Shown: positions 1 through 52,478 of the stretch, piece by piece
Position numbering within the stretch: position 1 is the stretch's first letter
Layout of the letters: each line of letters opens with the position of its first letter
Assembly: GCA_964589285.1 (NCBI GenBank)
Contig: CAZPSP010000001.1
Coordinates: forward strand, 1 to 52,478
Origin: an uncultured Dehalococcoidaceae bacterium
Lineage (GTDB): Bacteria; Chloroflexota; Dehalococcoidia; Dehalococcoidales; RBG-16-60-22
Length of the DNA: 52,478 nt
Direction of reading: 5' to 3'
Program-made: the position numbers and the translations under genes
Notes under the pieces: model-generated
Seen by the model: only the letters and a program-made list of their open reading frames with translations
Database searches by the model: none
What the model was told of the DNA's origin: nothing

Positions 1-212
1 TCTGCATCCTTATGTATGTGCGGCGGATGTCCAACTCTTACCTTGCCGGAGGAAGGGCTAACTGCCTGTGGCAGGTTCCAATGGACCCAATAGAAATTAC
101 TTCCTTCAAAAGCGCCATGATCTATACGCGCAACATCGGCACGTCCGCGTTCAATTTCTTCCGGGGTTGCCCGATAGGTTTTAAAGTACTTCCCGTATTT
201 CGTTTCAGTCAT
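1..212 (-). CDS. small cupin-like protein, partial (C-terminus runs off the left edge)
   Basis: Not in the ORF track because it is open at the edge. My minus-strand translation from the ATG at 212-210 reads MTETKYGKYFKTYRATPEEIERGRADVARIDHGAFEGSNFYWVHWNLPQAVSPSSGKVRVGHPPHIHKDA... An AAGGAA SD sits about 8 nt upstream. It has an HxH-type metal motif, and its N-terminus parallels the 26132..26608 protein. Confidence 0.55.
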   Translation of the reverse strand, partial: MTETKYGKYFKTYRATPEEIERGRADVARIDHGAFEGSNFYWVHWNLPQAVSPSSGKVRVGHPPHIHKDA

Positions 213-407
213 TTTCCATTTCCTTTCTTTACTCAATTTTCGGCGTTCTCTCATTTAAACATATCGATTTTCCTATTTCAATCACACAAAATCAATTTAA
301 TACCGGCTGCAGCCACCTGCTATAAACCTGTTGATTACCGTTGATGATAGCGGTAAAATTGGCTAAGTTTGAAACGTTTGGCTCATTTTGCAGTCTGAGG
401 AGAGTAT

Positions 408-1283
408 ATGCTGGCACAGGTTATCCTGACCCCCGCGGAATCGAAAAAACTCGTTTCCCTCGCTATCGCCCGAATGGACATTATCAAACGGGCTGCGCGG
501 GACGGCATGGTCATCATGCATCCCAGCAGCAGCACCTACTTTATTTTTGAAGAACTGACCGGGATGAAACCAAAAACCAACTACTGGGTATGCGGTGTCG
601 TCGCTCCGAGAGGCACCTGCGTGGAGATGGCGATGCTGTTCGGCGGCCACTCTCCTTCGCCGGAAAACTATAATCCGCGGGATCTTCGCGGCCTTTGGGC
701 GATCAGGAAAGGAGAGGTAATCCTTGAAGCAACCCTCTCCGAATTACTTGAGCAGATGACCGCTGATGACGTCTACATCAAGGGAGTGAACGCGCTGGAT
801 ACGCAGGGCAATGCCGGCATCTTGATTGGAGAACCCGTGCAGGGCGGCGCCCTGGGAGTGGTCCTCTCAGCCTGGAGAAAGAAAAGGTTCACCTTCATCT
901 ACCCCGCGGGGCTGGAGAAACTGATACCCATTCCCGTCGACCAGGCGGCAAGAGAAGCAAAGAAAGCTCACTACGAATACGGTATGGGCCTTCCCGCCGG
1001 TCTCTTCCCCTGCCCGGAAGGCAAGGTCATCACCGAGATTAACGCGGTTGAACTCTTGAGCGGGGCGGCGGCGATACCGATAGCTGCGGGCGGCCTGGGC
1101 GGCGCCGAAGGAGCGGCGACGCTCGTCATCAAGGGGACCGACGAACAGGTTAGATGCGCCATAGAATACATCGAGCGTTCCAAGGGGACAAGGCTGCCCC
1201 CGTTACGCCTCTGTAATTGCAGCGATTGCCCGGTCCCTGACTGCAAATTCCCGCTGGGAGATAAGCACTGGGTAACAGGGTAG
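408..1283 (+). CDS. hypothetical protein with C-terminal Cys cluster (CNCSDCPVPDC)
   Basis: 291-aa track ORF with a GAGGAG SD 5 nt upstream of the ATG. The central segment VYIKGVNALDTQGNAGILIG...FIYPAGLEKLIP loosely resembles NagB/RpiA/LUD-type folds. No confident family assignment. Confidence 0.75.
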   Translation: MLAQVILTPAESKKLVSLAIARMDIIKRAARDGMVIMHPSSSTYFIFEELTGMKPKTNYWVCGVVAPRGTCVEMAMLFGGHSPSPENYNPRDLRGLWAIRKGEVILEATLSELLEQMTADDVYIKGVNALDTQGNAGILIGEPVQGGALGVVLSAWRKKRFTFIYPAGLEKLIPIPVDQAAREAKKAHYEYGMGLPAGLFPCPEGKVITEINAVELLSGAAAIPIAAGGLGGAEGAATLVIKGTDEQVRCAIEYIERSKGTRLPPLRLCNCSDCPVPDCKFPLGDKHWVTG

Positions 1284-1313
1284 AAGAAAGCGGAAAGGAT
1301 TTTTTGCTGGAAG

Positions 1314-2021
1314 CTACTGTTCCGCGCGGAACGGCGTAAAAGCCTGCAGCCTTTCGCTGCAGTACTCACGCAGCATCGCTTCCCGGTCACGGATGGCGGT
1401 CTCCCGCAAAACACCGTCACTCAGTGTGAAGAGCCGGTTACCCAGCCGGAGCGCCTCCATGATGTCATGCGTCACGTAGACGACCGTGGTATGGTGCTCC
1501 TCCAGTATCTCGCCGAGCATGGCGAGCAGCGAGTCCGTCATCTCCGTATCCAGGCTGCTGAAAGGCTCGTCCATGAGGATGACCTGCGGTTCTATGGCAA
1601 AGGCCCGGGCAATCGATACTCGCTGCACCATGCCGCCGCTGAGCTGCCCCGGATAGTATCCGGCGTAGTCCGCCAGCCCGACCTGTTCCAGCCACCGGGA
1701 GGCACTCTCCCTGGCCTCTGACTTGTTCCGGCCCAGCGCGCGCAGCACCAGCGCCACGTTTTCCCGCGCGGTATTCCAGGGGAGCAGGCGGTGGTCCTGG
1801 AACACAAACCCCGTCCGTTCTCCATCCGTCCGTATCGCACCTGAATCCGGTTTCAGCGTCCCGGCTATCAGCCTGAGCAGCGTCGTCTTCCCGGAGCCGG
1901 AAGGCCCGGTCAGCGTGACGATCTCGTTTTTCCCCACCGTAAAGCTGATATCGGCCAGGACCGGCTTGCCGTTGAAGGACCTGGAAACATGTTCGAAGCT
2001 GATCATGTCGCCCTCTGCCAT
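1314..2021 (-). CDS. ABC transporter ATP-binding protein (NitT/TauT nitrate/sulfonate/taurine-type)
   Basis: Walker A GPSGSGKTT, ABC signature LSGGMVQR, Walker B ILMDEPFSSLD. It overlaps the permease gene end by 19 nt. Confidence 0.9.
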   Translation of the reverse strand: MAEGDMISFEHVSRSFNGKPVLADISFTVGKNEIVTLTGPSGSGKTTLLRLIAGTLKPDSGAIRTDGERTGFVFQDHRLLPWNTARENVALVLRALGRNKSEARESASRWLEQVGLADYAGYYPGQLSGGMVQRVSIARAFAIEPQVILMDEPFSSLDTEMTDSLLAMLGEILEEHHTTVVYVTHDIMEALRLGNRLFTLSDGVLRETAIRDREAMLREYCSERLQAFTPFRAEQ

Positions 2022-2806
2022 CGCAGGAGAATACGCCTTAAAGGACGCAGCAGCCCGAACTCGATGAGCGCCAGCAAGCCGAACGTCAGGATGATCCAGG
2101 CGAACAGTTCCGGCGTCTCCAGGTGGGTCCAGGACAGGTAGATGCCGTGTCCGATGCCGTTATTCGCGCCCAGGAATTCGGCGAGGATGGCTGCCCTCAC
2201 GCCGATGCCGGCTGCCAGCGTCAACCCGGCCATGACCGCCGTACCGATGCCGGGAAGGTAAATGTGACTGAACCGCAGGTTGCGCGGCAGACGATAGACC
2301 TGCGCCATCTCGATAAGCCGCCGGTCGATGGCCTGCATTCCCTCCACCGTGCTGACATAAGTGAACGGCAGGGTGATCAAGCCGGTCATGGCGATGACCT
2401 GGGTGCTGCCCAGGCCGAAAAGCAGCAGCACGATAACGAGGATGATGATGGACGGCACGGTCATCACCACCCAGCGTAACGGTTCCAGGAAAGCCTGCCA
2501 GCGCCGGTTCAGTCCCGCGGCAATGCCCAGCAGCCCGCCCGCGACGCTGCCCCCGATGACACCCAACAGTATCCTGCTCAAGGTGATGCCGAGCTGCTCC
2601 CACAGGTTGGCGGTAGTGACGAGGTCCCACAGTGCCCTGGCGGTACCCGCGGGGGAGGCGATGATGATATCCGGCAGGGTCATGGAAAGGACCTGCCAAA
2701 TAAGAAAAAGCGCCGCAACGCCGAGAATGATGAAGCCGACAGACGAGGAAGACTTCCCATCCCCGGCGGTCCCTTTATTCCTGGCTTCCATAATAGAAAG
2801 CACCAT
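2003..2806 (-). CDS. ABC transporter permease (NitT/TauT family)
   Basis: 267-aa polytopic membrane protein that overlaps both flanking ABC genes (operon). It has a binding-protein-dependent permease pattern around IDRRLIEMAQVYRLP. Confidence 0.85.
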   Translation of the reverse strand: MVLSIMEARNKGTAGDGKSSSSVGFIILGVAALFLIWQVLSMTLPDIIIASPAGTARALWDLVTTANLWEQLGITLSRILLGVIGGSVAGGLLGIAAGLNRRWQAFLEPLRWVVMTVPSIIILVIVLLLFGLGSTQVIAMTGLITLPFTYVSTVEGMQAIDRRLIEMAQVYRLPRNLRFSHIYLPGIGTAVMAGLTLAAGIGVRAAILAEFLGANNGIGHGIYLSWTHLETPELFAWIILTFGLLALIEFGLLRPLRRILLRWQRAT

Positions 2807-3770
2807 CCGGAAGCTTGCCCCCGATATAGTCCGGTGAAAGCTCCATCAGGGCGGTGAAAAAGTCCTGGATGTCATTCCGCGCATCTTCCGCAGGAACGTA
2901 ATCCCAGGTGATACGCTGCATGGATTCTGTCAATACCTCGGCGGTGAAACCCTGCTCGGCCAGCACCCTGGCGCCGAGTTCGCCGGCCTCCCCGGGATGG
3001 TCCAGCATCCACTCGATGGCTCTTTCGTACTCCTCGCGGAACCGCCGGACGACCTCGTCATTCTCCTTCATCGTCCCCAGGACCACCGTTCCGGCGATAG
3101 CGGAACGGCTGTCCCCTCCGGAGACAGTTTGCCATTCCGCGCCCATATTCAGGTTACGGTACAGGGTAATTCCGGAAGCGGCGGCCCGGTTGAGCACGGA
3201 CGTTGCGGACGGCTCGGACAACAATGCGTAGTGCTCCTGCCCGGAGAGGAGCAACTGCGAGGCCTGGACGGGGTCCGGCGCGTAGTAGATATCGATGTCC
3301 GTTTCCGGATCGACTCCTTCACTGGCGAGGACGTACTGGAAAACAGCATCCGGAACGGCCCCCTGGTACGGGACCACCACCGTTTTCCCGGCCAGGTCTG
3401 CGGCTGAACCGATGTCCGGATCGGTGCTGACAAGGAACAAGATATTCCAGATGGAACAGTCCAGTAATTGCAGGCCGATACCTTTATTGTAAAACGTTGC
3501 CGCGGAGGTGGTGGGCAGGGAAAGGAAGTCCCCCTGTCCTCCGGCGATGATAGCCTGGAGCTGGGTGGGCGTGGACCAGATGGTCAGCGTTGTTTCTTCC
3601 GCCACATCGCCAAGGCTGTTATTTTCCGCCATATATGCGAGGGGAATAGAGAGCGGGCCGATGGTCCCGACCAGCCGCACGGTCTCCAGCTTCTCCCCCT
3701 GTCCGGAAGAACACCCCGATAGGAGGGATATCAGCAGGACGATAATCAACCCTGATACTGTATATTTCAT
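2775..3770 (-). CDS. ABC transporter substrate-binding lipoprotein (NMT1/SsuA-like)
   Basis: Signal peptide with lipobox LLSGC. About 330-aa periplasmic binding-protein-like sequence, and the first gene of the three-gene ABC operon. Confidence 0.8.
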   Translation of the reverse strand: MKYTVSGLIIVLLISLLSGCSSGQGEKLETVRLVGTIGPLSIPLAYMAENNSLGDVAEETTLTIWSTPTQLQAIIAGGQGDFLSLPTTSAATFYNKGIGLQLLDCSIWNILFLVSTDPDIGSAADLAGKTVVVPYQGAVPDAVFQYVLASEGVDPETDIDIYYAPDPVQASQLLLSGQEHYALLSEPSATSVLNRAAASGITLYRNLNMGAEWQTVSGGDSRSAIAGTVVLGTMKENDEVVRRFREEYERAIEWMLDHPGEAGELGARVLAEQGFTAEVLTESMQRITWDYVPAEDARNDIQDFFTALMELSPDYIGGKLPDGAFYYGSQE

Positions 3771-3883
3771 TTTCCCGCCGGTTTTCTGAACGCTGTCCCA
3801 ATTCCATTATAATATGAAACCGTGTCCGGCGCGAACAGAAAACCCGGAGAAGGTAGCAACCGCGGCTGTTTTCCAGCCTGGTG

Positions 3884-6211
3884 TCAGCTTCTGATAAGGT
3901 AACTTACCGTGCCCCCAAAGGTCGCGTCATGGCGGAAGGATAATATGATGTAGATGATATTGTAAACGTCCAGCGGTGTTCCTGTCTCGAAGGCCGCGGA
4001 CGTATCCCCGGCCTGGACGTATGCCGAGATGTCAAAGGTATCGAGGTCGATGCCGTTGATATTCGGGTTGTCCAGCGTGTTCGAATATGAGTTGAAGATA
4101 TTGTTCGCGGGGTTCACACCGTCGCTGAGGACATTATCGTTCAGGCTGACATAGTCTCCGGTGTAGAAGGGGTCGCCTTCTCCGACGAAGCAGGTCAGGC
4201 GGCTGCCGGCCGGATTGGGAGGGGTCAGGAAGCCGGTGATCGGAAGGTTGACCGTATCGCCACCGCCCACGTACGTGAAATCATCATAGAGGTAGAGCTG
4301 ATGTCCAACCGTCTCCGGGCTCGTATAGATGAGTATCAGCGACCACCCGGCATAAGCCCATTCCCGGTAGCCCGTGCTCGTATTGGGAATGCCCAGCGGG
4401 TAACCGGTGCTGCCGCTCGGATAAAGGCTGACGGAATAACCGGGATCGTCCGGCCTGGTTCTCAGGACATGCCCGAGAGTATAGGTACCGCTGCCGTTCA
4501 TCCCGAGCTGGCCGTTATCTATCATGGTATTGATAAGGCCGGTGGCGTCATAGAAGCAGGAATAGGAATAGGTGCTTCCTGCGTTCTGGTCTACCTGCTG
4601 GCGGTCCGCGACGATTTCCTGCCCGTTGAACATGACGCGGTTGACCCCGAAATCTTCCTTAAATATCCGTATATTGTCGATATAAGCGCACTCGTCACCA
4701 AAATAGTCCGAACCATTAAAACCATCCAGATAGAACCTTAACCGGAAGCCGTCCGTCAGGAAACCGTCCGGAATCGTCCCGCTAAAGTCATTGACCGATG
4801 CGCCGCCCTGGAAGGCAGTGCTCATACTGCTCCAGGTCACGCCGTCATTGGCGGAAAACGAATACCGCAGCCGGTCTTCGAATTCGAGCCAACCGCCTGA
4901 GGACTGTTCCCAGGATATCTTGACTTCGGTACCCTGGTACGCGCTGAGGTCGACGCTGTAGTCCATCTGGAGATACCGGTCTGTTTCTTCATGGTCCGAG
5001 TCATGATGCCCCCGGAACTCACCATCATGGACGTCCCAGTCCGCGCCGATTATCCAGCCGATGGACTGCTGTTCCTCAATAACGATATCGGAGACGGCAT
5101 CGCTGAAAATATCAACCTCATGAATGTTGTCTATCCAGCCGGACCAGTACAGTCTCGCGGATTGAATGGTAGCCGTATCCGGCAGGTCGTTCTCAGCGAC
5201 GATGGCATTGCTCTCACTGAACAGGCGGTCGCGGTAACGTTCGTTCCAGGTCGTGGTCATGAGGGTATTTCCGATAGCCAGGTAGTCTCCGTTCACCGCG
5301 GAATCGAGTTCTCTGACCTCGCTTTTTCCTACGTAGATTTCCACGCAGGCTTCCCCGGCACGGCCGGTGATATGGAAGATACGTGTATCGGCATCCCAGG
5401 TAAAAGGAACATCCGGGGCGCCGCTGGTGGTGACCCAGGAGACCGCGGCCGGTCTCTGGTCCGGTTCCTGAGCCGTATAATCGAACGTTATCGTACTGAT
5501 GATCGAGGCGCCTTCAGAACTCACGTCCGGCCCGAATTCCTCAATGGGGACCGACCAGAAATGCCACAACACGGCCTCGCCGCTGGCATGAGGAAATACC
5601 TCGACGGAGTGCGGATAGTACGACGCGCCCGAATCCTCTTCCAAATTGCTGCTTCCCTCGACGTAACTGAAACCAGGCGGCAGCCACACTCCCAGGGTCT
5701 CTATTGCAGGTTCGTTGATACCGTCCGTGAAGAAACTGAGCCGTAACTGATAGGTGCTGCTTTCCGGCGGCGCTCCGCCGGACAACATCAGGAGCCCGTT
5801 TTCAATGATGGTCCTGGCTTCCAGATCGCCGGGAGCGGCGATGTTGCTCGGGAGCCAGACATTGTCCACTTCGACATTAACTTCATAGCCGTTGACCGGC
5901 GCTTCGAGGGTATAGTTCCAGCTCGATTGGAAATCATACTCCTGGTATGAAGACCCGAACACGGTGCTAAAATTGTCATACCTCGCATACCAGATACCGT
6001 CGTTGATGCCGGATTCAGCGGCGTAGATCTGGCGAGTATTATCTTCGAATATCATCCCGGTCTTGAAACCGGTACCCACATAGGAAAGTACGGGCGGGAC
6101 GACCAGAGTCGCCAGCGCCATGAAAACCAGGACGAGCGCCATGGCAGCTCCGGCCTCGTTCTTCCGGAACCTGTTCCAGACTGTTCGTACTTTATTATAC
6201 AATGCGTTCAT
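3884..6211 (-). CDS. large PilX-N-like pilus-associated protein (775 aa), last gene of the pilus operon
   Basis: The N-terminus KNEAGAAMALVLVFMALATLVVPPVL resembles the PilX N-terminal hydrophobic segment and lacks a canonical G/FTLIE cleavage motif. The rest is predicted extracellular. It starts 3 nt after the upstream prepilin gene. Confidence 0.8.
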   Translation of the reverse strand: MNALYNKVRTVWNRFRKNEAGAAMALVLVFMALATLVVPPVLSYVGTGFKTGMIFEDNTRQIYAAESGINDGIWYARYDNFSTVFGSSYQEYDFQSSWNYTLEAPVNGYEVNVEVDNVWLPSNIAAPGDLEARTIIENGLLMLSGGAPPESSTYQLRLSFFTDGINEPAIETLGVWLPPGFSYVEGSSNLEEDSGASYYPHSVEVFPHASGEAVLWHFWSVPIEEFGPDVSSEGASIISTITFDYTAQEPDQRPAAVSWVTTSGAPDVPFTWDADTRIFHITGRAGEACVEIYVGKSEVRELDSAVNGDYLAIGNTLMTTTWNERYRDRLFSESNAIVAENDLPDTATIQSARLYWSGWIDNIHEVDIFSDAVSDIVIEEQQSIGWIIGADWDVHDGEFRGHHDSDHEETDRYLQMDYSVDLSAYQGTEVKISWEQSSGGWLEFEDRLRYSFSANDGVTWSSMSTAFQGGASVNDFSGTIPDGFLTDGFRLRFYLDGFNGSDYFGDECAYIDNIRIFKEDFGVNRVMFNGQEIVADRQQVDQNAGSTYSYSCFYDATGLINTMIDNGQLGMNGSGTYTLGHVLRTRPDDPGYSVSLYPSGSTGYPLGIPNTSTGYREWAYAGWSLILIYTSPETVGHQLYLYDDFTYVGGGDTVNLPITGFLTPPNPAGSRLTCFVGEGDPFYTGDYVSLNDNVLSDGVNPANNIFNSYSNTLDNPNINGIDLDTFDISAYVQAGDTSAAFETGTPLDVYNIIYIILSFRHDATFGGTVSYLIRS

Positions 6212-6213
6212 AG

Positions 6214-7008
6214 TTACATGCGTGACCGTGGGAAAAAGAGTGAGATCCTGGTCTCGCTCTTTTGCGAATTGTTCCCGCCGAGCGTGGTGAGTTGTACCAT
6301 CACGGCGTTGCCGGTCAGTGTTGCATCGTTATCGGCGTCGGAAGTCAAGCCGACCAGCGCATTCATTTCAGAAGACGTCCAGATGCCGCGCGTATTCTGT
6401 GAGGCAGCCGCCACAAGTATTCTACCGTCACCAGCTGCGGCCCATGTATCGGAATCCCGTGTCGCATTCCCGCTCAATGCCACCGTTATGTTTCCGGAAT
6501 TCGTGACCAGCAGCCCGTTATCCCCGGCCATACCAGCATAGATGGTAAATGAATCCCCGGCATCGGGAAGATGGAATGATCCTTTGTCCATATAATGGCA
6601 TTGGGAGGCTGAAGAAGTATCCACATACATCGCAACGACGGTCTGAATCGTTTCACCGCCGTTCTTGGTTAGCGTCCGTACCAGGTCAGTGCCCGCCATG
6701 GTGTAATTGATGGAATACGTCGTCCCGTCCCATTGGATCCATTGGAGATGGATGGGGAACCCGTTATCTTCACCCAGTTTAACGGTCTGCGCTTGCGGGA
6801 TATCTTTCGCCAGCCACTGCATGGCGTTCTCCACCTGCTTGATGGCGGTGACATATTCCGAGCTGTTGGCTCCGACCCGTATCGTTTGCGTGATGCCGGC
6901 GTTGATGGCCACGGTGAGCAGCCCGAGGATTGCTATAACGACAAGCAACTCAATGAGCGTATATCCTGCCTGGCGGCTGAAAAGGGCCAATAATCTGCGT
7001 GTTTTCAT
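6214..7008 (-). CDS. type IV prepilin / pseudopilin (264 aa)
   Basis: Prepilin N-terminal cleavage/methylation motif RQAG-YTLIELLVVIAILGLL. It overlaps the upstream prepilin gene by 4 nt. Confidence 0.88.
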   Translation of the reverse strand: MKTRRLLALFSRQAGYTLIELLVVIAILGLLTVAINAGITQTIRVGANSSEYVTAIKQVENAMQWLAKDIPQAQTVKLGEDNGFPIHLQWIQWDGTTYSINYTMAGTDLVRTLTKNGGETIQTVVAMYVDTSSASQCHYMDKGSFHLPDAGDSFTIYAGMAGDNGLLVTNSGNITVALSGNATRDSDTWAAAGDGRILVAAASQNTRGIWTSSEMNALVGLTSDADNDATLTGNAVMVQLTTLGGNNSQKSETRISLFFPRSRM

Positions 7009-7460
7009 CGGTTCGCTTTAATGATTTCCAAGGTCGTGGATGGTTCCCCGTTGTGCCTGATGGTAACCACGATCTTTTCGATATTACCGAGACGGTAAGG
7101 CGTTACATCGATCGCCGCCGTATAGCCGGGAAACATTGCTGGGATCGGCGCCGGCGAGTAGCTCAGCGCGTACGGCTTCTTCATGACCGTCTCTATCTGG
7201 CTGCGCGCCAGTTCCTTAGCGATTTCCTGCTCGTCCGCGGCAGGGACCGCCCGGTAGATGCCCGTCATGCCTCCCATGAGAACGGAACCGATGATGCCCA
7301 GCAAGGCGATAGCGATGATCGTCTCAATGAGGGTAACACCCTTCTCCCGGCTATCCGCCTTATTGCCGATGCTTCCCGTATAACGGCGCAACGACCGGCG
7401 AAACCCTCTCAGTGCGCGGTACATGCCGTGCTTCATACTGCTGGACCTTTCCCGAAACAC
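7005..7460 (-). CDS. type IV prepilin-like protein (about 143-151 aa)
   Basis: Motif REKG-VTLIETIIAIALLGIIG. The start is ambiguous: either the GTG at 7460, overlapping the pilT stop by 1 nt, or the ATG at 7436, which has a GAAAGG SD. Confidence 0.8.
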   Translation of the reverse strand: MFRERSSSMKHGMYRALRGFRRSLRRYTGSIGNKADSREKGVTLIETIIAIALLGIIGSVLMGGMTGIYRAVPAADEQEIAKELARSQIETVMKKPYALSYSPAPIPAMFPGYTAAIDVTPYRLGNIEKIVVTIRHNGEPSTTLEIIKANR

Positions 7461-8638
7461 TAACTGGATGAACCGTTGCCGTGGCTATCTATGCCCGTTT
7501 TTTGAACGGCATCCCCGTCCGCTCTTGCCCGAAGACCGCCCAGGGTCCGGTTGGTGACCCGGGTCTTGGCTGTTTTCCCCTTCTCGATTTTATCCACGAG
7601 GTGGGCGGAATCATGGCAATAGAGCAAGGCATGTTCGCGGCTGATCACGCCTTCCTTGTATAAGGCGAAGACGGCGTTATCCAGGCTTTGCATGCCCGCT
7701 TCCGAAGAACTCTGGATTACGTTCATGATCTGGTAATTTTTCCTGGTACGGATCAGGTTACTGATCGCCTCTGATTCCAGCATGACCTCCACGGCGGCCA
7801 CCCGGCCGGGGCAGTCTACCCGTGGAATAAGCTGCTGGAACAGGATACCGCGCATCGTTGTGGCAAGCTGCAGCCGTACCTGGTCCTGCTGGTGGGCCGG
7901 AAATACATCAGTAATCCTGTCCAGGGCCTGAATGGCATTGGATGCGTGCAGCGTCGTCAGGACCAGATGACCGGTCTCGGCGGCTGTCAGGGTCGTTGCT
8001 ATCGTATCCAGGTCCCGCATCTCTCCCATGAGGATAACGTCCGGGTCCTGCCGCAGCGCCTGCCGCAGCGCGATATTGAAGGACTTTGTATCCGTCCCCA
8101 CCTGCCGCTGGGAAAAGGAACAGAGTATGTCCTGGTGAACGTACTCAATAGGGTCTTCGATGGTAATGATATTACGCCGGGTGTTCTGGTTCATGTACCC
8201 GATTATCGCGGCCAGGGTCGTCGACTTGCCGCTGCCGGACGGCCCGCAGATCATGACCAGACCGCTTTCATTCAAGGCCAGTGTTTTACAGACTTCCGGG
8301 AGACCGAGTTCTTCTATCGTAGGGATCCGTGTCTGTACCTGCCGGCAGGCCATGCAAATACTGCCGCGCTGCTGGTAGGCGCTGAAACGGAACCTCCCCA
8401 GCTTTTCATCCGCATAGCTGAAATCAAGTTCGAGTTCTTTAGCGAACGATTCGCGTTCCTGGGGCGTGGTGACCTGGGCGAACAATTCCTGTATATCATC
8501 TTCGGAGAGAGGCCCGTCGTCTTCCAGGTTCGACAATTGGCCGTCGATCCTGACCAGGGGCCGGGCATTCACCTTAAAATGAATGTCACTCGCGTTGAGT
8601 TCCTGAAGCCGGCTCAGAAAATGACTGATAGTTACCAT
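7460..8638 (-). CDS. pilT: type IV pilus retraction ATPase PilT
   Basis: N-terminus ASDIHFKVNARPLVRIDG, Walker A GPSGSGKST, the segment ITIEDPIEY, and a PilT-type size with a C-terminal tail of about 40 aa. Confidence 0.88.
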   Translation of the reverse strand: MVTISHFLSRLQELNASDIHFKVNARPLVRIDGQLSNLEDDGPLSEDDIQELFAQVTTPQERESFAKELELDFSYADEKLGRFRFSAYQQRGSICMACRQVQTRIPTIEELGLPEVCKTLALNESGLVMICGPSGSGKSTTLAAIIGYMNQNTRRNIITIEDPIEYVHQDILCSFSQRQVGTDTKSFNIALRQALRQDPDVILMGEMRDLDTIATTLTAAETGHLVLTTLHASNAIQALDRITDVFPAHQQDQVRLQLATTMRGILFQQLIPRVDCPGRVAAVEVMLESEAISNLIRTRKNYQIMNVIQSSSEAGMQSLDNAVFALYKEGVISREHALLYCHDSAHLVDKIEKGKTAKTRVTNRTLGGLRARADGDAVQKTGIDSHGNGSSS

Positions 8639-8659
8639 GGCGTTTCCGTTCCGGGTATG

Positions 8660-10144
8660 CTAGTCGTTATACCCTATCGCAATTCTGAAGGTGAACCCTC
8701 TCAGGTCCTGGGCGCCGATCTCCTCAAGCTTCGGTTCATAACCGGAGCTTTCCAGGGACTGGACATAGTCCACCACCTTGTACGGGCTGTCGGTAAAGCC
8801 GACAAGTCTCATCTCGGCGCCCTGTACATTCAGCGAGGTCAGGAATGTCTCATCCGGTAAAGCGGCCCTGACCTTATCGATGTTCGCTACATATTTTCCC
8901 TGGTCGCCGAGCAGGTCTTCGCGGGCCTCGGTAACGGTCTGGATCGCCCGCTTGGTACTTTCTATCTGTTTCAGGAGATCGGTTTGCCGGGATTCCGCTT
9001 GTTTCGCCTCAATAAGTTCATTATTCAAGCGGGCGGCTTCCGCCTGAAGGGCATCCCGCTCGATCGTGCTGTCGGAAATTGCGGAATTGACCGTCCAGCC
9101 GGCCATGGCAATGACGAAAACAGTGACCGGCACCGCCGCAAGCCAGGCCGGCACCCTGGCCGGACGGCTTCTGAACCTGCCGGAGAGAATGTCCACATCG
9201 ACGTCGTAATAGGGGATTTCATCGCGGGCAGCCTCGGACCGTTTCTTGTTGTCCTTCTTGAGCAAACCGACGTTGGTAGCGAATGCATGGGGACTGAACG
9301 CGAACGGAAAACCGACCGGAAACTCCATGACCTCGGCGGGATGTCCGGTAAGCCGGCTGACCCGGCCGATGAAACTTTCACCCTCATCCTCGTTCTTTGT
9401 TTCACCGTAGGCATGAGCCACGAGATCGCCCGTAACAATGATCGGATACCGGGAAAGGTCGATGCCTTCTTCCATGCTGTTCTGTAAAAAGGAGATGAGC
9501 TTCATGAGTTCATTGGCGAACTGGTCGATATATTCCACGGAGTTTTCTCGGTTGTAATCGATCACCGCGGAGTGCATTTCCCGGATGTACCCCTGGCTGG
9601 TAAGAACGATGTCCATGTGCTCGTCATCGAGACAGGCGATGATCGCATCCGGTACGGAAGCGACCCTGGCAACCGCCAGCGGGACCAGGTCCATCGCCCA
9701 GTCTTTAATCTCGGCTGCTTTCATGGTAGCAATCACGGAATCCACCAGTTCCCGGTCGGCCCCGAGGATAAAGTAGTCGACGCCTTCCTTCTTTTGCTCC
9801 AGGGGCGCCCACGACACGTAAAGTTCCTCGACGGAGATGGCCATTTCTCCCTGCAGTGAACGCATGATCGCTTCTTCTACATGGTCTTCCTTGAGGACCG
9901 GCAGATCGATAATGCGATACGCGTACGGCAGTCCGCTGACCGATACGGTGACCCGGTTCTTCGGCAAGTGCTGGGTCTCAAACATTTCATGGATGATGGC
10001 GCCGACTTTTTGCGGTTCAAGGATATGAGCATCCTCGACCAGGCCGGGGTCGAGGTTCTTGCTCATCCAGGACTTGATGACCGAACCGTTTCCCGCGACG
10101 AGTTTCACTTCATGCGAGGTAATATGCAGTGTTGTCTTGATCAT
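8660..10144 (-). CDS. pilM: PilM-PilN fusion protein (actin-like ATPase domain + TM + coiled-coil/PilN-like domain)
   Basis: 494 aa. The N-terminal 330 aa or so are PilM-like, followed by the TM helix WLAAVPVTVFVIAMAGWTV and a coiled coil plus a small C-terminal domain. Its position between pilO-like and pilT fits this call. Confidence 0.75.
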   Translation of the reverse strand: MIKTTLHITSHEVKLVAGNGSVIKSWMSKNLDPGLVEDAHILEPQKVGAIIHEMFETQHLPKNRVTVSVSGLPYAYRIIDLPVLKEDHVEEAIMRSLQGEMAISVEELYVSWAPLEQKKEGVDYFILGADRELVDSVIATMKAAEIKDWAMDLVPLAVARVASVPDAIIACLDDEHMDIVLTSQGYIREMHSAVIDYNRENSVEYIDQFANELMKLISFLQNSMEEGIDLSRYPIIVTGDLVAHAYGETKNEDEGESFIGRVSRLTGHPAEVMEFPVGFPFAFSPHAFATNVGLLKKDNKKRSEAARDEIPYYDVDVDILSGRFRSRPARVPAWLAAVPVTVFVIAMAGWTVNSAISDSTIERDALQAEAARLNNELIEAKQAESRQTDLLKQIESTKRAIQTVTEAREDLLGDQGKYVANIDKVRAALPDETFLTSLNVQGAEMRLVGFTDSPYKVVDYVQSLESSGYEPKLEEIGAQDLRGFTFRIAIGYND

Positions 10145-10160
10145 TATCTCATTCCCCCGG

Positions 10161-10709
10161 TTAACGTCTGTACATGGACACTATCAGAGCACCCTCGGCT
10201 TGGGACGGTTCCTCTTTATCCCCGATACCGTCACCATTGAGTTGGAGACCGGCGGTCACAACAGACCCGATATCTCCGTTTTCCAGAGTGGTAATAAAGT
10301 TCTCGATAGCGTCTATCTCCCCGGCGACCAGGACCTGGACCTGGTACTCCTCAAATCCACTGGATGTGGACGACCAGTCCGTCGTGCGGAGAGGTACAAT
10401 GGTGATGGCGTTTTCTTCAGCGATGGTCAGCATGGTATCGATGAATCCGGGGATGTAAATGTCATCCGGCAGTTCCGTGGATTCATACTCCAGTTGCGCC
10501 TGAAGTTCTTCCAATTGATATTGCAGCGTATCATCGATTTGAGGGCGGTTTTCCAGTTCTTTTTGCGTTTTTTCTATTTGAGCGGCCAGGACTTCCCGCT
10601 CATCTGCCGAGCGGGCCCGGGCAACATCGTAGATAAAGCCCGTCCCCCAGTAAATGAATGCCGCGATACAAATGACAATAACGCCGGCGATGATCAGTCT
10701 TTTTCGCAT
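10161..10709 (-). CDS. PilO-like pilus assembly protein
   Basis: 182 aa with an N-terminal TM helix (LIIAGVIVICIAAFIYW), a coiled coil and a small C-terminal domain. It lies between pilC and pilM/N. Confidence 0.6.
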   Translation of the reverse strand: MRKRLIIAGVIVICIAAFIYWGTGFIYDVARARSADEREVLAAQIEKTQKELENRPQIDDTLQYQLEELQAQLEYESTELPDDIYIPGFIDTMLTIAEENAITIVPLRTTDWSSTSSGFEEYQVQVLVAGEIDAIENFITTLENGDIGSVVTAGLQLNGDGIGDKEEPSQAEGALIVSMYRR

Positions 10710-10739
10710 CTGTTTACCTCTCCATGTACCCGTTCGCGG

Positions 10740-11954
10740 TTAGCCTATCGAACCTGCGAGGCTGTACATCGGCAATATCGTAGAAAGCGCGATGAGAGCG
10801 ATGGCTATACCGATGCCGATGGTAATGACCGGTTCAATGGTCGCGACAAAGGCCGCCCTCCGTTCCGCCAGGGTCTTTTCCTGGGCGGCAGCGATATTTT
10901 CAAACGCGAGCGCGATATCTCCGGTACGCTCACCGATCGCGATTTTTTCCACTTCCATCCGCGTGAGAACATCCGTTTGCTGAATTACCGTGGTAAGCGC
11001 TTGTCCCTGGAGCAACTGTACCCGGGCGCGCAGGAGGATGTCCCGCAGGCGCCTGTTCCCCACGGTACTGCCGGCATAAAAGAGTACCTGCGGCAGCTTG
11101 AGGCCGGACTTCAGCAGCATGGAAGACATATACGAATAGGTCAGCATGTTTGATGTCTGCACCATGCCGCGCACCACGGGGAGACGCAGTAAAAAGTAAT
11201 CCAGGCTTTTCTTCCCATTCTCCGTCCTGAGATAGAGCCACACTGCCAGGACGATCGCGGCGAGAGCGGCGAATATGCTTACCAGGTTGTTCAAGGCGAA
11301 ATCGGATATTGCCATCATGCCTGCCGTCAGCGCCGGTAATTCCGCACCGGTGGAACGGAAGACTTCAGAAAGGGACGGAATAATATAAAGGACCAGGAAC
11401 AAAGCCACGCCGAAGGCCATGGTCAGGATGACCGCCGGGTAGGAAAACACCCGCCGCAACTGCTTCCGCGTTTCTATCCTCTTGTTCATGTAATCCGCCA
11501 GGTACGTCAGGCCTTTCTCCAGGTTGCCTGATTTTTCGCTGGCGCTGATGACCTGGATGAACGTTTCCGAAAAGATACCCTGCTGGCTGATGGCATAGGA
11601 AAAGGAGTTGCCGCTATTGATGGAGTCCATGATAGCGTTGATGACGGTTTTCAGGGTCTTGTTTTTCGTAACCTCGCTGATGAAGTCCAGGGCTTTCATC
11701 AACGCGATGCCGGATTCCAGCAATTGCGCGAGCTCATAGGAAAACTCCATGATGTCTTTTTCCGTGATCTTGCGGCGCGTCAGTTCCCCGATGAGTTTCT
11801 CTACGGCCTGGGTTTCTTTAGATTTGATGGACAGGATGCGCTGGTACCCCATCCGGCGGATGGCCTGCTCCGCACTGGATTCCGAGACCGCGGAGATTTC
11901 TCCTGCCCTTATTGTTTTTTGCGGGGTATAGACCTGATACCGATATACGTTCAC
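10740..11954 (-). CDS. pilC: type IV pilus platform protein PilC (GspF family)
   Basis: 404 aa with two repeated T2SS-F-like halves and three TM segments. It lies directly downstream of pilB. Confidence 0.88.
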   Translation of the reverse strand: MNVYRYQVYTPQKTIRAGEISAVSESSAEQAIRRMGYQRILSIKSKETQAVEKLIGELTRRKITEKDIMEFSYELAQLLESGIALMKALDFISEVTKNKTLKTVINAIMDSINSGNSFSYAISQQGIFSETFIQVISASEKSGNLEKGLTYLADYMNKRIETRKQLRRVFSYPAVILTMAFGVALFLVLYIIPSLSEVFRSTGAELPALTAGMMAISDFALNNLVSIFAALAAIVLAVWLYLRTENGKKSLDYFLLRLPVVRGMVQTSNMLTYSYMSSMLLKSGLKLPQVLFYAGSTVGNRRLRDILLRARVQLLQGQALTTVIQQTDVLTRMEVEKIAIGERTGDIALAFENIAAAQEKTLAERRAAFVATIEPVITIGIGIAIALIALSTILPMYSLAGSIG

Positions 11955-11966
11955 GACCCGTCTCCG

Positions 11967-13673
11967 TTAAAAACCCACTGTATGCAGGCACCGCATGACC
12001 TCGGACACCGTCGTCTCGCCGTTCTTTACTTTCAGCAATCCGTCCTGCAAAAGAGTGTTCATTCCTTTTTTTGTCGCCATTTCCTTGATTTCGTCATAAT
12101 TACTGTGACGCCGCACTGCGTCACGGATGGTCTCGTCCATTACCATAAGCTCGAAAACGCCGGTCCGGTTAAGGTATCCCGTATGGGAACAGAACTGGCA
12201 ACCTGCACCGTGATAGAGCACCGGCGCTTTTTCACCGGTCAGTTGTTCATAGATCGTCGCTTCCTCGGAATCAGGTTCGTCTTCGGTCTTGCAGTAGACA
12301 CAGATGCGGCGCACCATACGCTGAGACAGCACTCCGATGAGCGTCGAGGAGATGAGATAAGCGTCGATGTCAAGCTCCATCAGCCGGAAGAGGGTACTGA
12401 CGGTATCATTGGCGTGAATGGAGGCCAGCAGCAAGTGCCCCGTCAACGCCGCCTGGATGGCCGTCTTGGCGGTCTCCTGGTCCCGGACCTCACCGATGAG
12501 CACGACGTCCGGGTCACTGCGGAGGATGGCGCGCAGACCGCTGGCGTAAGTAATACCGGCTTTCACGTTCACCTGGGTCTGGTTGATGTTATGGAAAGTG
12601 TATTCAATGGGGTCTTCGATAGTAATAATGTTGTTTTCGTTTTTGTCCATCTCGTTGATACAGGCATACAGTGTGGTAGTCTTGCCGGAACCCGTTGGCC
12701 CGGCCACAAGCAGCATTCCTGCGCGAGACTTGAGTATGTCTTTGACACCGGCCTCCGTTTCCGCCAGCATCCCCAGGTCGGCCAGGTTATAGAGAGAGAC
12801 GGACTTATCGAGCAGCCTCAGCGTAATCCGTTCCCCATTCGAAGTGTTCAAAGTCGCCATACGGACGTCGATCTCATGGTTGTCCACCGTCACCATGAAC
12901 TGCCCGTCCTGCGGCCGCCGCTGCTCGGCGATGTCCATGTCCGCCATAATCTTCAGCCTTGTCAGCAGGGAAGGATAAGCATTGAGCGGGATGGAGAACA
13001 TATCGATGAGCGTGCCGTCCACGCGGAAACGCACGCGTAACCGGTTGTCCTGAGGCTCGAAGTGGATATCCGAAGCCCGGTTTCTGGCTCCCTGCTGGAC
13101 AATCATCTGGATGGTCTGGGTGACCGGAGATTCATCCGAGTCTCTGACGAGGTCTTCCGGGCGCGGCTCTCTTTTCCCCGCCAGTATACCCATCTGCTGG
13201 GTGATTTCACCACCGATGTGATAGTAGAGATCGATGGCGCGCTTGACTTCCTTGGGCAAGGCGAGCTTGACGATAACCCGCTTCTGAGATATGGCCCGGA
13301 GTTCACTGAGAGCGTGAATATCGTCCGGGTAAGCCATGGCCACGGTGACGGTGCGGCTACTCGCCTCAATCGGCATGAGCGTGTACTTGCGGGCGATGGC
13401 TTCCGGGATGAGGCTCACAGCTTCAGGTTCGATAACCGCCTCTCGCAGGTCCACGAACTCGATGCTGAACCTTTCCTGCAGCACGTCAGAGAGGCTTTCC
13501 CAGGTAATCTTACCCAGTTGGACCAGGATCTCACCAAGCCTGCCGCCCTTTTCTTTCTGCACTCCCAGAGCGGCCTGGATGTCTTCTTCGGTCGCTAAAC
13601 CGCTCTCCACCATGAAGGTGCCGATCTTTCGGCTGGTTAAAGTACGGTAGATGGTCTCTGCGTATGCCGACAT
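11967..13673 (-). CDS. pilB: type IV pilus assembly ATPase PilB (GspE family)
   Basis: 568 aa with an N-terminal GspE-N-type domain, Walker A GPTGSGKTTT, the segment ITIEDPIEY, and a tetracysteine region CVYC...CQFC. An AGGAGA SD lies upstream. Confidence 0.92.
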   Translation of the reverse strand: MSAYAETIYRTLTSRKIGTFMVESGLATEEDIQAALGVQKEKGGRLGEILVQLGKITWESLSDVLQERFSIEFVDLREAVIEPEAVSLIPEAIARKYTLMPIEASSRTVTVAMAYPDDIHALSELRAISQKRVIVKLALPKEVKRAIDLYYHIGGEITQQMGILAGKREPRPEDLVRDSDESPVTQTIQMIVQQGARNRASDIHFEPQDNRLRVRFRVDGTLIDMFSIPLNAYPSLLTRLKIMADMDIAEQRRPQDGQFMVTVDNHEIDVRMATLNTSNGERITLRLLDKSVSLYNLADLGMLAETEAGVKDILKSRAGMLLVAGPTGSGKTTTLYACINEMDKNENNIITIEDPIEYTFHNINQTQVNVKAGITYASGLRAILRSDPDVVLIGEVRDQETAKTAIQAALTGHLLLASIHANDTVSTLFRLMELDIDAYLISSTLIGVLSQRMVRRICVYCKTEDEPDSEEATIYEQLTGEKAPVLYHGAGCQFCSHTGYLNRTGVFELMVMDETIRDAVRRHSNYDEIKEMATKKGMNTLLQDGLLKVKNGETTVSEVMRCLHTVGF

Positions 13674-13948
13674 GTGAGTCTCCTGGATCGCGTTCAGTCC
13701 CGGAAACCGGCGGACAAGAGATTATCCGGTCCCCCGTCGGGCATTGAGCCTCAAGCCTGTCATTCCGGCAACTTATCTCTATCTTAGTATTGGGGGTTTA
13801 TCTTTACTTCAGTGTTAGCCATCATTAGAATTGGGTGTCAGACCTCAAAACTCCCGGGCGGATTTCATACACTGTTTACATTCCGGCAGTCTCTATTCAC
13901 AAAACGTTTATCATGGACAGGCTATGCTAAATATACCAAGGTGTATCC

Positions 13949-15124
13949 ATGAGCCGTGCATTAAAAAAAAGAATTCTAGGTCTCGTTCCGGCGGTGGTGC
14001 TGATCGGCGCCATTACTTTTTTTTCGGCTGACGTTGCCTTTTCCCTCTATGAACCGGACCGCCCAGCAGCCAGTTCCCCGGAGTGCGGCATGGCTGCCAT
14101 CAGCGGAGAAGTCAGCATCATGCAGAAAGACGGGTTGACCTGGGACACGTATGACGGTACAACCGCACTGGAACCGGGGAGTCGCTTGCGGACCTCACCG
14201 GACTCACGGGCTTTCGTTTCCTTCAGCCCCGGAACCACGACGACGCTCGAACCCGGCACCGATCTTATCATCGATACCATCGCGCCCGGAAACGGCACGC
14301 TCGGCGATATTATCATTCTCAAACAGCGTTCCGGCAAGACGTGGAACCAGGTCGAACCGAGAGAAGTTCCCCAGGACTTCGTACTACGGACAACATCAGC
14401 AGAAGTGAAGGTCAAGGGGACCTCGTTCTCTGCAGAGATCGACAACCAGGGCTCCACCATCGTGGCTTCAGCCAACGGCATGGTGCAGGTCAGCGCGGAA
14501 GGTAAAACAGTAGACCTGGCGGCCGGTTATATGACGCTGGTTGAAGAAGGCAAACCGCCCGCGGAACCGTATCCCATACCCACCGCCTGTAATGAACTGG
14601 CGTTTTCTACCGGAGCTACGGTCAATACGCTGATTACCGCCCCTACCGGTACGAGCACCGGTATCACGGCGGACGGTTCTGCAGTAAACCAGATAACCGG
14701 CTCGCTCCTTTCCCCCGAAGAAGATGGGACCCGGACGGTCTACCTGCGCGAGCCCGAGCCGGGCAATTATACCATCACAATTACCGGCATCCCGGACAGT
14801 TCCTTCGACCTGCACATAGAAGGGTTTATAGACGGAGAGTCCGCCTTTGTAAAGAAACAGGAGATCACCGTGAACCCCACCGGGCAGAAGGTGCTGTATT
14901 TTTCTTACAGCGAACTGGCCGCGGGCATCCAGCCGGTTTCTACATCGGAAGCGTCTGCTGGAGATTCATATACCAAGGCAAAACAGCCCGCGGGCATCGA
15001 TACCGGTGAAGACTACAAAGCCCACTCGGACGGCCAGAGTTCGACCGTGGTCCTGAGATGGGTCGTCATTACTTTCATCATCGTTGTTGCCGGAGGACTC
15101 GTCTATTGGGTACGGCAAAATTGA
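13949..15124 (+). CDS. FecR-domain membrane protein
   Basis: N-terminal TM helix and a FecR-like beta-rich segment (RTSPDSRAFVSFSPGTTTTLEPGT...VKVKGTSFSAEID...VQVSAEGKTVDLAAGY), plus a C-terminal TM anchor. An AAGGTG SD lies upstream. Confidence 0.8.
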   Translation: MSRALKKRILGLVPAVVLIGAITFFSADVAFSLYEPDRPAASSPECGMAAISGEVSIMQKDGLTWDTYDGTTALEPGSRLRTSPDSRAFVSFSPGTTTTLEPGTDLIIDTIAPGNGTLGDIIILKQRSGKTWNQVEPREVPQDFVLRTTSAEVKVKGTSFSAEIDNQGSTIVASANGMVQVSAEGKTVDLAAGYMTLVEEGKPPAEPYPIPTACNELAFSTGATVNTLITAPTGTSTGITADGSAVNQITGSLLSPEEDGTRTVYLREPEPGNYTITITGIPDSSFDLHIEGFIDGESAFVKKQEITVNPTGQKVLYFSYSELAAGIQPVSTSEASAGDSYTKAKQPAGIDTGEDYKAHSDGQSSTVVLRWVVITFIIVVAGGLVYWVRQN

Positions 15125-15152
15125 GGATTAGCCGCCGGAGAGGCCTATCATA

Positions 15153-17675
15153 ATGCTTCAATTGACAGGCCAGGGACTGGTCCCTTTCATCTGCCTGGGC
15201 ATTAACGCCATTCTCGTGGCGTTTGTCCTGTATTCAAAACGTGTCCGGCTGAAAACCCTTTTTCTCTCTTTTATGCTGGCCGGGCTCGGTATTAACGCCG
15301 CCGGCCTGCTGGTCAATCTGCAATTTTCTTATGAGCTGCTTACCATCTGGAAATCCACTTTGCCTGTCTTTTCGGCCTGGTCGGTAGTTGCTTATACCAT
15401 TTTTATCCTGGCTTACACGGAACGCCCTACCTCCAGGCTATCGAAATACGGCTACACATGGCTCGGGCTGAACGTTCTGGCCGCCGCGACCGCGGGCATC
15501 GGACTGGGGACCGGCGCGCTGGGCAACGGCGGCATGGCAGTGGTCTGGAGCAACGTTCTCTCCTGGCTCGTCATTGCCAATGATGTTCTGCTGGTGGCGG
15601 CTTCTTTATATCTGGTAGCCGTATTGCGTCACGCCAGGCAGCCCGAGGAAAAAAACCGGGCTGCTTTCCTTGTTTGCGGGCTCGGGTGCATGGTCATTGC
15701 GGCCCTGCTGAAATACGCATTCCACGGTCATTTCGTCTTTCCGGGAGTGGGCGTACTGATCAACGCCGGCTTTATTCTTTACACGTTTATGCGCTACCGC
15801 CTGTTTAATTTCCATGCATTGATGCGGAAATCCGTGGTTTACGGCGGCATTACCGTTTCCATGACGCTGGTGTACCTGGCCCTCCTGCTGGGATTGAGCA
15901 ATTTCCTTCGTGAACTGCCCCCCAATGTGGGCGTTCCCGCCATGGTGGTGACCCTGCTGCTGCTGGGGTTCGCTTTCAACTGGTTGAAGAACATGCTGGA
16001 CCGTTTTGCCCAGCGCCTTTTTTACGGCGAGCGTTTTAAGCACCGGCAGATGCTTCTTTCCTTCGCCGGTAAACTGAATACCCTGCTTAATATCAAGGAG
16101 ATCGCCGATGCCCTGCTGATACCCCTTGCCAAAACCCTGAATGCATCCGTAGCCGGTCTCATGTTACCGGGCAACGATATGTACGCCACACGGTATGTGA
16201 CCCGTCTCCGCAAGGAGTATGAAGTAGCGCCCGCCCTCTTCACCAGAAAAAGCCCTGCCATACACTGGTGGATAAACGCCGGCGTGACGTTATCCTACAA
16301 TGAGCCGGAATACCAGCGGTTCATGGAGATGCTCCCCTCCCGGGACCGGGAATCCATCGAAGCGGCCCATGTGCGCGTTCTCGCCCCCGTTATCAGTAAA
16401 GGCCAGCTTGTGGCCATCCTGACGCTGGGAAGTAAAGACGGAAATGCCGGTTATACCCGTGATGAGATCGATCTGCTCTCGAACCTGGCCGGGGAATCAG
16501 CGGTCGCTATCGAGAACGCTCAGATATACCAGAACGCCCGGAACGAAGCTGAGAGAGACGGCCTGACCGGTCTTTATAACCACCGCACGTTCCAGGAACT
16601 TATAAACCGTGAAATTGAAGAGACGACGCTGTCCGGGGGTGATTTTTCGCTCCTCATCATCGATCTTGATTTCTTCAAGACTTATAACGATATTTACGGC
16701 CATCTCCTGGGGGATGAAATTCTCAGGGACATCAGCCGTATTATTGAAAAGTGTATCAGAAAGACCGATGCCGGAGCGCGTTACGGCGGAGATGAATTTG
16801 CCGTCATCTTGAGGGGTTCTGACTCTCACCAGGCCCGGAGCGTGGGGGAAAGGATCCGCGTCAACCTGGAATCGGCCATGAATGAAAAGGGCATCCTGTT
16901 GACGTGCAGCATCGGCATCGCGAGCTGGCGGACCGACGGAGTGATGCGGGGCACCATAATCCAGGCCGCCGATGAAGCACTGGATGCCGCCAAACAGGCG
17001 GGCCGTAACCGTGTCTGTGTCGCCGGCGAGAGTGTCAACAATGGTTCCGTGCCCGGCCCCTTGGCTTCGCCGGCGGAAAGCCAGGCAGCGGTGGAAAGCA
17101 TCGTATTCGCCCTGGCTTCCACCGTGGATGCCCGCGACCATTACACCTACGGGCATTCGAAAGCGGTCAGCCGTTATGCCACCGATCTGGCAAGAGAGAT
17201 AGGGTACGGCAAAGAAGACCTGAGACGCATCCGGTCCGCAGGGCTTCTCCATGACATCGGTAAATTAAGCCTGCCGGATAGCATCCTGAACAAACAGGGC
17301 AAACTGACCGATATCGAATGGGAGATGATAAAGAACCATCCCAAGCTGGCCCTGAACATTCTCAAATACGTCGTAGGCCTGCGGGACTGTGTGGAAGCTG
17401 TCCTCTATCATCACGAACGGTGGGACGGCACCGGTTACCCACGCGGACTGAAGGCCAAGGATATCCCCCTGGATGCGCGTATCATCGCCATTGCGGACGC
17501 TTATGACGCCATGACCTCACAGCGCAGCTACAAAACCGGCAAAATGACCGAGGAAGAAGCCATGGAAGAGATCGAGCGTTCCGCCGGGACCCAGTTCGAC
17601 CCTGAGCTCGCGGAAACGTTCGTCAGGCTGCGGCGCTCGGCATCATTCCTCGATGCCGGCAAATATACCGTTTGA
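15153..17675 (+). CDS. membrane sensor with GAF, GGDEF (diguanylate cyclase) and HD-GYP (c-di-GMP phosphodiesterase) domains
   Basis: 840 aa. About 290 aa of polytopic N-terminus, then a GAF-like region. The GGDEF motif RYGGDEFAVIL has an RxxD I-site (RKTD) 5 aa upstream. HD-GYP motifs are LLHDIGKL and HHERWDGTGYP. Confidence 0.9.
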   Translation: MLQLTGQGLVPFICLGINAILVAFVLYSKRVRLKTLFLSFMLAGLGINAAGLLVNLQFSYELLTIWKSTLPVFSAWSVVAYTIFILAYTERPTSRLSKYGYTWLGLNVLAAATAGIGLGTGALGNGGMAVVWSNVLSWLVIANDVLLVAASLYLVAVLRHARQPEEKNRAAFLVCGLGCMVIAALLKYAFHGHFVFPGVGVLINAGFILYTFMRYRLFNFHALMRKSVVYGGITVSMTLVYLALLLGLSNFLRELPPNVGVPAMVVTLLLLGFAFNWLKNMLDRFAQRLFYGERFKHRQMLLSFAGKLNTLLNIKEIADALLIPLAKTLNASVAGLMLPGNDMYATRYVTRLRKEYEVAPALFTRKSPAIHWWINAGVTLSYNEPEYQRFMEMLPSRDRESIEAAHVRVLAPVISKGQLVAILTLGSKDGNAGYTRDEIDLLSNLAGESAVAIENAQIYQNARNEAERDGLTGLYNHRTFQELINREIEETTLSGGDFSLLIIDLDFFKTYNDIYGHLLGDEILRDISRIIEKCIRKTDAGARYGGDEFAVILRGSDSHQARSVGERIRVNLESAMNEKGILLTCSIGIASWRTDGVMRGTIIQAADEALDAAKQAGRNRVCVAGESVNNGSVPGPLASPAESQAAVESIVFALASTVDARDHYTYGHSKAVSRYATDLAREIGYGKEDLRRIRSAGLLHDIGKLSLPDSILNKQGKLTDIEWEMIKNHPKLALNILKYVVGLRDCVEAVLYHHERWDGTGYPRGLKAKDIPLDARIIAIADAYDAMTSQRSYKTGKMTEEEAMEEIERSAGTQFDPELAETFVRLRRSASFLDAGKYTV

Positions 17676-17745
17676 ACGTCTGCCCGCGTGTTTACACCCA
17701 AAAGAAGTTGGGAAAAATATTTACTGAAATCCAGGTATAAACTCA

Positions 17746-17774
17746 TTGACTTTCATTCTCCGGAGGACAATAAT
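17746..17774 (+). promoter_or_regulatory. candidate sigma70-type promoter (TTGACT-17 nt-AATAAT) for the MFS gene
   Basis: -35 at 17746-17751 and -10 at 17769-17774 with a 17-nt spacer. It implies a leader of about 200 nt. Confidence 0.3.
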
Positions 17775-17988
17775 ATGTTCTGGAAATGCCGGTTACCCTC
17801 TTTAACGCCGGCATAAAGTCGACCGCGACCAGTCTTTTTGCAGGAAGGTAGTACAACCGATATGGCTCTCTTCGCCTGTCCGGGAGAGGGTTTACGCTTC
17901 CCGCCTTCCTGCTGTCTTCATTCCCCGTCAACGGTAACGACCGGTTCGTTTCTACCGCCTGTTTCCCGCCGGATGCCTGAACATCTCT

Positions 17989-19335
17989 ATGTCCGCATAT
18001 AACTACCTCACCCGGCGCACCGTTAAACGGTCTTTACGTTTCAGCATAGCTGACGGTTCCGCGCATGCCGCCATGCTGGGTCTCACGCAGAGTTACATCA
18101 CGCCGTTTGCCCTGGCGCTCAAGGCCACCACTGCCCAGATCGGACTGCTTACCAGCGTCCCCAATTTCTCCATGGCGCTGTCCCAGTTAAGCGCTCCGTT
18201 TCTCAGTGATATAGCCGGAAGCCGGAAGCGTTTCATGCTACCGGTCGTTTTCCTCCACGCGCTGATGTGGGTCCCGATACTGCTGGTTCCGTATCTGTTC
18301 CACGGCTTCCCGGTTGCCTGGCTCATCGGCTTCGTGACGCTCAGCATGGTGTTGGGTTCGGTAGCCAACCCGGCATGGGGCAGCATGATGGCGGACCTTG
18401 TACCGGATGTGATCAGGGGGCGGTATTTTTCCAACCGGAGCCGCATTTGCAGCTTTATTACGCTGGTGTTCTCGTTCGCCGGCGGCGCAATACTGCAGAT
18501 ATACACCAAAGATGTATTTACGGGCTTTGCGATGCTCTTCGGCGGTGCCACGATGTTCCGGCTGATATCCCTGTACTATCTTTCCCGGATGTATGAGCCG
18601 CAGATTATTGCTGTCCCCGGACCTCGCCCGAAATTATCCGCCATGCTACGCGAGCTGGCAGCGTCTAACCTTGGCCGGTTCATGATGCTGGTAGCCCTCA
18701 TCAATTTCTCCGCCAACATCGCCAGCCCGTTCTTTTCGGTCTACATGCTGCGGGACCTGCAGTTCAGCTACATCGCCTATATCACCAGCACCTCATTCGC
18801 CGCCGTTTCCAGCCTGGTGTTCGTACCGTTCTGGGGACGCCGGGCAGACCGCGGCGGGAACCTCAAGGTCATCCAGATAACCTGCTGGCTGCTTCCAATA
18901 GTGCCGCTCGTCTGGCTGGCCAGCAGTAATTTCTTCTACATCCTTGCCGCGCAGGTCTTGAGCGGTTTTACCTGGTCCGGGTTCCAGCTTGCCAGCACCA
19001 ATTTCCTGTACGATTCCACCCGTTCGGAATACCGGACGCGGTACATCGCTATGTTCAATGCCGTTGCCGGTCTGTCGGTTTGTTTCGGGGCCTTGATCGG
19101 CGGCTTTATCGCGCCGCACCTGCCTGACCTGCTGGGTTATAACCTGAAAACGCTGTTCACCATATCCGGGGTGGCACGAGGCATCTCGGTGCTCGTGTTG
19201 CTGCGGACGATCGCTGAAGTGCGCAAGGTCCCCGCAATGAAAACCGTTGATTTCCTCTTCCGGCAGCCGCTCCGGCCCAGAAGATTGAACCGGCCGGCGA
19301 CCGCGGTTGCGCCCGTGAGGACCCAAAAACACTGA
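17989..19335 (+). CDS. MFS transporter
   Basis: 448 aa with about 12 predicted TM helices and an MFS-like loop motif (GRRADRGGN). Confidence 0.85.
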   Translation: MSAYNYLTRRTVKRSLRFSIADGSAHAAMLGLTQSYITPFALALKATTAQIGLLTSVPNFSMALSQLSAPFLSDIAGSRKRFMLPVVFLHALMWVPILLVPYLFHGFPVAWLIGFVTLSMVLGSVANPAWGSMMADLVPDVIRGRYFSNRSRICSFITLVFSFAGGAILQIYTKDVFTGFAMLFGGATMFRLISLYYLSRMYEPQIIAVPGPRPKLSAMLRELAASNLGRFMMLVALINFSANIASPFFSVYMLRDLQFSYIAYITSTSFAAVSSLVFVPFWGRRADRGGNLKVIQITCWLLPIVPLVWLASSNFFYILAAQVLSGFTWSGFQLASTNFLYDSTRSEYRTRYIAMFNAVAGLSVCFGALIGGFIAPHLPDLLGYNLKTLFTISGVARGISVLVLLRTIAEVRKVPAMKTVDFLFRQPLRPRRLNRPATAVAPVRTQKH

Positions 19336-19416
19336 TATCGCTAGTACACCATGGAGGATGGCATTCAGACAAAGGCCGTCCGGCCCTGATACAAATATCT
19401 AAAAAATACCGTGAGA

Positions 19417-19635
19417 TCAGGCCTGCGGTTCTTCCTTATAGTGGATGTTCCACTTCAGGCACATTTCGTTAGTGAACTTTCTGACTTCCTCGTTCTTGGT
19501 ATTGTAGAACTCCGCCAGGTAGCCGTGCAGTATCTCCGGACCGGACATACCGGGCAGCGGTTCCTGTGCCGCCGGAAGATTGATGTAAACGATCTCACTC
19601 ATGACTTTCTGATATTCGATATGCGACTTGGGCAT
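19417..19635 (-). CDS. small hypothetical protein (72 aa)
   Basis: Track ORF with an AGAGG SD about 9 nt upstream. By my count the third codon positions are mostly G/C, consistent with coding in this genome. No recognisable family. Confidence 0.5.
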   Translation of the reverse strand: MPKSHIEYQKVMSEIVYINLPAAQEPLPGMSGPEILHGYLAEFYNTKNEEVRKFTNEMCLKWNIHYKEEPQA

Positions 19636-19728
19636 GGACTATTACCTCTTGCTTATTTTGTATGCTGCCGCTCCCGCGGGGCGCCGGGGGTGATTGGTTC
19701 CATTGTAAACGTTCCGGCCGGTACCGTC

Positions 19729-19761
19729 AAAAAACAGGCCTCCGGGTTTACCGGAGGCCTG
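19729..19761 (-). terminator. rho-independent terminator after the FAD/Fe-S/FAD operon
   Basis: On the minus strand: CAGGCCTCCGG-taaac-CCGGAGGCCTG, a perfect 11-bp stem, followed by TTTTTT. It lies 22 nt after the stop at 19784. Confidence 0.85.
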
Positions 19762-19783
19762 CATTGTTCTTGAAAAGTCAGGG

Positions 19784-21253
19784 TTATACCAGAGCGCCGC
19801 CCGCGGGGGCCGCGCCGTTGGGGTCCATGGCCTTGGTGATCTTTTCCCAGAAAATGTGGTAATTCATCAATGCCGGACCGATTTCCGACTGATCACCCAT
19901 GGTGGAGGCAAAGTACCTTTCCTTGAAGGCGCGGTAGCTCTGCTCCTGCTGCCATTTCTCCACGGCCGCCTTGGCGGTGGGGTTCTGGGGGTCATATTTA
20001 CAGAAGATCTCGGTCTTGCCGAGATGTCCCTGCTCGACACCCCAGCCGAAGAACAGGCCGCCGTCATCGACGATGTGGCCGGCCTTGATCAGCGGCAGTT
20101 TAGCTTCACCGGCGCCCATGGCCCACTTGATGGTGAGGTCGCGCTGCCCCATGATGGGGATAGAGTTAAAGGCGCCGCCGGCGCGGAAGGTCTCACGGAT
20201 AGCGCCGCTGACACGGATCTGGTTGGCGATAAGGACGCCGTTCATCTCTTCCGCTTCGAGCGATTTCATGGATTTGCCCTTGTGCTCTTCGACAATCGTC
20301 TCCAGGACCTTCTTCTTGTACTCGAAGTCTCCCTTTGAGTTGCCGATGATGACCACGAAGAAGCCGTAACCCTGGGCTTCCTTGCTCAGTTTGTTGAAGA
20401 GTTCTTCTTCAGCTTCGATGGATGTAGTCAGGTTGCAGGAGACCATGTTGATGTTGAAGCCGTAGAGCATGAAAGATATTTCCGCCATGCCTATCTTCAG
20501 TTCGGCTTCCCACATTTCGGCGACGGACGGGAACGTGTAGTACCGCGCCATCATGTTCTCGGGGATCTCTTTCAGTTTATAGTTCGGCGACACTCCCTCT
20601 GACGGGAACGCTGCCGGGCCTCCCCAGTGATAGATCTTCAACGCCGCCTTGGTAAACACGCCGGGCGTCACACCGGGAGGAACGGCGCTGGTCAGGATGG
20701 ACCGGATGGACGGCCCCGGGCCGTCGCCGCTGAACCATTCGTCGGTGGAGCCGAGCGAACCGGACCGGACGATGTCGCCTTCAGGAGTGACCCATTCAAT
20801 CGCCAGGTGGTTGCGGTCGTCACCGCTGGTGGTCTGGTCGAGTGAGCCGTGGCCGCGGAGCATTGCGGAACAATGGCTGCCGGAGCCCTTGCAGTTACAG
20901 GTGTAGCCGCGCTTCATCAGTTCCGCCTGCAACTGAGCGGAAATGACGTACGGCTCGACGACGGCGTAACCGTTCTTCTCGTTGATTTCGACGATCTTGT
21001 TCATCCTTCTCAGGTCAAGCAGGATCATGCCGGGCGGGAACGCGCCCGTCCAGCCGGTGCAGATAGCGCGGAACTTCAAACCGTGCTTGTTGCACAGTTT
21101 GACAATCGCCTGTACTTCCGCGGTGTCCTTGGGCAGGGTAACCGCGGCGAATTCCGTACCGTAATAGGACGGCCACAGAACCGGATCATCGGAAATATTT
21201 TCCGGCCCGAGGATGTCCTCGAACTCTCGATAAACTTCTTTAGCTAAAGCCAT
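19784..21253 (-). CDS. FAD-binding oxidoreductase (PCMH/FAD_binding_4 type, GlcE/GlcD-like), paralog of 32713..34191
   Basis: 489 aa with an N-terminal FAD-binding pattern. 42 of the first 61 residues are identical to the 492-aa paralog by my hand alignment. Confidence 0.85.
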   Translation of the reverse strand: MALAKEVYREFEDILGPENISDDPVLWPSYYGTEFAAVTLPKDTAEVQAIVKLCNKHGLKFRAICTGWTGAFPPGMILLDLRRMNKIVEINEKNGYAVVEPYVISAQLQAELMKRGYTCNCKGSGSHCSAMLRGHGSLDQTTSGDDRNHLAIEWVTPEGDIVRSGSLGSTDEWFSGDGPGPSIRSILTSAVPPGVTPGVFTKAALKIYHWGGPAAFPSEGVSPNYKLKEIPENMMARYYTFPSVAEMWEAELKIGMAEISFMLYGFNINMVSCNLTTSIEAEEELFNKLSKEAQGYGFFVVIIGNSKGDFEYKKKVLETIVEEHKGKSMKSLEAEEMNGVLIANQIRVSGAIRETFRAGGAFNSIPIMGQRDLTIKWAMGAGEAKLPLIKAGHIVDDGGLFFGWGVEQGHLGKTEIFCKYDPQNPTAKAAVEKWQQEQSYRAFKERYFASTMGDQSEIGPALMNYHIFWEKITKAMDPNGAAPAGGALV

Positions 21254-21271
21254 GATTCAATTCCCCCTTAC

Positions 21272-22537
21272 CTATATTGCCCTGGCGACAAGTTCAACGA
21301 TATCGTAGACCTTTAGCGGACTACCGTATTCCTTGGCCGCCGCGGATAATGTCTTTTCGCACCAGGGGCAGGCTGAAACAATGGCCTCGGCGCCCGTGGA
21401 GATAGCTTCATCGATCCTTGCATTTGCCGTCCACGCAGCGAAGTCCGGGTTGGACTCGTTCACGCCGCCGCCGGCGCCGCAGCACCATGCATATTCCTTT
21501 ATCCTGGTCATCTCGGTAAGTTTGACGCCGGGAATGGCCTTGAGGACATCACGCGGCGGTTCGTATACGCCGTTAGTGCCGCGCCGGTACGGTCTCGGCG
21601 GATCGAAGACGAAGCGGTCGCCGGGTATTTTCTTGCCGTCCCAGGGGATCCACGGTTCGCCCAGCCGGCCGAGCCGGCAGGGGTCATGGTAAGTGATGTT
21701 CAGGTTGACCTTGCGGTTCAGCTTGAGCTTGCCTTCCTTGACCAGTTTGTCGATGTACTCGCTGATGTGCAGCACTTCCAGGTCTCCCTTGAGCCCGTAC
21801 TTATCATAGAGTACTTTGAAAGCCTGGTAGCCGTCGGCACAGCCGGTGACCAGCGTCTTCACACCGGCTTTCTTGATCATGTCCATGTTCTTTTTGGCCT
21901 GGGCCAGGAATTCATCCTCGTACCCCATCTGGTAGGCCCGACCGCCGCAGCAGCTTTCGGCGTCACCGAAGATGCCGAAGTTCACGCCGGCTTTCTGGAG
22001 TATCTTGGCCGTCGCTTTGGCCAGTTTCTGCATCTCGGGATCGTAGCTGGAAAGGCAGCCGACGTGGTACAACACGTCCACCTTTTCCTTCGCGGCGTCC
22101 TTGATGCCGAGCCCTTCGGCCCAGGCTCCTCTCTTGCCCTTCGCCGGCACCATGGAGCCGGTCTTCTTCAGCCCGGCAATGACCTTATCCAGCGCCGGGA
22201 CGGTTTTGCCGTCCTTGACCGATTGTATTCTTAATTCGGTGATCGGCTCGATGACAGCCATGTCCATGGCGAAGTTGCATGATACCGCGCAGGCCCCGCA
22301 CAGCTGGCAGTTCTTGATGATATCGAGCAGTTTGTCCGTGTAGTTGATACCGTTCTTCAGCGCGGCGCCGATATAGTTCAGCCTGCCGCCGCCGGAATAT
22401 GCGTGGAAGTTGTATCTGGATACGCTCGGGCAAACATAGGAATACTGTGATCCCTTGATTTTCTGCATGGGGATGAATTTACAGGTCGAACACCGGCAGC
22501 ACATATCAGCATCGCCACGATATTGTTCCAGTCCCAT
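21272..22537 (-). CDS. (Fe-S)-binding protein with two CCG domains (GlcF / HdrD-like)
   Basis: Cys clusters CCRCSTCKF...C and CQLCGACAVSC, and CCG motifs ESCCGGRAY and AWCCGAGGG. An AGGAGGAAG SD lies upstream. Confidence 0.88.
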   Translation of the reverse strand: MGLEQYRGDADMCCRCSTCKFIPMQKIKGSQYSYVCPSVSRYNFHAYSGGGRLNYIGAALKNGINYTDKLLDIIKNCQLCGACAVSCNFAMDMAVIEPITELRIQSVKDGKTVPALDKVIAGLKKTGSMVPAKGKRGAWAEGLGIKDAAKEKVDVLYHVGCLSSYDPEMQKLAKATAKILQKAGVNFGIFGDAESCCGGRAYQMGYEDEFLAQAKKNMDMIKKAGVKTLVTGCADGYQAFKVLYDKYGLKGDLEVLHISEYIDKLVKEGKLKLNRKVNLNITYHDPCRLGRLGEPWIPWDGKKIPGDRFVFDPPRPYRRGTNGVYEPPRDVLKAIPGVKLTEMTRIKEYAWCCGAGGGVNESNPDFAAWTANARIDEAISTGAEAIVSACPWCEKTLSAAAKEYGSPLKVYDIVELVARAI

Positions 22538-22584
22538 CTTCGCTTCCTCCTATTTTTATCGTTTATTTTTATCGCCGGCAAGCA

Positions 22585-24051
22585 CTAGAAGCATACTTTG
22601 CCGGGGTTCATGATTCCATTGGGATCGAAAAGGTCCTTGAGTTTCTGCAGCACGGCCATATTGGCGGTGTCCCGGTTGAATACCGCCCACGTGTTCGGGC
22701 CGTAGGGCCTCGAGAAGAATCCGCCGTTGTTCATCAGGGCCTTGGTCGCTTCCGCGCTCAGGTTTTTGACCTGGGCGGCTTCGGCGGCGTTTTCAGGATC
22801 GTAGAACAGCGAGAATTCACAGTGGTAACCGGTACCCTGGACGATGGGCTGCAGGTATATGGCGATATCGGATGCGGGATAACCGGCCTTATCGGCCAGG
22901 CTGTTCATCAACTCAACCTGAGACCCTATCTTTTCCTGGAGCGTCAGGTAGAATACATCCTCGAAAGCGCCCTTGGAGCGCATCTTCCAGTAGGGTTCCT
23001 CGGCCGGCTGCTGGACCGCTTTCAGTATCTCGTTCGCCGAGATGCTGCCGACAGCTTTCTTCGCCTCGATGCCGAGCCGCTGGTTGATCTTGTTGATATC
23101 CTCGATGTAGGTTGCCACCCGTTCTTCAGGGAAATACTGCAGGCCGGGAAGGTTGTAGAAGAGTATCCACTGCGGCATGGCGTTCTTGTAGTCCTGGTAT
23201 TCTTTCGGCCATTTCTTAGCGAACATGGCGGAGAGAGCGGCATTGTTGAGGATAAAGCATTCATTGGCCATCCTGAGACGGACGAGCCAGGTCGTCAGTT
23301 CAAGGAGAACATCGAGGTTGTCGGAACCGACCACAAAAGGCTCCTGGACCTTGGGGAGAAGTTCACAGCGTATGGAAGCCCAGGTGACGATGCCCATGGT
23401 ACCCTGGGCGCCCTGGACGAGCCGGTGCCAGGAAGCAATGCCGGGGCCGTACGGAGCTTTCTGCATACCGCCCACTTCCCATTGCTCCTGAACATTCCCG
23501 GGGCCGGCCGCCTGTCCGGTGCGGAACAGCTCTCCCGAGCCGAAAACGACCTCGAGGCAGGCAACGGGATCGGAAACATCCCACTGGTACTTGGGCATGA
23601 CAACCGGTTCCCTTTCGAGGAGACTGCCGACCACCGTCTTCGTTTTCCTCGGGAGGAGAGGCATATTGATGATGAGGCCTTCTTTGGCGGCGGCGGTGAT
23701 AAGTTCACCGAAGGTGACCCCCGGCTCTACCATCGCCACGCGGCGGGGAAAATCGACGAAGACGATCTTGTTCATCCCGCTGAGATCGACGATGATGGCG
23801 CCGCCGGTCCCGGGTACCGTGTCCCCGCGAAAATGGGGAGGACCGGAACTCACCGGCACAAGCGGTGTCCTGGTTTCATTGGCGAGTTTGACGAGTTGCT
23901 GGATTTGCTCAGTTTTGCTCGGCTTCACGATACAGGCCGGTCGTACCGCGTTGACAAAACTGATGTCTGAGGAATATTCGTCGAGCGCCGCAGCATCCGT
24001 TACAACGTTGCCCGCCCCGACGATCTTCACCAGCTTTTCCTTTGCTATCAT
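22585..24051 (-). CDS. FAD-binding oxidoreductase (GlcD/D-lactate dehydrogenase-like), paralog of 34224..35690
   Basis: 488 aa with an FAD_binding_4-type N-terminal half and the family-typical C-terminal LFDPNGIMNPGKV. Confidence 0.88.
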   Translation of the reverse strand: MIAKEKLVKIVGAGNVVTDAAALDEYSSDISFVNAVRPACIVKPSKTEQIQQLVKLANETRTPLVPVSSGPPHFRGDTVPGTGGAIIVDLSGMNKIVFVDFPRRVAMVEPGVTFGELITAAAKEGLIINMPLLPRKTKTVVGSLLEREPVVMPKYQWDVSDPVACLEVVFGSGELFRTGQAAGPGNVQEQWEVGGMQKAPYGPGIASWHRLVQGAQGTMGIVTWASIRCELLPKVQEPFVVGSDNLDVLLELTTWLVRLRMANECFILNNAALSAMFAKKWPKEYQDYKNAMPQWILFYNLPGLQYFPEERVATYIEDINKINQRLGIEAKKAVGSISANEILKAVQQPAEEPYWKMRSKGAFEDVFYLTLQEKIGSQVELMNSLADKAGYPASDIAIYLQPIVQGTGYHCEFSLFYDPENAAEAAQVKNLSAEATKALMNNGGFFSRPYGPNTWAVFNRDTANMAVLQKLKDLFDPNGIMNPGKVCF

Positions 24052-24290
24052 TGTTACCCCCTTTCATTCCTGGCAAAGTACTTCAGCTCTACATTCGAGT
24101 GGATAAACTGATATCCTCCACCTAAAGTGTCTTGGATCGGATTGGCTAGGTCATACGCGCAGGAAGACCGTTAACCTTTCACAAAACCAACTATTTTTAT
24201 TAGGCCGATTATACACCTGTTGTCGAGTATTCACAACCTTTGCCATGTAAACGGAACAAATAAAAAAACAGCGCCGTCCCGCATTTTAGT

Positions 24291-24299
24291 TGGTATAAT
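24291..24299 (+). promoter_or_regulatory. extended -10 element TGgTATAAT
   Basis: TG at 24291-24292 and TATAAT at 24294-24299, about 30 nt upstream of the metallophosphoesterase start. Confidence 0.4.
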
Positions 24300-24329
24300 A
24301 CATGGTAAGGTTCCTGTTCTACAAACCGG

Positions 24330-25103
24330 GTGGTATTGAGGTTGCAGGTGAAAAAATTCATCCTTTCAGACCTGCACATCGGTCATAAAAACGCTCAATA
24401 CGATGTCATGGACCGTGCCATCGAATATATCGACCACAATTATGAAACCGGTGACGAACTCTGGGGCCTGGGTGACTGGTTTCACCTCTACGAAAACGGT
24501 TTTGAAAGGTGTATCGGCCATCCGATGGCGGCAAAGATCCGAGAACTGGCCTCCAGGATTCCGACCAGGCTTTTACCCGGCAATCACGACTTCCAACTGG
24601 AAAAGTACCGTCTCGACCCGGCCGCGGATAATCCCGTCAGCCCGATACAGATTGTCAGCCCTTTTTTCTCTAACGGCATCTGGTATTGCCATGGTCATGA
24701 ATACGATCCGAGCGTCAAATACCTGCCCCGTCCGCTGTTGTGGGCCTGGAACCAGATATCGGGGACGACCACACCCGGGAATGCCCGGCGTGACGCCGTC
24801 TCCTCACGCTTTCTGGCCGCCGTTTTTCTCATTCAATCCCGGGCGCTTATTGATTTACAGGAGATCGCCAGGCGTACCGGTGAGGATGTGCATGGCATCG
24901 TGATGGGCCATACCCATCTGCCCGTCTACCTTCACCAGTTCTCCCCGGAACTGCTGTTCCTTGTAAATGACGGTGATATGAGGCACAGCGGGACGTTCCT
25001 GGTCGAGTTCGAAGACAGCTTCCGGCACATCACCTGGGACCACACGGAGCACCGCTGGATCCAAGTAACGACGCCGAAACCACCGCAATACGCCCATAGC
25101 TAG
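24330..25103 (+). CDS. metallophosphoesterase (LpxH-like calcineurin-fold)
   Basis: Motifs LSDLHIGH, GDWFH, GNHD, GHEYD and GHTH. The start is either the GTG at 24330 or the GTG at 24348, which has GAGG 6 nt upstream. Confidence 0.85.
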   Translation: MVLRLQVKKFILSDLHIGHKNAQYDVMDRAIEYIDHNYETGDELWGLGDWFHLYENGFERCIGHPMAAKIRELASRIPTRLLPGNHDFQLEKYRLDPAADNPVSPIQIVSPFFSNGIWYCHGHEYDPSVKYLPRPLLWAWNQISGTTTPGNARRDAVSSRFLAAVFLIQSRALIDLQEIARRTGEDVHGIVMGHTHLPVYLHQFSPELLFLVNDGDMRHSGTFLVEFEDSFRHITWDHTEHRWIQVTTPKPPQYAHS

Positions 25104-25158
25104 CTTCAACAAACTCCTTATCCAAGAGTAAATAAAAACGGTCTCTTCCGGTCTCTAT

Positions 25159-25188
25159 TTGACGCCCGGCCTGCCCCGCAAGTATAGT
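25159..25188 (+). promoter_or_regulatory. candidate promoter TTGACG-18 nt-TATAGT ending 10 nt before the ATG (near-leaderless transcript)
   Basis: -35 at 25159-25164 and -10 at 25183-25188. There is no SD before the ATG at 25199. Confidence 0.4.
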
Positions 25189-25198
25189 ACTACCCAGA

Positions 25199-26116
25199 AT
25201 GACAACAGATTCTTCCATGCGGCAAAAGGTCAGGGCTTTTTCTCTGTGTATCCTGGCATATCTGCTTGCCTTATGCGCCGCAGTGGCAATCGGTCATGCC
25301 GCCGGAGACCTCCATCCGGTGTTGTTGGTACTCTGTGCCGATATCGGCGCAACGCTTGTGATCTACCTGTTCAGCCGGTTGTTCGCCAATGCCAGTTTCT
25401 ACGATCCCTACTGGAGCCTGGCGCCTCTGGTCATCGCGTTTTACTGGGTTATCGGTTTTCCTTCGTCCGGCGCGGTAACGCTCCGTCAGATATTCGTGAT
25501 AACGCTGGTATTCATCTGGGGAGCACGATTGACCTTTAACTGGGCGCGGCAATGGCGGGGGCTGGACCATGAAGACTGGCGCTACCGGGGTTTGAGAGAG
25601 AAAACTGGAAAATGGTTCTGGCTGGTAGACCTCACCGGTATCGAGCTCATGCCCACCTTCATCGTGTTCCTCGGCTGCCTGGCGCTGTATCCCGCCCTGG
25701 TGACCGGGCGCGGTCCTTTCGGCCTGCTCGATATCGTCGCGGTTCTTGTCACGGCCGGTGCGATACTCCTGGAAACCGTCGCCGACGAGCAGCTTAAGAA
25801 TTTTAACCGGCAAAAATCCGGGACCGGGGCCATCATTGCCCGCGGAGTCTGGCAGTATTGCCGGCATCCCAACTATCTCGGAGAGGTATTGTTCTGGTGG
25901 GGCATCTACCTGTTCGCCCTCGCGGCATCCCCCGTCTACTGGTGGACGATCATCGGTCCGGTCATGGTCACCGCACTGTTCACCTTCATCAGCGTTCCGC
26001 TGATGGACAGGAGGAACTTGGCCCGGAGGCCCGGCTATGATGAGGTCAGAAAAAGGATACCGGCGCTGGTGCCGCGGCTGAGGCTGGTAAAGAAAGGTTT
26101 ACTCAACTCCCGATAG
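25199..26116 (+). CDS. DUF1295 / steroid 5-alpha-reductase-like membrane protein
   Basis: 305-aa polytopic protein with the family-typical C-terminal motif CRHPNYLGEVLFWWG. Confidence 0.8.
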   Translation: MTTDSSMRQKVRAFSLCILAYLLALCAAVAIGHAAGDLHPVLLVLCADIGATLVIYLFSRLFANASFYDPYWSLAPLVIAFYWVIGFPSSGAVTLRQIFVITLVFIWGARLTFNWARQWRGLDHEDWRYRGLREKTGKWFWLVDLTGIELMPTFIVFLGCLALYPALVTGRGPFGLLDIVAVLVTAGAILLETVADEQLKNFNRQKSGTGAIIARGVWQYCRHPNYLGEVLFWWGIYLFALAASPVYWWTIIGPVMVTALFTFISVPLMDRRNLARRPGYDEVRKRIPALVPRLRLVKKGLLNSR

Positions 26117-26131
26117 ATGCCGGAGGCATTT

Positions 26132-26608
26132 ATGCTTGGAGAAAAATACGGTCATCACGTTATCCAGGAATTAAAGCGGGCCTCGGCGTTGTCTCCCGAC
26201 CGGCAGGGACCGGACATGTATCGCATTCCCAAAATCGGCGAAGGCGGGCGTATCCAGCTCCTTTACCTGGATAGGTCCATCATCGAGAATGCCCGGTACG
26301 CGGAATGCGTCTGGATCATGCCGGGAGGCGAGTTCCCCCACACTGCCGAACCCAACACCCATACGCATGAATTCGATGAAGTGGTGACCTTCATCGGCAG
26401 CAACGTCGAAGACCCGTACGATCTCGGAGGAGAAATCGAGATCTGGCTGGAGGATGAACCGCAGGTCCTCACCCGGAGTTCGCTTCTCTTTATCCCTAAA
26501 GGCATGAGACATTGTCCGCTCATCATCAGGCGGGTCGATCGTCCCATTTTTCACACCGCCATGGGGACGGGAGGCATATATCTTCAGGACAACGACCCGT
26601 CAACATAG
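26132..26608 (+). CDS. small cupin-like protein
   Basis: The track ORF 26117..26608 was trimmed to the ATG at 26132, which has a GGAGG SD 5 nt upstream. The N-terminus MLGEKYGHH parallels MTETKYGKY of the gene at 1..212. It also has a THTHEFDE metal motif. Confidence 0.75.
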   Translation: MLGEKYGHHVIQELKRASALSPDRQGPDMYRIPKIGEGGRIQLLYLDRSIIENARYAECVWIMPGGEFPHTAEPNTHTHEFDEVVTFIGSNVEDPYDLGGEIEIWLEDEPQVLTRSSLLFIPKGMRHCPLIIRRVDRPIFHTAMGTGGIYLQDNDPST

Positions 26609-26630
26609 TAAACGTTTGTTGGGAGGGAAC

Positions 26631-28178
26631 ATGGAAAAGCAAGCGATTGCCAGCACGAAATACGGCAAACTGGAAGGCGATTTCAGGGACGGTGTCTACG
26701 GTTTCAAAGGCATTCCCTACGCAGCCCCGCCGGTGGGCAAATTGCGCTGGATGCCGCCGCAGCCGGTGAAACCCTGGAGCGGGATCCGTCCCGCCGTGAC
26801 GTACGGGTCCATCTCGCCCCAGAACCTCATGGCCGCGCCGAGCGATTCACCCGGCGTGCCCAATTTCGGCGATCAGCCCCAGGACGAGGACTGCCTCTTC
26901 CTCAACGTCTGGACGCCGGGACTGGATGACGCTCGCCGCCCGGTGCTCTTCTGGATTCACGGCGGGGCTTTCATCATCGGTTCCGGGTCCGAAGCTTTTC
27001 TGGACAGCCGCAAGCTGGTACGGCGGGGAGATATCGTCCTCGTCAGCATCAATTACCGTCTCGGCGCGCTGGGTTTCATGAACCTCAAGGAAATTACCGG
27101 CGGCAGGATCCCCGCTACCGGTAACGAAGGCCTCCTCGACCAGGTTGCCGCGTTAGATTGGGTACGGGAGAACATTGCTTCATTCGGCGGCGACCCGGAA
27201 AACATAACCATTTCCGGTTTTTCCGCCGGGGGCATGAGCGTCGGTACCCTGCTGGCCCTGCCCGCGGCCGGCGGCAAGTTCCAGAAAGCCATGAACCGCA
27301 GCGGGGCTGCCAATATCGTCAGTACGCTGGAAAGCGCCGTTTCCATCTCTCAGCAGTACCTCGGCGTTCTCGGTGTGAAAAGCAGCGATACCGATGCGCT
27401 GTACAGCTTGACCGTCGAGCAGATCCTGGAAGGACAACAGTTGTTGAGCGTCCAACTGCGTGAATCAGAACAGCGTGCCACGCCGTTCCAGCCTGTCGTG
27501 GACGGCAAGGACCTCCCGGAAATGCCCATGGCGATGATACGGAAAGGCTCGGCGAAAAATGTGACCCTCATGGCCGGGAACAGCCTCGACGAGCTAAAAA
27601 GTATGAATGCCATGGACCCGTCACTGCGCAACATCGACGAGGCAGGCATCATCCGGAGACTCAGCGACCTGCTACCTCCACACCTTGTGCCAGGCCTTGT
27701 TGAGGCCTATCGGAAAGCTCTGCCCGAACGCGGCGGCCCGGTAACCCCGCTGGAGATCATGGGGAGCATCAACACGGACCTCATGTTCCGCATTCCCACC
27801 ATCCGCCTGGTTGAAGCGCAGCGGGACAACGGCTCTCCGGCCTACAACTACCTGTTCACTTATAAATCACCGGCCATGGGCGGCGTCCTCGGGGCGATGC
27901 ACGGCCTGGACAATCCGTTCCTCTTCGGCGCTCTCGACCCCGATTTCACCGGAGACGGTCCGCAGGCCCAAGACATCTCCGTCAGGATTCAGGACTCCTG
28001 CGCGGCTTTCATGCACACCGGCGATCCGTCCTGTGAGAGCGCCGGCCCCTGGCCGGTCTACGGCCGCGACCGCATGACGATGGTATTCGGCATTCCGACA
28101 AGGCTCGAACAAGCCCCTTTCGAAAACGAACGTAAAGCCTGGGATAACTACGCAGAAGATAGTTCCAGACCTATTTGA
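26631..28178 (+). CDS. carboxylesterase type B (para-nitrobenzyl esterase-like)
   Basis: Motifs EDCLFLNVWTP and FWIHGGAF, and the nucleophile elbow GFSAGG. The start was trimmed to the ATG at 26631, directly after a GGGAGGG SD. Confidence 0.9.
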   Translation: MEKQAIASTKYGKLEGDFRDGVYGFKGIPYAAPPVGKLRWMPPQPVKPWSGIRPAVTYGSISPQNLMAAPSDSPGVPNFGDQPQDEDCLFLNVWTPGLDDARRPVLFWIHGGAFIIGSGSEAFLDSRKLVRRGDIVLVSINYRLGALGFMNLKEITGGRIPATGNEGLLDQVAALDWVRENIASFGGDPENITISGFSAGGMSVGTLLALPAAGGKFQKAMNRSGAANIVSTLESAVSISQQYLGVLGVKSSDTDALYSLTVEQILEGQQLLSVQLRESEQRATPFQPVVDGKDLPEMPMAMIRKGSAKNVTLMAGNSLDELKSMNAMDPSLRNIDEAGIIRRLSDLLPPHLVPGLVEAYRKALPERGGPVTPLEIMGSINTDLMFRIPTIRLVEAQRDNGSPAYNYLFTYKSPAMGGVLGAMHGLDNPFLFGALDPDFTGDGPQAQDISVRIQDSCAAFMHTGDPSCESAGPWPVYGRDRMTMVFGIPTRLEQAPFENERKAWDNYAEDSSRPI

Positions 28179-28245
28179 TTACGCAAAAAGTATTGTCCTT
28201 ACGAATGGAGTAAGCTACCCGGCGGACCTCCGTTACGTGGACCAG

Positions 28246-28274
28246 TTGACAAGCCGGGCTAAACGTGCTGTAAT
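28246..28274 (+). promoter_or_regulatory. candidate promoter TTGACA-17 nt-TGTAAT for the TRAP operon
   Basis: -35 at 28246-28251 and -10 at 28269-28274. Confidence 0.45.
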
Positions 28275-28296
28275 TGTGAAAATCGAAACAATCACA

Positions 28297-28324
28297 TGTG
28301 ACAGGAATCGGAAAACCTGTCACA
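28297..28324 (+). promoter_or_regulatory. inverted repeat TGTGACAGG-N10-CCTGTCACA (operator or 5'-UTR hairpin)
   Basis: Perfect 9-bp arms at 28297-28305 and 28316-28324, about 25 nt downstream of the candidate -10. Confidence 0.5.
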
Positions 28325-28410
28325 CATACAGGAGGTGCTGGAAGAAGCTATAAAGGTTTTTTCCAAAGGTTACAGGATTGGTGCGCTAAAAACAGAAGGG
28401 AGTTGTCGCC

Positions 28411-29505
28411 ATGAAAAAGCTCTTTCTCGTTTTCCTGGTCCTTGTCCTGACCCTTCCCTTTTTCAGCGGCTGCGGGGATTCGCAGCCGGAAGAAACCATA
28501 GAACTCACGTACAGTAACTTCTTCCCTCCCACGCACCTTCACTCCGTCCTCGTCGATCAGTTCTGCAAGGAGATCGAAGACCGCACCAACGGCGGCGTCA
28601 AGATCACCCATTACGCCGGCGGCTCATTGACCCCGGCAGCCAGTGTCTATGACGGTGTCGTCCAGGGCATCTCCGATATCGGCATGTCGGTCCTGGCCTA
28701 TACCATGGGGCCTTTCCCGGCCACCGAGATCATCGACCTGCCCCACGGCTATCCCTGCGGTTATACCGCCACCAAGATCGCGAATGAGTTCTACCAGGAA
28801 TTTAAACCCGCTGAATTCGATGGTGTCCATGTCCTATATTTCCACGCTCATGGTCCGGGGACTATACTGACGACCAAGAAACCGGTACGTACCCTCGAAG
28901 ATATGAAAGGTCTGGTTTTAAGGTCTACCGGTGTCGGAGCCAAGATAGCCGAAGCCCTCGGGGCCACCGGCTATGCCGCTTCCCAGGGTGAAGCCTATGA
29001 ACTGATGTCCAAAGGCGTCATCGATGGGAGCGTCACCCCTCCGGAAGTGCTCAAGGGCTGGAAACAGGCTGAGATCGTCAAATACCTGACTACGTGCTAT
29101 GAGGTCGGCTATTCCGCTGATATGTTCGTCGTCATGAACAAGGACAAGTGGGAAAGCCTGCCGGACAAGTACCAGAAGGTCTTTGACGAGGTCAGTTCCG
29201 AATGGATCGATAAGCACGCCAAGGTCTGGAGCTACTATGATAAGGTAGCGCTGGATTACTTCCTCAGTTTTGAAGGCAGAGAGGTCATACAGCTCTCCGC
29301 CGAGGAGACGGCGCGCTGGGTCCAGGCGGCCCAAAAGGTCAAAGATACCTATATGTCAGAAAAGGGCGCCGCCGGCCTGTCCGTCCAGGACTACGAGAAC
29401 TACATCAACGAACGCGTCGACTACTGGAAAGACCACGCCCCCTCCGCGGATGAGTGCGTCTCCTGGGTGGAGAAGGAAGTAGAACCGTTGGTGCCCAAGA
29501 GCTAG
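28411..29505 (+). CDS. dctP: TRAP transporter substrate-binding lipoprotein (DctP family)
   Basis: Lipobox FFSGC and a 364-aa DctP-like sequence, followed by small and large TRAP permease genes. Confidence 0.88.
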   Translation: MKKLFLVFLVLVLTLPFFSGCGDSQPEETIELTYSNFFPPTHLHSVLVDQFCKEIEDRTNGGVKITHYAGGSLTPAASVYDGVVQGISDIGMSVLAYTMGPFPATEIIDLPHGYPCGYTATKIANEFYQEFKPAEFDGVHVLYFHAHGPGTILTTKKPVRTLEDMKGLVLRSTGVGAKIAEALGATGYAASQGEAYELMSKGVIDGSVTPPEVLKGWKQAEIVKYLTTCYEVGYSADMFVVMNKDKWESLPDKYQKVFDEVSSEWIDKHAKVWSYYDKVALDYFLSFEGREVIQLSAEETARWVQAAQKVKDTYMSEKGAAGLSVQDYENYINERVDYWKDHAPSADECVSWVEKEVEPLVPKS

Positions 29506-29534
29506 GCTCTCCTGTTGGTACTGCCATACCGTAA

Positions 29535-29568
29535 GGGGATGCCGCAAACGAGCGAAGCCGGCATCCCC
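29535..29568 (+). other. intercistronic stem-loop between dctP and dctQ
   Basis: GGGGATGCCG-14 nt-CGGCATCCCC, a perfect 10-bp stem. It has no U-tract and lies 30 nt after the dctP stop. Confidence 0.6.
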
Positions 29569-29582
29569 TCCGTTGAGTTAGC

Positions 29583-30083
29583 ATGCGGACCGCTATTGAA
29601 CGACTGGAAAAGCTGATTGTCACCCTCAGCCGCTGGTGCTACTGGGTTGCCGGCATCGGGCTGGTGGCCATGCTCGCTTTGATCATCGCCGATATTTTTG
29701 GCAACAAGATATTTTCCAGCCCGATTCCCGGCGCAATCGAGTTAGTAGGGTTCCTGGGCGTCGTGGTCACGGCCTTCGCCATCGCCTATACTTACGTCCT
29801 GGGCGGTCATATACAAGTCGATTTCGTCGTGTTCAAACTGCCCGCCCGCCTGCGGAACATCTCTCTGTCCCTGATGCACCTTCTGGGTATTACTCTCTTC
29901 GTTGTCCTGGCATGGAGAAGCTATGAATTCGGCTGGGTGGTCCAGAGTAGCGGGGAGGTCTCGATGACCCAGGGAATACCGTTCTATCCGTTCATTTATG
30001 CCCTGGCTTTCTGCTCGCTGGTCACCGCCCTGGTACTTCTCATGGAGTTCATCAAATCCGTATTGAGCGTGGTACATAAGTGA
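29583..30083 (+). CDS. dctQ: TRAP transporter small permease (DctQ)
   Basis: 166 aa with 4 TM helices. Its stop overlaps the dctM GTG start (GTGA). Confidence 0.85.
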   Translation: MRTAIERLEKLIVTLSRWCYWVAGIGLVAMLALIIADIFGNKIFSSPIPGAIELVGFLGVVVTAFAIAYTYVLGGHIQVDFVVFKLPARLRNISLSLMHLLGITLFVVLAWRSYEFGWVVQSSGEVSMTQGIPFYPFIYALAFCSLVTALVLLMEFIKSVLSVVHK

Positions 30084-31384
30084 GTCCTGAACTTACCGGC
30101 ATCATAGGAATCGTTGTACTCATCATCATATTCCTGCTCGGTATGCCGGTCGGGTTCGCCATGGCCCTGGTCGGGTTCGCCGGCTATTGTTTTCTTGTAT
30201 CGCCTCAAGCCGGATTCAGCATCCTGCCGCGGGACGTTTTTGCAACGCTGTCCTCCTACTCTCTCACGGTCATCCCGATGTTCATTTTCATGGGAGCGAT
30301 AGCGTACTCATCCGGGATGAGCCGGCGACTGTACGATGCCGGATATGTCGTCTTCGGCCAGCGGCGCGGAGGTCTCGCCATCGCCACGATAGCCGCCTGC
30401 GCCGGTTTTGCCGCCATGTGCGGTTCCACGAACGCCACTGCCGCCGCCATGGGTAGGGTGGCCATCCCTGAGATGAAGAGGTATGGATATGACGATTCCC
30501 TGGCCACGGGTTGCGTGGCCGCCGCCGGTACCCTTGGGGTAATGATTCCGCCCAGCACCATCTTCATCGTTTACGGCATCCTCACCGAGCAGTCCATCGG
30601 CAAGCTTTTCATCTCCGGCGTTTTACCGGGCGTGATGATCGCTGTCCTTTTCCTCGCCGTTGTTTTCATTCTCTGCCTCCGCAACCCCTCACTGGCTCCT
30701 GCCGGCGCGCCAACGAGCTGGAAGGTAAAACTGGCCGGCATCAGCGGTATGGCGGAGATGATGGTCCTTTTCATTGTCGTTATCGGCGGCCTTTTCCTCG
30801 GCTGGTTCAGCCCCACCCAGGCGGGGGCGGTCGGGGCTGGAGGGGCGTTACTTATCGGTCTCATCCGCCGGCAGCTCACCTGGGAAGGGTTTCTCTTCGC
30901 AGTCAAGGATACGCTCCGCATCACCGCCATGGTGATGGTAATCGTCGCCGGGGCCACCGTCTTCGGCCATTTCATAGCCATCGCCAGGATACCGCTGGTC
31001 CTGTCAGATTGGGTATCAGGGCTGGCCCTACCTCCCATGGTCATCATGGGGCTGATCATCTTGATATACCTGGTGGGAGGATGTTTCATGGATGCCCTGG
31101 CCCTTATTACGCTAACCGTTCCGATTCTTTACCCCCTGGTCGTCTCATTGAACTTCGATCCTATATGGTTCGGTGTCATCATCGTCCTGATCACGGAGAT
31201 GGGCGTCATCACGCCCCCGGTTGGAGTGAACGTGTATGTGATCAAAGGCATTGCCGAGGACGTACCTCTGGAAAAAATATTCAAAGGCATCCTGCCTTTC
31301 CTGGTGGCGCTGGTGATCGCGGCAATCCTGCTCGTGGCGTTTCCGCAGATAGCCACTTTCCTGCCCGGTTTCACCAAATATTAA
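30080..31384 (+). CDS. dctM: TRAP transporter large permease (DctM)
   Basis: 434-aa polytopic protein, translationally coupled to dctQ. Confidence 0.9.
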   Translation: MSPELTGIIGIVVLIIIFLLGMPVGFAMALVGFAGYCFLVSPQAGFSILPRDVFATLSSYSLTVIPMFIFMGAIAYSSGMSRRLYDAGYVVFGQRRGGLAIATIAACAGFAAMCGSTNATAAAMGRVAIPEMKRYGYDDSLATGCVAAAGTLGVMIPPSTIFIVYGILTEQSIGKLFISGVLPGVMIAVLFLAVVFILCLRNPSLAPAGAPTSWKVKLAGISGMAEMMVLFIVVIGGLFLGWFSPTQAGAVGAGGALLIGLIRRQLTWEGFLFAVKDTLRITAMVMVIVAGATVFGHFIAIARIPLVLSDWVSGLALPPMVIMGLIILIYLVGGCFMDALALITLTVPILYPLVVSLNFDPIWFGVIIVLITEMGVITPPVGVNVYVIKGIAEDVPLEKIFKGILPFLVALVIAAILLVAFPQIATFLPGFTKY

Positions 31385-31547
31385 GCACTGCAGATCGGGC
31401 CAATCAAGACCATTACATTTTACACATAACCCATGATCTAAATTTGTGCATTTCCACTTTGACTTACCGGTACCGACTGGTGTAACGTAACATAAATACC
31501 CGGAAGTATGTCCGTCTCACGGTGTATTTCGTGAAAGAAGGAGAACC

Positions 31548-32657
31548 ATGAACGATACTGCTATCTTCAAAGACCTCGCCGCCAAGCTCGGAGTCCCGGA
31601 CTCGGAACGCTTCTTGAAGATCCTCGTCGCCACCTTCACACCTGAAGAAGCCCGCATCTGCCATGAACTGTTCGAACCCGCTACCTGCGCGGAACTGGCG
31701 GCCAGACTCGAAGCCGAAGAAAAACACCTCACGGAAGTCCTGGACCGCCTCGTCGACCGGGGCATACTGACCCGCGGCCGGACCCAGTACGGTTTCCATA
31801 ACAGCCTCATTGCTTTCCACCACGATACCGTTGCCGATACGGCCCCGCACACCGGGCCGTATGCCATCCCTCAGCACGTGAAGGAACTCTGGGCGGACTT
31901 TTTCCGGCATGAATGGTCCTACATGTTCCTGGAACACACGGAAAAAATGATAGAAGTTGCGGGACGGAACCTTCCCATCTGGCCGGCCATCGGCGCACTT
32001 GAGAAGAGCCCCAACATCTCCCCGGACGACATCCTCCCGGAAGAGAACTGGAAACTGAAGATCGAGAACGCCAAAAACCGCATCATCGCTCCCTGCGGCT
32101 GCCGCATCGTCTGGGGCACCTGCGATCACCCCGTTATGACCTGTTTTGCAACGTTCGACCGCCCGCGCGGCGAGTACTATCTGAACCAGCCGGGGCGCCT
32201 GCTCAAGGTCTACACACTGGCGGAAACCATGGATATCGTGCGGGAATCTGAAGAATCCGGCCTCGTTCACTGGGGAGACTGCTACTGTTGCGATGACTGC
32301 TGCGAGAACCTGTTTCCCATCAAGCGCTCCGGGCGATACGACCTGATGACGCCCAACCGTTTCCTCGCCGTCGTCGATGAAGACAAGTGCAAGGGATGCC
32401 AGGACTGCATGGAGAAATGTCCGTTCGAAGCCATCGAACTGCGGAAAAGCGACAGTTCCCGGAAATTCAAGGCCTATATCGTACCCGAAAAATGCAAGGG
32501 CTGCGGTCTCTGCATCGTCGGCTGCAAGCACGACGCCATTACCTACCGCATCGTCAGGCCGCCGGAATACATCGCCGGAAAGTCTACATCCGTCGTTAAT
32601 GAACCCGGTAAGCCCGCCCGCACGCTGCCGGTCTTCGGTTTCTACGAACTTCAGTAG
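31548..32657 (+). CDS. winged-helix-like N-terminal domain + Cys-rich region + two 4Fe-4S ferredoxin motifs
   Basis: A GAAGGAG SD lies upstream. N-terminus: ARICHELFEPATCAELAARLEAEEKHLTEVLDRLVDRGILTR. Cys-rich segment: CYCCDDCCE. Fe-S motifs: CKGCQDCMEKCP and CKGCGLCIVGC. Confidence 0.8.
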   Translation: MNDTAIFKDLAAKLGVPDSERFLKILVATFTPEEARICHELFEPATCAELAARLEAEEKHLTEVLDRLVDRGILTRGRTQYGFHNSLIAFHHDTVADTAPHTGPYAIPQHVKELWADFFRHEWSYMFLEHTEKMIEVAGRNLPIWPAIGALEKSPNISPDDILPEENWKLKIENAKNRIIAPCGCRIVWGTCDHPVMTCFATFDRPRGEYYLNQPGRLLKVYTLAETMDIVRESEESGLVHWGDCYCCDDCCENLFPIKRSGRYDLMTPNRFLAVVDEDKCKGCQDCMEKCPFEAIELRKSDSSRKFKAYIVPEKCKGCGLCIVGCKHDAITYRIVRPPEYIAGKSTSVVNEPGKPARTLPVFGFYELQ

Positions 32658-32676
32658 AATCAGTTGCAGCGGAAAA

Positions 32677-32714
32677 TAAAAAACCGGGCAGGGTGTCCTG
32701 CCCGGTTGCTTTTT
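32677..32714. terminator. bidirectional rho-independent terminator between convergent genes
   Basis: AAAAAA-CCGGGCAGG-gtgt-CCTGCCCGG-TTGCTTTTT: a 9-bp GC-rich stem (32684-32705) with U-tracts on both strands. Confidence 0.8.
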
Positions 32715-34191
32715 ACCTGCGGGGTCCCGGCTTGGGGATAATGCCGTTGGGATCGAACAGGGCGTTGACCTTCGCCTGCCAGGTCATATAGTTCGATATC
32801 GCGGGATTGACCAGTTCCGGATCCAGCCCCATCGGCACGGCGAACTTTCCTTCCAGCGCACGCATATTGGTCGCCTTACGCCATTCCGCGGCAGCTTCCG
32901 GCGCTCCCTCGGCTGACGTGGGCCGGTAGAATATCTCTGATTTCCCCAGGTGGCCCTGCTCTACGCCCCATCCGAAACAGCCGAAGAAAGCGGCGCCGTC
33001 ATCCATCGCCAGGCCTTTCTCGATGAGTTCGCCCTTGCGCTGCCCGGCTTCCATCAGCCACCGCATCGTGAGGTCCCTCTGGCCCATGATAGCGAAGCCT
33101 CCCCAGCCGGTAGCACCGACACGGAACGTTTCCCTGATGGAAGCGCAAACGCGGATACACTGGCTGAGCAGGATCCCGGCCACCTTCAGGTCTTCCGCTT
33201 CTTTCAGGGACTGGCCGCTGGTCTCTTTCAATATCTGATCAAGAACTTTCAGTTGATAGGCGAACTCGTCCGGCGAGTTGCCGATAATGATGAGCAGGAA
33301 GCCCGGACCCTGGACCTGCCTCCTGAGCCGCTCGAAAGTCGCGATGTCTTCCTCGTTGCTGGTGGATATATTCGCGGAGACCATCGCCATATTGAAGCAC
33401 ATCAGTTCATAGGAGATTTCAGCCTCGCCTATCTTGAGTTCCGCTTCGTACATCTTCTCTGCTGACGGGAAGCTGTAGTAACGGGTCAAGATATTGGGGG
33501 GCATTTCGCTGAGCAGGTATCTCGGCGATACGCCTGTCAGGGGGAATTCCGTCGGGCCCGGCCAGGGATACACCTTCTGGGCGGCCCTGGTCATAATGCC
33601 CGGCGTCAGGCCCGGAGGCACGGTGCCGCTGATCATGCAGCGGAGCGACGGCCCCGGACCGTCCCCGGAGAACCACTCATCGCAAGCCCCCAGGGATCCC
33701 AGCCTGAGCAGTTCACCTTCAGGGGTCACCCATTCCACCGCCAGGTAGTTCCGGTCGTCGCCGCCGGTGGTCTGGTCCATATGCCCGTGGCCTTTGAGCA
33801 TCGCGGAGCCGTTGGAACCGGCCCCCTTGATGCTGCAGTTAAGGCCCCGTTTCATCAGTTCCGCCTGTAGTTCCGCACCGATGACATAAGGTTCCACCAC
33901 GGCGTACATGTTCTTCTCGTTTATCTCAATAATCCTGTTCATCCGCCGCAGGTCGAAGAGTATCGTTCCGGGCGGATACATGCCGCCCCACCCCGACGAT
34001 ACCGCCCCGAACCCCAGCTTGTGCTTGTTGCACAGCTTCATCAAGGCCTGCACCTGCGCGGTGTTCTCCGGCAGGACCACGGCGCCGAACTCGATGCCAT
34101 AGTAGGACGGCATGATCGCCGGATCGTCGCAGATGTACTCCGGCCCGGTAATATCTTCAAACTCTTTATAGATCTCTTTGCTTAATGCCAT
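32713..34191 (-). CDS. FAD-binding oxidoreductase, paralog of 19784..21253
   Basis: 492 aa, colinear with the 489-aa paralog. Confidence 0.85.
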   Translation of the reverse strand: MALSKEIYKEFEDITGPEYICDDPAIMPSYYGIEFGAVVLPENTAQVQALMKLCNKHKLGFGAVSSGWGGMYPPGTILFDLRRMNRIIEINEKNMYAVVEPYVIGAELQAELMKRGLNCSIKGAGSNGSAMLKGHGHMDQTTGGDDRNYLAVEWVTPEGELLRLGSLGACDEWFSGDGPGPSLRCMISGTVPPGLTPGIMTRAAQKVYPWPGPTEFPLTGVSPRYLLSEMPPNILTRYYSFPSAEKMYEAELKIGEAEISYELMCFNMAMVSANISTSNEEDIATFERLRRQVQGPGFLLIIIGNSPDEFAYQLKVLDQILKETSGQSLKEAEDLKVAGILLSQCIRVCASIRETFRVGATGWGGFAIMGQRDLTMRWLMEAGQRKGELIEKGLAMDDGAAFFGCFGWGVEQGHLGKSEIFYRPTSAEGAPEAAAEWRKATNMRALEGKFAVPMGLDPELVNPAISNYMTWQAKVNALFDPNGIIPKPGPRR

Positions 34192-34223
34192 GATTCGTTA
34201 CCTCTCTCTCGGTCCGTTCTCGG

Positions 34224-35690
34224 TCAATAGCAAATCTTACCGGGGTTCATGATGTGGTTCGGGTCGAATACCGTTTTCATCCTGCGCAGCGCGGTCACCG
34301 TCGCGGCGTCCCGGTTCATGATGGCATCCACGTTGGTTCCGTAAGGCCGCGAGAAGAACGCGCCCTTTCCGGAAAGGTCCCTGACCGCCGACGCGGACAG
34401 TTCTTTAATCATCGCCGCTTCCCGGCGGTCCTCCGGGCTGTAGAAGAGGTTGAACTCGCAGTGACAGCTCGTCCCCTGGACCACCGGCTGGATATAAGTG
34501 CTCAGTTCGGAGGCCGGGTAGCCGGCTTCCTCGGTGAGACGGCCCATCGCGTCGATGAGTTCCTCCAGCCTGCCATAGTTAGTAATGAACATGACGTCTT
34601 CACAGGCGCCCTTGTTCCGCAATTTCCAGTGAGGTTCGTCGCAGGGCTGCTGGACGGCCTTGAGCAGTTCATTGGCGGATATACCGCCGAGCGACCTGAC
34701 CGATTCCAGCCCCAGCCGCTGGGTGATCCCCTTGATGTCCTTTATCTGGTACTGTATCCGGTCTTCCGGGAAGTACTCGTAACCGGCCAGGTTATAGAAC
34801 ACCATCCAGGGCGGCAGCGCGCCGACCCTGTTCTTGAATTCTGCCGGCCACTTCTTCGTCATCATGGCCGCCAGAGCGCTTCCATTAACGATGAAGCACT
34901 CGTTGACCAGCCTTCTCCGCACCAGCCATTGGGTCAAGTCAAACAGCCTTTCGAGTTTATCATCGCCTACCAGGAACGGCTCCTCAAGCTGAGGCAGCAA
35001 CTCACAACGCAAAGAAGCCCAGGTGACGATGCCCATCGTTCCCTGGGCGCCCTGGATGATACGGTGCCACCCGACCGTCCCTGGGCCGTACGGCGCTTTC
35101 TGCACCGCTCCCGCGGCCCATTGTTCTTCAATGGTACCCGGTCCGGCCGCCTGCCCCGTCCTGAATTCGTCGCCGGTCCCGAAAACCAGCCCCAGCGTGG
35201 CCAGGGGGTCCGATACGTCCCACTGGTACTTGGGCATGATGACCGGTTCCCGTTCCAGGAGGCTGCCGATGACCGACTTGGACTTCCTGGGCAGCAGCGG
35301 CATGTTGAGGCGAATCCCTTCCTTCGCCGCTGCCGGTATCAGCTCCCCGAAGGTCACACCGGGCTCGACATTGGCCACCCGGTGGTACCGGTCAACCCGG
35401 ATGATCCTTTTCATGCCGCTCAGGTCCACGATGACCGCTCCGCCGGTACCGGGGACAGTATCACCCCGGAAATGAGGAGAGCCGGAACTGACCGGAACTA
35501 ACGGTGTGCCGGTTTCGTTGGCGAGAGCGACGAGCTTCCGGACCTCTTCCGCATTGCGGGGCTTGACCACATACGCCGGTTTAACGCTGTTAACGAAACT
35601 GATATCCTGAGAGTAGGCATCCAGATCAGCCTGTTGAGTGCTGACATTTCCAGACCCTACTATTTTGCCAAGTTTCTCTTTCTGAATCAT
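34224..35690 (-). CDS. FAD-binding oxidoreductase (GlcD-like), paralog of 22585..24051
   Basis: The track ORF 34224..35813 was trimmed to the ATG at 35690, which has a GGAGG SD 5 nt upstream. MIQKEKLGKIVGSGNV aligns with MIAKEKLVKIVGAGNV of the paralog. C-terminal DPNHIMNPGKICY. Confidence 0.88.
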   Translation of the reverse strand: MIQKEKLGKIVGSGNVSTQQADLDAYSQDISFVNSVKPAYVVKPRNAEEVRKLVALANETGTPLVPVSSGSPHFRGDTVPGTGGAVIVDLSGMKRIIRVDRYHRVANVEPGVTFGELIPAAAKEGIRLNMPLLPRKSKSVIGSLLEREPVIMPKYQWDVSDPLATLGLVFGTGDEFRTGQAAGPGTIEEQWAAGAVQKAPYGPGTVGWHRIIQGAQGTMGIVTWASLRCELLPQLEEPFLVGDDKLERLFDLTQWLVRRRLVNECFIVNGSALAAMMTKKWPAEFKNRVGALPPWMVFYNLAGYEYFPEDRIQYQIKDIKGITQRLGLESVRSLGGISANELLKAVQQPCDEPHWKLRNKGACEDVMFITNYGRLEELIDAMGRLTEEAGYPASELSTYIQPVVQGTSCHCEFNLFYSPEDRREAAMIKELSASAVRDLSGKGAFFSRPYGTNVDAIMNRDAATVTALRRMKTVFDPNHIMNPGKICY

Positions 35691-35956
35691 GCCGCCCTCC
35701 TTTGCGGTTAACTTAATACTCGACGAGGATTTTGTCAAGAATTCCGCTATAGTTGGAACAAGGCTGACCGGATGGATGCAAGCTAGGGAAAACAACGAAT
35801 CGATAGTTAACAAAGAAACCGCCGCATTCTCTCGGATACAAACGACCCTGTTTTAATAAATCGATAACAACCTCTAAATCGAACCACATTTTTTCAACCT
35901 ATTTTCCATCACTCCCGCCCGGCTGGAAGCAAAAGAAACCGGATATCTGAATCATC

Positions 35957-35985
35957 TTGACCGGCTGAGGAAAAAGTGCCATAGT
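35957..35985 (+). promoter_or_regulatory. candidate promoter TTGACC-17 nt-CATAGT (TG-extended)
   Basis: -35 at 35957-35962 and -10 at 35980-35985, 32 nt before the ATG at 36018. Confidence 0.3.
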
Positions 35986-36017
35986 TTTTTCAACCGGCAG
36001 AAGGGAGACGTTGTACG

Positions 36018-37517
36018 ATGAGCACTGGCAAAGGTACCACGGCGAACATAGCTATCGATATCCCGCCGCCTTCCATCTCGGGCCGGGACATCAAGAAAAC
36101 CATTGAAGCGGACGTTGTGGTGGTCGGCGCCGGGGTTTCGGGATTGACCGCGGCATTATCAGCCGCCGAATCAGGCGCCCGTGTGATATTGCTGGAAAAA
36201 GGTGACACATACCATTTCCGCGGTCTGCACAACGCCGCCCTGAGCAGCCGTCTTCAGAAACAGAACAGCGTGGAAATCGACCGCGACAGGGTCATGTACA
36301 CGATCATGGAATTTGCCGCTTATCGCAACGACCAGAGGCTCGTGAAAACCTGGGCGGACAACTGCGATAGTGTCATGGACTGGCTGCTGGATATGGCGGA
36401 AGCCGCCGGTAATGAAGTGATCCTCGATACCACCACCAAGCCCTGGTACTTCCCCAACTACCCGATCATCCATGTGTTCCGGCCCAAGCAGCAGGAAACG
36501 CTGGTCTCAATGCTGTTACAGAACGCGGAAAGCCGGGGGGCCGAGGTGTGGTGGAAAACGCCCGGTGTCCGTCTTCTCCGGGAAGGCCAAGGCCGCGTGA
36601 CCGGCATCATCGCCCGGGATGCTTCGGGGGACTATCTGCAGTTCAACGCGCGGCGGGGCGTTGTTCTCTGCACCGGAGATTACGGGCATAACCGGCAACT
36701 GGTCGAATGGTTTCTGCCGGAAATAACTCACGACCTGAGAATCGTCTATGAACCGGATGTCAACACCGGGGACGGCCATCTCATGGGCCTGTGGGCCGGC
36801 GCCGCCATAGACGACGCCCCCCACTGCGCGATGCTCTGGGACTTCGCTCATTTCAGCGACACGGGTCTCTTCAACCTGGCCCGGCAGCCCTGGCTTTATG
36901 TCAACACCAATGGTGAGAGGTTCATGAATGAGGACCTCCCTTACGGCTACGAGTGCAACCAGATGCTCCAGCAGCCGGAGCGGCACGCCTGGGCGGTCTG
37001 GGATGCCAAGTATGATGATGAATGGCCGAAAATGCAAAGCCAGTGCTGCAAGAACATGGGACCCCCTACCTATCTCTGGAACCCCCGGCAGCTTGAAGAA
37101 GCTCTCGAAAAAGGTAACGTGGTTACTGCCCCTTCCATTCCTGAACTGGCAGCAAGGATGAACGTTCCCGCCGATGCCTTCCAGGCGACCGTGGACCGTT
37201 ACAATGAACTTGCCCGCGGAAACTACGATGCGGATTTCGGCAAGCACCCCAGCCGCCTGACGACCCTTGAAAAGCCTTTGTACTACGCAACCATCATGCA
37301 GGTCCGCCGGATGGTGATACTGAGCGGTCTCAAAATCAATACCCGGATGCAGGTCATGGACACCGGCCGGATGCCCATTCCCGGTCTTTTCGCGGCGGGG
37401 AATACCTCCGGCGGGTTCTTTGCCAATGCCTACCCGACGACCGTTCCGGGACTGACCCACAGCCGGGCGTGGACGTTCGGCCGGTTAGCGGGGCAAAACG
37501 CGGCCGCCGGTATTTAG
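36018..37517 (+). CDS. FAD-dependent oxidoreductase (fumarate reductase/succinate dehydrogenase flavoprotein-like, FAD_binding_2)
   Basis: Dinucleotide-binding motif DVVVVGAGVSGLTAALSAAESGARVILLEK and a C-terminal GLFAAGN motif. 499 aa. Confidence 0.85.
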   Translation: MSTGKGTTANIAIDIPPPSISGRDIKKTIEADVVVVGAGVSGLTAALSAAESGARVILLEKGDTYHFRGLHNAALSSRLQKQNSVEIDRDRVMYTIMEFAAYRNDQRLVKTWADNCDSVMDWLLDMAEAAGNEVILDTTTKPWYFPNYPIIHVFRPKQQETLVSMLLQNAESRGAEVWWKTPGVRLLREGQGRVTGIIARDASGDYLQFNARRGVVLCTGDYGHNRQLVEWFLPEITHDLRIVYEPDVNTGDGHLMGLWAGAAIDDAPHCAMLWDFAHFSDTGLFNLARQPWLYVNTNGERFMNEDLPYGYECNQMLQQPERHAWAVWDAKYDDEWPKMQSQCCKNMGPPTYLWNPRQLEEALEKGNVVTAPSIPELAARMNVPADAFQATVDRYNELARGNYDADFGKHPSRLTTLEKPLYYATIMQVRRMVILSGLKINTRMQVMDTGRMPIPGLFAAGNTSGGFFANAYPTTVPGLTHSRAWTFGRLAGQNAAAGI

Positions 37518-37527
37518 TTACCGGGTT

Positions 37528-38556
37528 TCAGGAAACTCGGAAGAGGATTTTAAGGTTGTTTTCCTTGTCCGTGAGGAGTTGTCCGAAGGCGGCTCCGGCC
37601 TTTTCATCGAACGGGACGATGGAAGAGATCAATCCTTCCGGTTTTAGCCGCCCGTCTTCCAGCATGGCGATGACGGCTTCGGCTTCCCGCACGTAGATGG
37701 AACTGCCCTTGATGTTCTTTTCACCGAGCGGGACCTCGCCGAAGTTGAACTGTCCTGCTTTCTCGAACAGTCCGACGATGACCGTGGTGCCGTCATGCCG
37801 GATTGCATCGACCGCCAGTTGCGCCGCCTGGTTATTACCGACGCTTTCAAAGCTGACATCTGCGCCGATCCCACTGGTGCGTTCCCGTATCGCGGCAACG
37901 GGATCAGCAGTATTACTGATGACGCTCGTCGCGCCCATCTCCACGGCTTTAGCGGCCCTCTTCTCGTGTTTGGAGACTACATAAACAGCCGCGGCCCCGG
38001 CCGCCCGCGCCGCCATGACCAGGCACAGCCCGATGGTCCCGTCCCCGATGACGGCAACGGTATCTCCCGCCTGGACGTTTCCCCGTTTGACCGCGTGAAC
38101 GGCCACGGAGAGCGGTTCCACCAGGCTGCCCGCCTCGTCGCTGACCGTATCAGGGAGCTTGAAGCAGGAATAGTCCGGCGTGACCAGGTATTCCGCCATG
38201 CAGCCGTCCACCGTCAGCCCGGTGAAACCCTGGTTGTAGCAGATGTTGTACTGCATCCTTTTACAGCAGTAACACTCGCCGCAGTAGCGGTATCCCAGGC
38301 CGGTCACGCGGTCGCCGGGCCTGAAAGCGGTCACGCCTTCCCCGGTCTCGGTCACCACTCCCGAGAATTCATGTCCGAGCGTGATAGACCTCGTATCAGG
38401 CGGCAGCATGTACGGTCCCACTGCGTATTCCCGCAGGTCCGTGCCGCAGATGCCCGCATAGACAATCTTGACCTTGACCTCTCCGGCGCCCGGGACCGGC
38501 TCCGGAACGTCTTCAAACCGCAGGTCTTTGGCCCCGTGCCATCTCAGCGCTTTCAT
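37528..38556 (-). CDS. zinc-dependent alcohol dehydrogenase (MDR family, sorbitol/butanediol dehydrogenase-like)
   Basis: The track ORF was trimmed to the ATG at 38556, which has a GGAGG SD. Motifs: GICGTD, GHEFSG, the structural-Zn Cys cluster CGECYCCKRMQYNIC, and the NAD motif VIGDGTIG. Confidence 0.88.
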   Translation of the reverse strand: MKALRWHGAKDLRFEDVPEPVPGAGEVKVKIVYAGICGTDLREYAVGPYMLPPDTRSITLGHEFSGVVTETGEGVTAFRPGDRVTGLGYRYCGECYCCKRMQYNICYNQGFTGLTVDGCMAEYLVTPDYSCFKLPDTVSDEAGSLVEPLSVAVHAVKRGNVQAGDTVAVIGDGTIGLCLVMAARAAGAAAVYVVSKHEKRAAKAVEMGATSVISNTADPVAAIRERTSGIGADVSFESVGNNQAAQLAVDAIRHDGTTVIVGLFEKAGQFNFGEVPLGEKNIKGSSIYVREAEAVIAMLEDGRLKPEGLISSIVPFDEKAGAAFGQLLTDKENNLKILFRVS

Positions 38557-38587
38557 ATTATTTATTCCTCCGAGTAATGCCCCCGGA

Positions 38588-39364
38588 TTACCGGGTGATG
38601 TAGCCGCCGTCGATGACCAGTTCACTGCCCGTAGTGAATTTGGATTCATCCGAGGCCAGGTACAGAACGCCGTAAGCCACGTCCTGCGGTTCCCCGAAGT
38701 GCGCCAGCGGGATGTTCTTCAGGAATTCCCTGTTGAATTCTTCCTGACCTTGAGGAGACTTCTTGCCCACCTCGTCCAGCATCGGCGTCCAGATCCAGCC
38801 GGGGTGGATGGAATTGACGCGTATCCCCTGCTTTGCGTAGCACATGGCGTCGGACTTGGTCATCAGCCGTACCGCGCCCTTGGCGGCGTGATAGCAGAAC
38901 GGGGGCGGATCATCGATTCCGCCCACGATACCGTAGACCGAGGAAATATTCACGATGCTCCCGCCATGCTCAACCATGAACGGGACAACGTGCTTGGTGC
39001 AGAGGAAGACCCCTTTGGCGTCGACGCCCAGGACCTGCTCCCATTCCTCCACCGTCACCTCGTGGGTAGGCTTCAGAGGCCCGCTGATGCCGGCGTTATT
39101 CACCAGGATGTCAATGCGGCCGAACTTCTTCCCAATCGCGCCGCAGACCCGGCTGACTTCGGTTTCATCGGATACGTTCATGTGGTAATAGTATGCCTCG
39201 CCGCCGCCGGCGTTGATTTCTTTCGCGGTCTCTTCGCCCTGCTTGTCCTGGATATCGACGATATTGACCTTCGCTCCTTCCCGGGCGAGCAGCATGCTGG
39301 TTGCCTTCCCCAGTCCCGCCGATCCTCCGGTGACGATGGCTACCTTGTCCTGGACTCTTCCCAT
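38588..39364 (-). CDS. SDR family oxidoreductase (FabG-like)
   Basis: Motifs VAIVTGGSAGLGKA and NNAG, and the catalytic YHAAK. 258 aa. Confidence 0.9.
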   Translation of the reverse strand: MGRVQDKVAIVTGGSAGLGKATSMLLAREGAKVNIVDIQDKQGEETAKEINAGGGEAYYYHMNVSDETEVSRVCGAIGKKFGRIDILVNNAGISGPLKPTHEVTVEEWEQVLGVDAKGVFLCTKHVVPFMVEHGGSIVNISSVYGIVGGIDDPPPFCYHAAKGAVRLMTKSDAMCYAKQGIRVNSIHPGWIWTPMLDEVGKKSPQGQEEFNREFLKNIPLAHFGEPQDVAYGVLYLASDESKFTTGSELVIDGGYITR

Positions 39365-39489
39365 GATCGTCCTCCTTTCCGGTTATAATCCGGTCTTTTC
39401 AGTCCTGATGATTATATACCATGAGAACGCGAAACTCTATCATAGGACCGTCAGGGCAGGGACTGAGAGAGTGCACTCAAGCCACACCA

Positions 39490-39518
39490 TTTACAGACGC
39501 GGGTGTAGATGCTAAAAT
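39490..39518 (+). promoter_or_regulatory. candidate promoter TTTACA-17 nt-TGcTAAAAT for the Mo-hydroxylase operon
   Basis: -35 at 39490-39495 and an extended -10 at 39510-39518, about 80 nt upstream of the ATG at 39598. Confidence 0.45.
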
Positions 39519-39597
39519 GACGCAAATCTAAGGATCGATATTGGTGCGGTGGTTAACAGATTATACGAACTTTCAATCTAACAGTAAGGTGACCGAC

Positions 39598-40113
39598 ATG
39601 ACACAGGAAGCAATACTGGCGGAACTGGTTGAAGACAGGACCATCACCCTCACCGTCAACGGAGACGTTTATGAGGTGAACGTCCAGGCAAACTGGACGC
39701 TGGACTATGTACTCCGGGACAGGCTGGGGATGACCGGGACCAAGGAATTCTGCGGGCAGGGCGCCTGCGGGGCCTGCGCCGTCAATATCGGCGGAAGAGC
39801 AATCCTGTCCTGCATGACGCTGGCCATCGAGTGCGACGGTAAATCCATCGAGACGGTGGAAGGCATAGCCCGGACGAAACACCCGCTCATCGAAGCTTAT
39901 GTCAACCACCACTGCATGCAGTGTGGGTTCTGCACGCCCGGCTTCATCGTCACCGCCAAGTCACTGCTCGACAAGAACCCGGACCCCACCGTGGATGAGA
40001 TCAAAGAAGCCCTTGTCGGCAACCTCTGCCGGTGCGGCACCTACCCCCAGCACATCAAGGCCGTCCAGGACGCATCCCGGACACTCATGGAGGAAAAAAG
40101 CCATGAAAAATGA
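39598..40113 (+). CDS. (2Fe-2S)-binding small subunit of a xanthine dehydrogenase/aldehyde oxidase-family molybdoenzyme (CoxS-like)
   Basis: The track ORF was trimmed to the ATG at 39598, which has an AAGGTGA SD. Cluster motifs: CGQGACGACAV and CMQCGFCTPG...CRCGTY. Confidence 0.9.
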   Translation: MTQEAILAELVEDRTITLTVNGDVYEVNVQANWTLDYVLRDRLGMTGTKEFCGQGACGACAVNIGGRAILSCMTLAIECDGKSIETVEGIARTKHPLIEAYVNHHCMQCGFCTPGFIVTAKSLLDKNPDPTVDEIKEALVGNLCRCGTYPQHIKAVQDASRTLMEEKSHEK

Positions 40114-42562
40114 AGAATATTCCCGGATGCTGGGATCGTTCGATAACCTTAAAGCAGACCCGTATCCGCTCAAGGAATACAATGTCATCGGCAAGCCCGG
40201 CGTACGGCGCATCGACGGTATCGAGAAGGCCACCGGGGCCGCCAAATACACCATCGACGTCAAGCTCCCCGGCATGCTATACGGAAGGTTCCTCACCTCT
40301 CCCTACCCTCATGCTGAAATAGTCAGCATGGACACAGGCCGAGCGGAAAAACTGCCGGGCGTGAGGGCAATTCTGCGTTATGACGACCCGGAACTGCCGG
40401 AAGAAGCCTCGCTGGGCGGTCACGAGCCTTTCCCAACCGCCGTCCTGCCCGGTATCGCCCACTTCCAGGGAGAAGAGGTTGGGGCGTTCGTCGTCGCGGA
40501 GAGCGAAGAAATCGCCGAGGAAGCCCTGAAGCAGATAAGGGTTGAATGGAACATCCGGCCGTTTGTGCTCGACCCCGAGGAAGCCGCCCGGCCCGGAGCG
40601 CCGGTCTCCAATCCGGAGGCCCGTCCCGGCTCCAACACCGACACGGAAAACATCGTCATCGAAAAGCTTGGCGACGTGGAACAAGGGTTCGCCGAAGCTG
40701 ATAAAATCATCGAGTTCGAGTTTAAAAAAGGCCTCGATACCTGGATAGGCCCGGAAGTCCCCTGTGGAGTCTTCCGCTGGAACGGCGACCATGCCGAGGT
40801 CTGGCTGAAGCAGCAGCGACCGCATATCTCCAAGCGCCACATAGCTAGCTGGTACGGCGGCATTCCCATGAACAAGATCGATATTCACATGCTGTACCAG
40901 GGGGCCAGCTTCGGGGGGTGGAGCCAGGCGGCCTGGAACCTCGGCGGAACTTATTGCGCCGGCCTGGTGGCGAAACGTCTGGGACGGCCGGTGAAATGGA
41001 CGTTCAGCCGGCGGGAAGACTTTTTCGGCGGCGAGATGGACGAGGGCGTCTACCGCTACAAAGTGGGTGTCAAGAATGACGGTACCATCACCGCGGTTTA
41101 CGCTCATTCGCTGGTCACCAACCAGGCCCTGCCGGTCTTCGGTATCGTCCGCCACATCATGGAGAACACGAAGATACCCAACCTCTACGGCAAGTCCGAA
41201 GGGGTGCTGATCAACACGGGCCCGAACCTCGCCACCCGCTGCGAGATGAACTCCAACTGCCACAGCATGACGCAGGTGTTCGCCCGCGCCGCCGAGGCGG
41301 TCGGCATGGACCCAACGGAAGTAGCCCTGAAGAACGACGGCGCGGAAGGCCATGACATGGAGTGGCTGAATAAAAGGAAAGCCGAGATGGGCTTCGAGGT
41401 GCGGGACAGCCTGCGGGAATGCATCGAGAAAGGCAAGGCGGCCATCGGCTGGGACGAAAAATGGCACCTTCCCGGTACGAAAAAGCTGCCCAACGGCAAG
41501 ATGCATGGGCTCGGTTTCAACTGGTCTCACGAATGGGACGATTCCGGCGGTACGGCGGAAATCGCCATCTACCTGGAGCGCAACGATGCCACCGCTACCA
41601 TTTTGGGCTGCCGCTGCGATTGCGGCGTCAACGCCGAGACGGCCTACTGCCAGATAGCCGCGGACGAACTCGGCCTGCGCATCGAAGACGTCCGGTACAA
41701 GGGCCAGATAGACGCCGGTTTCTTCGCCATGACGCCGGACACCTCCACCAACATGTCCGTCAACGGAGCGGCGGTCAGGCATTGCGCCCGGCTCCTCAAG
41801 CAGAAGATACTGGCGCTGGCCGTGGAACCGCGGGGAAAAACACAATTGAACGAGTTCCCGCCCGCCTTTCCCGGCAAGAAGCCGGAGGAACTGGACATCA
41901 GGGACAGCGTAATATTTGAGATTGCCGATCCTGCCAACCGCATGACCCTCGCTGAATTCATCGGGCCGAGCGGGGCCATGGGGCCGTTCGACCCGCGGAC
42001 CGGGGAACCGGTCTGGGCCGCGAAGGAAGGCGTCAATTACCCGGTCAAGTTCACGCCGCCCCTCTTCGAGCACGCCTGGCATATCCAGCGCGGCACGTAC
42101 CTGGGCGTGCGGCTCCGTCTCTGCCGCCAGGCCCATTTCATGGAGGTGGAAGTCGATACCGAGACCGGTGAGATCGACGTCAAGCACATCGTCAACGTCA
42201 ACGATGTCGGGAAAGCGATCAGCATCGAAGGCTGCCACGGGCAGCAGTACGGCGGGGCCATCATGGGGCTGGGGCGCGGATTTACGGAAGACGTCATCCA
42301 CGACCCCAACACCGGCGTCATCCTCAATGGCAACCTGCTCAATTACAAGATACCGACGATGATGGACGTCGGGCCGATCGATACCATCCTCGTTGAGACC
42401 GGCATGGGGTACGGGCCCTACGGCGTCGTGGGCATCGGCGAAGATGTTGCCACCATTCTGCCGACGCTTATCGGGGTTGCCGTCCACAACGCTACCGGCA
42501 AATGGGTTGACCGCTACCCGGTCACGCCGGACGTTGTCCTGAGGGCACTGGGAAAAGCCTGA
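40103..42562 (+). CDS. molybdopterin-binding large subunit of a xanthine dehydrogenase-family enzyme (CoxL-like)
   Basis: The true start is taken as the ATG at 40103 (MKNEEYSRM), with a GGAGGA SD 8 nt upstream and an 11-nt overlap with the small-subunit gene. It has an a/b-hammerhead N-terminus (GKPGVRRIDGIEKATGAAKY) and a C-terminal GIGEDV motif. Confidence 0.9.
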   Translation: MKNEEYSRMLGSFDNLKADPYPLKEYNVIGKPGVRRIDGIEKATGAAKYTIDVKLPGMLYGRFLTSPYPHAEIVSMDTGRAEKLPGVRAILRYDDPELPEEASLGGHEPFPTAVLPGIAHFQGEEVGAFVVAESEEIAEEALKQIRVEWNIRPFVLDPEEAARPGAPVSNPEARPGSNTDTENIVIEKLGDVEQGFAEADKIIEFEFKKGLDTWIGPEVPCGVFRWNGDHAEVWLKQQRPHISKRHIASWYGGIPMNKIDIHMLYQGASFGGWSQAAWNLGGTYCAGLVAKRLGRPVKWTFSRREDFFGGEMDEGVYRYKVGVKNDGTITAVYAHSLVTNQALPVFGIVRHIMENTKIPNLYGKSEGVLINTGPNLATRCEMNSNCHSMTQVFARAAEAVGMDPTEVALKNDGAEGHDMEWLNKRKAEMGFEVRDSLRECIEKGKAAIGWDEKWHLPGTKKLPNGKMHGLGFNWSHEWDDSGGTAEIAIYLERNDATATILGCRCDCGVNAETAYCQIAADELGLRIEDVRYKGQIDAGFFAMTPDTSTNMSVNGAAVRHCARLLKQKILALAVEPRGKTQLNEFPPAFPGKKPEELDIRDSVIFEIADPANRMTLAEFIGPSGAMGPFDPRTGEPVWAAKEGVNYPVKFTPPLFEHAWHIQRGTYLGVRLRLCRQAHFMEVEVDTETGEIDVKHIVNVNDVGKAISIEGCHGQQYGGAIMGLGRGFTEDVIHDPNTGVILNGNLLNYKIPTMMDVGPIDTILVETGMGYGPYGVVGIGEDVATILPTLIGVAVHNATGKWVDRYPVTPDVVLRALGKA

Positions 42563-42593
42563 CTCGCCCATTTGTACCTGGGAGATTATAATC

Positions 42594-44930
42594 ATGAAAA
42601 AGTTTAAATACGCCGGCCCGGATTCACTGGAAAAGGCGGTCTCGATACTTGAAAAGTTCGGACGCAGGGCGAGGATCATCGCCGGCGGCACAGACCTCCT
42701 CGGAGAATTGAAGGACGCAGTACTCCCGAACTACCCGGAGGTCGTCGTTAATCTTAAGACAATCCCCGGACTGGACTACATCAGAGAAGAGAACGGCGTT
42801 CTCCATATCGGCGCCCTCACACGCCTGGAAGACATCACCACGAACGATTTGATACGCGAACGATACCCGCTTCTTTCCGAAGCTTCCCGCCGCACCGCCT
42901 CACCGCACATCCGGGAAATGGGCACCATTGCCGGGAACATCTGCCAGAGCAACCGATGCTGGTATTACTGGGTGGCGGACAACCGCTTCGATTGCCTGAG
43001 AAAGGGCGGTGCTACCTGCTTTGCCGTCAACGGAGACGCCCGCTACCATTCCATCTTCGGGAGCTCCCGCGTCGACCGCACCCCTTGCTCGGTGGAATGC
43101 CCGGCCGGCATCGATATCCCCGACTACATGGCGCGTATCCGGGCCAACGACATTGCCGGGGCGGCCCGGATTCTCATCGAGTCCAATCCCCTGCCCGCCA
43201 TCACCGGCCGGGTCTGTCCGCATTATTGCCAGGCGAAGTGCAACCGCGTTGGATATGACGAGTCCGTCTCCGTGCGGAACGTGGAACGGTTCCTCGGCGA
43301 TTACGTCCTTGAGAATCCGTCAATTTATTCCGAAAAGAAAACGGCTTCAGGTAAAAAGATCGCCGTCATCGGTTCCGGCCCGGCGGGGCTGGCGGCTGCT
43401 TTCTATTTGAACAGACTAGGCCACACCGTCACCGTTTATGAAAAAATGCCGGAAGCCGGCGGCCTCCTGACCTACGGCATCCCGCCTTACCGTCTGCCCA
43501 AGGACGTGGTGAACCGGCAGGTCTCGGTACTGGAGAAGGCAGGCATAAAATTTGAGTTGAATTCGACATTCGATGTCGATAAGCTTACACGCGAGCACGA
43601 TGCCGTATTCCTCGCCTGCGGAACCTGGAAAGACCGCCATTCCGGCATACCCGGCGAAGAACACCTGCTGTCCGGTCTTGACTTCCTGAAAAATGTCAAT
43701 ACCGGCAACCGCGCCGTCCCCGGTCAGAAGGTTGCGGTCATCGGCGGCGGGAACGTTGCCGTGGATGTCGCGCGGACACTGCTGCGGCTCGGGGCGGAAC
43801 CGGTCATGCTCTACCGGCGTACACTGGAGGAGATGCCCGCCCTCAGGGAAGAGGTAGAAAAGCTGGTCGAGGAGAACATCGAGGTACGTTTCCTGACCCT
43901 GCCCGTTTCGGCCGCGAAGAAGGACGGCAAGGTCGCCCTGACCTGCACGAAGATGCAGCTCGGCGCGCCGGACGAATCGGGCAGGCCGCGTCCCGAACCA
44001 GTCCCCGGTTCGGAGTTTACGCTGGAGTTCGACGCCGTCATGGAAGCCCTCGGCGAAGCAGCGGACCTTTCGATCGTTCCCGGTGAATACCTCGATGCAG
44101 GCAGCTTGAAAGTAGCTGACAACGGATCCATCGGCGGTAACATCTTTGCCGGCGGCGACTTCGTTACCGGACCTTCCACCGTGGTACAGTCTATCGCCTC
44201 CGGTCGTGAGGCCGCTAACAGCATTGACCGTTTCCTCGGCGGCAAGACGGAACCGCCCGAACCGAAATCCGCCTGGCGTGAACCCGATACTTTCGACAGC
44301 GCCTCTCTCGCCAAGACAACCGCCGCCGAAGCGCCGGAACTGCCGGCCGGACAACGAATCGCAAACCTCGATGTTGAGGACGCGGGCGGCCTGTTGCCGG
44401 ATGCCGTCGCCGCGGAAGCCAATCGCTGCTTCAACTGCGGCTGCGTGGCGGTCAATCCTTCCGACCTCGCTCCCGCCCTCATCGTACTTGAGGCACAGAT
44501 AAAGACCACGAAGAGGACCATTCAGGCGACGGAGTTTTTCACCGTTAACGGGGAAAAGACGACCGTCCTCGACGATGATGAAATCGTCATCGAGATCATC
44601 GTCCCGAAACCGGGACCCGGCGTTAAATGCAAATTCCTGAAATCCGCCATCCGCAAGTCCATCGATTTCCCGCTGGTCAACTGCGCCGCGGCGATAGAAA
44701 CGCAAAACGGTACCATCAAAAAAGCCCGGATATGCCTGAACTCGGTGTACACTATACCCTATCCGGTGAAAAAGGCGGAAGCTTACCTGGAAGGCAAAAG
44801 CATCGAAGAGCCGACCGCGGAGACCGCCGCTTACCTCATCACGGACGATGCCGTCCCGCTGCTCAACAACCGGTACAAGATACAGATTGCGCGGGCGCTG
44901 GTCAAGCGGGTCATCCTGGCCTGCGGTTGA
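42594..44930 (+). CDS. FAD-binding subunit (CoxM-like) with a nested GltD-like Fe-S/NAD(P)H oxidoreductase insertion
   Basis: 778 aa. Residues 1-155 are FAD_binding_5-like (IIAGGTDLL, TIAGNICQ). Residues 160-610 are GltD-like (CPAGIDIP...GRVCPHYCQAKC, KIAVIGSGPAGLAAAF, VAVIGGGNVAVD, AGGD). Residues 611-778 resume the FAD-binding fold (CVAVNPSDLAPALIVLEA) and the CO-dehydrogenase flavoprotein C-terminal-like domain. Confidence 0.85.
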   Translation: MKKFKYAGPDSLEKAVSILEKFGRRARIIAGGTDLLGELKDAVLPNYPEVVVNLKTIPGLDYIREENGVLHIGALTRLEDITTNDLIRERYPLLSEASRRTASPHIREMGTIAGNICQSNRCWYYWVADNRFDCLRKGGATCFAVNGDARYHSIFGSSRVDRTPCSVECPAGIDIPDYMARIRANDIAGAARILIESNPLPAITGRVCPHYCQAKCNRVGYDESVSVRNVERFLGDYVLENPSIYSEKKTASGKKIAVIGSGPAGLAAAFYLNRLGHTVTVYEKMPEAGGLLTYGIPPYRLPKDVVNRQVSVLEKAGIKFELNSTFDVDKLTREHDAVFLACGTWKDRHSGIPGEEHLLSGLDFLKNVNTGNRAVPGQKVAVIGGGNVAVDVARTLLRLGAEPVMLYRRTLEEMPALREEVEKLVEENIEVRFLTLPVSAAKKDGKVALTCTKMQLGAPDESGRPRPEPVPGSEFTLEFDAVMEALGEAADLSIVPGEYLDAGSLKVADNGSIGGNIFAGGDFVTGPSTVVQSIASGREAANSIDRFLGGKTEPPEPKSAWREPDTFDSASLAKTTAAEAPELPAGQRIANLDVEDAGGLLPDAVAAEANRCFNCGCVAVNPSDLAPALIVLEAQIKTTKRTIQATEFFTVNGEKTTVLDDDEIVIEIIVPKPGPGVKCKFLKSAIRKSIDFPLVNCAAAIETQNGTIKKARICLNSVYTIPYPVKKAEAYLEGKSIEEPTAETAAYLITDDAVPLLNNRYKIQIARALVKRVILACG

Positions 44931-45105
44931 AGGTTGTCTGTAAAAAGAGGAAACAACTATCGTCACAAGGTACCGGTGGGACCGGCGTCCCTGCCGGTCC
45001 GCGGGCACGGAGGCCCGCGCTACCGCTGTTTCGTGTCAAATCCATTGCGAATATGACCAATGAATTTTAACAGCCTCAGATTGAAAGGGCTCACAGAGGT
45101 TTCAA

Positions 45106-46800
45106 ATGAACAATAAACCAAGTAAAAGCGCCGCATCATTCCAGGGACTGGAAAACGCCGATATCAGGAACGTCGTGAAGTCCATGGGCTACACGGATGA
45201 CGATCTCTCGTCAGGCCGTCCGGTCATCGGCATTGCCAACTCATGGAACACCCTGATACCCGGCCATTTCAACTTCCGGGAGATCAGCGAACAGGTGAAG
45301 AAAGGTATCCACCGCGCCGGGGGTACGGTCTTCGAGTTCGGCACCATCGGCCTGTGCGACGCCATCTGCAAGGAGAACTTCAACTACGTTCTCCCCTCAC
45401 GTGAGATAATTTGCGATTCAATCGAGGCCATGGCCGGGGCGAACCCTCTGGACGGCCTCGTCCTGCTGGCCTCCTGCGACAAGATCGTGCCGGGCATGCT
45501 CATGGCCGCCGCCCGCTTGAATGTACCCGCGATTCTCGTCAACAGCGGTCCCATGCTGGGCGGACCGCCATTTTCCGGGCGCAAAGCCGATTCCACCTCC
45601 GTCTCCGAGGCCCTGGGCATGTACAAGGCCGGCAACCTGTCCCTGGATGAATACCGTGACATAGAAGACCTGTCCTGTCCCACGTGCGGCTCCTGCTCCT
45701 TCATGGGCACCGCCAACACCATGTGCTGCCTTGCCGAGGCCATGGGCATGACGCTGACGGACAGCGCATCGATACCCGTCGTCTATGCGGAACGGCTCCG
45801 GATAGCCGAGAGGGCGGGAGAGGCTATCTGTCATCTCGTGAAAAACGGCATTACCGCCAAGCAGATCATCGATAAACGGTCCCTGGAAAATGCCGTCCGC
45901 GTTTGCCTGGCCATCGGCGGTTCCACCAACGCCGTTCTCCATCTGACCGCTATCGCCTACGAGGCCGAGGCGGACATCGATATCCTGGACACCTTCGACA
46001 AGTTCAGCAAGACCACACCGACGATTGCTAGAGTTTATCCCGCCGGCAGCGCAGACATGGAAGACCTGTGGAAAGCCGGCGGTATTCCGCGGGTTATCTC
46101 TAACCTCCGAAGCTTGCTGGACATGGACGTTATGACCTGCACCGGCCGGACGATGCGGGAGAACATCGATACCTTCCATTACCGGTTCCCGGAGAACCCG
46201 GAAGTCATTCGTACCGTCGATGACCCCTTCGCCATGTCGGGCGGGCTTGCCGTGATACGGGGCAACCTGGCGCCTGATACCGGTATCAGCAAGCCGGCCG
46301 CCATCGATCCCGAGGTCAGGAAGTTCACCGGGACGGCCGTGGTGTTCGATTCCGAGGAAGACGCCAACCGGGCCATCCTCGACGGCAAGGTCAAAGCCGG
46401 CAACGTAGTCGTTATCCGCTACGAAGGCCCCAAGGGCGGGCCGGGCATGGTGGAAATGTACCGCGCCCTGAAATACCTGCACGGCCTCGGCCTGCACAAG
46501 TCCACCGCCGTGATTACGGACGGGCGTTTCTCCGGCACGAACAACGGCTGCTTCGTGGGGCACATCTCGCCGGAAGCGTTCGAAGGCGGGCCGCTGGCCG
46601 TAGTCGAGAACGGCGATACCATCACGATAGACGTACTGGAAAGCTCCATCCATCTGCACGTTCCGGACGAAGAACTGACCCAACGCCTGAAAGCCTGGCG
46701 GCAGCCGCCGCTCAAGGTCAAGAAAGGTTATCTTGCCCTCTATTCCCGGCTGGCAAGCTCTGCCGACAAGGGCGCGATCATCCGTTACCCGGATGCATAA
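45106..46800 (+). CDS. IlvD/Edd family dehydratase (dihydroxy-acid or sugar-acid dehydratase)
   Basis: Motifs SCDKIVPGM, CPTCGSCSFMGTANTM, GGSTNAVLH and TDGRFSG. 564 aa. An AGAGG SD lies upstream. Confidence 0.9.
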   Translation: MNNKPSKSAASFQGLENADIRNVVKSMGYTDDDLSSGRPVIGIANSWNTLIPGHFNFREISEQVKKGIHRAGGTVFEFGTIGLCDAICKENFNYVLPSREIICDSIEAMAGANPLDGLVLLASCDKIVPGMLMAAARLNVPAILVNSGPMLGGPPFSGRKADSTSVSEALGMYKAGNLSLDEYRDIEDLSCPTCGSCSFMGTANTMCCLAEAMGMTLTDSASIPVVYAERLRIAERAGEAICHLVKNGITAKQIIDKRSLENAVRVCLAIGGSTNAVLHLTAIAYEAEADIDILDTFDKFSKTTPTIARVYPAGSADMEDLWKAGGIPRVISNLRSLLDMDVMTCTGRTMRENIDTFHYRFPENPEVIRTVDDPFAMSGGLAVIRGNLAPDTGISKPAAIDPEVRKFTGTAVVFDSEEDANRAILDGKVKAGNVVVIRYEGPKGGPGMVEMYRALKYLHGLGLHKSTAVITDGRFSGTNNGCFVGHISPEAFEGGPLAVVENGDTITIDVLESSIHLHVPDEELTQRLKAWRQPPLKVKKGYLALYSRLASSADKGAIIRYPDA

Positions 46801-46825
46801 TTTCCAGGATTGTTCGACATCCAAT

Positions 46826-46852
46826 CTCGTCCTTCGACAGGCTCAGGACGAG
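46826..46852. terminator. weak hairpin between convergent genes (CTCGTCCT-11 nt-AGGACGAG)
   Basis: 8-bp stem with no U-tract. It is the only structure in the 64-bp convergent spacer. Confidence 0.3.
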
Positions 46853-46864
46853 CGTTGATGGTGG

Positions 46865-47797
46865 CTATTCCCAGTCCGGCGGGCCTACCTGCTTCTGCTG
46901 GTCGTAGATATCGTTGTAGATGACCTTCCCGAAGTTCATATACGTGTCCCAGCGAGGGTGCCGGGGTTCGTCCGGGCAGGCGCGCATAATAGCGTCGTGG
47001 CGGGCGGCATAACCGGCCTTCCATTCCGGGTGGGTCATGATATAAAGATCATTGTTGCGGATGCCCCGCAGGACGCGCTCGCCGGTCTCGAGCGGATCCA
47101 TGGCGATGTCCTTCACCGGGGGGCGTTTCCGCTGCCCGCCGTCCTTCGGTGGTGGCGGCGGCCAGACTTCACCCTCGTTGCGCAGGTGTTCCGGCCGGTT
47201 CTCGAATGTCGACCTTCCCAGGTCCGTCGCGGTCAGCCCCGGGACCAGGATGGAAACGCCGATGTTCTTTGGTTTGAGTTCACCGGCAATGCTCTCCATG
47301 AGACCGCACACGGCGTACTTGGTGGTGCAGTAGATAGCCATATTGTCCGTACCCATCAGACCGCAGGTGGAAGAGGTGCTGACGATGTGCCCGCCTTCTC
47401 CATGTCTGATGATACGGGGCAGGATGGTCATGACGCCGTTGATGACGCCCCAGAGATTAACGTTGATGCCGTACTCCCAGTCCTTATAGTTGATCTTGTC
47501 GATCGGGCCGCCGCAGCCGATGCCCGCATTGTTGACGAGCACATGTATCTTACCGTAGACCTTTTCGGCCTCGTCGGCGGCGCGTACGTAGGCATCGCGG
47601 TCGGTCACGTCCAGATTGATGGGGTACACGTCCCCGCCGTTCTCCCTGAACCAGTCCATCGCTTCATCCAGCGCGTATTGCCGCATATCGACGATGACCA
47701 CTTTCATCTTGTGTTTCGCGAACACTTTGGCGATACCAAGACCGATGCCGCTGGCGCCGCCGGTGATGAACGCGACTTTTCCTTCGAACTTTTCCAT
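46865..47797 (-). CDS. SDR family oxidoreductase (310 aa, extended C-terminus)
   Basis: The track ORF was trimmed to the ATG at 47797, which has an AGGAG SD. It lies 17 nt after the upstream stop. Motifs: VAFITGGASGIGLG and NNAG, and the catalytic YCTTK. Confidence 0.88.
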   Translation of the reverse strand: MEKFEGKVAFITGGASGIGLGIAKVFAKHKMKVVIVDMRQYALDEAMDWFRENGGDVYPINLDVTDRDAYVRAADEAEKVYGKIHVLVNNAGIGCGGPIDKINYKDWEYGINVNLWGVINGVMTILPRIIRHGEGGHIVSTSSTCGLMGTDNMAIYCTTKYAVCGLMESIAGELKPKNIGVSILVPGLTATDLGRSTFENRPEHLRNEGEVWPPPPPKDGGQRKRPPVKDIAMDPLETGERVLRGIRNNDLYIMTHPEWKAGYAARHDAIMRACPDEPRHPRWDTYMNFGKVIYNDIYDQQKQVGPPDWE

Positions 47798-47814
47798 TCT
47801 GCGTCTCCTTCGTC

Positions 47815-49509
47815 CTAATGCGAGATACCGCACGAGCCGTCAGCGCAGGCGATTCCCCCCGGCATACGCAGCGGCCGTTCATCCTTGCGGATGCCGCCTT
47901 TCGGTATCCATGGGTCGACAAGGACCGTCTGGAAATAGGTAAAATCGGTGGTTATCCATAGCGGATTGGTTTCCCCGCCAACGACCACGAAATTGACCAT
48001 GTCCGGGTTCTTGACCGGGAAGTCGGTCCTCTCCATAAGCCATTCGCTCAGTTTGCGCGGGTCATCGAAGCCTTCTTCGCGCTTGAGGCTCTTGGCGACG
48101 AGGGGGTCGATGACGAAGGTATACGAGCCGCCGAACGGTCCCGACGGTTTCATCTTTTCCAGCATCTGCTGAGACAGCCCGAAGCCGAGGTTCTGCATGT
48201 TCCAGCCCCTGAACAGACTCACCGTGCTCTGCTCCTTCTGGTATCCCTTCCGCACGTGGAACGGCTCCCAGGGGCTGTTCTCCTCATTTTCCGCGCAGCA
48301 CATGTTGTTGTAGTTGAGGTTATGTCCGGTACTGGCCGTGAACGTCGCTCCGAGCCTGGCGTCCCCCAGGTTGATACTCATCAGCGTCCATGCCCGCCCG
48401 ATGACTGAATTGGCGTAGTTGAACGGACTCAATGCCGCCCGGCCGCAATTCATGCCGCATTCGTTCCGAACCGGTCCGTTGACCACCATCATGCTGGCGA
48501 AGGAAGTGGTCGAGCTGGGCATGGACGGTCTCCCGGAAGCACCCAGCGCCAGGATGACCGGGAAGTGCTCCGGTCTCGCCCCGGCCATAACGGCGATGAC
48601 TGCTACCTTTTCCACGTTGTACTTGAGCCGTTCCTCGTGGGTGGTGACCGACATCATCCCGACATACTCGTCCGGCGCCCGTCCGGTACCGGTCAGCATC
48701 TCTGCTACACGTTCCTCGGTCGGCAGGACGATGGGCAGGCCGTCCGTCCAGCCGTTCTCCAGGAAGAGCCGGTGTAGTTCTTCCTCGGTGGCCGGTTCGA
48801 GCAGTCTCGGCCGCTGCGGCCTCTTGATCACTTTAGGATGGAGTTCCGCCTCGGTCAGCGGGCTGGTAAGAGCGTGGAAGATCTCGTCGAGCAGAGGCGC
48901 CCCGGAGACCGGGTCTTTGCCGGTGATGTATTCCCTTACGACCTCTCGTGGAATATAGCCCACCGGGTAAGGCGGGAAGGTCCAGCGCAGGTTCATGCCG
49001 TGGCTGCGGCCGTCACGCTGAACGTAATCAGCGAACATGGCGGTCACGATGGGGGCCGTGGGTATGCCATAGTCATGCTCAAGCGTCCGGGCAAATTCGG
49101 CGACACTCGCCGAACAGCCGTCTCAGCCACCCACACCAAGAATGGCGGCGTCACCGTTAGCCTTGATCTCTTTCCAGAGTTCCGGCTCGTCCGTGAACAT
49201 GCTCGTTTTCTTATGGCGCAGCACCGTTTTGATCTCCGGCCGGTTCCGGTTCAGCCAGTCCTGGAGTTCCTCCATAAACTCCTTGCTGCCGGCAAATCCC
49301 GTATTAACGAGGTACACGGTCTTGCCTTCCAGCGTATCCAAACGCGAGGCCATCTTCAGCGATTCCAGTGTCTCCTCGAACTGTCTCGGCTGGTATTCGG
49401 GGTCGTGGATCGCCCGGGGCGATGAATCGGGATCGAGACGGCGCCCGAAGATACCGCTGGGCTGTCCTACCGGGTCCAGGACCGTCAGTTTGGCACCTTT
49501 TCTTGGCAT
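47815..49509 (-). CDS. predicted selenoprotein, 564 codons with in-frame UGA (Sec129) at 49125-49123; U-x-x-C motif; function unknown
   Basis: Track ORFs 49123..49509 and 47815..49047 are in the same frame. The 75 nt between them are stop-free (DGCSASVAEFARTLEHDYGIPTAPI). The only good SD (AGGAG) is at the upstream ATG at 49509, and there is none before the downstream ORF. A SECIS-like hairpin follows the UGA. Confidence 0.7.
49090..49119 (-). promoter_or_regulatory. SECIS-like recoding stem-loop 3 nt downstream of the in-frame UGA
   Basis: mRNA sense: GGC-UG-UUCGGCG-AGUGU-CGCCGAA-UUU-GCC. This gives a 7-bp upper stem (8 bp with A-U closure), a 3-bp lower stem and G/U residues in the apical loop. 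The loop starts 16 nt after the UGA. Confidence 0.6.
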
Positions 49510-49620
49510 TTTACTCTCCTGACAAATTTATATCGTTTATGATAGTTCCTCTTTTGCTTTCGCAAAATACTAATCCAACCGCAGGTAAATTTCAAGTCCT
49601 ACCCGTCTCAACGGGCAGTT

Positions 49621-49649
49621 TTGCATCATTCGCTCCACGGCTGTACAAT
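49621..49649 (+). promoter_or_regulatory. candidate promoter TTGCAT-17 nt-TACAAT for the E1 alpha/beta genes
   Basis: -35 at 49621-49626 and -10 at 49644-49649, about 50 nt upstream of the ATG at 49701. Confidence 0.45.
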
Positions 49650-49700
49650 CAGGTAATCAGCGTAAGCACATTATCCGAGACCTACCCCCGGAGGAGACGC

Positions 49701-50669
49701 ATGACAATTGCCAACGAGACCATGATTGATTTATACCAGACGATGTTGACCATCCGTCGCTTCGAGGAACGCTGTATTGAAGACTTCGAGAGCGGCACCA
49801 TCCCCGGCCTGATCCACTCTTACATCGGCGAAGAAGCCATTGCCACCGGGGTTTGCGCCCATCTGAGAAAGGATGACCGCATCGTCAGTTACCACCGCGG
49901 GCACGGCCATACCATCGCCAAGGGGGCGGACCTCAACCGCATGATGGCGGAAGTGTACGGAAGAACGACCGGCTACTGTAAGGGCAAAGGAGGCTCGATG
50001 CATGTAGCAGACTTCGATATCGGCATGCTGGGCGCCAACGGCATCGTGGGCGGGGGCATACCCATCGGCGCCGGGGCAGCGATCGCCACCCAACTGGAGG
50101 GAGGAGACAAAATAGCCGTGCTCTTCTTCGGAGACGGCGCTACCAATGAGGGCGAGTTCCACGAAGTACTCAATCTGGCTTCCATCTGGAAACTGCCGCT
50201 GCTCTTCGCCTGCGAGAACAACGGCTGGGGCGTGAACACGCCGGTCAAGTACGCCACGGGCCTGGACCATATCTCGGACCGCGCAACCGGCGGCTACGGC
50301 ATCCCGAGTACGGTTGTGGACGGCAACGACGTCCGCGCCGTTTATGAAGCTACGAAAAAGGCCGTCGACCACGTGCGCACCCACGCCGGTCCGTACTTCA
50401 TGGAATATATTACCTACCGCTGGCGCGCCCATTATGAAGGACCGGGCATGCCGGACCTCCGCCCGGAGGAACTGCTCACCGAATGGCAGAAACGCTGTCC
50501 GGTGAAGTGTTTTGAGGATGTCCTCCTTAATGAAGGCGTCGTCACCCGCGCAGACCTGGATGAAATGAATGAGGCTGTCATGGCGCGTATCGAAGAAGCC
50601 GTCAGGTTCGCCAGCGAAAGCTTGTGGCCGGCCCCGGAAGATGCTTTACAGGATGTCTATTCACCGTAA
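49701..50669 (+). CDS. thiamine-diphosphate-dependent 2-oxoacid/acetoin dehydrogenase E1 alpha subunit
   Basis: The track ORF was trimmed to the ATG at 49701, which has a GGAGGAG SD. MLTIRRFEE...HSYIGEEA...YHRGHGH, and the TPP motif GDGATNEGEFHE...NNGWG. Confidence 0.9.
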   Translation: MTIANETMIDLYQTMLTIRRFEERCIEDFESGTIPGLIHSYIGEEAIATGVCAHLRKDDRIVSYHRGHGHTIAKGADLNRMMAEVYGRTTGYCKGKGGSMHVADFDIGMLGANGIVGGGIPIGAGAAIATQLEGGDKIAVLFFGDGATNEGEFHEVLNLASIWKLPLLFACENNGWGVNTPVKYATGLDHISDRATGGYGIPSTVVDGNDVRAVYEATKKAVDHVRTHAGPYFMEYITYRWRAHYEGPGMPDLRPEELLTEWQKRCPVKCFEDVLLNEGVVTRADLDEMNEAVMARIEEAVRFASESLWPAPEDALQDVYSP

Positions 50670-50692
50670 AAGTACCGAGGAATGAGAATAAG

Positions 50693-51646
50693 ATGAGAAA
50701 GATCAGTTATGCACGGGCTGCTTCTGAAGCCCTGATGGAAGAGTTCCGGCGCGATCCCAAAACGCTCCATCTGGCTACGGATATGGAGCAGGAACTGCTC
50801 GATGAGTTCGGTCCGGACCGCATTCGTCAGCTCCCCATCGCGGAAAGTTCCTTCGTGGGGGCGGCTATCGGCCTGGCCGGTTCCGGCTTCCGGCCGGTGG
50901 TGAACGTGCGCATGGCCACCTTCGCCTTCGTCGCCATGGACCAGTTCGTCAACCAGGCGGCCAAGATAACCTACATGTTCGGCGGTCAACGGAGCTTCCC
51001 CATCCTTTACCGGATGACCGTCGGGGCCAGCAAATCCTTCGCCGCGCAGCACTCGATAAACCCCTATTCCATGTACATGAACGTACCGGGCCTCAAACTC
51101 ATCCTTCCGGCCACGCCGTATGATATCAAAGGACTGCTGAAGACGGCCATTCGCGACAACAACCCGGTCATCAGCTTCGAACACGTCGGCCTCGGGGACA
51201 TCGAAGGAGAAGTACCGGAAGACGACTACACCATACCCTTCGGGCAGGCCTTTGTCCGCCGCGAGGGTGAGGACGTTACGGTGGTAGCCTTGGCGAAGAT
51301 GATGCACGAAGCCCTGGCCGTCGCCGGTGAACTGGAAAAAGAAGGTATTTCAATGGAGATCATCGACCCCCGCACCCTGGTCCCGCTGGATACGGATACG
51401 ATCAAGGACTCAGTCAGGAAGACCGGCCGTCTGGTCGTTATCGATGAGGCATGCCTGACCTGCAGTGCCGCCGCAGAGATAACAGCGCGTATCGTGGAAG
51501 ACCCGGACGTTTTCAGCCATTTAAAATCTCCTCCCCGGCGCGTGTGCGGCCTGGACGTGCCGATTCCCTACAGCCCGCCGATGGAACGTTTTGCCCTCCC
51601 CGGCCGCGATGATATCCGGGCTGCTGTAAAGAGCATTGTGAGGTGA
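50693..51646 (+). CDS. 2-oxoacid/acetoin dehydrogenase E1 beta subunit (transketolase-like)
   Basis: The track ORF was trimmed to the ATG at 50693, which has a GAGGAA SD. Typical E1-beta pattern: ISYARAASEALMEEF...PIAESSFVGAAIGLA...IDPRTLVPLD. Confidence 0.9.
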   Translation: MRKISYARAASEALMEEFRRDPKTLHLATDMEQELLDEFGPDRIRQLPIAESSFVGAAIGLAGSGFRPVVNVRMATFAFVAMDQFVNQAAKITYMFGGQRSFPILYRMTVGASKSFAAQHSINPYSMYMNVPGLKLILPATPYDIKGLLKTAIRDNNPVISFEHVGLGDIEGEVPEDDYTIPFGQAFVRREGEDVTVVALAKMMHEALAVAGELEKEGISMEIIDPRTLVPLDTDTIKDSVRKTGRLVVIDEACLTCSAAAEITARIVEDPDVFSHLKSPPRRVCGLDVPIPYSPPMERFALPGRDDIRAAVKSIVR

Positions 51647-51992
51647 GGACCAGGCGAATATTATAATGACGAAGCTGCCTCGACAGTATTCGAGTATATG
51701 TTCTATCACTGGTGACAGCACAAGTAGCGGGAGGTGATGACTTGCTTTTAACTAGAGAATGTCACTGCCACCAGAATCGTACCAGAGCCCGGTTCACCTA
51801 CCGTGATAACCAGAGAAGATTAGTGATCTACCTTTTGACTGCCAGGCTCGAATCTTTAGCTTCCTGAAGCTAAACGTATGTTTCTGTTGTTTCCATTTTG
51901 AGCGTAATATTCCATTATCTCCGATTATAGTTAAAAATAATTAGTAGCAAATTTGAAGCAATATAACCCACTAAAAGTATCAAGATTCGCAA

Positions 51993-52478
51993 CTAAAGAT
52001 GCCGGAATAAACCTTCCACATTAATCGGATCGAGACGCTCGATCATCGGCATTAGCAAGTCAGCATCTTGCTCCATGAGCACGATAAGAGCTACTTTTGC
52101 GGGATACTCCTCAATCATCAGAGGATTAGCGATAGCCGTCAGCCCGTCTCCCATTTCATCATCGAGTACGGTAATATGCCTGGCGAGGTGCGGCTTTCCT
52201 TCTTTGATAGCCATATCCACGAGCGATCCCGGCTCGATTTTGCGTCCCTTCCTCGGGAAGAAACCGTTGAGGCCATAAACGTTAGCCTCTGGGTCTTGCT
52301 CATTGTTGCTGCTGGTCCAGTAGGTCACCTGCCACCCATCATCATCACCACCGGTAGGCTCATAGAGAGCCCCGTAGAAAAAGAGCTTCCCCTTCAGAGC
52401 TTCGCCGAGCCTCAATAAAACCTGCGAGCAGCTTTTCGAGTAATGGTTGGCCAGTTCGATTATATCGAAGCCGGTTTC
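51993..52478 (-). CDS. hypothetical protein, partial (N-terminus beyond the right edge)
   Basis: The track ORF 51993..52415 starts at a TTG, but my translation shows the frame stays open to 52478 (ETGFDIIELANHYSKSCSQVLLRLGEA...). GC looks lower than in the rest of the window. No family recognised. Confidence 0.55.
   Translation of the reverse strand, partial: ETGFDIIELANHYSKSCSQVLLRLGEALKGKLFFYGALYEPTGGDDDGWQVTYWTSSNNEQDPEANVYGLNGFFPRKGRKIEPGSLVDMAIKEGKPHLARHITVLDDEMGDGLTAIANPLMIEEYPAKVALIVLMEQDADLLMPMIERLDPINVEGLFRHL

Follow-up and report, generated by a model that had tools for sequence, protein, structure and literature searches.

In glycine reductase and proline reductase (Grd and Prd), the reaction involves attack by a selenol, resolution by a nearby cysteine and re-reduction via the thioredoxin system, and high-molecular-weight thioredoxin reductase has a flexible C-terminal redox tail. 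The selenoprotein family that is most relevant here was catalogued in 2007-2008 under the name 'UGSC-containing protein' (Zhang and Gladyshev), with the function given as unknown. A thioredoxin fold was proposed for these proteins in 2008, they are one of the most abundant groups of predicted selenoproteins in metagenomes from aquatic habitats, and no biochemical data on any family member were found in the literature. A 'UGSC/Unknown_1' fusion was also reported in 2008, and it probably has the same architecture as the protein described below.

This protein is encoded, together with an SDR, in a stretch of 52,478 nucleotides (the window) from an uncultured Dehalococcoidaceae bacterium (contig CAZPSP010000001.1 of assembly GCA_964589285.1). 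The selenoprotein and its SDR are a further member of the known and widespread UGSC family, and not a new kind of system.

Organization of the locus and decoding of the in-frame UGA

The gene of the long-form UGSC-family selenoprotein is located on the minus strand (47815..49509), and its full translation gives 564 residues, followed by a TAG stop codon. It has a single in-frame TGA, codon 129 (49123-49125), in the translated motif GVGG-U-DG-C, and the column alignment of the loci assigns this codon to selenocysteine U129 of the U-D-G-C motif, of which C132 is encoded at 49114-49116 (minus strand). The ATG is preceded by a GGAGAG ribosome-binding site, and a consensus scan picks out a promoter-like TTGAAA-17-TAGTAT element upstream of the gene, in the divergent intergenic region (49567..49595, minus strand), which is weak evidence for a promoter of the selenoprotein gene. 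The second gene (46865..47797, minus strand) encodes a classical SDR oxidoreductase of 310 residues with a C-terminal extension (PF00106, E 5e-51), having the cofactor motif TGGASGIG at residue 12, NNAG at residue 89, and, for the catalytic Ser and YxxxK, STSS at residue 140 and YCTTK at residue 156; no NCBIfam equivalog matches it at cutoff, and the closest model, PRK06194, scores below cutoff. The spacer of 17 nt between the two genes (47798..47814, minus strand) contains AAGGAG, the Shine-Dalgarno sequence of the SDR gene, and the scan found no terminator-like site in it. From this arrangement, the two genes are probably co-transcribed. The two-gene unit with a Sec-containing fusion protein, as outlined in the preliminary description, is recovered in the translation, where the gene, its UGA and the strings LFLENGWTDGLPIVLPTEERVAEML, SSTTSFASMMVVNGPVRNECGMNCGR and ...PGGIACADGSCGISH are all found.

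Among the 80 loci with a readable UGA column, 79 have either TGA (approximately 66 loci) or a cysteine codon (approximately 13 loci) at this position. The frame stays open across the TGA in the approximately 66 loci, and the approximately 13 Cys-codon orthologs are called as single proteins of 550-600 residues. Two Cys-codon orthologs, P0003 and L001, have a CDGC motif at a full-length identity of 61%, and CSTC stands in place of the Sec motif in about a dozen loci from alpha- and betaproteobacteria. The second cysteine of the U/C-x-x-C motif is invariant wherever the motif exists in the 80 loci. At locus L060, selA and selB adjoin a member of the family; there is no tRNA gene, and hence no tRNA-Sec gene, within the 52-kb window.

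RNA folding and comparative pairing identify a putative bacterial SECIS hairpin, UUCGGCGA-GUG-UCGCCGAA (49096..49114, minus strand), of 8 bp, which begins 9 nt past the UGA. The hairpin is 98% paired across 16 clade members, including two compensatory pairs, and an equivalent hairpin is retained in 61 further Sec genes, whereas 16 Cys genes have lost it. The Rfam SECIS families give no match around the UGA, either at the gathering threshold or at E values up to 10, and the assessment is made by comparative hairpin analysis in place of the Rfam models. Since TGA and cysteine codons occupy the same column, and since the hairpin is kept in the Sec genes but not in the Cys genes, the UGA is no accidental stop codon. 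The comparative analysis shows codon 129 to be a selenocysteine codon, the decoding of which would be helped by the downstream hairpin.

The N-terminal UGSC domain

Residues 40-193 (48931..49392, minus strand) form an alpha/beta domain that includes U129-x-x-C132 and matches Pfam PF24696 with 76.3 bits (cutoff 25, E 4e-21), covering profile positions 4-157 of 172. The score on NCBIfam NF041046, the equivalog of the short form, is 54.7 bits and does not reach the cutoff of 125; for the long Cys forms called UGSC by NCBI, too, this model gives no more than 40-53 bits. The score being far under the cutoff, the window protein is a member of the long branch rather than of the form of approximately 147 residues. 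Full-length Cys homologs of approximately 555 residues, including those of cultured Alphaproteobacteria, carry the name 'UGSC family (seleno)protein' in NCBI and UniRef. The treatment of the protein as an unrecognised novelty in the preliminary description is not supported, given the PF24696 membership and these existing names of the long Cys forms. In the AF2 model, the secondary structure elements of the domain follow the order beta-alpha-beta-alpha-beta, and the motif comes behind the third strand, at the N-terminus of a helix. Its top Foldseek matches are flavodoxin-, Rossmann- or PTS-IIB-like, none of them thioredoxin, and all are above E 1e-3.

The C-terminal domain

The UGSC domain is followed by an uncharacterised conserved domain, delineated by conservation and by the AF2 model (residues ~196-535; 47905..48924, minus strand). 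It is characterised by the motifs WTDGLPIV-PT, NAVMAG-PE, VNGP-R, N-AN-IGR and AENEE-SPW, the residues conserved throughout the family include D256, E300, N367, R372, E407 and W414, and C404 is invariant within the clade of the window protein. This domain of approximately 340 residues is matched by at least 3803 clusters at 50% identity, and the window's own copy is modelled by AF2 with a pLDDT of 93.1. By sequence, it matches nothing in Pfam, NCBIfam or the PDB, and a PDB search with the whole protein and the family profile returned chance matches only. The Foldseek searches, which used two AF2 models as queries, one of the entire Cys ortholog P0003 and one of the window C-domain, gave no significant PDB neighbour, the best E value for the C-domain being no lower than 0.2. 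Resemblances to the GH3 C-domain, lumazine synthase, tubulin and a 'Toblerone-fold' amide hydrolase were considered and rejected, having TM scores below 0.25 and no E value below 1e-3. These results uphold the statement of the preliminary description, which had also proposed a fold search, that the domain cannot be assigned to a characterised enzyme.

The same description had raised the question of whether the two halves are fused or adjacent elsewhere. They share one frame in all 80 species-level loci that were retrieved, which come from 10 or more lineages at the phylum or class level, and judged from this distribution the fusion of the UGSC domain and the C-domain is ancient. The C-domain also exists without UGSC, as tandem duplicates, and the family members P0126, P0139 and L017 do not have the CxxC motif. 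The analysis thereby shows the window protein to be a fusion of a UGSC domain, in which Sec-x-x-Cys opens a helix, and a domain of approximately 340 residues without a solved relative.

The cysteine tail and the neighboring genes

The usual C-terminus of the family is ...IDxWR. In the clade alignment, the window protein continues with a clade-specific extension, PKGGIRKDERPLRMPGGIA-C555-ADGS-C560-GISH (47818..47904, minus strand), with the cysteine pair C555/C560 encoded at 47830-47847 (minus strand). C555 is kept in 116 and C560 in 119 of 120 clade sequences, and the tail is limited to the window clade, besides a shorter variant in a few paralogs. The earlier impression of a flexible Cys-x4-Cys tail agrees with the AF2 model, in which the last ~19 residues have low pLDDT and are predicted to be flexible, and with the conservation of the cysteines in the clade. 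The relatives L010, L025 and L058 have the UDGC motif without the Cys tail, and when these are considered together with P0126, P0139 and L017, it follows that neither the tail nor the CxxC motif is essential to the C-domain.

The position of the SDR, 17 nt downstream of the TAG stop codon as described before, recurs: SDR orthologs with 59-69% identity are found directly downstream in all close Dehalococcoidales loci. An SDR is adjacent in seven of the 11 loci of the tail clade, four lacking it, versus five of the 69 other loci (p=6e-5). A thioredoxin reductase (TrxR)-like gene has the opposite distribution, adjoining the family gene in none of the 11 tail-clade loci versus 24 of the 69 tail-less species loci (only p=0.03, for loci that are phylogenetically non-independent), including those of cultured Bradyrhizobium and Neorhizobium. 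This TrxR-like partner, the gene of which comes directly behind the family gene, has approximately 325 residues, a CAAC motif and a score of 280 bits on TIGR01292. The counts of neighbors are from tblastn and Pfam tables; crude ORF calling with clustering of the neighbors was set aside, antisense ORFs contaminating the GC-rich loci.

The other neighbors vary. The unit is divergent from the E1 alpha/beta genes (49698-51646, plus strand) and convergent with the IlvD/Edd gene (45106-46800, plus strand), as had been stated, and these neighbors are conserved in no close relative examined, so that they do not define the pathway; the placement in the preliminary description stands, but its use as a pointer to a pathway does not. 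When the E1 alpha/beta, IlvD and Mo-hydroxylase neighbors were looked for in the relatives, the large subunit of the Mo-hydroxylase alone came back, in one relative (L003). A Desulfobacteraceae Cys form lies inside an Hdr/MvhD-like cluster, PQQ alcohol dehydrogenases neighbor several Acidobacteria loci, and MarR regulators, AMP-dependent ligases, CoA-transferases and 2-hydroxyacyl-CoA dehydratases are encoded nearby in related loci. Some genomes have up to three paralogs per locus, and no single catabolic neighbor is conserved across the neighborhoods examined.

Proposed mechanism and alternative explanations

The best reading of the comparative data is that the long-form UGSC selenoprotein would be a selenol/thiol-dependent reductase. 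A redox role is suggested by the TrxR-like partner gene in other clades and by the Hdr/MvhD-like context of the Desulfobacteraceae Cys form, and a catalytic role of the C-domain by its strictly conserved polar residues and by its occurrence without UGSC as tandem duplicates. The selenium-dependent redox step put forward in the preliminary description is in this respect plausible, and is strengthened by the TrxR-like partner elsewhere, but its assignment to a catabolic pathway is not established. In the proposed mechanism, the C-domain would bind the substrate and supply acid/base residues, the candidates being the invariant E407 (of the AENEE motif), D256, N367 and R372, with the clade-invariant C404 beside them. 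The U129 selenol would then attack either the substrate itself or an intermediate derived from it, and C132 would resolve the U129 adduct, generating a selenenylsulfide. In many other clades, re-reduction would be carried out by the dedicated TrxR-like flavoprotein that is encoded next door; in the window clade, without a TrxR-like neighbor, the flexible C555-x4-C560 tail probably links the enzyme to a general reductant in the manner of a dithiol shuttle; the redox relay suggested for the tail in the preliminary description is likewise a hypothesis. The substrate is probably shared with the SDR, which would either generate a carbonyl or hydroxyl group on it or use one up. Taken as a whole, this mechanism for the selenoprotein and its partner SDR is considered to be somewhat probable.

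A more specific proposal, which is tentative and on balance unlikely, is that the C-domain would be a new catalytic fold and, together with the Sec-x-x-Cys domain, would reductively cleave a C-O, C-N or C-S bond adjacent to a carbonyl that the SDR has made, in a selenium-dependent reaction, the protein being re-reduced by the TrxR-like enzyme or, in the window clade, by the tail shuttle. By analogy, the SDR would oxidise a hydroxyl beside a C-X bond, as in an ether, amine, thioether or halide, the U129 selenol would displace X at the alpha-carbon, and C132 would turn the selenoether into an Se-S bond, on the pattern of selenoprotein B in the glycine and proline reductases, or of the LigD/LigF/LigG beta-etherase system, but with neither pyruvoyl nor glutathione. 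SDR genes are enriched beside the window clade, the PQQ alcohol dehydrogenases near several Acidobacteria loci convert alcohol to carbonyl, the MarR, AMP-dependent ligase, CoA-transferase and 2-hydroxyacyl-CoA dehydratase genes nearby point the same way, and the many tandem paralogs that single genomes carry suggest a range of substrates. A weak PrdB-like match in NCBIfam around the Sec motif (E 0.043) also fits, and it is on account of this faint match that membership of the GrdB/PrdB family was considered; this membership was rejected, as there is no match to PF07355, and TIGR04483 gives 13 bits versus a cutoff of 300. Against the cleavage proposal, the PrdB match is not significant and has no Pfam GRDB counterpart, no catabolic neighbor is conserved, most family members have no adjacent SDR, and the reasoning is purely analogical. 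If true, glycine/proline reductase or the lignin beta-etherases would have in this protein a soluble counterpart, one that needs neither pyruvoyl nor glutathione, and such cleavage would occur widely in Dehalococcoidia, Acidobacteriota and rhizobia.

It is improbable that the protein serves in antioxidant defence or disulfide repair, where the UxxC motif, reduced by the TrxR-like enzyme, would act on peroxides or oxidised thiols, with the C-domain as a scaffold, by analogy with AhpF/AhpC or a Trx/Msr pair. The combination of this motif with a dedicated TrxR-like or AhpF-like partner is consistent with such a role, and the literature assumes a thiol oxidoreductase role for most bioinformatically defined selenoproteins. 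Against this role, Asp, Glu, Asn and Arg residues are strictly conserved in the 340-residue domain, which exists without UGSC too, and the presence of up to three paralogs per locus in some genomes, the setting of the family among catabolic and transport genes and its abundance in strict anaerobes also argue against it.

A role in the handling of metals or metalloids has a very small probability. Here, Sec129, Cys132 and C555/C560 would bind Hg, As, Cu, Ni or Fe, for detoxification, for delivery or as a cofactor site; the protein does offer four Se/S ligands, of which the flexible tail contributes two, and several other UxxC selenoprotein families are described in the literature as metal-related (MerT-like, cation ATPases, ArsC). 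But no metal-resistance or metallochaperone genes are present in any neighborhood examined, most of the family has no tail, and the TrxR-like partner argues for disulfide turnover. Finally, the reading of the UGA as a true stop, which would leave a UGSC fragment of 128 residues, a protein of ~410 residues and the SDR, the fusion being artefactual, agrees with the public gene calls, which split nearly all homologs at the UGA, and with the negative Rfam and tRNA-Sec searches, but is effectively refuted by the comparative data (the frame that is kept across the TGA, the orthologs with Cys at this position, the hairpin that covaries in TGA genes alone, and selA and selB at L060) and can be given hardly any probability.

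For the selenol/thiol-dependent reductase as proposed, the long form joins a Sec domain to a very large, confidently folding domain family without a solved structural relative, and the dedicated TrxR-like partner in many clades settles the redox direction and suggests an assay. The Cys versions in cultured Bradyrhizobium, Neorhizobium and Roseomonas make genetics feasible, as well as expression that is free of the Sec machinery. A substrate, if found, would explain what thousands of genes now called 'hypothetical' do in Dehalococcoidia, Acidobacteriota and Proteobacteria.

Comparison with known systems

GrdB and PrdB (PF07355) have a U-x-x-C motif in the substrate-specific reductase subunit, and such a motif is also present in the window protein. 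The catalytic partner differs, being in the window protein the fused domain without a solved relative, and genes for GrdA, GrdE, PrdA or a pyruvoyl subunit are found neither in the window nor in the related loci. The likeness to high-molecular-weight thioredoxin reductase is in the tail, as the flexible Cys pair could, by analogy, shuttle electrons from a buried centre to an external partner. The window protein, however, has no flavin or NAD(P)H domain, its Sec is in the N-terminal domain, and its tail is C-x4-C and not GCUG. When compared with the TrxB-Trx and AhpF-AhpC pairs, the UGSC domain of other clades would serve as a reduced dithiol carrier beside a TrxR-type flavoprotein, but neither the window nor its clade has a TrxR-like neighbor, and the top fold matches of the UGSC domain are generic alpha/beta sandwiches, above E 1e-3. 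With the UGSC family the window protein shares the PF24696 match, the position of the U/C-x-x-C motif and the SECIS-like hairpin, and in this family Sec and Cys forms alternate among taxa, as they do among the relatives of the window protein. Within the family, the window protein differs in having the motif U-D-G-C and not U-G-S-C, and its clade adds the C-x-D-G-x-C tail and has an SDR as the partner, instead of the TrxR-like protein.

The two-gene unit and the codon-129 UGA

The unit at 46865-49509 (minus strand) consists of the UGSC selenoprotein gene (47815-49509), having a GGAGAG ribosome-binding site 5' of its ATG at 49509, and a gene for a 310-residue SDR (start at 47797, end at 46865; PF00106, E 5e-51), which is preceded by AAGGAG. 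The spacer between the TAG stop of the selenoprotein gene and the SDR start is 17 nt, and a scan of the region found no terminator-like site between the two genes. The only interruption of the 564-residue selenoprotein frame is an in-frame TGA at codon 129 (49123-49125), within the local motif GVGG-U-DG-C, and the C-terminus, ...PGGIACADGSCGISH, carries C555 and C560. The partner is a classical SDR, in which the motifs TGGASGIG, NNAG, STSS and YCTTK are all found; no NCBIfam equivalog matches it at cutoff. The unit is divergent from E1 alpha/beta genes (49698-51646, plus strand) and convergent with an IlvD/Edd gene (45106-46800, plus strand). The quoted protein strings, the 17-nt spacing, the SDR and the E1/IlvD orientations of the preliminary description were all recovered.

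A homolog scan in which a single genome stood for each species gave 80 loci, which belong to Dehalococcoidales, other Chloroflexota, Acidobacteriota, Bacillota, Thermodesulfobacteriota/Deltaproteobacteria, Actinomycetota, Alpha-, Beta- and Gammaproteobacteria, Latescibacterota, Binatia and Verrucomicrobiia. Both halves of the query are matched full-length in one frame across these loci; the two parts are thus fused in every locus retrieved. At the codon-129 column about 66 loci read TGA; about 13, for the most part alpha- and betaproteobacterial, read TGC/TGT, and one has lost the motif. Directly 3' of the UGA is the hairpin UUCGGCGA-GUG-UCGCCGAA (49096-49114, minus strand), which is 98% paired among 16 distinct genes of the clade of the window protein, with two pairs altered on both sides. 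When considering 61 other Sec genes, the hairpin register is slightly shifted and 70% paired, with double changes in 7/8 pairs and a covariation score above every shuffle, whereas in 16 Cys-codon genes the hairpin columns are just 31% paired, under the shuffle mean. One alphaproteobacterial locus has selA and selB directly 3' of the family gene. The comparative evidence that the codon-129 UGA encodes selenocysteine is strong, despite the lack of a match of the UGA region to Rfam SECIS models and of tRNA genes within the window, and a true stop at this codon is effectively excluded. Public gene callers split nearly all homologs at codon 129, and therefore the top database matches are 393-425-residue "hypothetical proteins" (70-75% query coverage).

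Family identity and the C-domain

Its motif and the Pfam match of residues 40-193 (PF24696, 76 bits, cutoff 25) place the window gene in the UGSC family. Membership of the short NF041046 equivalog is rejected, the score of 54.7 bits falling short of the cutoff of 125; the long Cys forms are likewise under this cutoff, yet their NCBI/UniRef name is "UGSC family (seleno)protein". GrdB/PrdB family membership was also rejected. The UGSC-containing protein, a selenoprotein of unknown function, was first found in Hyphomonas neptunium and marine metagenomes, ranks among the selenoprotein families best represented in the GOS data and has been seen fused to a conserved "Unknown_1" domain (PMC1976440, PMC2398784, PMC9312934, PMC13188914). 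This is likely the same domain as the C-domain (residues ~196-535) of the window protein. Homologs of the same architecture are already in database records by the thousands and reviews list the family, so the novelty first estimated for this unit was too high.

The C-domain, family profile included, has no match among Pfam, NCBIfam or PDB sequences. An exhaustive HMMER search matched it to 3803 clusters at 50% identity (E<=1e-3), including Sec-truncated sequences of ~430-450 residues, full-length fusions of 530-620 residues with CxxC present or, rarely, with the motif lost, and tandem C-domain duplicates lacking any UGSC part. Examples of the latter are P0170, P0175, P0229 and L091:7001-9154, in which two tandem C-domains make up proteins of 710-740 residues; in L091 a gene for an SBP_bac_5 solute-binding protein adjoins, and SDR genes are close by. 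P263, A303, G310, G345 and E407 are invariant across the family, and D256, T264, E300, N367, R372 and W414, among others, are at least 90% conserved; among the 120 closest sequences, D256, E300, N367, R372, E407, W414 and C404 are each found in 120/120.

The AlphaFold2 models are confident, both for P0003, a full-length Cys ortholog (pLDDT 89.7, pTM 0.88), and for the C-domain of the window protein itself (pLDDT 93.1, pTM 0.90). Foldseek against the PDB gave no whole-protein match better than E 1e-3; the weak matches are generic alpha/beta sandwiches aligned to the N-domain, and they lend no support to a thioredoxin fold, nor do they count firmly against one. For the C-domain alone, the best E is 0.22 (TM <0.2), and it is therefore a large domain without a solved structural relative. 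These searches bear out the view of the preliminary description that this domain is unassignable.

The C-terminal tail

The usual C-terminus in the family is ...IDxWR, and the clade of the window protein extends further (...PK-G-R-D--PLRMP----C-x-D-G-x-C-G...). The nearest members of this clade are close Dehalococcoidales relatives; it also includes 54-62%-identical genes of Acidobacteriota, Bacillota, Deltaproteobacteria and Chloroflexia and a Desulfobacteraceae Cys form, and a few paralogs have a shorter tail. The tail that had been noticed from the sequence alone is conserved within the clade, C555 in 116/120 and C560 in 119/120 sequences. The last ~19 residues are the sole low-confidence stretch of the models, and the tail is therefore predicted to be flexible. 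Three loci of Actinomycetota/Acidobacteria (L010, L025, L058) have a UDGC motif, the Cys tail being swapped for a strongly basic, Cys-free C-terminus (...RRRAARRKRHAAALSRSGYDL).

Gene neighbourhoods

The SDR linkage recurs, as every close Dehalococcoidales locus has an SDR directly downstream, 59-69% identical to that of the window and at times duplicated. The wider context varies, with CoA-transferases and 2-hydroxyacyl-CoA-dehydratase-like genes in one of these loci and URO-D-type methyltransferases in another. SDRs are also found next to copies in Bacillota, Acidobacteria, Thermodesulfobacteriota and Actinomycetes, at 40-49% identity, and one of 32% identity is directly upstream of a 41%-identical CPGC form. 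The commonest neighbour in the tail-less clades is a ~325-residue TrxR-type flavoprotein (280 bits on TIGR01292, redox motif CAAC), often 3-30 nt downstream, as in the cultured Bradyrhizobium sp. USDA 3240 and Neorhizobium sp. DT-125. An SDR is adjacent in 7/11 tail-bearing versus 5/69 tail-less loci (Fisher p=6e-5) and a TrxR-like gene in 0/11 versus 24/69 (p=0.03); these p-values are indicative only, because the species-level loci are phylogenetically non-independent. Clearly, the window protein is a Sec-containing, two-domain UGSC-family member with an SDR partner conserved in its clade, and in other clades the dedicated partner is of TrxR type. The E1 and IlvD genes, previously taken to point to a pathway, are found beside no close relative and do not count as evidence for one.

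The Desulfobacteraceae Cys form (L001:8001-10547) sits within an HdrA/MvhD-like cluster, among HdrA-like and FlpD (MvhD) genes. It has an N-terminal hydrophobic segment, absent from the window protein, and its gene is followed by one for a DUF1573 protein, which is another selenoprotein family according to reviews. The order at L060:6001-13236 (uncultured Alphaproteobacteria bacterium MAG, isolate MFD05684.bin.1.14) is long UGSC selenoprotein, TrxR-like, selA, selB, which suggests that this protein is a principal reason for the upkeep of the Sec machinery in that genome. In many genomes (including L003, L005, L007, L009, L012, L037, L041, L061 and L077) paralogs stand next to each other in twos or threes, often differing in the U-x-x-C variant and the C-terminus, and the pattern resembles that of an enzyme family diversified by substrate.

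Other features of the window

Among the E1, IlvD and Mo-hydroxylase genes, the sole recurring neighbour is the Mo-hydroxylase large subunit (39899-42562, plus strand), in L003, where a 77%-identical large subunit is near the UGSC gene. The next gene (42594-44930, plus strand) has an unusual architecture, its xanthine-dehydrogenase-type FAD-binding domain (FAD_binding_5 ... CO_deh_flav_C) being split by an inserted dihydropyrimidine-dehydrogenase/GltD-like module (Fer4_20 + Pyr_redox_2), so that an NAD(P)H-oxidoreductase is built into this medium subunit. Two glycolate-oxidase-like sets are on the minus strand, one having two FAD_binding_4 proteins around a CCG-domain (GlcF/HdrD-like) protein (19784-24051) and the other a FAD_binding_4 pair (32713-35813). 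A type IV pilus/type II secretion-like cluster (6214-13673, minus strand; a prepilin with an N-methylation motif, two T2SSE ATPases, T2SSF and a PilN-like protein) is unrelated to the selenoprotein unit. ORFs of 775 (3884-6211, minus strand), 291 (408-1283, plus strand) and 140 residues (51993-52415, minus strand) have no Pfam match.

Possible function

The partner and tail patterns and the cultured hosts of Cys forms make the function of the UGSC family approachable; the window itself contributes one further example. We somewhat favour a general redox-enzyme model, in which the U-x-x-C pair (U129/C132) would cycle between selenol/thiol and selenenylsulfide, and the C-domain would form the pocket for the substrate and bring in acid/base residues (E407, D256, N367, R372 and, in the clade of the window protein, C404). 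In other lineages the TrxR-like enzyme or an Hdr-like complex would supply the reducing power, which in this clade would pass from a general reductant through the C-terminal dithiol tail to the enzyme, the SDR and the selenoprotein probably sharing one substrate. An antioxidant or a metal-handling role is less likely, because of the large conserved C-domain, its occurrence without UGSC elsewhere and the gene neighbourhoods. In a more specific version of the redox model, the SDR would prime the reductive cleavage of a bond adjoining a carbonyl, in a reaction resembling the logic of glycine/proline reductase or of the LigD/F/G beta-etherase system; we regard this version as unlikely, though it fits the neighbouring SDR and PQQ-dehydrogenase genes.

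Follow-up and report, generated by a model that had tools for sequence, protein, structure and literature searches.

Organization of the locus

The window analyzed here, a stretch of 52,478 nucleotides, carries on its minus strand a complete putative selenoprotein gene (49509..47815) of 564 sense codons, which is closed by a TAG stop (47817-47815). The frame contains a single internal TGA, codon 129 (49123..49125, minus strand), which translation places in the context GVGG-U-DGC-SAS; over the predicted selenocysteine (Sec) codon, the fused protein reads ...AAILGVGG-U-DGCSASVAEFAR. The earlier note had described two ORFs that form one frame of 564 codons through an in-frame UGA, and all of its statements on the sequence were correct. 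The upstream ORF (49509..49123, minus strand) encodes 128 aa and ends with DAAILGVGG at the TGA (49125-49123), and the downstream ORF of 410 aa starts in the same frame at GTG 49047, located 78 nt past the T of the TGA. The stretch that separates the TGA from this GTG (DGCSASVAEFARTLEHDYGIPTAPI) has 25 codons and no stop. Direct reading of the sequence located a Shine-Dalgarno motif, AGGAG (49516..49520, minus strand), 6 nt upstream of the ATG of the first ORF (49509-49507), and no purine-rich Shine-Dalgarno precedes either GTG 49047 or ATG 49038. A sigma-70-like promoter match, TTGAAA-17-TAGTAT (49567..49595, minus strand), lies upstream of the gene and is recognized solely by its agreement with the consensus at 9 of 12 positions; the region contains four such sites, compared to 1.3 expected.

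A short-chain dehydrogenase/reductase (SDR) is encoded immediately downstream on the same strand (46865..47797; Pfam adh_short, 173 bits; generic SDR in NCBIfam). Its ATG (47797-47795) lies 17 nt beyond the stop of the selenoprotein gene and has its own AAGGAG, no terminator was found between the two genes, and they are probably co-transcribed. An adjacent SDR on the same strand was present in 27 of 71 Sec-type loci (~38%). The neighbors in the window, namely the SDR, PDH-type E1 alpha and beta subunits, IlvD and an XDH-family enzyme, gave no clue to a substrate. The plus-strand ORF at 45106-46800, which also encodes 564 aa, was considered as a paralog and rejected, being the dihydroxy-acid dehydratase IlvD.

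Domain composition of the predicted protein

Residues 40-193 (48931..49392, minus strand) matched the UGSC-family domain PF24696 of Pfam with 76.3 bits, well above the gathering threshold of 25, and aligned with model positions 4-157 of 172. The domain spans the Sec codon and extends 64 residues beyond the UGA. At the position of the family motif, Sec/Cys-x-x-Cys, the protein has U129-D-G-C132 (49114..49125, minus strand), that is, UDGC and not UGSC, and C132 was invariant in all 64 Sec forms examined. The equivalog model NF041046 of NCBIfam gave 54.7 bits, which falls short of its 125-bit cutoff, and ten other two-domain members scored between 32 and 102 bits. This model describes a single-domain protein of ~147 aa, and the present one has 564 aa, with ~370 aa beyond the domain. 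The likeness to the UGSC family that the earlier note pointed out thus holds at the domain level, and does not extend to the classical UGSC protein as defined by NF041046 score and length. By these sequence comparisons, the gene falls into a large branch of the known UGSC selenoprotein family whose members are routinely mis-split.

A structural model of P0003, a full-length close homolog with Cys at the Sec position, predicted the order b-a-b-a-b-[Cys]-a-b-a for the N-terminal domain, in which the Cys stands at the end of a beta strand just before a helix; confidence of this model was low (pLDDT 51 overall), too poor for inter-domain geometry. Sequence searches of the PDB, profiles included, gave nothing meaningful for either the UGSC region or the C-terminal domain. 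The latter, of ~370 aa (47818..48930, minus strand), belongs to no known family, with no match in Pfam or NCBIfam, and carries the invariant motifs GWTDGLPI..PTEERV and MAGxRPEH. It is contained in 4650 clusters at 50% identity. Its AF2 model (pLDDT 73) had no fold neighbor in the PDB according to Foldseek (best E = 0.13); barbiturase/cyanuric acid hydrolase and RNase E appeared as candidate relatives and were discarded as noise (E >= 0.13, TM ~0.1-0.2).

Two sites with conserved cysteines were found in this domain. Cys404-Cys405 (48295..48300, minus strand) lie in the motif NYNNMCCAENE, and 60 of 64 Sec forms have Cys404. The C-terminal tail C555-A-D-G-S-C560 (47830..47847, minus strand), a C-x4-C pair and candidate mobile redox shuttle, was shared by ~50 of the 64 Sec forms and by none of the 10 non-redox forms, and was modeled with low confidence (pLDDT 46-53).

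Conservation of the internal UGA

The codon aligned to position 129 was TGA in 70 of 73 informative related loci, from at least six phyla and down to ~41% identity. The loci bearing TGA belong to Dehalococcoidales, Acidobacteriota, Desulfobacterota, Bacillota, Actinomycetota, Spirochaetes, and Chloroflexia. The homolog P0003 (599 aa) reads straight through with Cys at this position (GVAGCDGCSAS) and aligns across the junction; Cys also occurs there in nine intact distant relatives. Homolog alignments covered residues 1-564. The coding sequence is conserved on both sides of an in-frame UGA, which is kept in orthologs and aligned with Cys in homologs as a Sec/Cys pair.

The fused protein had 5638 homologs; among the matches listed, nearly all were 393-425 aa in length and started just past the UGA. 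N-terminal homolog fragments cut at 125-128 aa numbered 777, and at least 569 homologs were matched among species-representative genomes. In this window, as in thousands of public contigs, gene callers split the gene into pieces of 128 and ~407 aa. Read literally, this annotation means two separate genes, a small UGSC-like protein ending at the UGA (49125-49123) and a protein of ~407-410 aa starting at GTG 49047 or ATG 49038. Such a division is repeated in almost all public contigs, and NCBI has given the label "UGSC family (seleno)protein" to one 128-aa fragment. However, protein-level conservation covers the 25 codons from the UGA to the GTG in all homologs, the UGSC domain does not end at the UGA, the downstream starts are without Shine-Dalgarno, intact homologs with Cys or other residues were found at every level of divergence, and a covarying hairpin follows the UGA. 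Given these observations, two separate genes are very improbable.

The TGA could also be an error of sequencing or assembly, or a nonsense mutation confined to this strain that left a pseudogene, for which the origin of the sequence from a single MAG-type contig might speak. The earlier note had named this as an outcome that would overturn its proposal. The 70 loci with TGA at this codon come, however, from independent assemblies of different phyla and studies, the same split occurs in the independent Logan assembly SRR10178537, and both halves are strongly conserved at the protein level; an error or a pseudogene is effectively refuted.

Among the TGA codons of the whole window that are flanked on either side by 60 or more open codons, only codon 129 lies in a homology-supported frame. 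Since this TGA is unique in that respect, recurs in nearly all related loci, and is crossed by one Pfam domain, the arrangement of UGA-joined ORFs is, on sequence grounds, far beyond chance.

A SECIS-type hairpin downstream of the UGA

Analysis of the region following the TGA revealed a bSECIS-type hairpin, GUUCGGCGA-GUG-UCGCCGAAU (49095..49115, minus strand), with a 9-bp stem, a GUG apical loop and a folding energy of -12.2 kcal/mol. It starts 7 nt past the UGA, and the distance from the UGA to the loop is 16 nt. These values lie within all four published criteria for bacterial SECIS elements, namely a loop of 3-9 nt opened by G[G/U], a stem of 4-16 bp, a spacing of 16-37 nt and an energy of at most -7.5 kcal/mol (PMC13188914). 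The same holds for 11 of the 1746 TGAs in the window.

The hairpin showed compensatory changes among related loci, with 93.6% of cells paired compared to 28-46% when the partner was slid, five pairs with double changes, and none of 500 shuffles equally good. The hairpin of a second class was paired in 89.2% of cells, had 38 double-change cells, and likewise was matched by 0 of 500 shuffles. The register of the hairpin moves by 2 nt between subfamilies and the protein alignment remains in register; in Leu-type homologs the hairpin is absent. Because the hairpin overlaps conserved coding sequence, its apparent conservation is inflated. Coding constraint is nevertheless disfavored as the explanation, since among the compensatory changes are pairs of synonymous third positions as well as non-synonymous swaps that occur in pairs. 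With this upkeep of the hairpin by compensatory change and its 2-nt register shift, the family forms a clean natural data set for SECIS evolution.

The candidate selenoprotein with a U-x-x-C pair proposed in the earlier note is therefore supported by the cross-phylum UGA, the Cys in P0003 and the covarying SECIS-type hairpin. As judged from the sequence, the internal UGA almost certainly encodes selenocysteine, and the region 49509..47815 is very probably one gene for a two-domain selenoprotein of 564 residues in which UGA 129 is decoded as Sec.

Decoding machinery and genetic code in the window

ARAGORN found no tRNA in the window, an Rfam search of the window matched no family, SECIS included, and no SelA, SelB or SelD Pfam domain was present among its large ORFs; the observation that no sel genes lie in the window consequently holds for the 52-kb contig. 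No tRNA-Sec was detected by ARAGORN near 60 related loci, and the window contained no credible second selenoprotein gene as support for Sec decoding. A 52-kb contig with neither a Sec-insertion gene nor a tRNA-Sec was counted against the reading as one selenoprotein gene.

UGA is reassigned in some lineages of uncultured bacteria, a precedent under which the UGA would be read genome-wide as Trp or Gly, for example, with no selenocysteine involved. This reading is contradicted by the use of TGA as the ordinary stop of 9 of the 20 large homology-supported ORFs in the window, none of which has an internal in-frame TGA. Moreover, close read-through relatives show Cys and never Trp or Gly, and a SECIS-type hairpin is present, leaving a reassigned code with a negligible probability. 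MAGs from related Dehalococcoidia have been described as rich in selenoproteins, with 46-49 selenoprotein genes (PMC13326102).

Proposed mechanism and significance

If decoding follows the established bacterial route, the hairpin (49115-49095) would be bound by SelB carrying Sec-tRNA(Sec) with the ribosome at the UGA, Sec would be inserted, and translation would then run on to the TAG. The product would be a selenol/thiol redox enzyme. In this proposal, U129 and C132, at the strand-to-helix junction of the N-terminal alpha/beta domain, would cycle between selenol/thiol and selenenylsulfide. The substrate would be bound by the C-terminal domain, in which Cys404 is conserved and numerous polar residues are invariant. 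The flexible C555-x4-C560 tail would probably carry reducing equivalents toward the U-x-x-C center or away from it, and the adjacent downstream SDR is probably expressed together with the gene. The cycling, the shuttle tail and the SDR partnership are read solely from conservation patterns and gene order.

A different role of the Sec was weighed, in which it would act not in a redox relay but as the nucleophile of a covalent catalysis, as in a PrdB/GrdB-like reductive C-N/C-X cleavage, or as the ligand of a metal or cofactor that the C-terminal domain holds. The stretch around the Sec matched PrdB (E = 0.043) and GrdB (E = 0.064) locally; these matches were recurrent and non-significant. Cys forms are rare in the two-domain family, which is typical where a special selenol reactivity is needed. 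PrdB likewise has a U-x-x-C motif, as listed in Table 2 of PMC2398784. However, the matches are far under the family cutoffs: TIGR04483 gave 13.2 bits (cutoff 300), and TIGR01917, the GrdB model, gave 12.1 bits (cutoff 602) and only in the relative P0433. In addition, there is no PrdA/GrdE-type pyruvoyl partner nearby, and the co-occurrence of the C-x4-C tail with Sec fits a relay. A non-relay Sec is thus considered unlikely, and the redox relay is preferred.

Four U-x-x-C classes occur in the two-domain family (UDGC, UE[GA]C, UPGC, and US[ST]C), and its paralogs are often clustered. It is possible, and proposed here only tentatively, that the ~370-residue domain represents an undescribed enzyme family which takes a near-obligate Sec in cis from a UGSC-type domain, has a dedicated SDR partner, and comprises paralog classes that are substrate-diversified reductases. 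If so, the clustered paralogs of the four classes would be reductases of anaerobic Dehalococcoidia, Acidobacteriota and Desulfobacterota, an enzyme class that the splitting of the gene, seen in nearly all annotations, would have kept from view.

The gene and thousands of its homologs in public genomes and metagenomes are now recorded as two unrelated hypothetical proteins, and joining the two parts corrects the number of selenoproteins counted for Dehalococcoidia, Acidobacteriota and Desulfobacterota. UGSC proteins, which rank with the most abundant selenoproteins in the environment, are functionally uncharacterized. To this family, the long form offers a large conserved putative catalytic domain, a conserved SDR partner gene and a candidate shuttle tail, and its natural Sec, Cys and non-redox variants allow comparison.

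Comparison with known selenoproteins

The UGSC-containing family, known since 2005-2008 from the work of Zhang, Gladyshev and co-workers on the Sargasso Sea and GOS metagenomes, is represented by PF24696 and NF041046; GOS proteins of the family comprised 255 Sec and 21 Cys forms (PMC2398784). The same paper proposed that UGSC proteins belong to the thioredoxin-fold oxidoreductases. The present protein resembles the classical family in its N-terminal PF24696 domain, in the U-x-x-C at the same place, and in Sec forms that far outnumber Cys forms. It differs in its motif, which is UDGC here and UE[GA]C, UPGC or US[ST]C in relatives, and in its length, four times that of the classical protein owing to the extra domain. 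Classical UGSC proteins are found in surface-ocean bacteria, whereas the two-domain form occurs mainly in anaerobic sediment and soil lineages (Dehalococcoidales, Acidobacteriota, Desulfobacterota). A "UGSC/Unknown_1" fusion was mentioned in 2008 (PMC2398784, Figure S1A) and, compared by its description there, is similar in that a UGSC domain is joined to a conserved domain of undefined function with a conserved Cys; motifs of the C-terminal domain did not occur in the portion of that paper's sequence dataset preceding the UGSC section.

D-proline reductase PrdB and glycine reductase GrdB share with the present protein a Sec in U-x-x-C after a beta strand of an alpha/beta domain. They differ from it in architecture, the matches to them are non-significant, and none of PrdA, GrdE, GrdA or GrdC is encoded in the neighborhood.

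Mammalian thioredoxin reductase has a flexible C-terminal redox tail, GCUG. As in such tail-using thiol/selenol oxidoreductases, the redox pair C555/C560 is located on a low-confidence, probably flexible C-terminal tail; unlike in thioredoxin reductase, the Sec lies in the N-terminal domain and not in the tail, and the protein has neither a flavin nor an NAD(P)H domain. The suggested analogy between the two tails is a functional one only.

An in-frame UGA lies within a single gene

Translation of the fused frame (49509..47815, minus strand) gave 564 sense codons with a lone interruption, the TGA at codon 129 (49125-49123), and a terminal TAG (47817-47815). The ORF list holds two minus-strand pieces, an upstream ORF of 128 aa (49123..49509) and a downstream ORF of 410 aa with a GTG start (47815..49047), which are separated by 25 open codons, DGCSASVAEFARTLEHDYGIPTAPI. 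AGGAG was located 6 nt 5' of the ATG at 49509, and no purine-rich Shine-Dalgarno was found before the GTG at 49047 or the ATG at 49038. Re-reading of the sequence confirmed all that the earlier note had stated on the two ORFs, the open gap, the AGGAG and the downstream starts lacking a Shine-Dalgarno.

Domain analysis revealed a single Pfam UGSC domain (PF24696; 76.3 bits, gathering cutoff 25 bits) at residues 40-193, which crosses codon 129. The fused protein retrieved 5638 homologs, the best 120 of which were nearly all 393-425 aa long and started just past the UGA position. P0003, a homolog of 599 aa from a Desulfobacteraceae MAG, covers 99% of the query and presents GVAGCDGCSAS opposite GVGG-U-DGCSAS of the window protein. 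With the 128-aa N-terminal piece as query, 777 relatives were recovered; among the best 120, all contained PF24696 and all but one were cut at 125-129 aa. Scanning a single genome from each GTDB species yielded at least 569 relatives, from which 78 loci were kept and translated with TGA left visible. Among the 73 loci that cover codon 129, 70 have TGA at the aligned codon and three have Leu. The 70 TGA loci share 41-75% protein identity and belong to Dehalococcoidales, Acidobacteriota, Desulfobacterota, Bacillota, Actinomycetota, Spirochaetes and Chloroflexia, and the same split was seen in an independent Logan assembly.

Homologs thus align across the junction with Cys (P0003) or UGA at position 129. 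Since the domain spans this codon, P0003 reads through and the TGA is kept across loci, the frame represents one gene with a genuine UGA, and a two-gene arrangement is excluded; the conservation of the TGA also excludes a sequencing error and a strain-specific nonsense mutation. Genome-wide reassignment of UGA was ruled out because it is the stop of nine of the 20 large window ORFs, none of which has an internal in-frame TGA. The frame is very probably a real selenoprotein gene, of a kind systematically mis-annotated as two ORFs.

A conserved hairpin follows the UGA

A hairpin, GUUCGGCGA-GUG-UCGCCGAAU (49115-49095, minus strand), begins 7 nt past the UGA, with a 9-bp stem, a GUG loop, a folding energy of -12.2 kcal/mol and a spacing of exactly 16 nt from UGA to loop. 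It agrees with all four features of the published bacterial SECIS model (PMC13188914): an apical loop of 3-9 nt on a stem of 4-16 bp, a loop starting with G and then G or U, a distance of 16-37 nt from UGA to loop, and an MFE of -7.5 kcal/mol or lower. The window contains 1746 TGA triplets; the same criteria let 48 of them through, and 11 (about 0.6%) equalled this hairpin, so that by itself it is suggestive.

With the comparative data added, the case for a predicted SECIS-type element is strong. In the UDGC/UE[GA]C motif class (40 sequences), 93.6% of stem cells were paired, compared to 28-46% when the 3' partner was slid by 1-3 columns; both sides had changed in five of nine pairs, and none of 500 shuffles reached the observed values. 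Compensation was found at synonymous third positions (UCG/GCC to UCA/GCU in loci L004 and L011) and as a paired non-synonymous swap in locus L008 (GCG/GCC to CCG/GGC, Ala and Ala to Pro and Gly). In the UPGC/USxC class (31 sequences, including two UDGC outliers), the stem is displaced by 2 nt in the 3' direction and capped by a GGUC or AGUU loop, 89.2% of cells were paired, and the 38 double-change cells were matched in 0 of 500 shuffles. Counted from the U of UGA, the alignments (A2, A3) placed the G-U-N loop of the former class at nt 20-22 and the loop of the latter at nt 21-24. The proteins of both classes align without shift whereas their hairpins are 2 nt out of register, and therefore the RNA structure is maintained in its own right. 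The hairpin was absent from the three Leu-type homologs; P0003, a Cys form close to the Sec forms, has kept eight of nine stem pairs and lost the otherwise invariant loop U. The conserved TGA, the Cys homolog and the covarying hairpin together bear out the original proposal of a selenoprotein with a U-x-x-C motif.

The C-terminal domain and the two-domain architecture

The C-terminal domain of about 370 residues matched no model in Pfam or NCBIfam and no sequence in the PDB. Its AlphaFold2 model was of moderate quality (pLDDT 73.3, pTM 0.74), and a Foldseek search of the PDB returned no neighbour (best E = 0.13, TM about 0.2). By exhaustive profile search, 4650 clusters (50% identity) contain the domain, 717 of them at E <= 1e-30. 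Intact proteins of 530-670 aa carrying it likewise begin with a UGSC domain and have Cys (CSTC, CPGC, CGSC) or a non-redox residue (M, T, S, G, H, L) at the Sec position, which indicates an old, widespread two-domain architecture, with the Sec forms making up one large share of it.

Close to the window protein, Cys forms are very rare: with P0003 itself as query, it was the sole intact protein among the best 120 hits, and the proteins nearest to it (88% identity) are interrupted by the UGA. It bears an N-terminal hydrophobic helix, which the window protein does not have. Loci L070, L071 and L076 encode intact non-Sec relatives with Leu at the Sec position (GQLDTC or GQLDTN), without hairpin or C-x4-C tail and often with a second intact copy adjacent; these natural 'redox-dead' variants could serve as comparators.

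Conserved cysteines and possible mechanism

Cysteine conservation was scored in 83 full-length members of the family. In the U-x-x-C motif, C132 was invariant (64/64 Sec forms), C404 (NYNNMCCAENE) was present in 60/64, and the C-terminal C555-x4-C560 tail in about 50/64; the tail occurred in 0/10 non-redox forms and was missing from the majority of the distant Cys forms. It was modelled with low confidence, as a flexible segment would be. In the P0003 model, which was poor, Cys/Sec lies on a strand-helix loop of a beta-alpha-beta-alpha-beta-alpha-beta-alpha domain. We therefore propose that U129 and C132 form a selenol/thiol redox centre served by a mobile tail with a dithiol; the C-terminal domain would bind the substrate on which this centre acts. 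Covalent catalysis by Sec, in the manner of PrdB or GrdB, must also be considered: local matches to these proteins recur, but they are weak and far under threshold, and the pyruvoyl partner is absent from the neighbourhood.

Genomic context

An SDR gene (46865-47797, minus strand) with its own AAGGAG starts 17 nt 3' of the selenoprotein gene, and no terminator was found between the two. Of 71 Sec-type loci, 27 have an SDR gene next to the selenoprotein gene on the same strand. It follows that gene in 13 loci of the UDGC class and precedes it in 9 loci of the UPGC class, and the occurrence of both orders suggests that the two are functionally linked. In 20 of 75 loci the C-domain gene, mostly UGA-split, was present in two to four tandem or clustered copies (four ORFs each in L015, L056 and L068; three each in L040, L042 and L028). 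UDGC and UPGC types can coexist in one MAG, as in STA_40 (L032 and L062, respectively).

The P0003 gene (8001-9800 of locus L080, 1-17800) is surrounded by genes for giant HdrA-like Fe-S flavoproteins, MvhD/FlpD, a CCG-domain protein and an HGD-D protein. Just downstream (9804-10547) lies a gene for a DUF1573 protein, which reviews count as a selenoprotein family (UGC motif).

The other window neighbours include divergent PDH-type E1 alpha/beta, IlvD, an XDH-family molybdoenzyme and further oxidoreductases, all of redox or central metabolism and none diagnostic. The ORF at 45106-46800 (plus strand), also of exactly 564 aa, was rejected as a paralog, being an unrelated IlvD (dihydroxy-acid dehydratase) above NCBIfam cutoffs. 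Adjoining the XDH-family molybdopterin subunit (39899-42562) is an unusual 778-aa fusion (42594-44930, plus strand), the FAD/GltD-like subunit of this enzyme, in which a GltD/YgfK-like Fer4_20 and Pyr_redox_2 module (about 162-640) stands between XdhB-type FAD_binding_5 (residues 3-120) and CO_deh_flav_C (682-775). Two minus-strand groups (19784-24051 and 32713-35813), with four FAD_binding_4 (GlcD-like) genes and one CCG-domain (GlcF/HdrB-like) gene, suggest several glycolate- or lactate-oxidase-type complexes on the contig. Three large ORFs had no Pfam match at E <= 1e-8: 3884-6211 (minus, 775 aa), 8660-10144 (minus, 494 aa) and 13949-15124 (plus, 391 aa). The first two stand among type IV pilus/T2SS genes (T2SSE, 7460-8638 and 11967-13673; T2SSF, 10740-11954).

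No sel gene or tRNA-Sec was detected on the contig, in agreement with the absence of selA, selB, selC and selD reported by the earlier note. The lineage may plausibly decode Sec, since 46-49 selenoprotein genes have been predicted in individual Dehalococcoidia MAGs (PMC13326102).

Comparison with known UGSC proteins

UGSC-containing proteins are among the most abundant selenoprotein families of ocean metagenomes and have been described as UxxC-motif proteins with a 'likely Trx-like fold' and without known function (PMC2398784; PMC1976440; PMC9312934; PMC13188914). Few Cys homologs were reported, with 255 Sec against 21 Cys forms in the GOS data (PMC2398784). Sec recoding is textbook knowledge and the family name is established. 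Beyond the mention in a 2008 paper (PMC2398784) of a 'UGSC/Unknown_1 fusion', which may have this architecture, no description of the long two-domain form was found in the searchable literature, and so its family size, near-obligate Sec use, motif classes, Sec-linked C-x4-C tail, SDR partnership and paralog clusters appear undescribed. The very widespread, uncharacterised C-terminal domain and its context offer a way into a selenoprotein family long listed as 'function unknown'.

The suspected resemblance to the UGSC family held at the domain level, where PF24696 assigns the N-terminal domain to it, but not at the equivalog level: the window protein scored 54.7 bits against NF041046 (model length 147 aa, cutoff 125 bits), and ten other intact two-domain relatives scored 32-102 bits. 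As it falls outside this definition of the classical short UGSC protein, and with UDGC as its motif, it is best filed as a long two-domain variant, which at the domain level is a UGSC-family selenoprotein and would work like one.

Follow-up and report, generated by a model that had tools for sequence, protein, structure and literature searches.

Directly downstream of an in-frame UGA at codon 129 of a 564-residue UGSC-family gene lies a hairpin that is, with a probability we put at roughly 93%, a bacterial selenocysteine insertion sequence (bSECIS) for that codon. The gene is located in a 52,478-nt stretch of DNA from an uncultured Dehalococcoidaceae bacterium, referred to here as the window. 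The structure and position of the hairpin, its conservation and covariation, the synonymous constraint on its codons, its restriction to homologues with UGA, and the presence of tRNA-Sec, SelA and SelB in the genome are established by the analyses below. Binding of SelB to this hairpin and selenocysteine (Sec) insertion at this UGA would be expected by analogy with the established E. coli mechanism.

A hairpin downstream of UGA codon 129 fits the bacterial SECIS consensus

The features of the region are collected in Table 1. Read on the minus strand, the UGA, the pairing of UUCGGCG (49114-49108) with CGCCGAA (49102-49096) and the loop AGUGU (49107-49103) were placed correctly in every coordinate by the original prediction, and the loop G and U are indeed at +20 and +21, counting the U of the UGA as +1. 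In RNAfold the 21-nt hairpin RNA, GUUCGGCGAGUGUCGCCGAAU, has an upper stem of 9 bp (G49115-U49095 to A49107-U49103) with a GUG triloop. The stem begins 8-10 nt past the UGA and the hairpin spans 11-31 nt downstream, with a UGA-to-loop spacing of 16 nt to GUG or 15 nt to AGUGU.

Table 1. Coordinates of the selenoprotein gene, the predicted SECIS element and neighbouring features in the window
Feature	Position	Strand	Basis or remark
Ribosome-binding site AGGAGAG	49520-49514	minus	direct sequence read
Selenoprotein gene, 564 codons + stop	49509-47815	minus	frame open over 564 codons with TGA=U
ATG start of selenoprotein gene	49509-49507	minus	direct sequence read
Predicted Sec UGA, codon 129	49125-49123	minus	first residue of U-D-G-C redox-type motif
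Lower helix, 5' half GGC	49119-49117	minus	present here, not conserved in the element
Predicted SECIS upper stem-loop	49115-49095	minus	RNA folds and ortholog pairing
5' arm of SECIS stem, GUUCGGCGA	49115-49107	minus	
Conserved 7 bp stem core	49113-49107 with 49103-49097	minus	
Apical loop GUG (AGUGU with A-U closing pair open)	49106-49104	minus	
3' arm of SECIS stem, UCGCCGAAU	49103-49095	minus	
Lower helix, 3' half GCC	49092-49090	minus	present here, not conserved in the element
SDR (short-chain dehydrogenase/reductase) gene	47797-46865	minus	ORF, 17 nt downstream of selenoprotein gene; not part of SECIS

The bSECIS consensus (Zhang and Gladyshev, bSECISearch; criteria as given in PMC13188914) sets the loop at 3-9 nt and the upper stem at 4-16 bp, with G at the first or second loop position and G or U after it (pattern N1-G-(G/U)-N-N2), a UGA-to-loop spacing of 16-37 nt and an MFE of -7.5 kcal/mol or lower. 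The hairpin falls within all of these sequence-level limits. It sits in the coding region just 3' of an in-frame UGA, and its loop is either the 3-nt GUG on a 9-bp stem or the 5-nt AGUGU on a stem of 7-8 bp; A-G-U-G-U fits N1-G-U-N-N2, with the A and U able to pair. The spacing of 16 nt is at the extreme lower limit. The free energy of the hairpin alone is -12.2 kcal/mol when the structure is evaluated and -12.7 kcal/mol for a 24-nt fold.

Folding stability by itself is no more than suggestive. Within 51 nt of context the RNA folds at -21.7 kcal/mol (z = -2.25), a stability that 4 of 200 dinucleotide shuffles also reach. The codon-preserving control that had been proposed was also run and gave a moderate excess only, with 75 of 2000 synonymous recodings (3.75%) equally stable (z = -2.0). 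These two results indicate that the stem in one sequence is moderately beyond chance, and no more. It had further been proposed that a stem no more stable than shuffled controls would speak against a SECIS. This is not a valid test, since the SECIS of E. coli fdhF, an experimentally defined and validated bacterial element (sequence taken from NC_000913.3), fails the same shuffle comparison with z = +0.55, and we therefore rejected stability as the deciding test. An Rfam scan of positions 48000-50000 (E up to 10) returned no SECIS family and only a chance snoRNA match.

The UGA and the hairpin are conserved together

Of 76 homologous loci, drawn from Dehalococcoidales, Desulfobacterota, Acidobacteriota, Actinomycetota, Bacillota and a Spirochaete MAG, 72 share the TGA, while one has TGC (Cys, locus L095) and three have Leu codons at the aligned position. 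All 42 Sec orthologues examined at full length contain exactly one in-frame stop, a TGA. This distribution bears on whether the codon is a nonsense mutation in a formerly Cys-containing gene, or an assembly error. While the source is a fragmented MAG of 296 contigs, 72 independent assemblies from several phyla share this TGA at this codon and show no further disruption. Such conservation effectively refutes a pseudogene or an assembly error, which we consider the least probable of all the readings.

The concern raised in the original prediction, that orthologues with UGA might lack any conserved structure here, did not hold. A bSECIS-type hairpin with its loop 16-18 nt past the UGA is present at 37 of 42 orthologous UGA sites (88%), compared with none of the four Cys or Leu homologue sites and 605 of 23855 other codon positions of the same genes (2.5%) in the same test. 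Covariation had been named as a further check, and the stem shows compensatory changes in both groups of sequences analysed. In group 1, which includes the site studied here, each core pair forms in 39-43 of the 43 orthologues, and both-sided changes occur at seven pairs. The group 1 covariation score is reached by none of 500 shuffles, and 83.7% of cells are paired versus 29-48% with the partner slid. Group 2 contains 35 double-change cells versus 14.8 expected. Here pair 15-30 occurs as GC, CG, UA and AU, and pair 18-27, which is GC 19 times and AU 7 times, never changes on one side alone. The loop is likewise conserved, being AGU in 40 of 43 group 1 orthologues (A19, G20 and T21 nearly invariant) and GGUC or AGUU in most group 2 sequences. 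The predicted lower helix fared differently from the upper stem: pairing of GGC with GCC is possible at this site, but it is not a conserved part of the element, as pairs 7-36, 8-35 and 9-34 (alignment A2) are formed in 37, 26 and 12 of the 43 group 1 orthologues, leaving pair 9-34 broken in 31.

A covariance model built on group 1 found a single other match in the 52-kb window, the reverse complement of the same palindromic hairpin. Among hairpins elsewhere, the model matched one paralogue in the organism's own genome strongly (L108, 57.9 bits) and hairpins of the other register weakly, so that one covariance model does not describe both registers. The family has two SECIS registers, one with an (A)GUN(U) loop at 16 nt and one with a GGUC loop at 17 nt. 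The register co-varies with the residues that follow Sec, which makes this a clean natural example of protein sequence being shaped by an RNA signal.

Constraint on the stem is also evident in codon choice. The lowest four synonymous-codon entropies of the 218 eligible columns of the gene fall at codons +4 (TCG in 23/25), +5 (GCG in 25/29), +6 (AGT in 25/26) and +8 (GCC in 37/41), and neighbouring Gly, Val, Arg and Leu codons show free synonymous choice. These data can be set against the possibility that the UGA encodes Sec and the stem is a by-product of the peptide C-S-A-S-V-A-E and GC-rich codons, Sec insertion being directed by another element or by none. Part of the stem complementarity is favoured by the conserved peptide Ala-Ser-Val/Ile-Ala, the Ala-x-x-Ala codons GCN...GCC being inherently complementary, and the fraction of equally stable recodings and the similar stem kept by the Cys homologue L095 point in the same direction. 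However, a by-product would not account for synonymous choice at the stem codons being the most constrained of the whole gene, nor for third-position changes that are compensated (GCG/..C to GCC/..G). Also against it, the UPGCVSAVA, UGSCTPAVA and USTCAPSVA sub-families each keep a hairpin, in a different register, whose G-G/U loop lies at 16-18 nt. The L095 stem lacks the GU loop (AGC, not AGU) and fails the consensus test, and Leu, Ser and Thr homologues have no hairpin. We consider a by-product very unlikely. Overall, the comparison decides for the hairpin, far beyond chance, on the grounds of covariation, synonymous constraint and the difference between 88% and 2.5%. The SECIS reading of the original prediction is supported by a hairpin that is kept, with compensatory changes, only at UGA codons.

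The UGA lies within a fused UGSC-family gene

Gene callers split the gene into a 128-aa ORF (49509-49123) and a 410-aa ORF (49047-47815). The UGSC domain covers residues 40-193 (Pfam PF24696, 76.3 bits versus a cut-off of 25), and the match spans the UGA. The score against NCBIfam NF041046 is 54.7 bits, below the equivalog cut-off of 125. The gene belongs to the known, uncharacterised UGSC selenoprotein family, and its protein is a divergent, fused UGSC branch rather than a stand-alone NF041046 equivalog. The motif U129-D-G-C132 aligns with U-G-S-C in two paralogues from the same genome (L103, L106) and U-G-A-C in a third (L104), and positions C129 and C132 are nearly invariant in alignment A4. 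Residues ~195-564 form an unnamed domain of ~370 residues that ends in C555-x4-C560. For this C-terminal domain a Pfam search (E up to 10) and a PDB profile search returned no match, and Foldseek comparison of the AlphaFold2 model (pLDDT 90.5) with the PDB gave generic alpha/beta matches only (query TM-score <= 0.19). In 31 of 78 related loci, which come from several phyla, the direct neighbour of the UGSC-fusion gene is a homologous SDR gene. The family is present in several anaerobe-rich phyla.

Alternatively, the UGA could be a true stop between two genes of 128 and 410 aa, with the hairpin either incidental or acting in termination-reinitiation coupling or mRNA stability. Consistent with a stop, gene callers and public databases list homologues as 393-425-aa proteins starting past the UGA, and TGA is an ordinary stop elsewhere in the window. 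In contrast, an uninterrupted 599-aa homologue has a Cys codon in place of the UGA, and the 25 codons separating the UGA from the earliest possible start encode a conserved peptide and hold the frame in every orthologue. The Pfam domain that spans the UGA and the predicted fold, which is continuous across residue 129, also argue against two separate proteins, and we regard a true stop as highly improbable. A reading of UGA as sense throughout the genome (genetic code 4 or 25) was considered separately and rejected: 13 of 43 long ORFs in the window terminate at TGA, and the aligned residue of the homologue is Cys.

Selenocysteine machinery and further UGSC genes in the genome

Decoding of the UGA as Sec depends on machinery that we searched for in the same genome. 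tRNA-Sec (73 bits; ARAGORN call tRNA-SeC(tca)), SelB (356 bits, full length) and SelA (548 bits) were all found above their cut-offs. The genome also encodes a bona fide FdhA, with an in-frame UGA followed by a hairpin with the loop GGUUU. SelD (selenophosphate synthetase) was not found in the organism's own assembly, the fragmented MAG described above (93.7% complete), where the best matches were ThiL-like, HypE-like and another AIR-synthase-type protein. Among 20 relatives, 14 carry a Sec-type SelD, including a member of the same genus.

Eight further UGSC-domain genes in this genome each have one in-frame TGA, and in all six of the eight that were mappable a hairpin follows the TGA. Two TGA-less paralogues, with Ser or Thr at this position, are without such a hairpin at the site. 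The UGSC family thus has at least nine Sec-containing paralogues in a 2.8-Mb Dehalococcoidales-like genome.

Proposed mechanism and implications

In the mechanism we propose, modelled on E. coli, UGA codon 129 would enter the ribosomal A site with the stem-loop 11-31 nt downstream not yet unfolded at the mRNA entrance. The elongation factor SelB would bind the apical G-U loop through its C-terminal winged-helix domains and bring Sec-tRNA(Sec) (anticodon UCA) to the UGA, leading to selenocysteine rather than termination. Translation would then melt the hairpin and decode it as Cys-Ser-Ala-Ser-Val-Ala-Glu-Phe. The predicted product, a selenoprotein of the UGSC family, carries its U129-x-x-C132 redox motif where a helix starts and is fused to the uncharacterised ~370-residue domain.

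The SECIS itself is ordinary, and the known mechanism of Sec insertion is unchanged by this finding. What it adds is confirmation of the consensus bSECIS model in a Dehalococcoidales-like lineage with unusually clean comparative evidence, in which the constraint of the element on codon and peptide choice is made visible. As annotated, this gene and thousands of database homologues are cut in two at the Sec codon, the best matches being mostly 393-425-aa hypothetical proteins. Recognition of the SECIS restores a 564-residue selenoprotein and enlarges the selenoproteome of a selenoprotein-rich lineage. We tentatively suggest that the gene may supply the catalytic core for a so far unrecognised family of NAD(P)H-linked selenoenzymes, a reading built on the UGSC-type U-x-x-C domain, the ~370-residue domain and the conserved adjacent SDR.

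Comparison with known systems

A UGSC-containing selenoprotein family was described by Zhang and Gladyshev in 2008, and that paper also reports a 'UGSC/Unknown_1' fusion (PMC2398784). The protein described here shares with the UGSC family (PF24696; NF041046) the N-terminal domain match and a Sec that opens a UxxC motif at the corresponding site, and the function of the family is presumed to be redox. It differs in its motif (U-D-G-C rather than U-G-S-C) and in its length (564 aa rather than about 150-190 aa). Fusion to an unnamed domain was noted in 2008, and 'Unknown_1' may correspond to the C-terminal domain described here.

With respect to the bSECIS model, this hairpin lies within the limits on loop, stem, G-G/U, spacing and MFE. 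Its spacing is nevertheless at the lowest limit, and becomes 15 nt if the A-U closing pair is counted into the loop.

Similarity to the geometry of the E. coli fdhF SECIS, as suggested in the original prediction, is borne out. Both hairpins lie within coding sequence directly past the Sec UGA and both present a small apical G-U loop, the fdhF GGUC loop at +22 to +25 and the loop here at +20 to +22 (or, as (A)GUG(U), at +19/+20 to +22/+23), which is 2-3 nt nearer the UGA. The upper stem of the fdhF SECIS has a bulged U, whereas the upper stem here is a perfect 7-9 bp helix without one. The lower helix here is without conservation, and the cognate SelB is from a Dehalococcoidales-like organism. 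Loops of GGUC, the fdhF loop sequence, or AGUU are found in the sister sub-family (U-P-G-C) and in paralogues within the same genome.

Retention of a single in-frame UGA

Reading TGA as selenocysteine (U) unites two ORFs of the mechanical list, one of 128 aa and one of 410 aa, and direct reading of the minus strand places UGA codon 129 where the original prediction had it (see table of features). The Pfam UGSC family (PF24696) matches residues 40-193 of the product with 76.3 bits, and the match spans the UGA. More than 5,600 relatives came up in a protein search, and among the best matches nearly all are recorded as proteins of 393-425 aa that begin just past the UGA position. Taken at face value, such records describe a true stop and two genes at the locus, a reading to which we give very little credence. 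A 599-aa protein of Desulfobacteraceae is uninterrupted, with Cys at the aligned position (TGC in the DNA).

We compared 78 loci taken from one-genome-per-species contigs of Dehalococcoidales, Desulfobacterota, Acidobacteriota, Actinomycetota, Bacillota and one Spirochaete MAG. The aligned codon is TGA in 72 of the 76 loci alignable at the UGA codon, TGC in one and a Leu codon in three. Exactly one in-frame stop in ~550 codons was found in all 42 Sec genes examined at full length; that the UGA stems from a pseudogene or an assembly error is highly improbable. Genome-wide UGA reassignment was rejected, since TGA is the ordinary stop for 13 of the 43 long ORFs in the window. At one Bacillota locus (L034, MAG contig DUUE01000073.1) the best match to the Sec-region peptide, at nt 5065, lies ~400 nt past the tblastn match (3001-4650), and is therefore probably a second, tandem paralogue.

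Features of the selenoprotein locus and of the loci compared with it
Feature	Position	Strand	Remarks
Selenoprotein gene	49509-47815	minus	564 codons open with TGA = U
Ribosome-binding site	5' of ATG	minus	AGGAGAG; good site, direct reading
UGA codon 129	49125-49123	minus	
Hairpin, upper helix	49114-49108 x 49102-49096	minus	UUCGGCG x CGCCGAA
Hairpin, apical loop	49107-49103	minus	AGUGU
Hairpin, lower helix	49119-49117 x 49092-49090	minus	GGC x GCC
C-terminal domain	47815-48930	minus	residues ~195-564 (~370 residues), AlphaFold2 confident
SDR-family oxidoreductase gene	46865-47797	minus	adjoins UGSC-fusion gene
Formate dehydrogenase alpha subunit (L112)	C4:6367-8364	minus	854 bits; one in-frame UGA, CARL-U-HAPTVAG
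UGSC-domain paralogues (L101-L111)	contigs C82, C79, C19 (x2), C1, C242, C78 (x2), C126, C112, C21		
Cys homologue, Desulfobacteraceae	L095:3481-3525		
E. coli K-12 fdhF (L121)	NC_000913.3, 4298893-4298949		

Conservation and covariation of the hairpin

The main stem and its loop, as originally proposed, were confirmed on the minus strand, and RNAfold gives an upper helix of 9 bp (G49115-U49095 to A49107-U49103) closed by a GUG triloop. The proposed lower helix can pair here but is not conserved, pair 9-34 being broken in 31 of 43 sequences. Every UGA-bearing orthologue folds a hairpin at the same place, in one of two registers. In group 1, which includes the window, the peptide is U-D/E-G/A-C-S-A-S and the stem UCGGCG/CGCCGA carries an (A)GUN(U) loop; in group 2 (U-P-G-C or U-S-T-C) the stem lies 1.5 nt further 3' and the loop is mostly GGUC or AGUU. 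The register follows the post-Sec peptide: S-A-S-V/I-A occurs with (A)GUN(U) at 16 nt (alignment A2, loci L017-L089), and V/A-x-A-V-A with GGUC or AGUU at 17 nt (alignment A3, loci L056-L094). Three group-1-like genes (L045, L053 and L085) have gone over to the register with GGUC.

Pairing was counted on ungapped codon alignments. Core pairs are formed in 39-43 of the 43 group-1 sequences; in group 2, taking all 8 pairs together, 72.4% of cells are paired. Two-sided changes were found at 7 pairs in group 1 (for example G-C to A-U, C-G or U-A) and in 35 cells versus 14.8 expected in group 2, where pair 15-30 occurs as GC, CG, UA and AU, and pair 18-27 is either GC (19 sequences) or AU (7), never altered on one side alone. 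Covariation in orthologues had been suggested as a check on the stem; such compensatory changes are present in both groups, and none of 500 shuffles attained the covariation score in either. Sliding the partner strand left 29-48% of cells paired versus 83.7% unslid in group 1, and 27-72% versus 72.4% in group 2.

A stem could also arise as a by-product of a conserved peptide. Among the 42 Sec orthologues, codons +4, +5, +6 and +8 after the UGA take the four lowest places for synonymous-codon entropy out of the 218 eligible columns in the gene: Ser is TCG in 23/25, Ala GCG in 25/29, Ser AGT in 25/26 and Ala GCC in 37/41, respectively. Just 5' of the UGA the Gly and Val codons use all synonyms, as do those for Arg and Leu just 3' of the stem. 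Selection is thus acting on the RNA, not the peptide, and the by-product explanation is most unlikely.

Restriction of the hairpin to UGA sites

Published criteria for the bacterial SECIS (bSECIS) are a loop of 3-9 nt, a stem of at least 4 bp, a spacing of ~16-37 nt, an energy of -7.5 kcal/mol or lower and, in the first loop positions, a G with G or U after it (PMC13188914); our scanner required 5 contiguous bp and allowed a spacing of 14-37. The scan was passed by 37 of 42 UGA sites, with the loop always 16-18 nt past the UGA, and by none of the four Cys/Leu homologue sites. Of the remaining codon positions of these genes, 605 of 23,855 (2.5%) passed. L095, the sole orthologue with Cys (TGC), keeps most of the stem, but the Ser codon in its loop is AGC instead of AGU, so that the G-U loop is lost; this has the look of a SECIS decaying after a recent change from Sec to Cys. 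In the 52-kb window a group-1 covariance model finds this site only, the hairpin being a palindrome that is also hit in reverse complement, and it recovers an own-genome paralogue outside its training set with 57.9 bits.

Selenocysteine machinery and other selenoprotein genes

The organism's assembly (296 contigs, 2.77 Mb, 93.7% complete) encodes tRNA-Sec (73 bits; tRNA-SeC with anticodon tca by ARAGORN), full-length SelB (356 bits) and SelA (548 bits). No SelD was found in it, the best matches resembling ThiL, HypE and another AIR-synthase-type protein. SelD is also missing from two of three same-genus assemblies. Since SelD with an in-frame TGA is present in 14 of 20 relatives, one of the same genus included, its absence is probably an assembly gap. 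In the formate dehydrogenase gene a hairpin (stem GUGGCC/GGCCAC, loop GGUUU) begins 12 nt past the UGA, giving another, canonical SECIS from this organism for comparison.

The genome holds eleven UGSC-domain genes, nine with a single in-frame TGA. Most of them are in 480-620 aa open frames, indicating fusions; one is a stand-alone form of 192 aa. A hairpin follows the TGA in all seven mappable Sec paralogues, the window's gene included, whereas the two paralogues whose Sec position is taken by Ser or Thr lack such a hairpin there.

The UGSC-fusion protein

UGSC-containing proteins, with their UxxC motif, have counted as a family of predicted selenoproteins ever since the ocean-metagenome surveys, where the family was among the most abundant and a 'UGSC/Unknown_1' fusion was already recorded (PMC2398784). 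A 2026 review includes the family with NF041046 (PMC13188914), and BSepDB counts Dehalococcoidia among selenoprotein-rich bacteria (PMC13326102). Our product scores 54.7 bits against the NCBIfam equivalog NF041046, under its cut-off of 125. Its U-D-G-C motif begins with Sec129, which the AlphaFold2 model (pLDDT 90.5, pTM 0.91; confident) places after strand 121-127 and before helix 130-146.

The C-terminal domain gave no match in Pfam, NCBIfam or PDB-sequence searches and no convincing relative among PDB folds (best query TM-score 0.19). Near the C-terminus C555 is nearly invariant within a C-x-D-G-x-C pattern; the tail (C555-A-D-G-S-C560) is conserved and modeled with low confidence, and may thus be a mobile redox arm. 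Of the 78 related loci, 31 have an SDR gene directly adjoining the one for the UGSC fusion, suggesting a conserved two-gene functional unit; close orthologues have it downstream, whereas in the U-P-G-C sub-family it is upstream, also on the same strand. The protein, more than the hairpin, stands out by this C-terminal domain, the C555 tail, the SDR neighbor and a large paralogue expansion in the genome.

Stability and comparison with E. coli fdhF

Judged from the single sequence, the stem is only moderately unusual. Its 51-nt context folds with -21.7 kcal/mol (z = -2.25 versus dinucleotide shuffles), and against codon-preserving controls, as originally suggested, z was -2.0, with 75 of 2000 same-peptide synonymous recodings as stable or more; two other 42-nt windows in the gene are more stable than the hairpin's. 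The original prediction was to fall if the stem were no more stable than controls. This reasoning is unsound, because the validated fdhF SECIS itself fails the shuffle test (z = +0.55; 142 of 200 dinucleotide shuffles as stable), so low stability could not have refuted a SECIS, and shuffle-based stability tests are unusable for rejecting candidate bacterial elements. The tests that carry meaning are conservation, covariation and restriction to UGA, and the hairpin displays all three.

Overall, we put the probability that the hairpin is a standard bacterial SECIS at about 0.93. The structural, evolutionary and genomic steps of its mechanism are shown by the present data, and by analogy with the E. 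coli system we infer SelB binding and Sec insertion at UGA 129. SelB, carrying Sec-tRNA(Sec), would grip the hairpin through its C-terminal domains at the apical G-U loop; the hairpin would hold this complex in place for selenocysteine to be read at UGA 129, and would then be unwound by the ribosome and translated. The likeness to the fdhF geometry that was originally drawn is fair given the similar loop positions: the known fdhF hairpin has its GGUC loop at +22 to +25, with the U of the UGA as +1, compared with G-U-G at +20 to +22 in the window and GGUC at +21 to +24 in the group-2 relatives.
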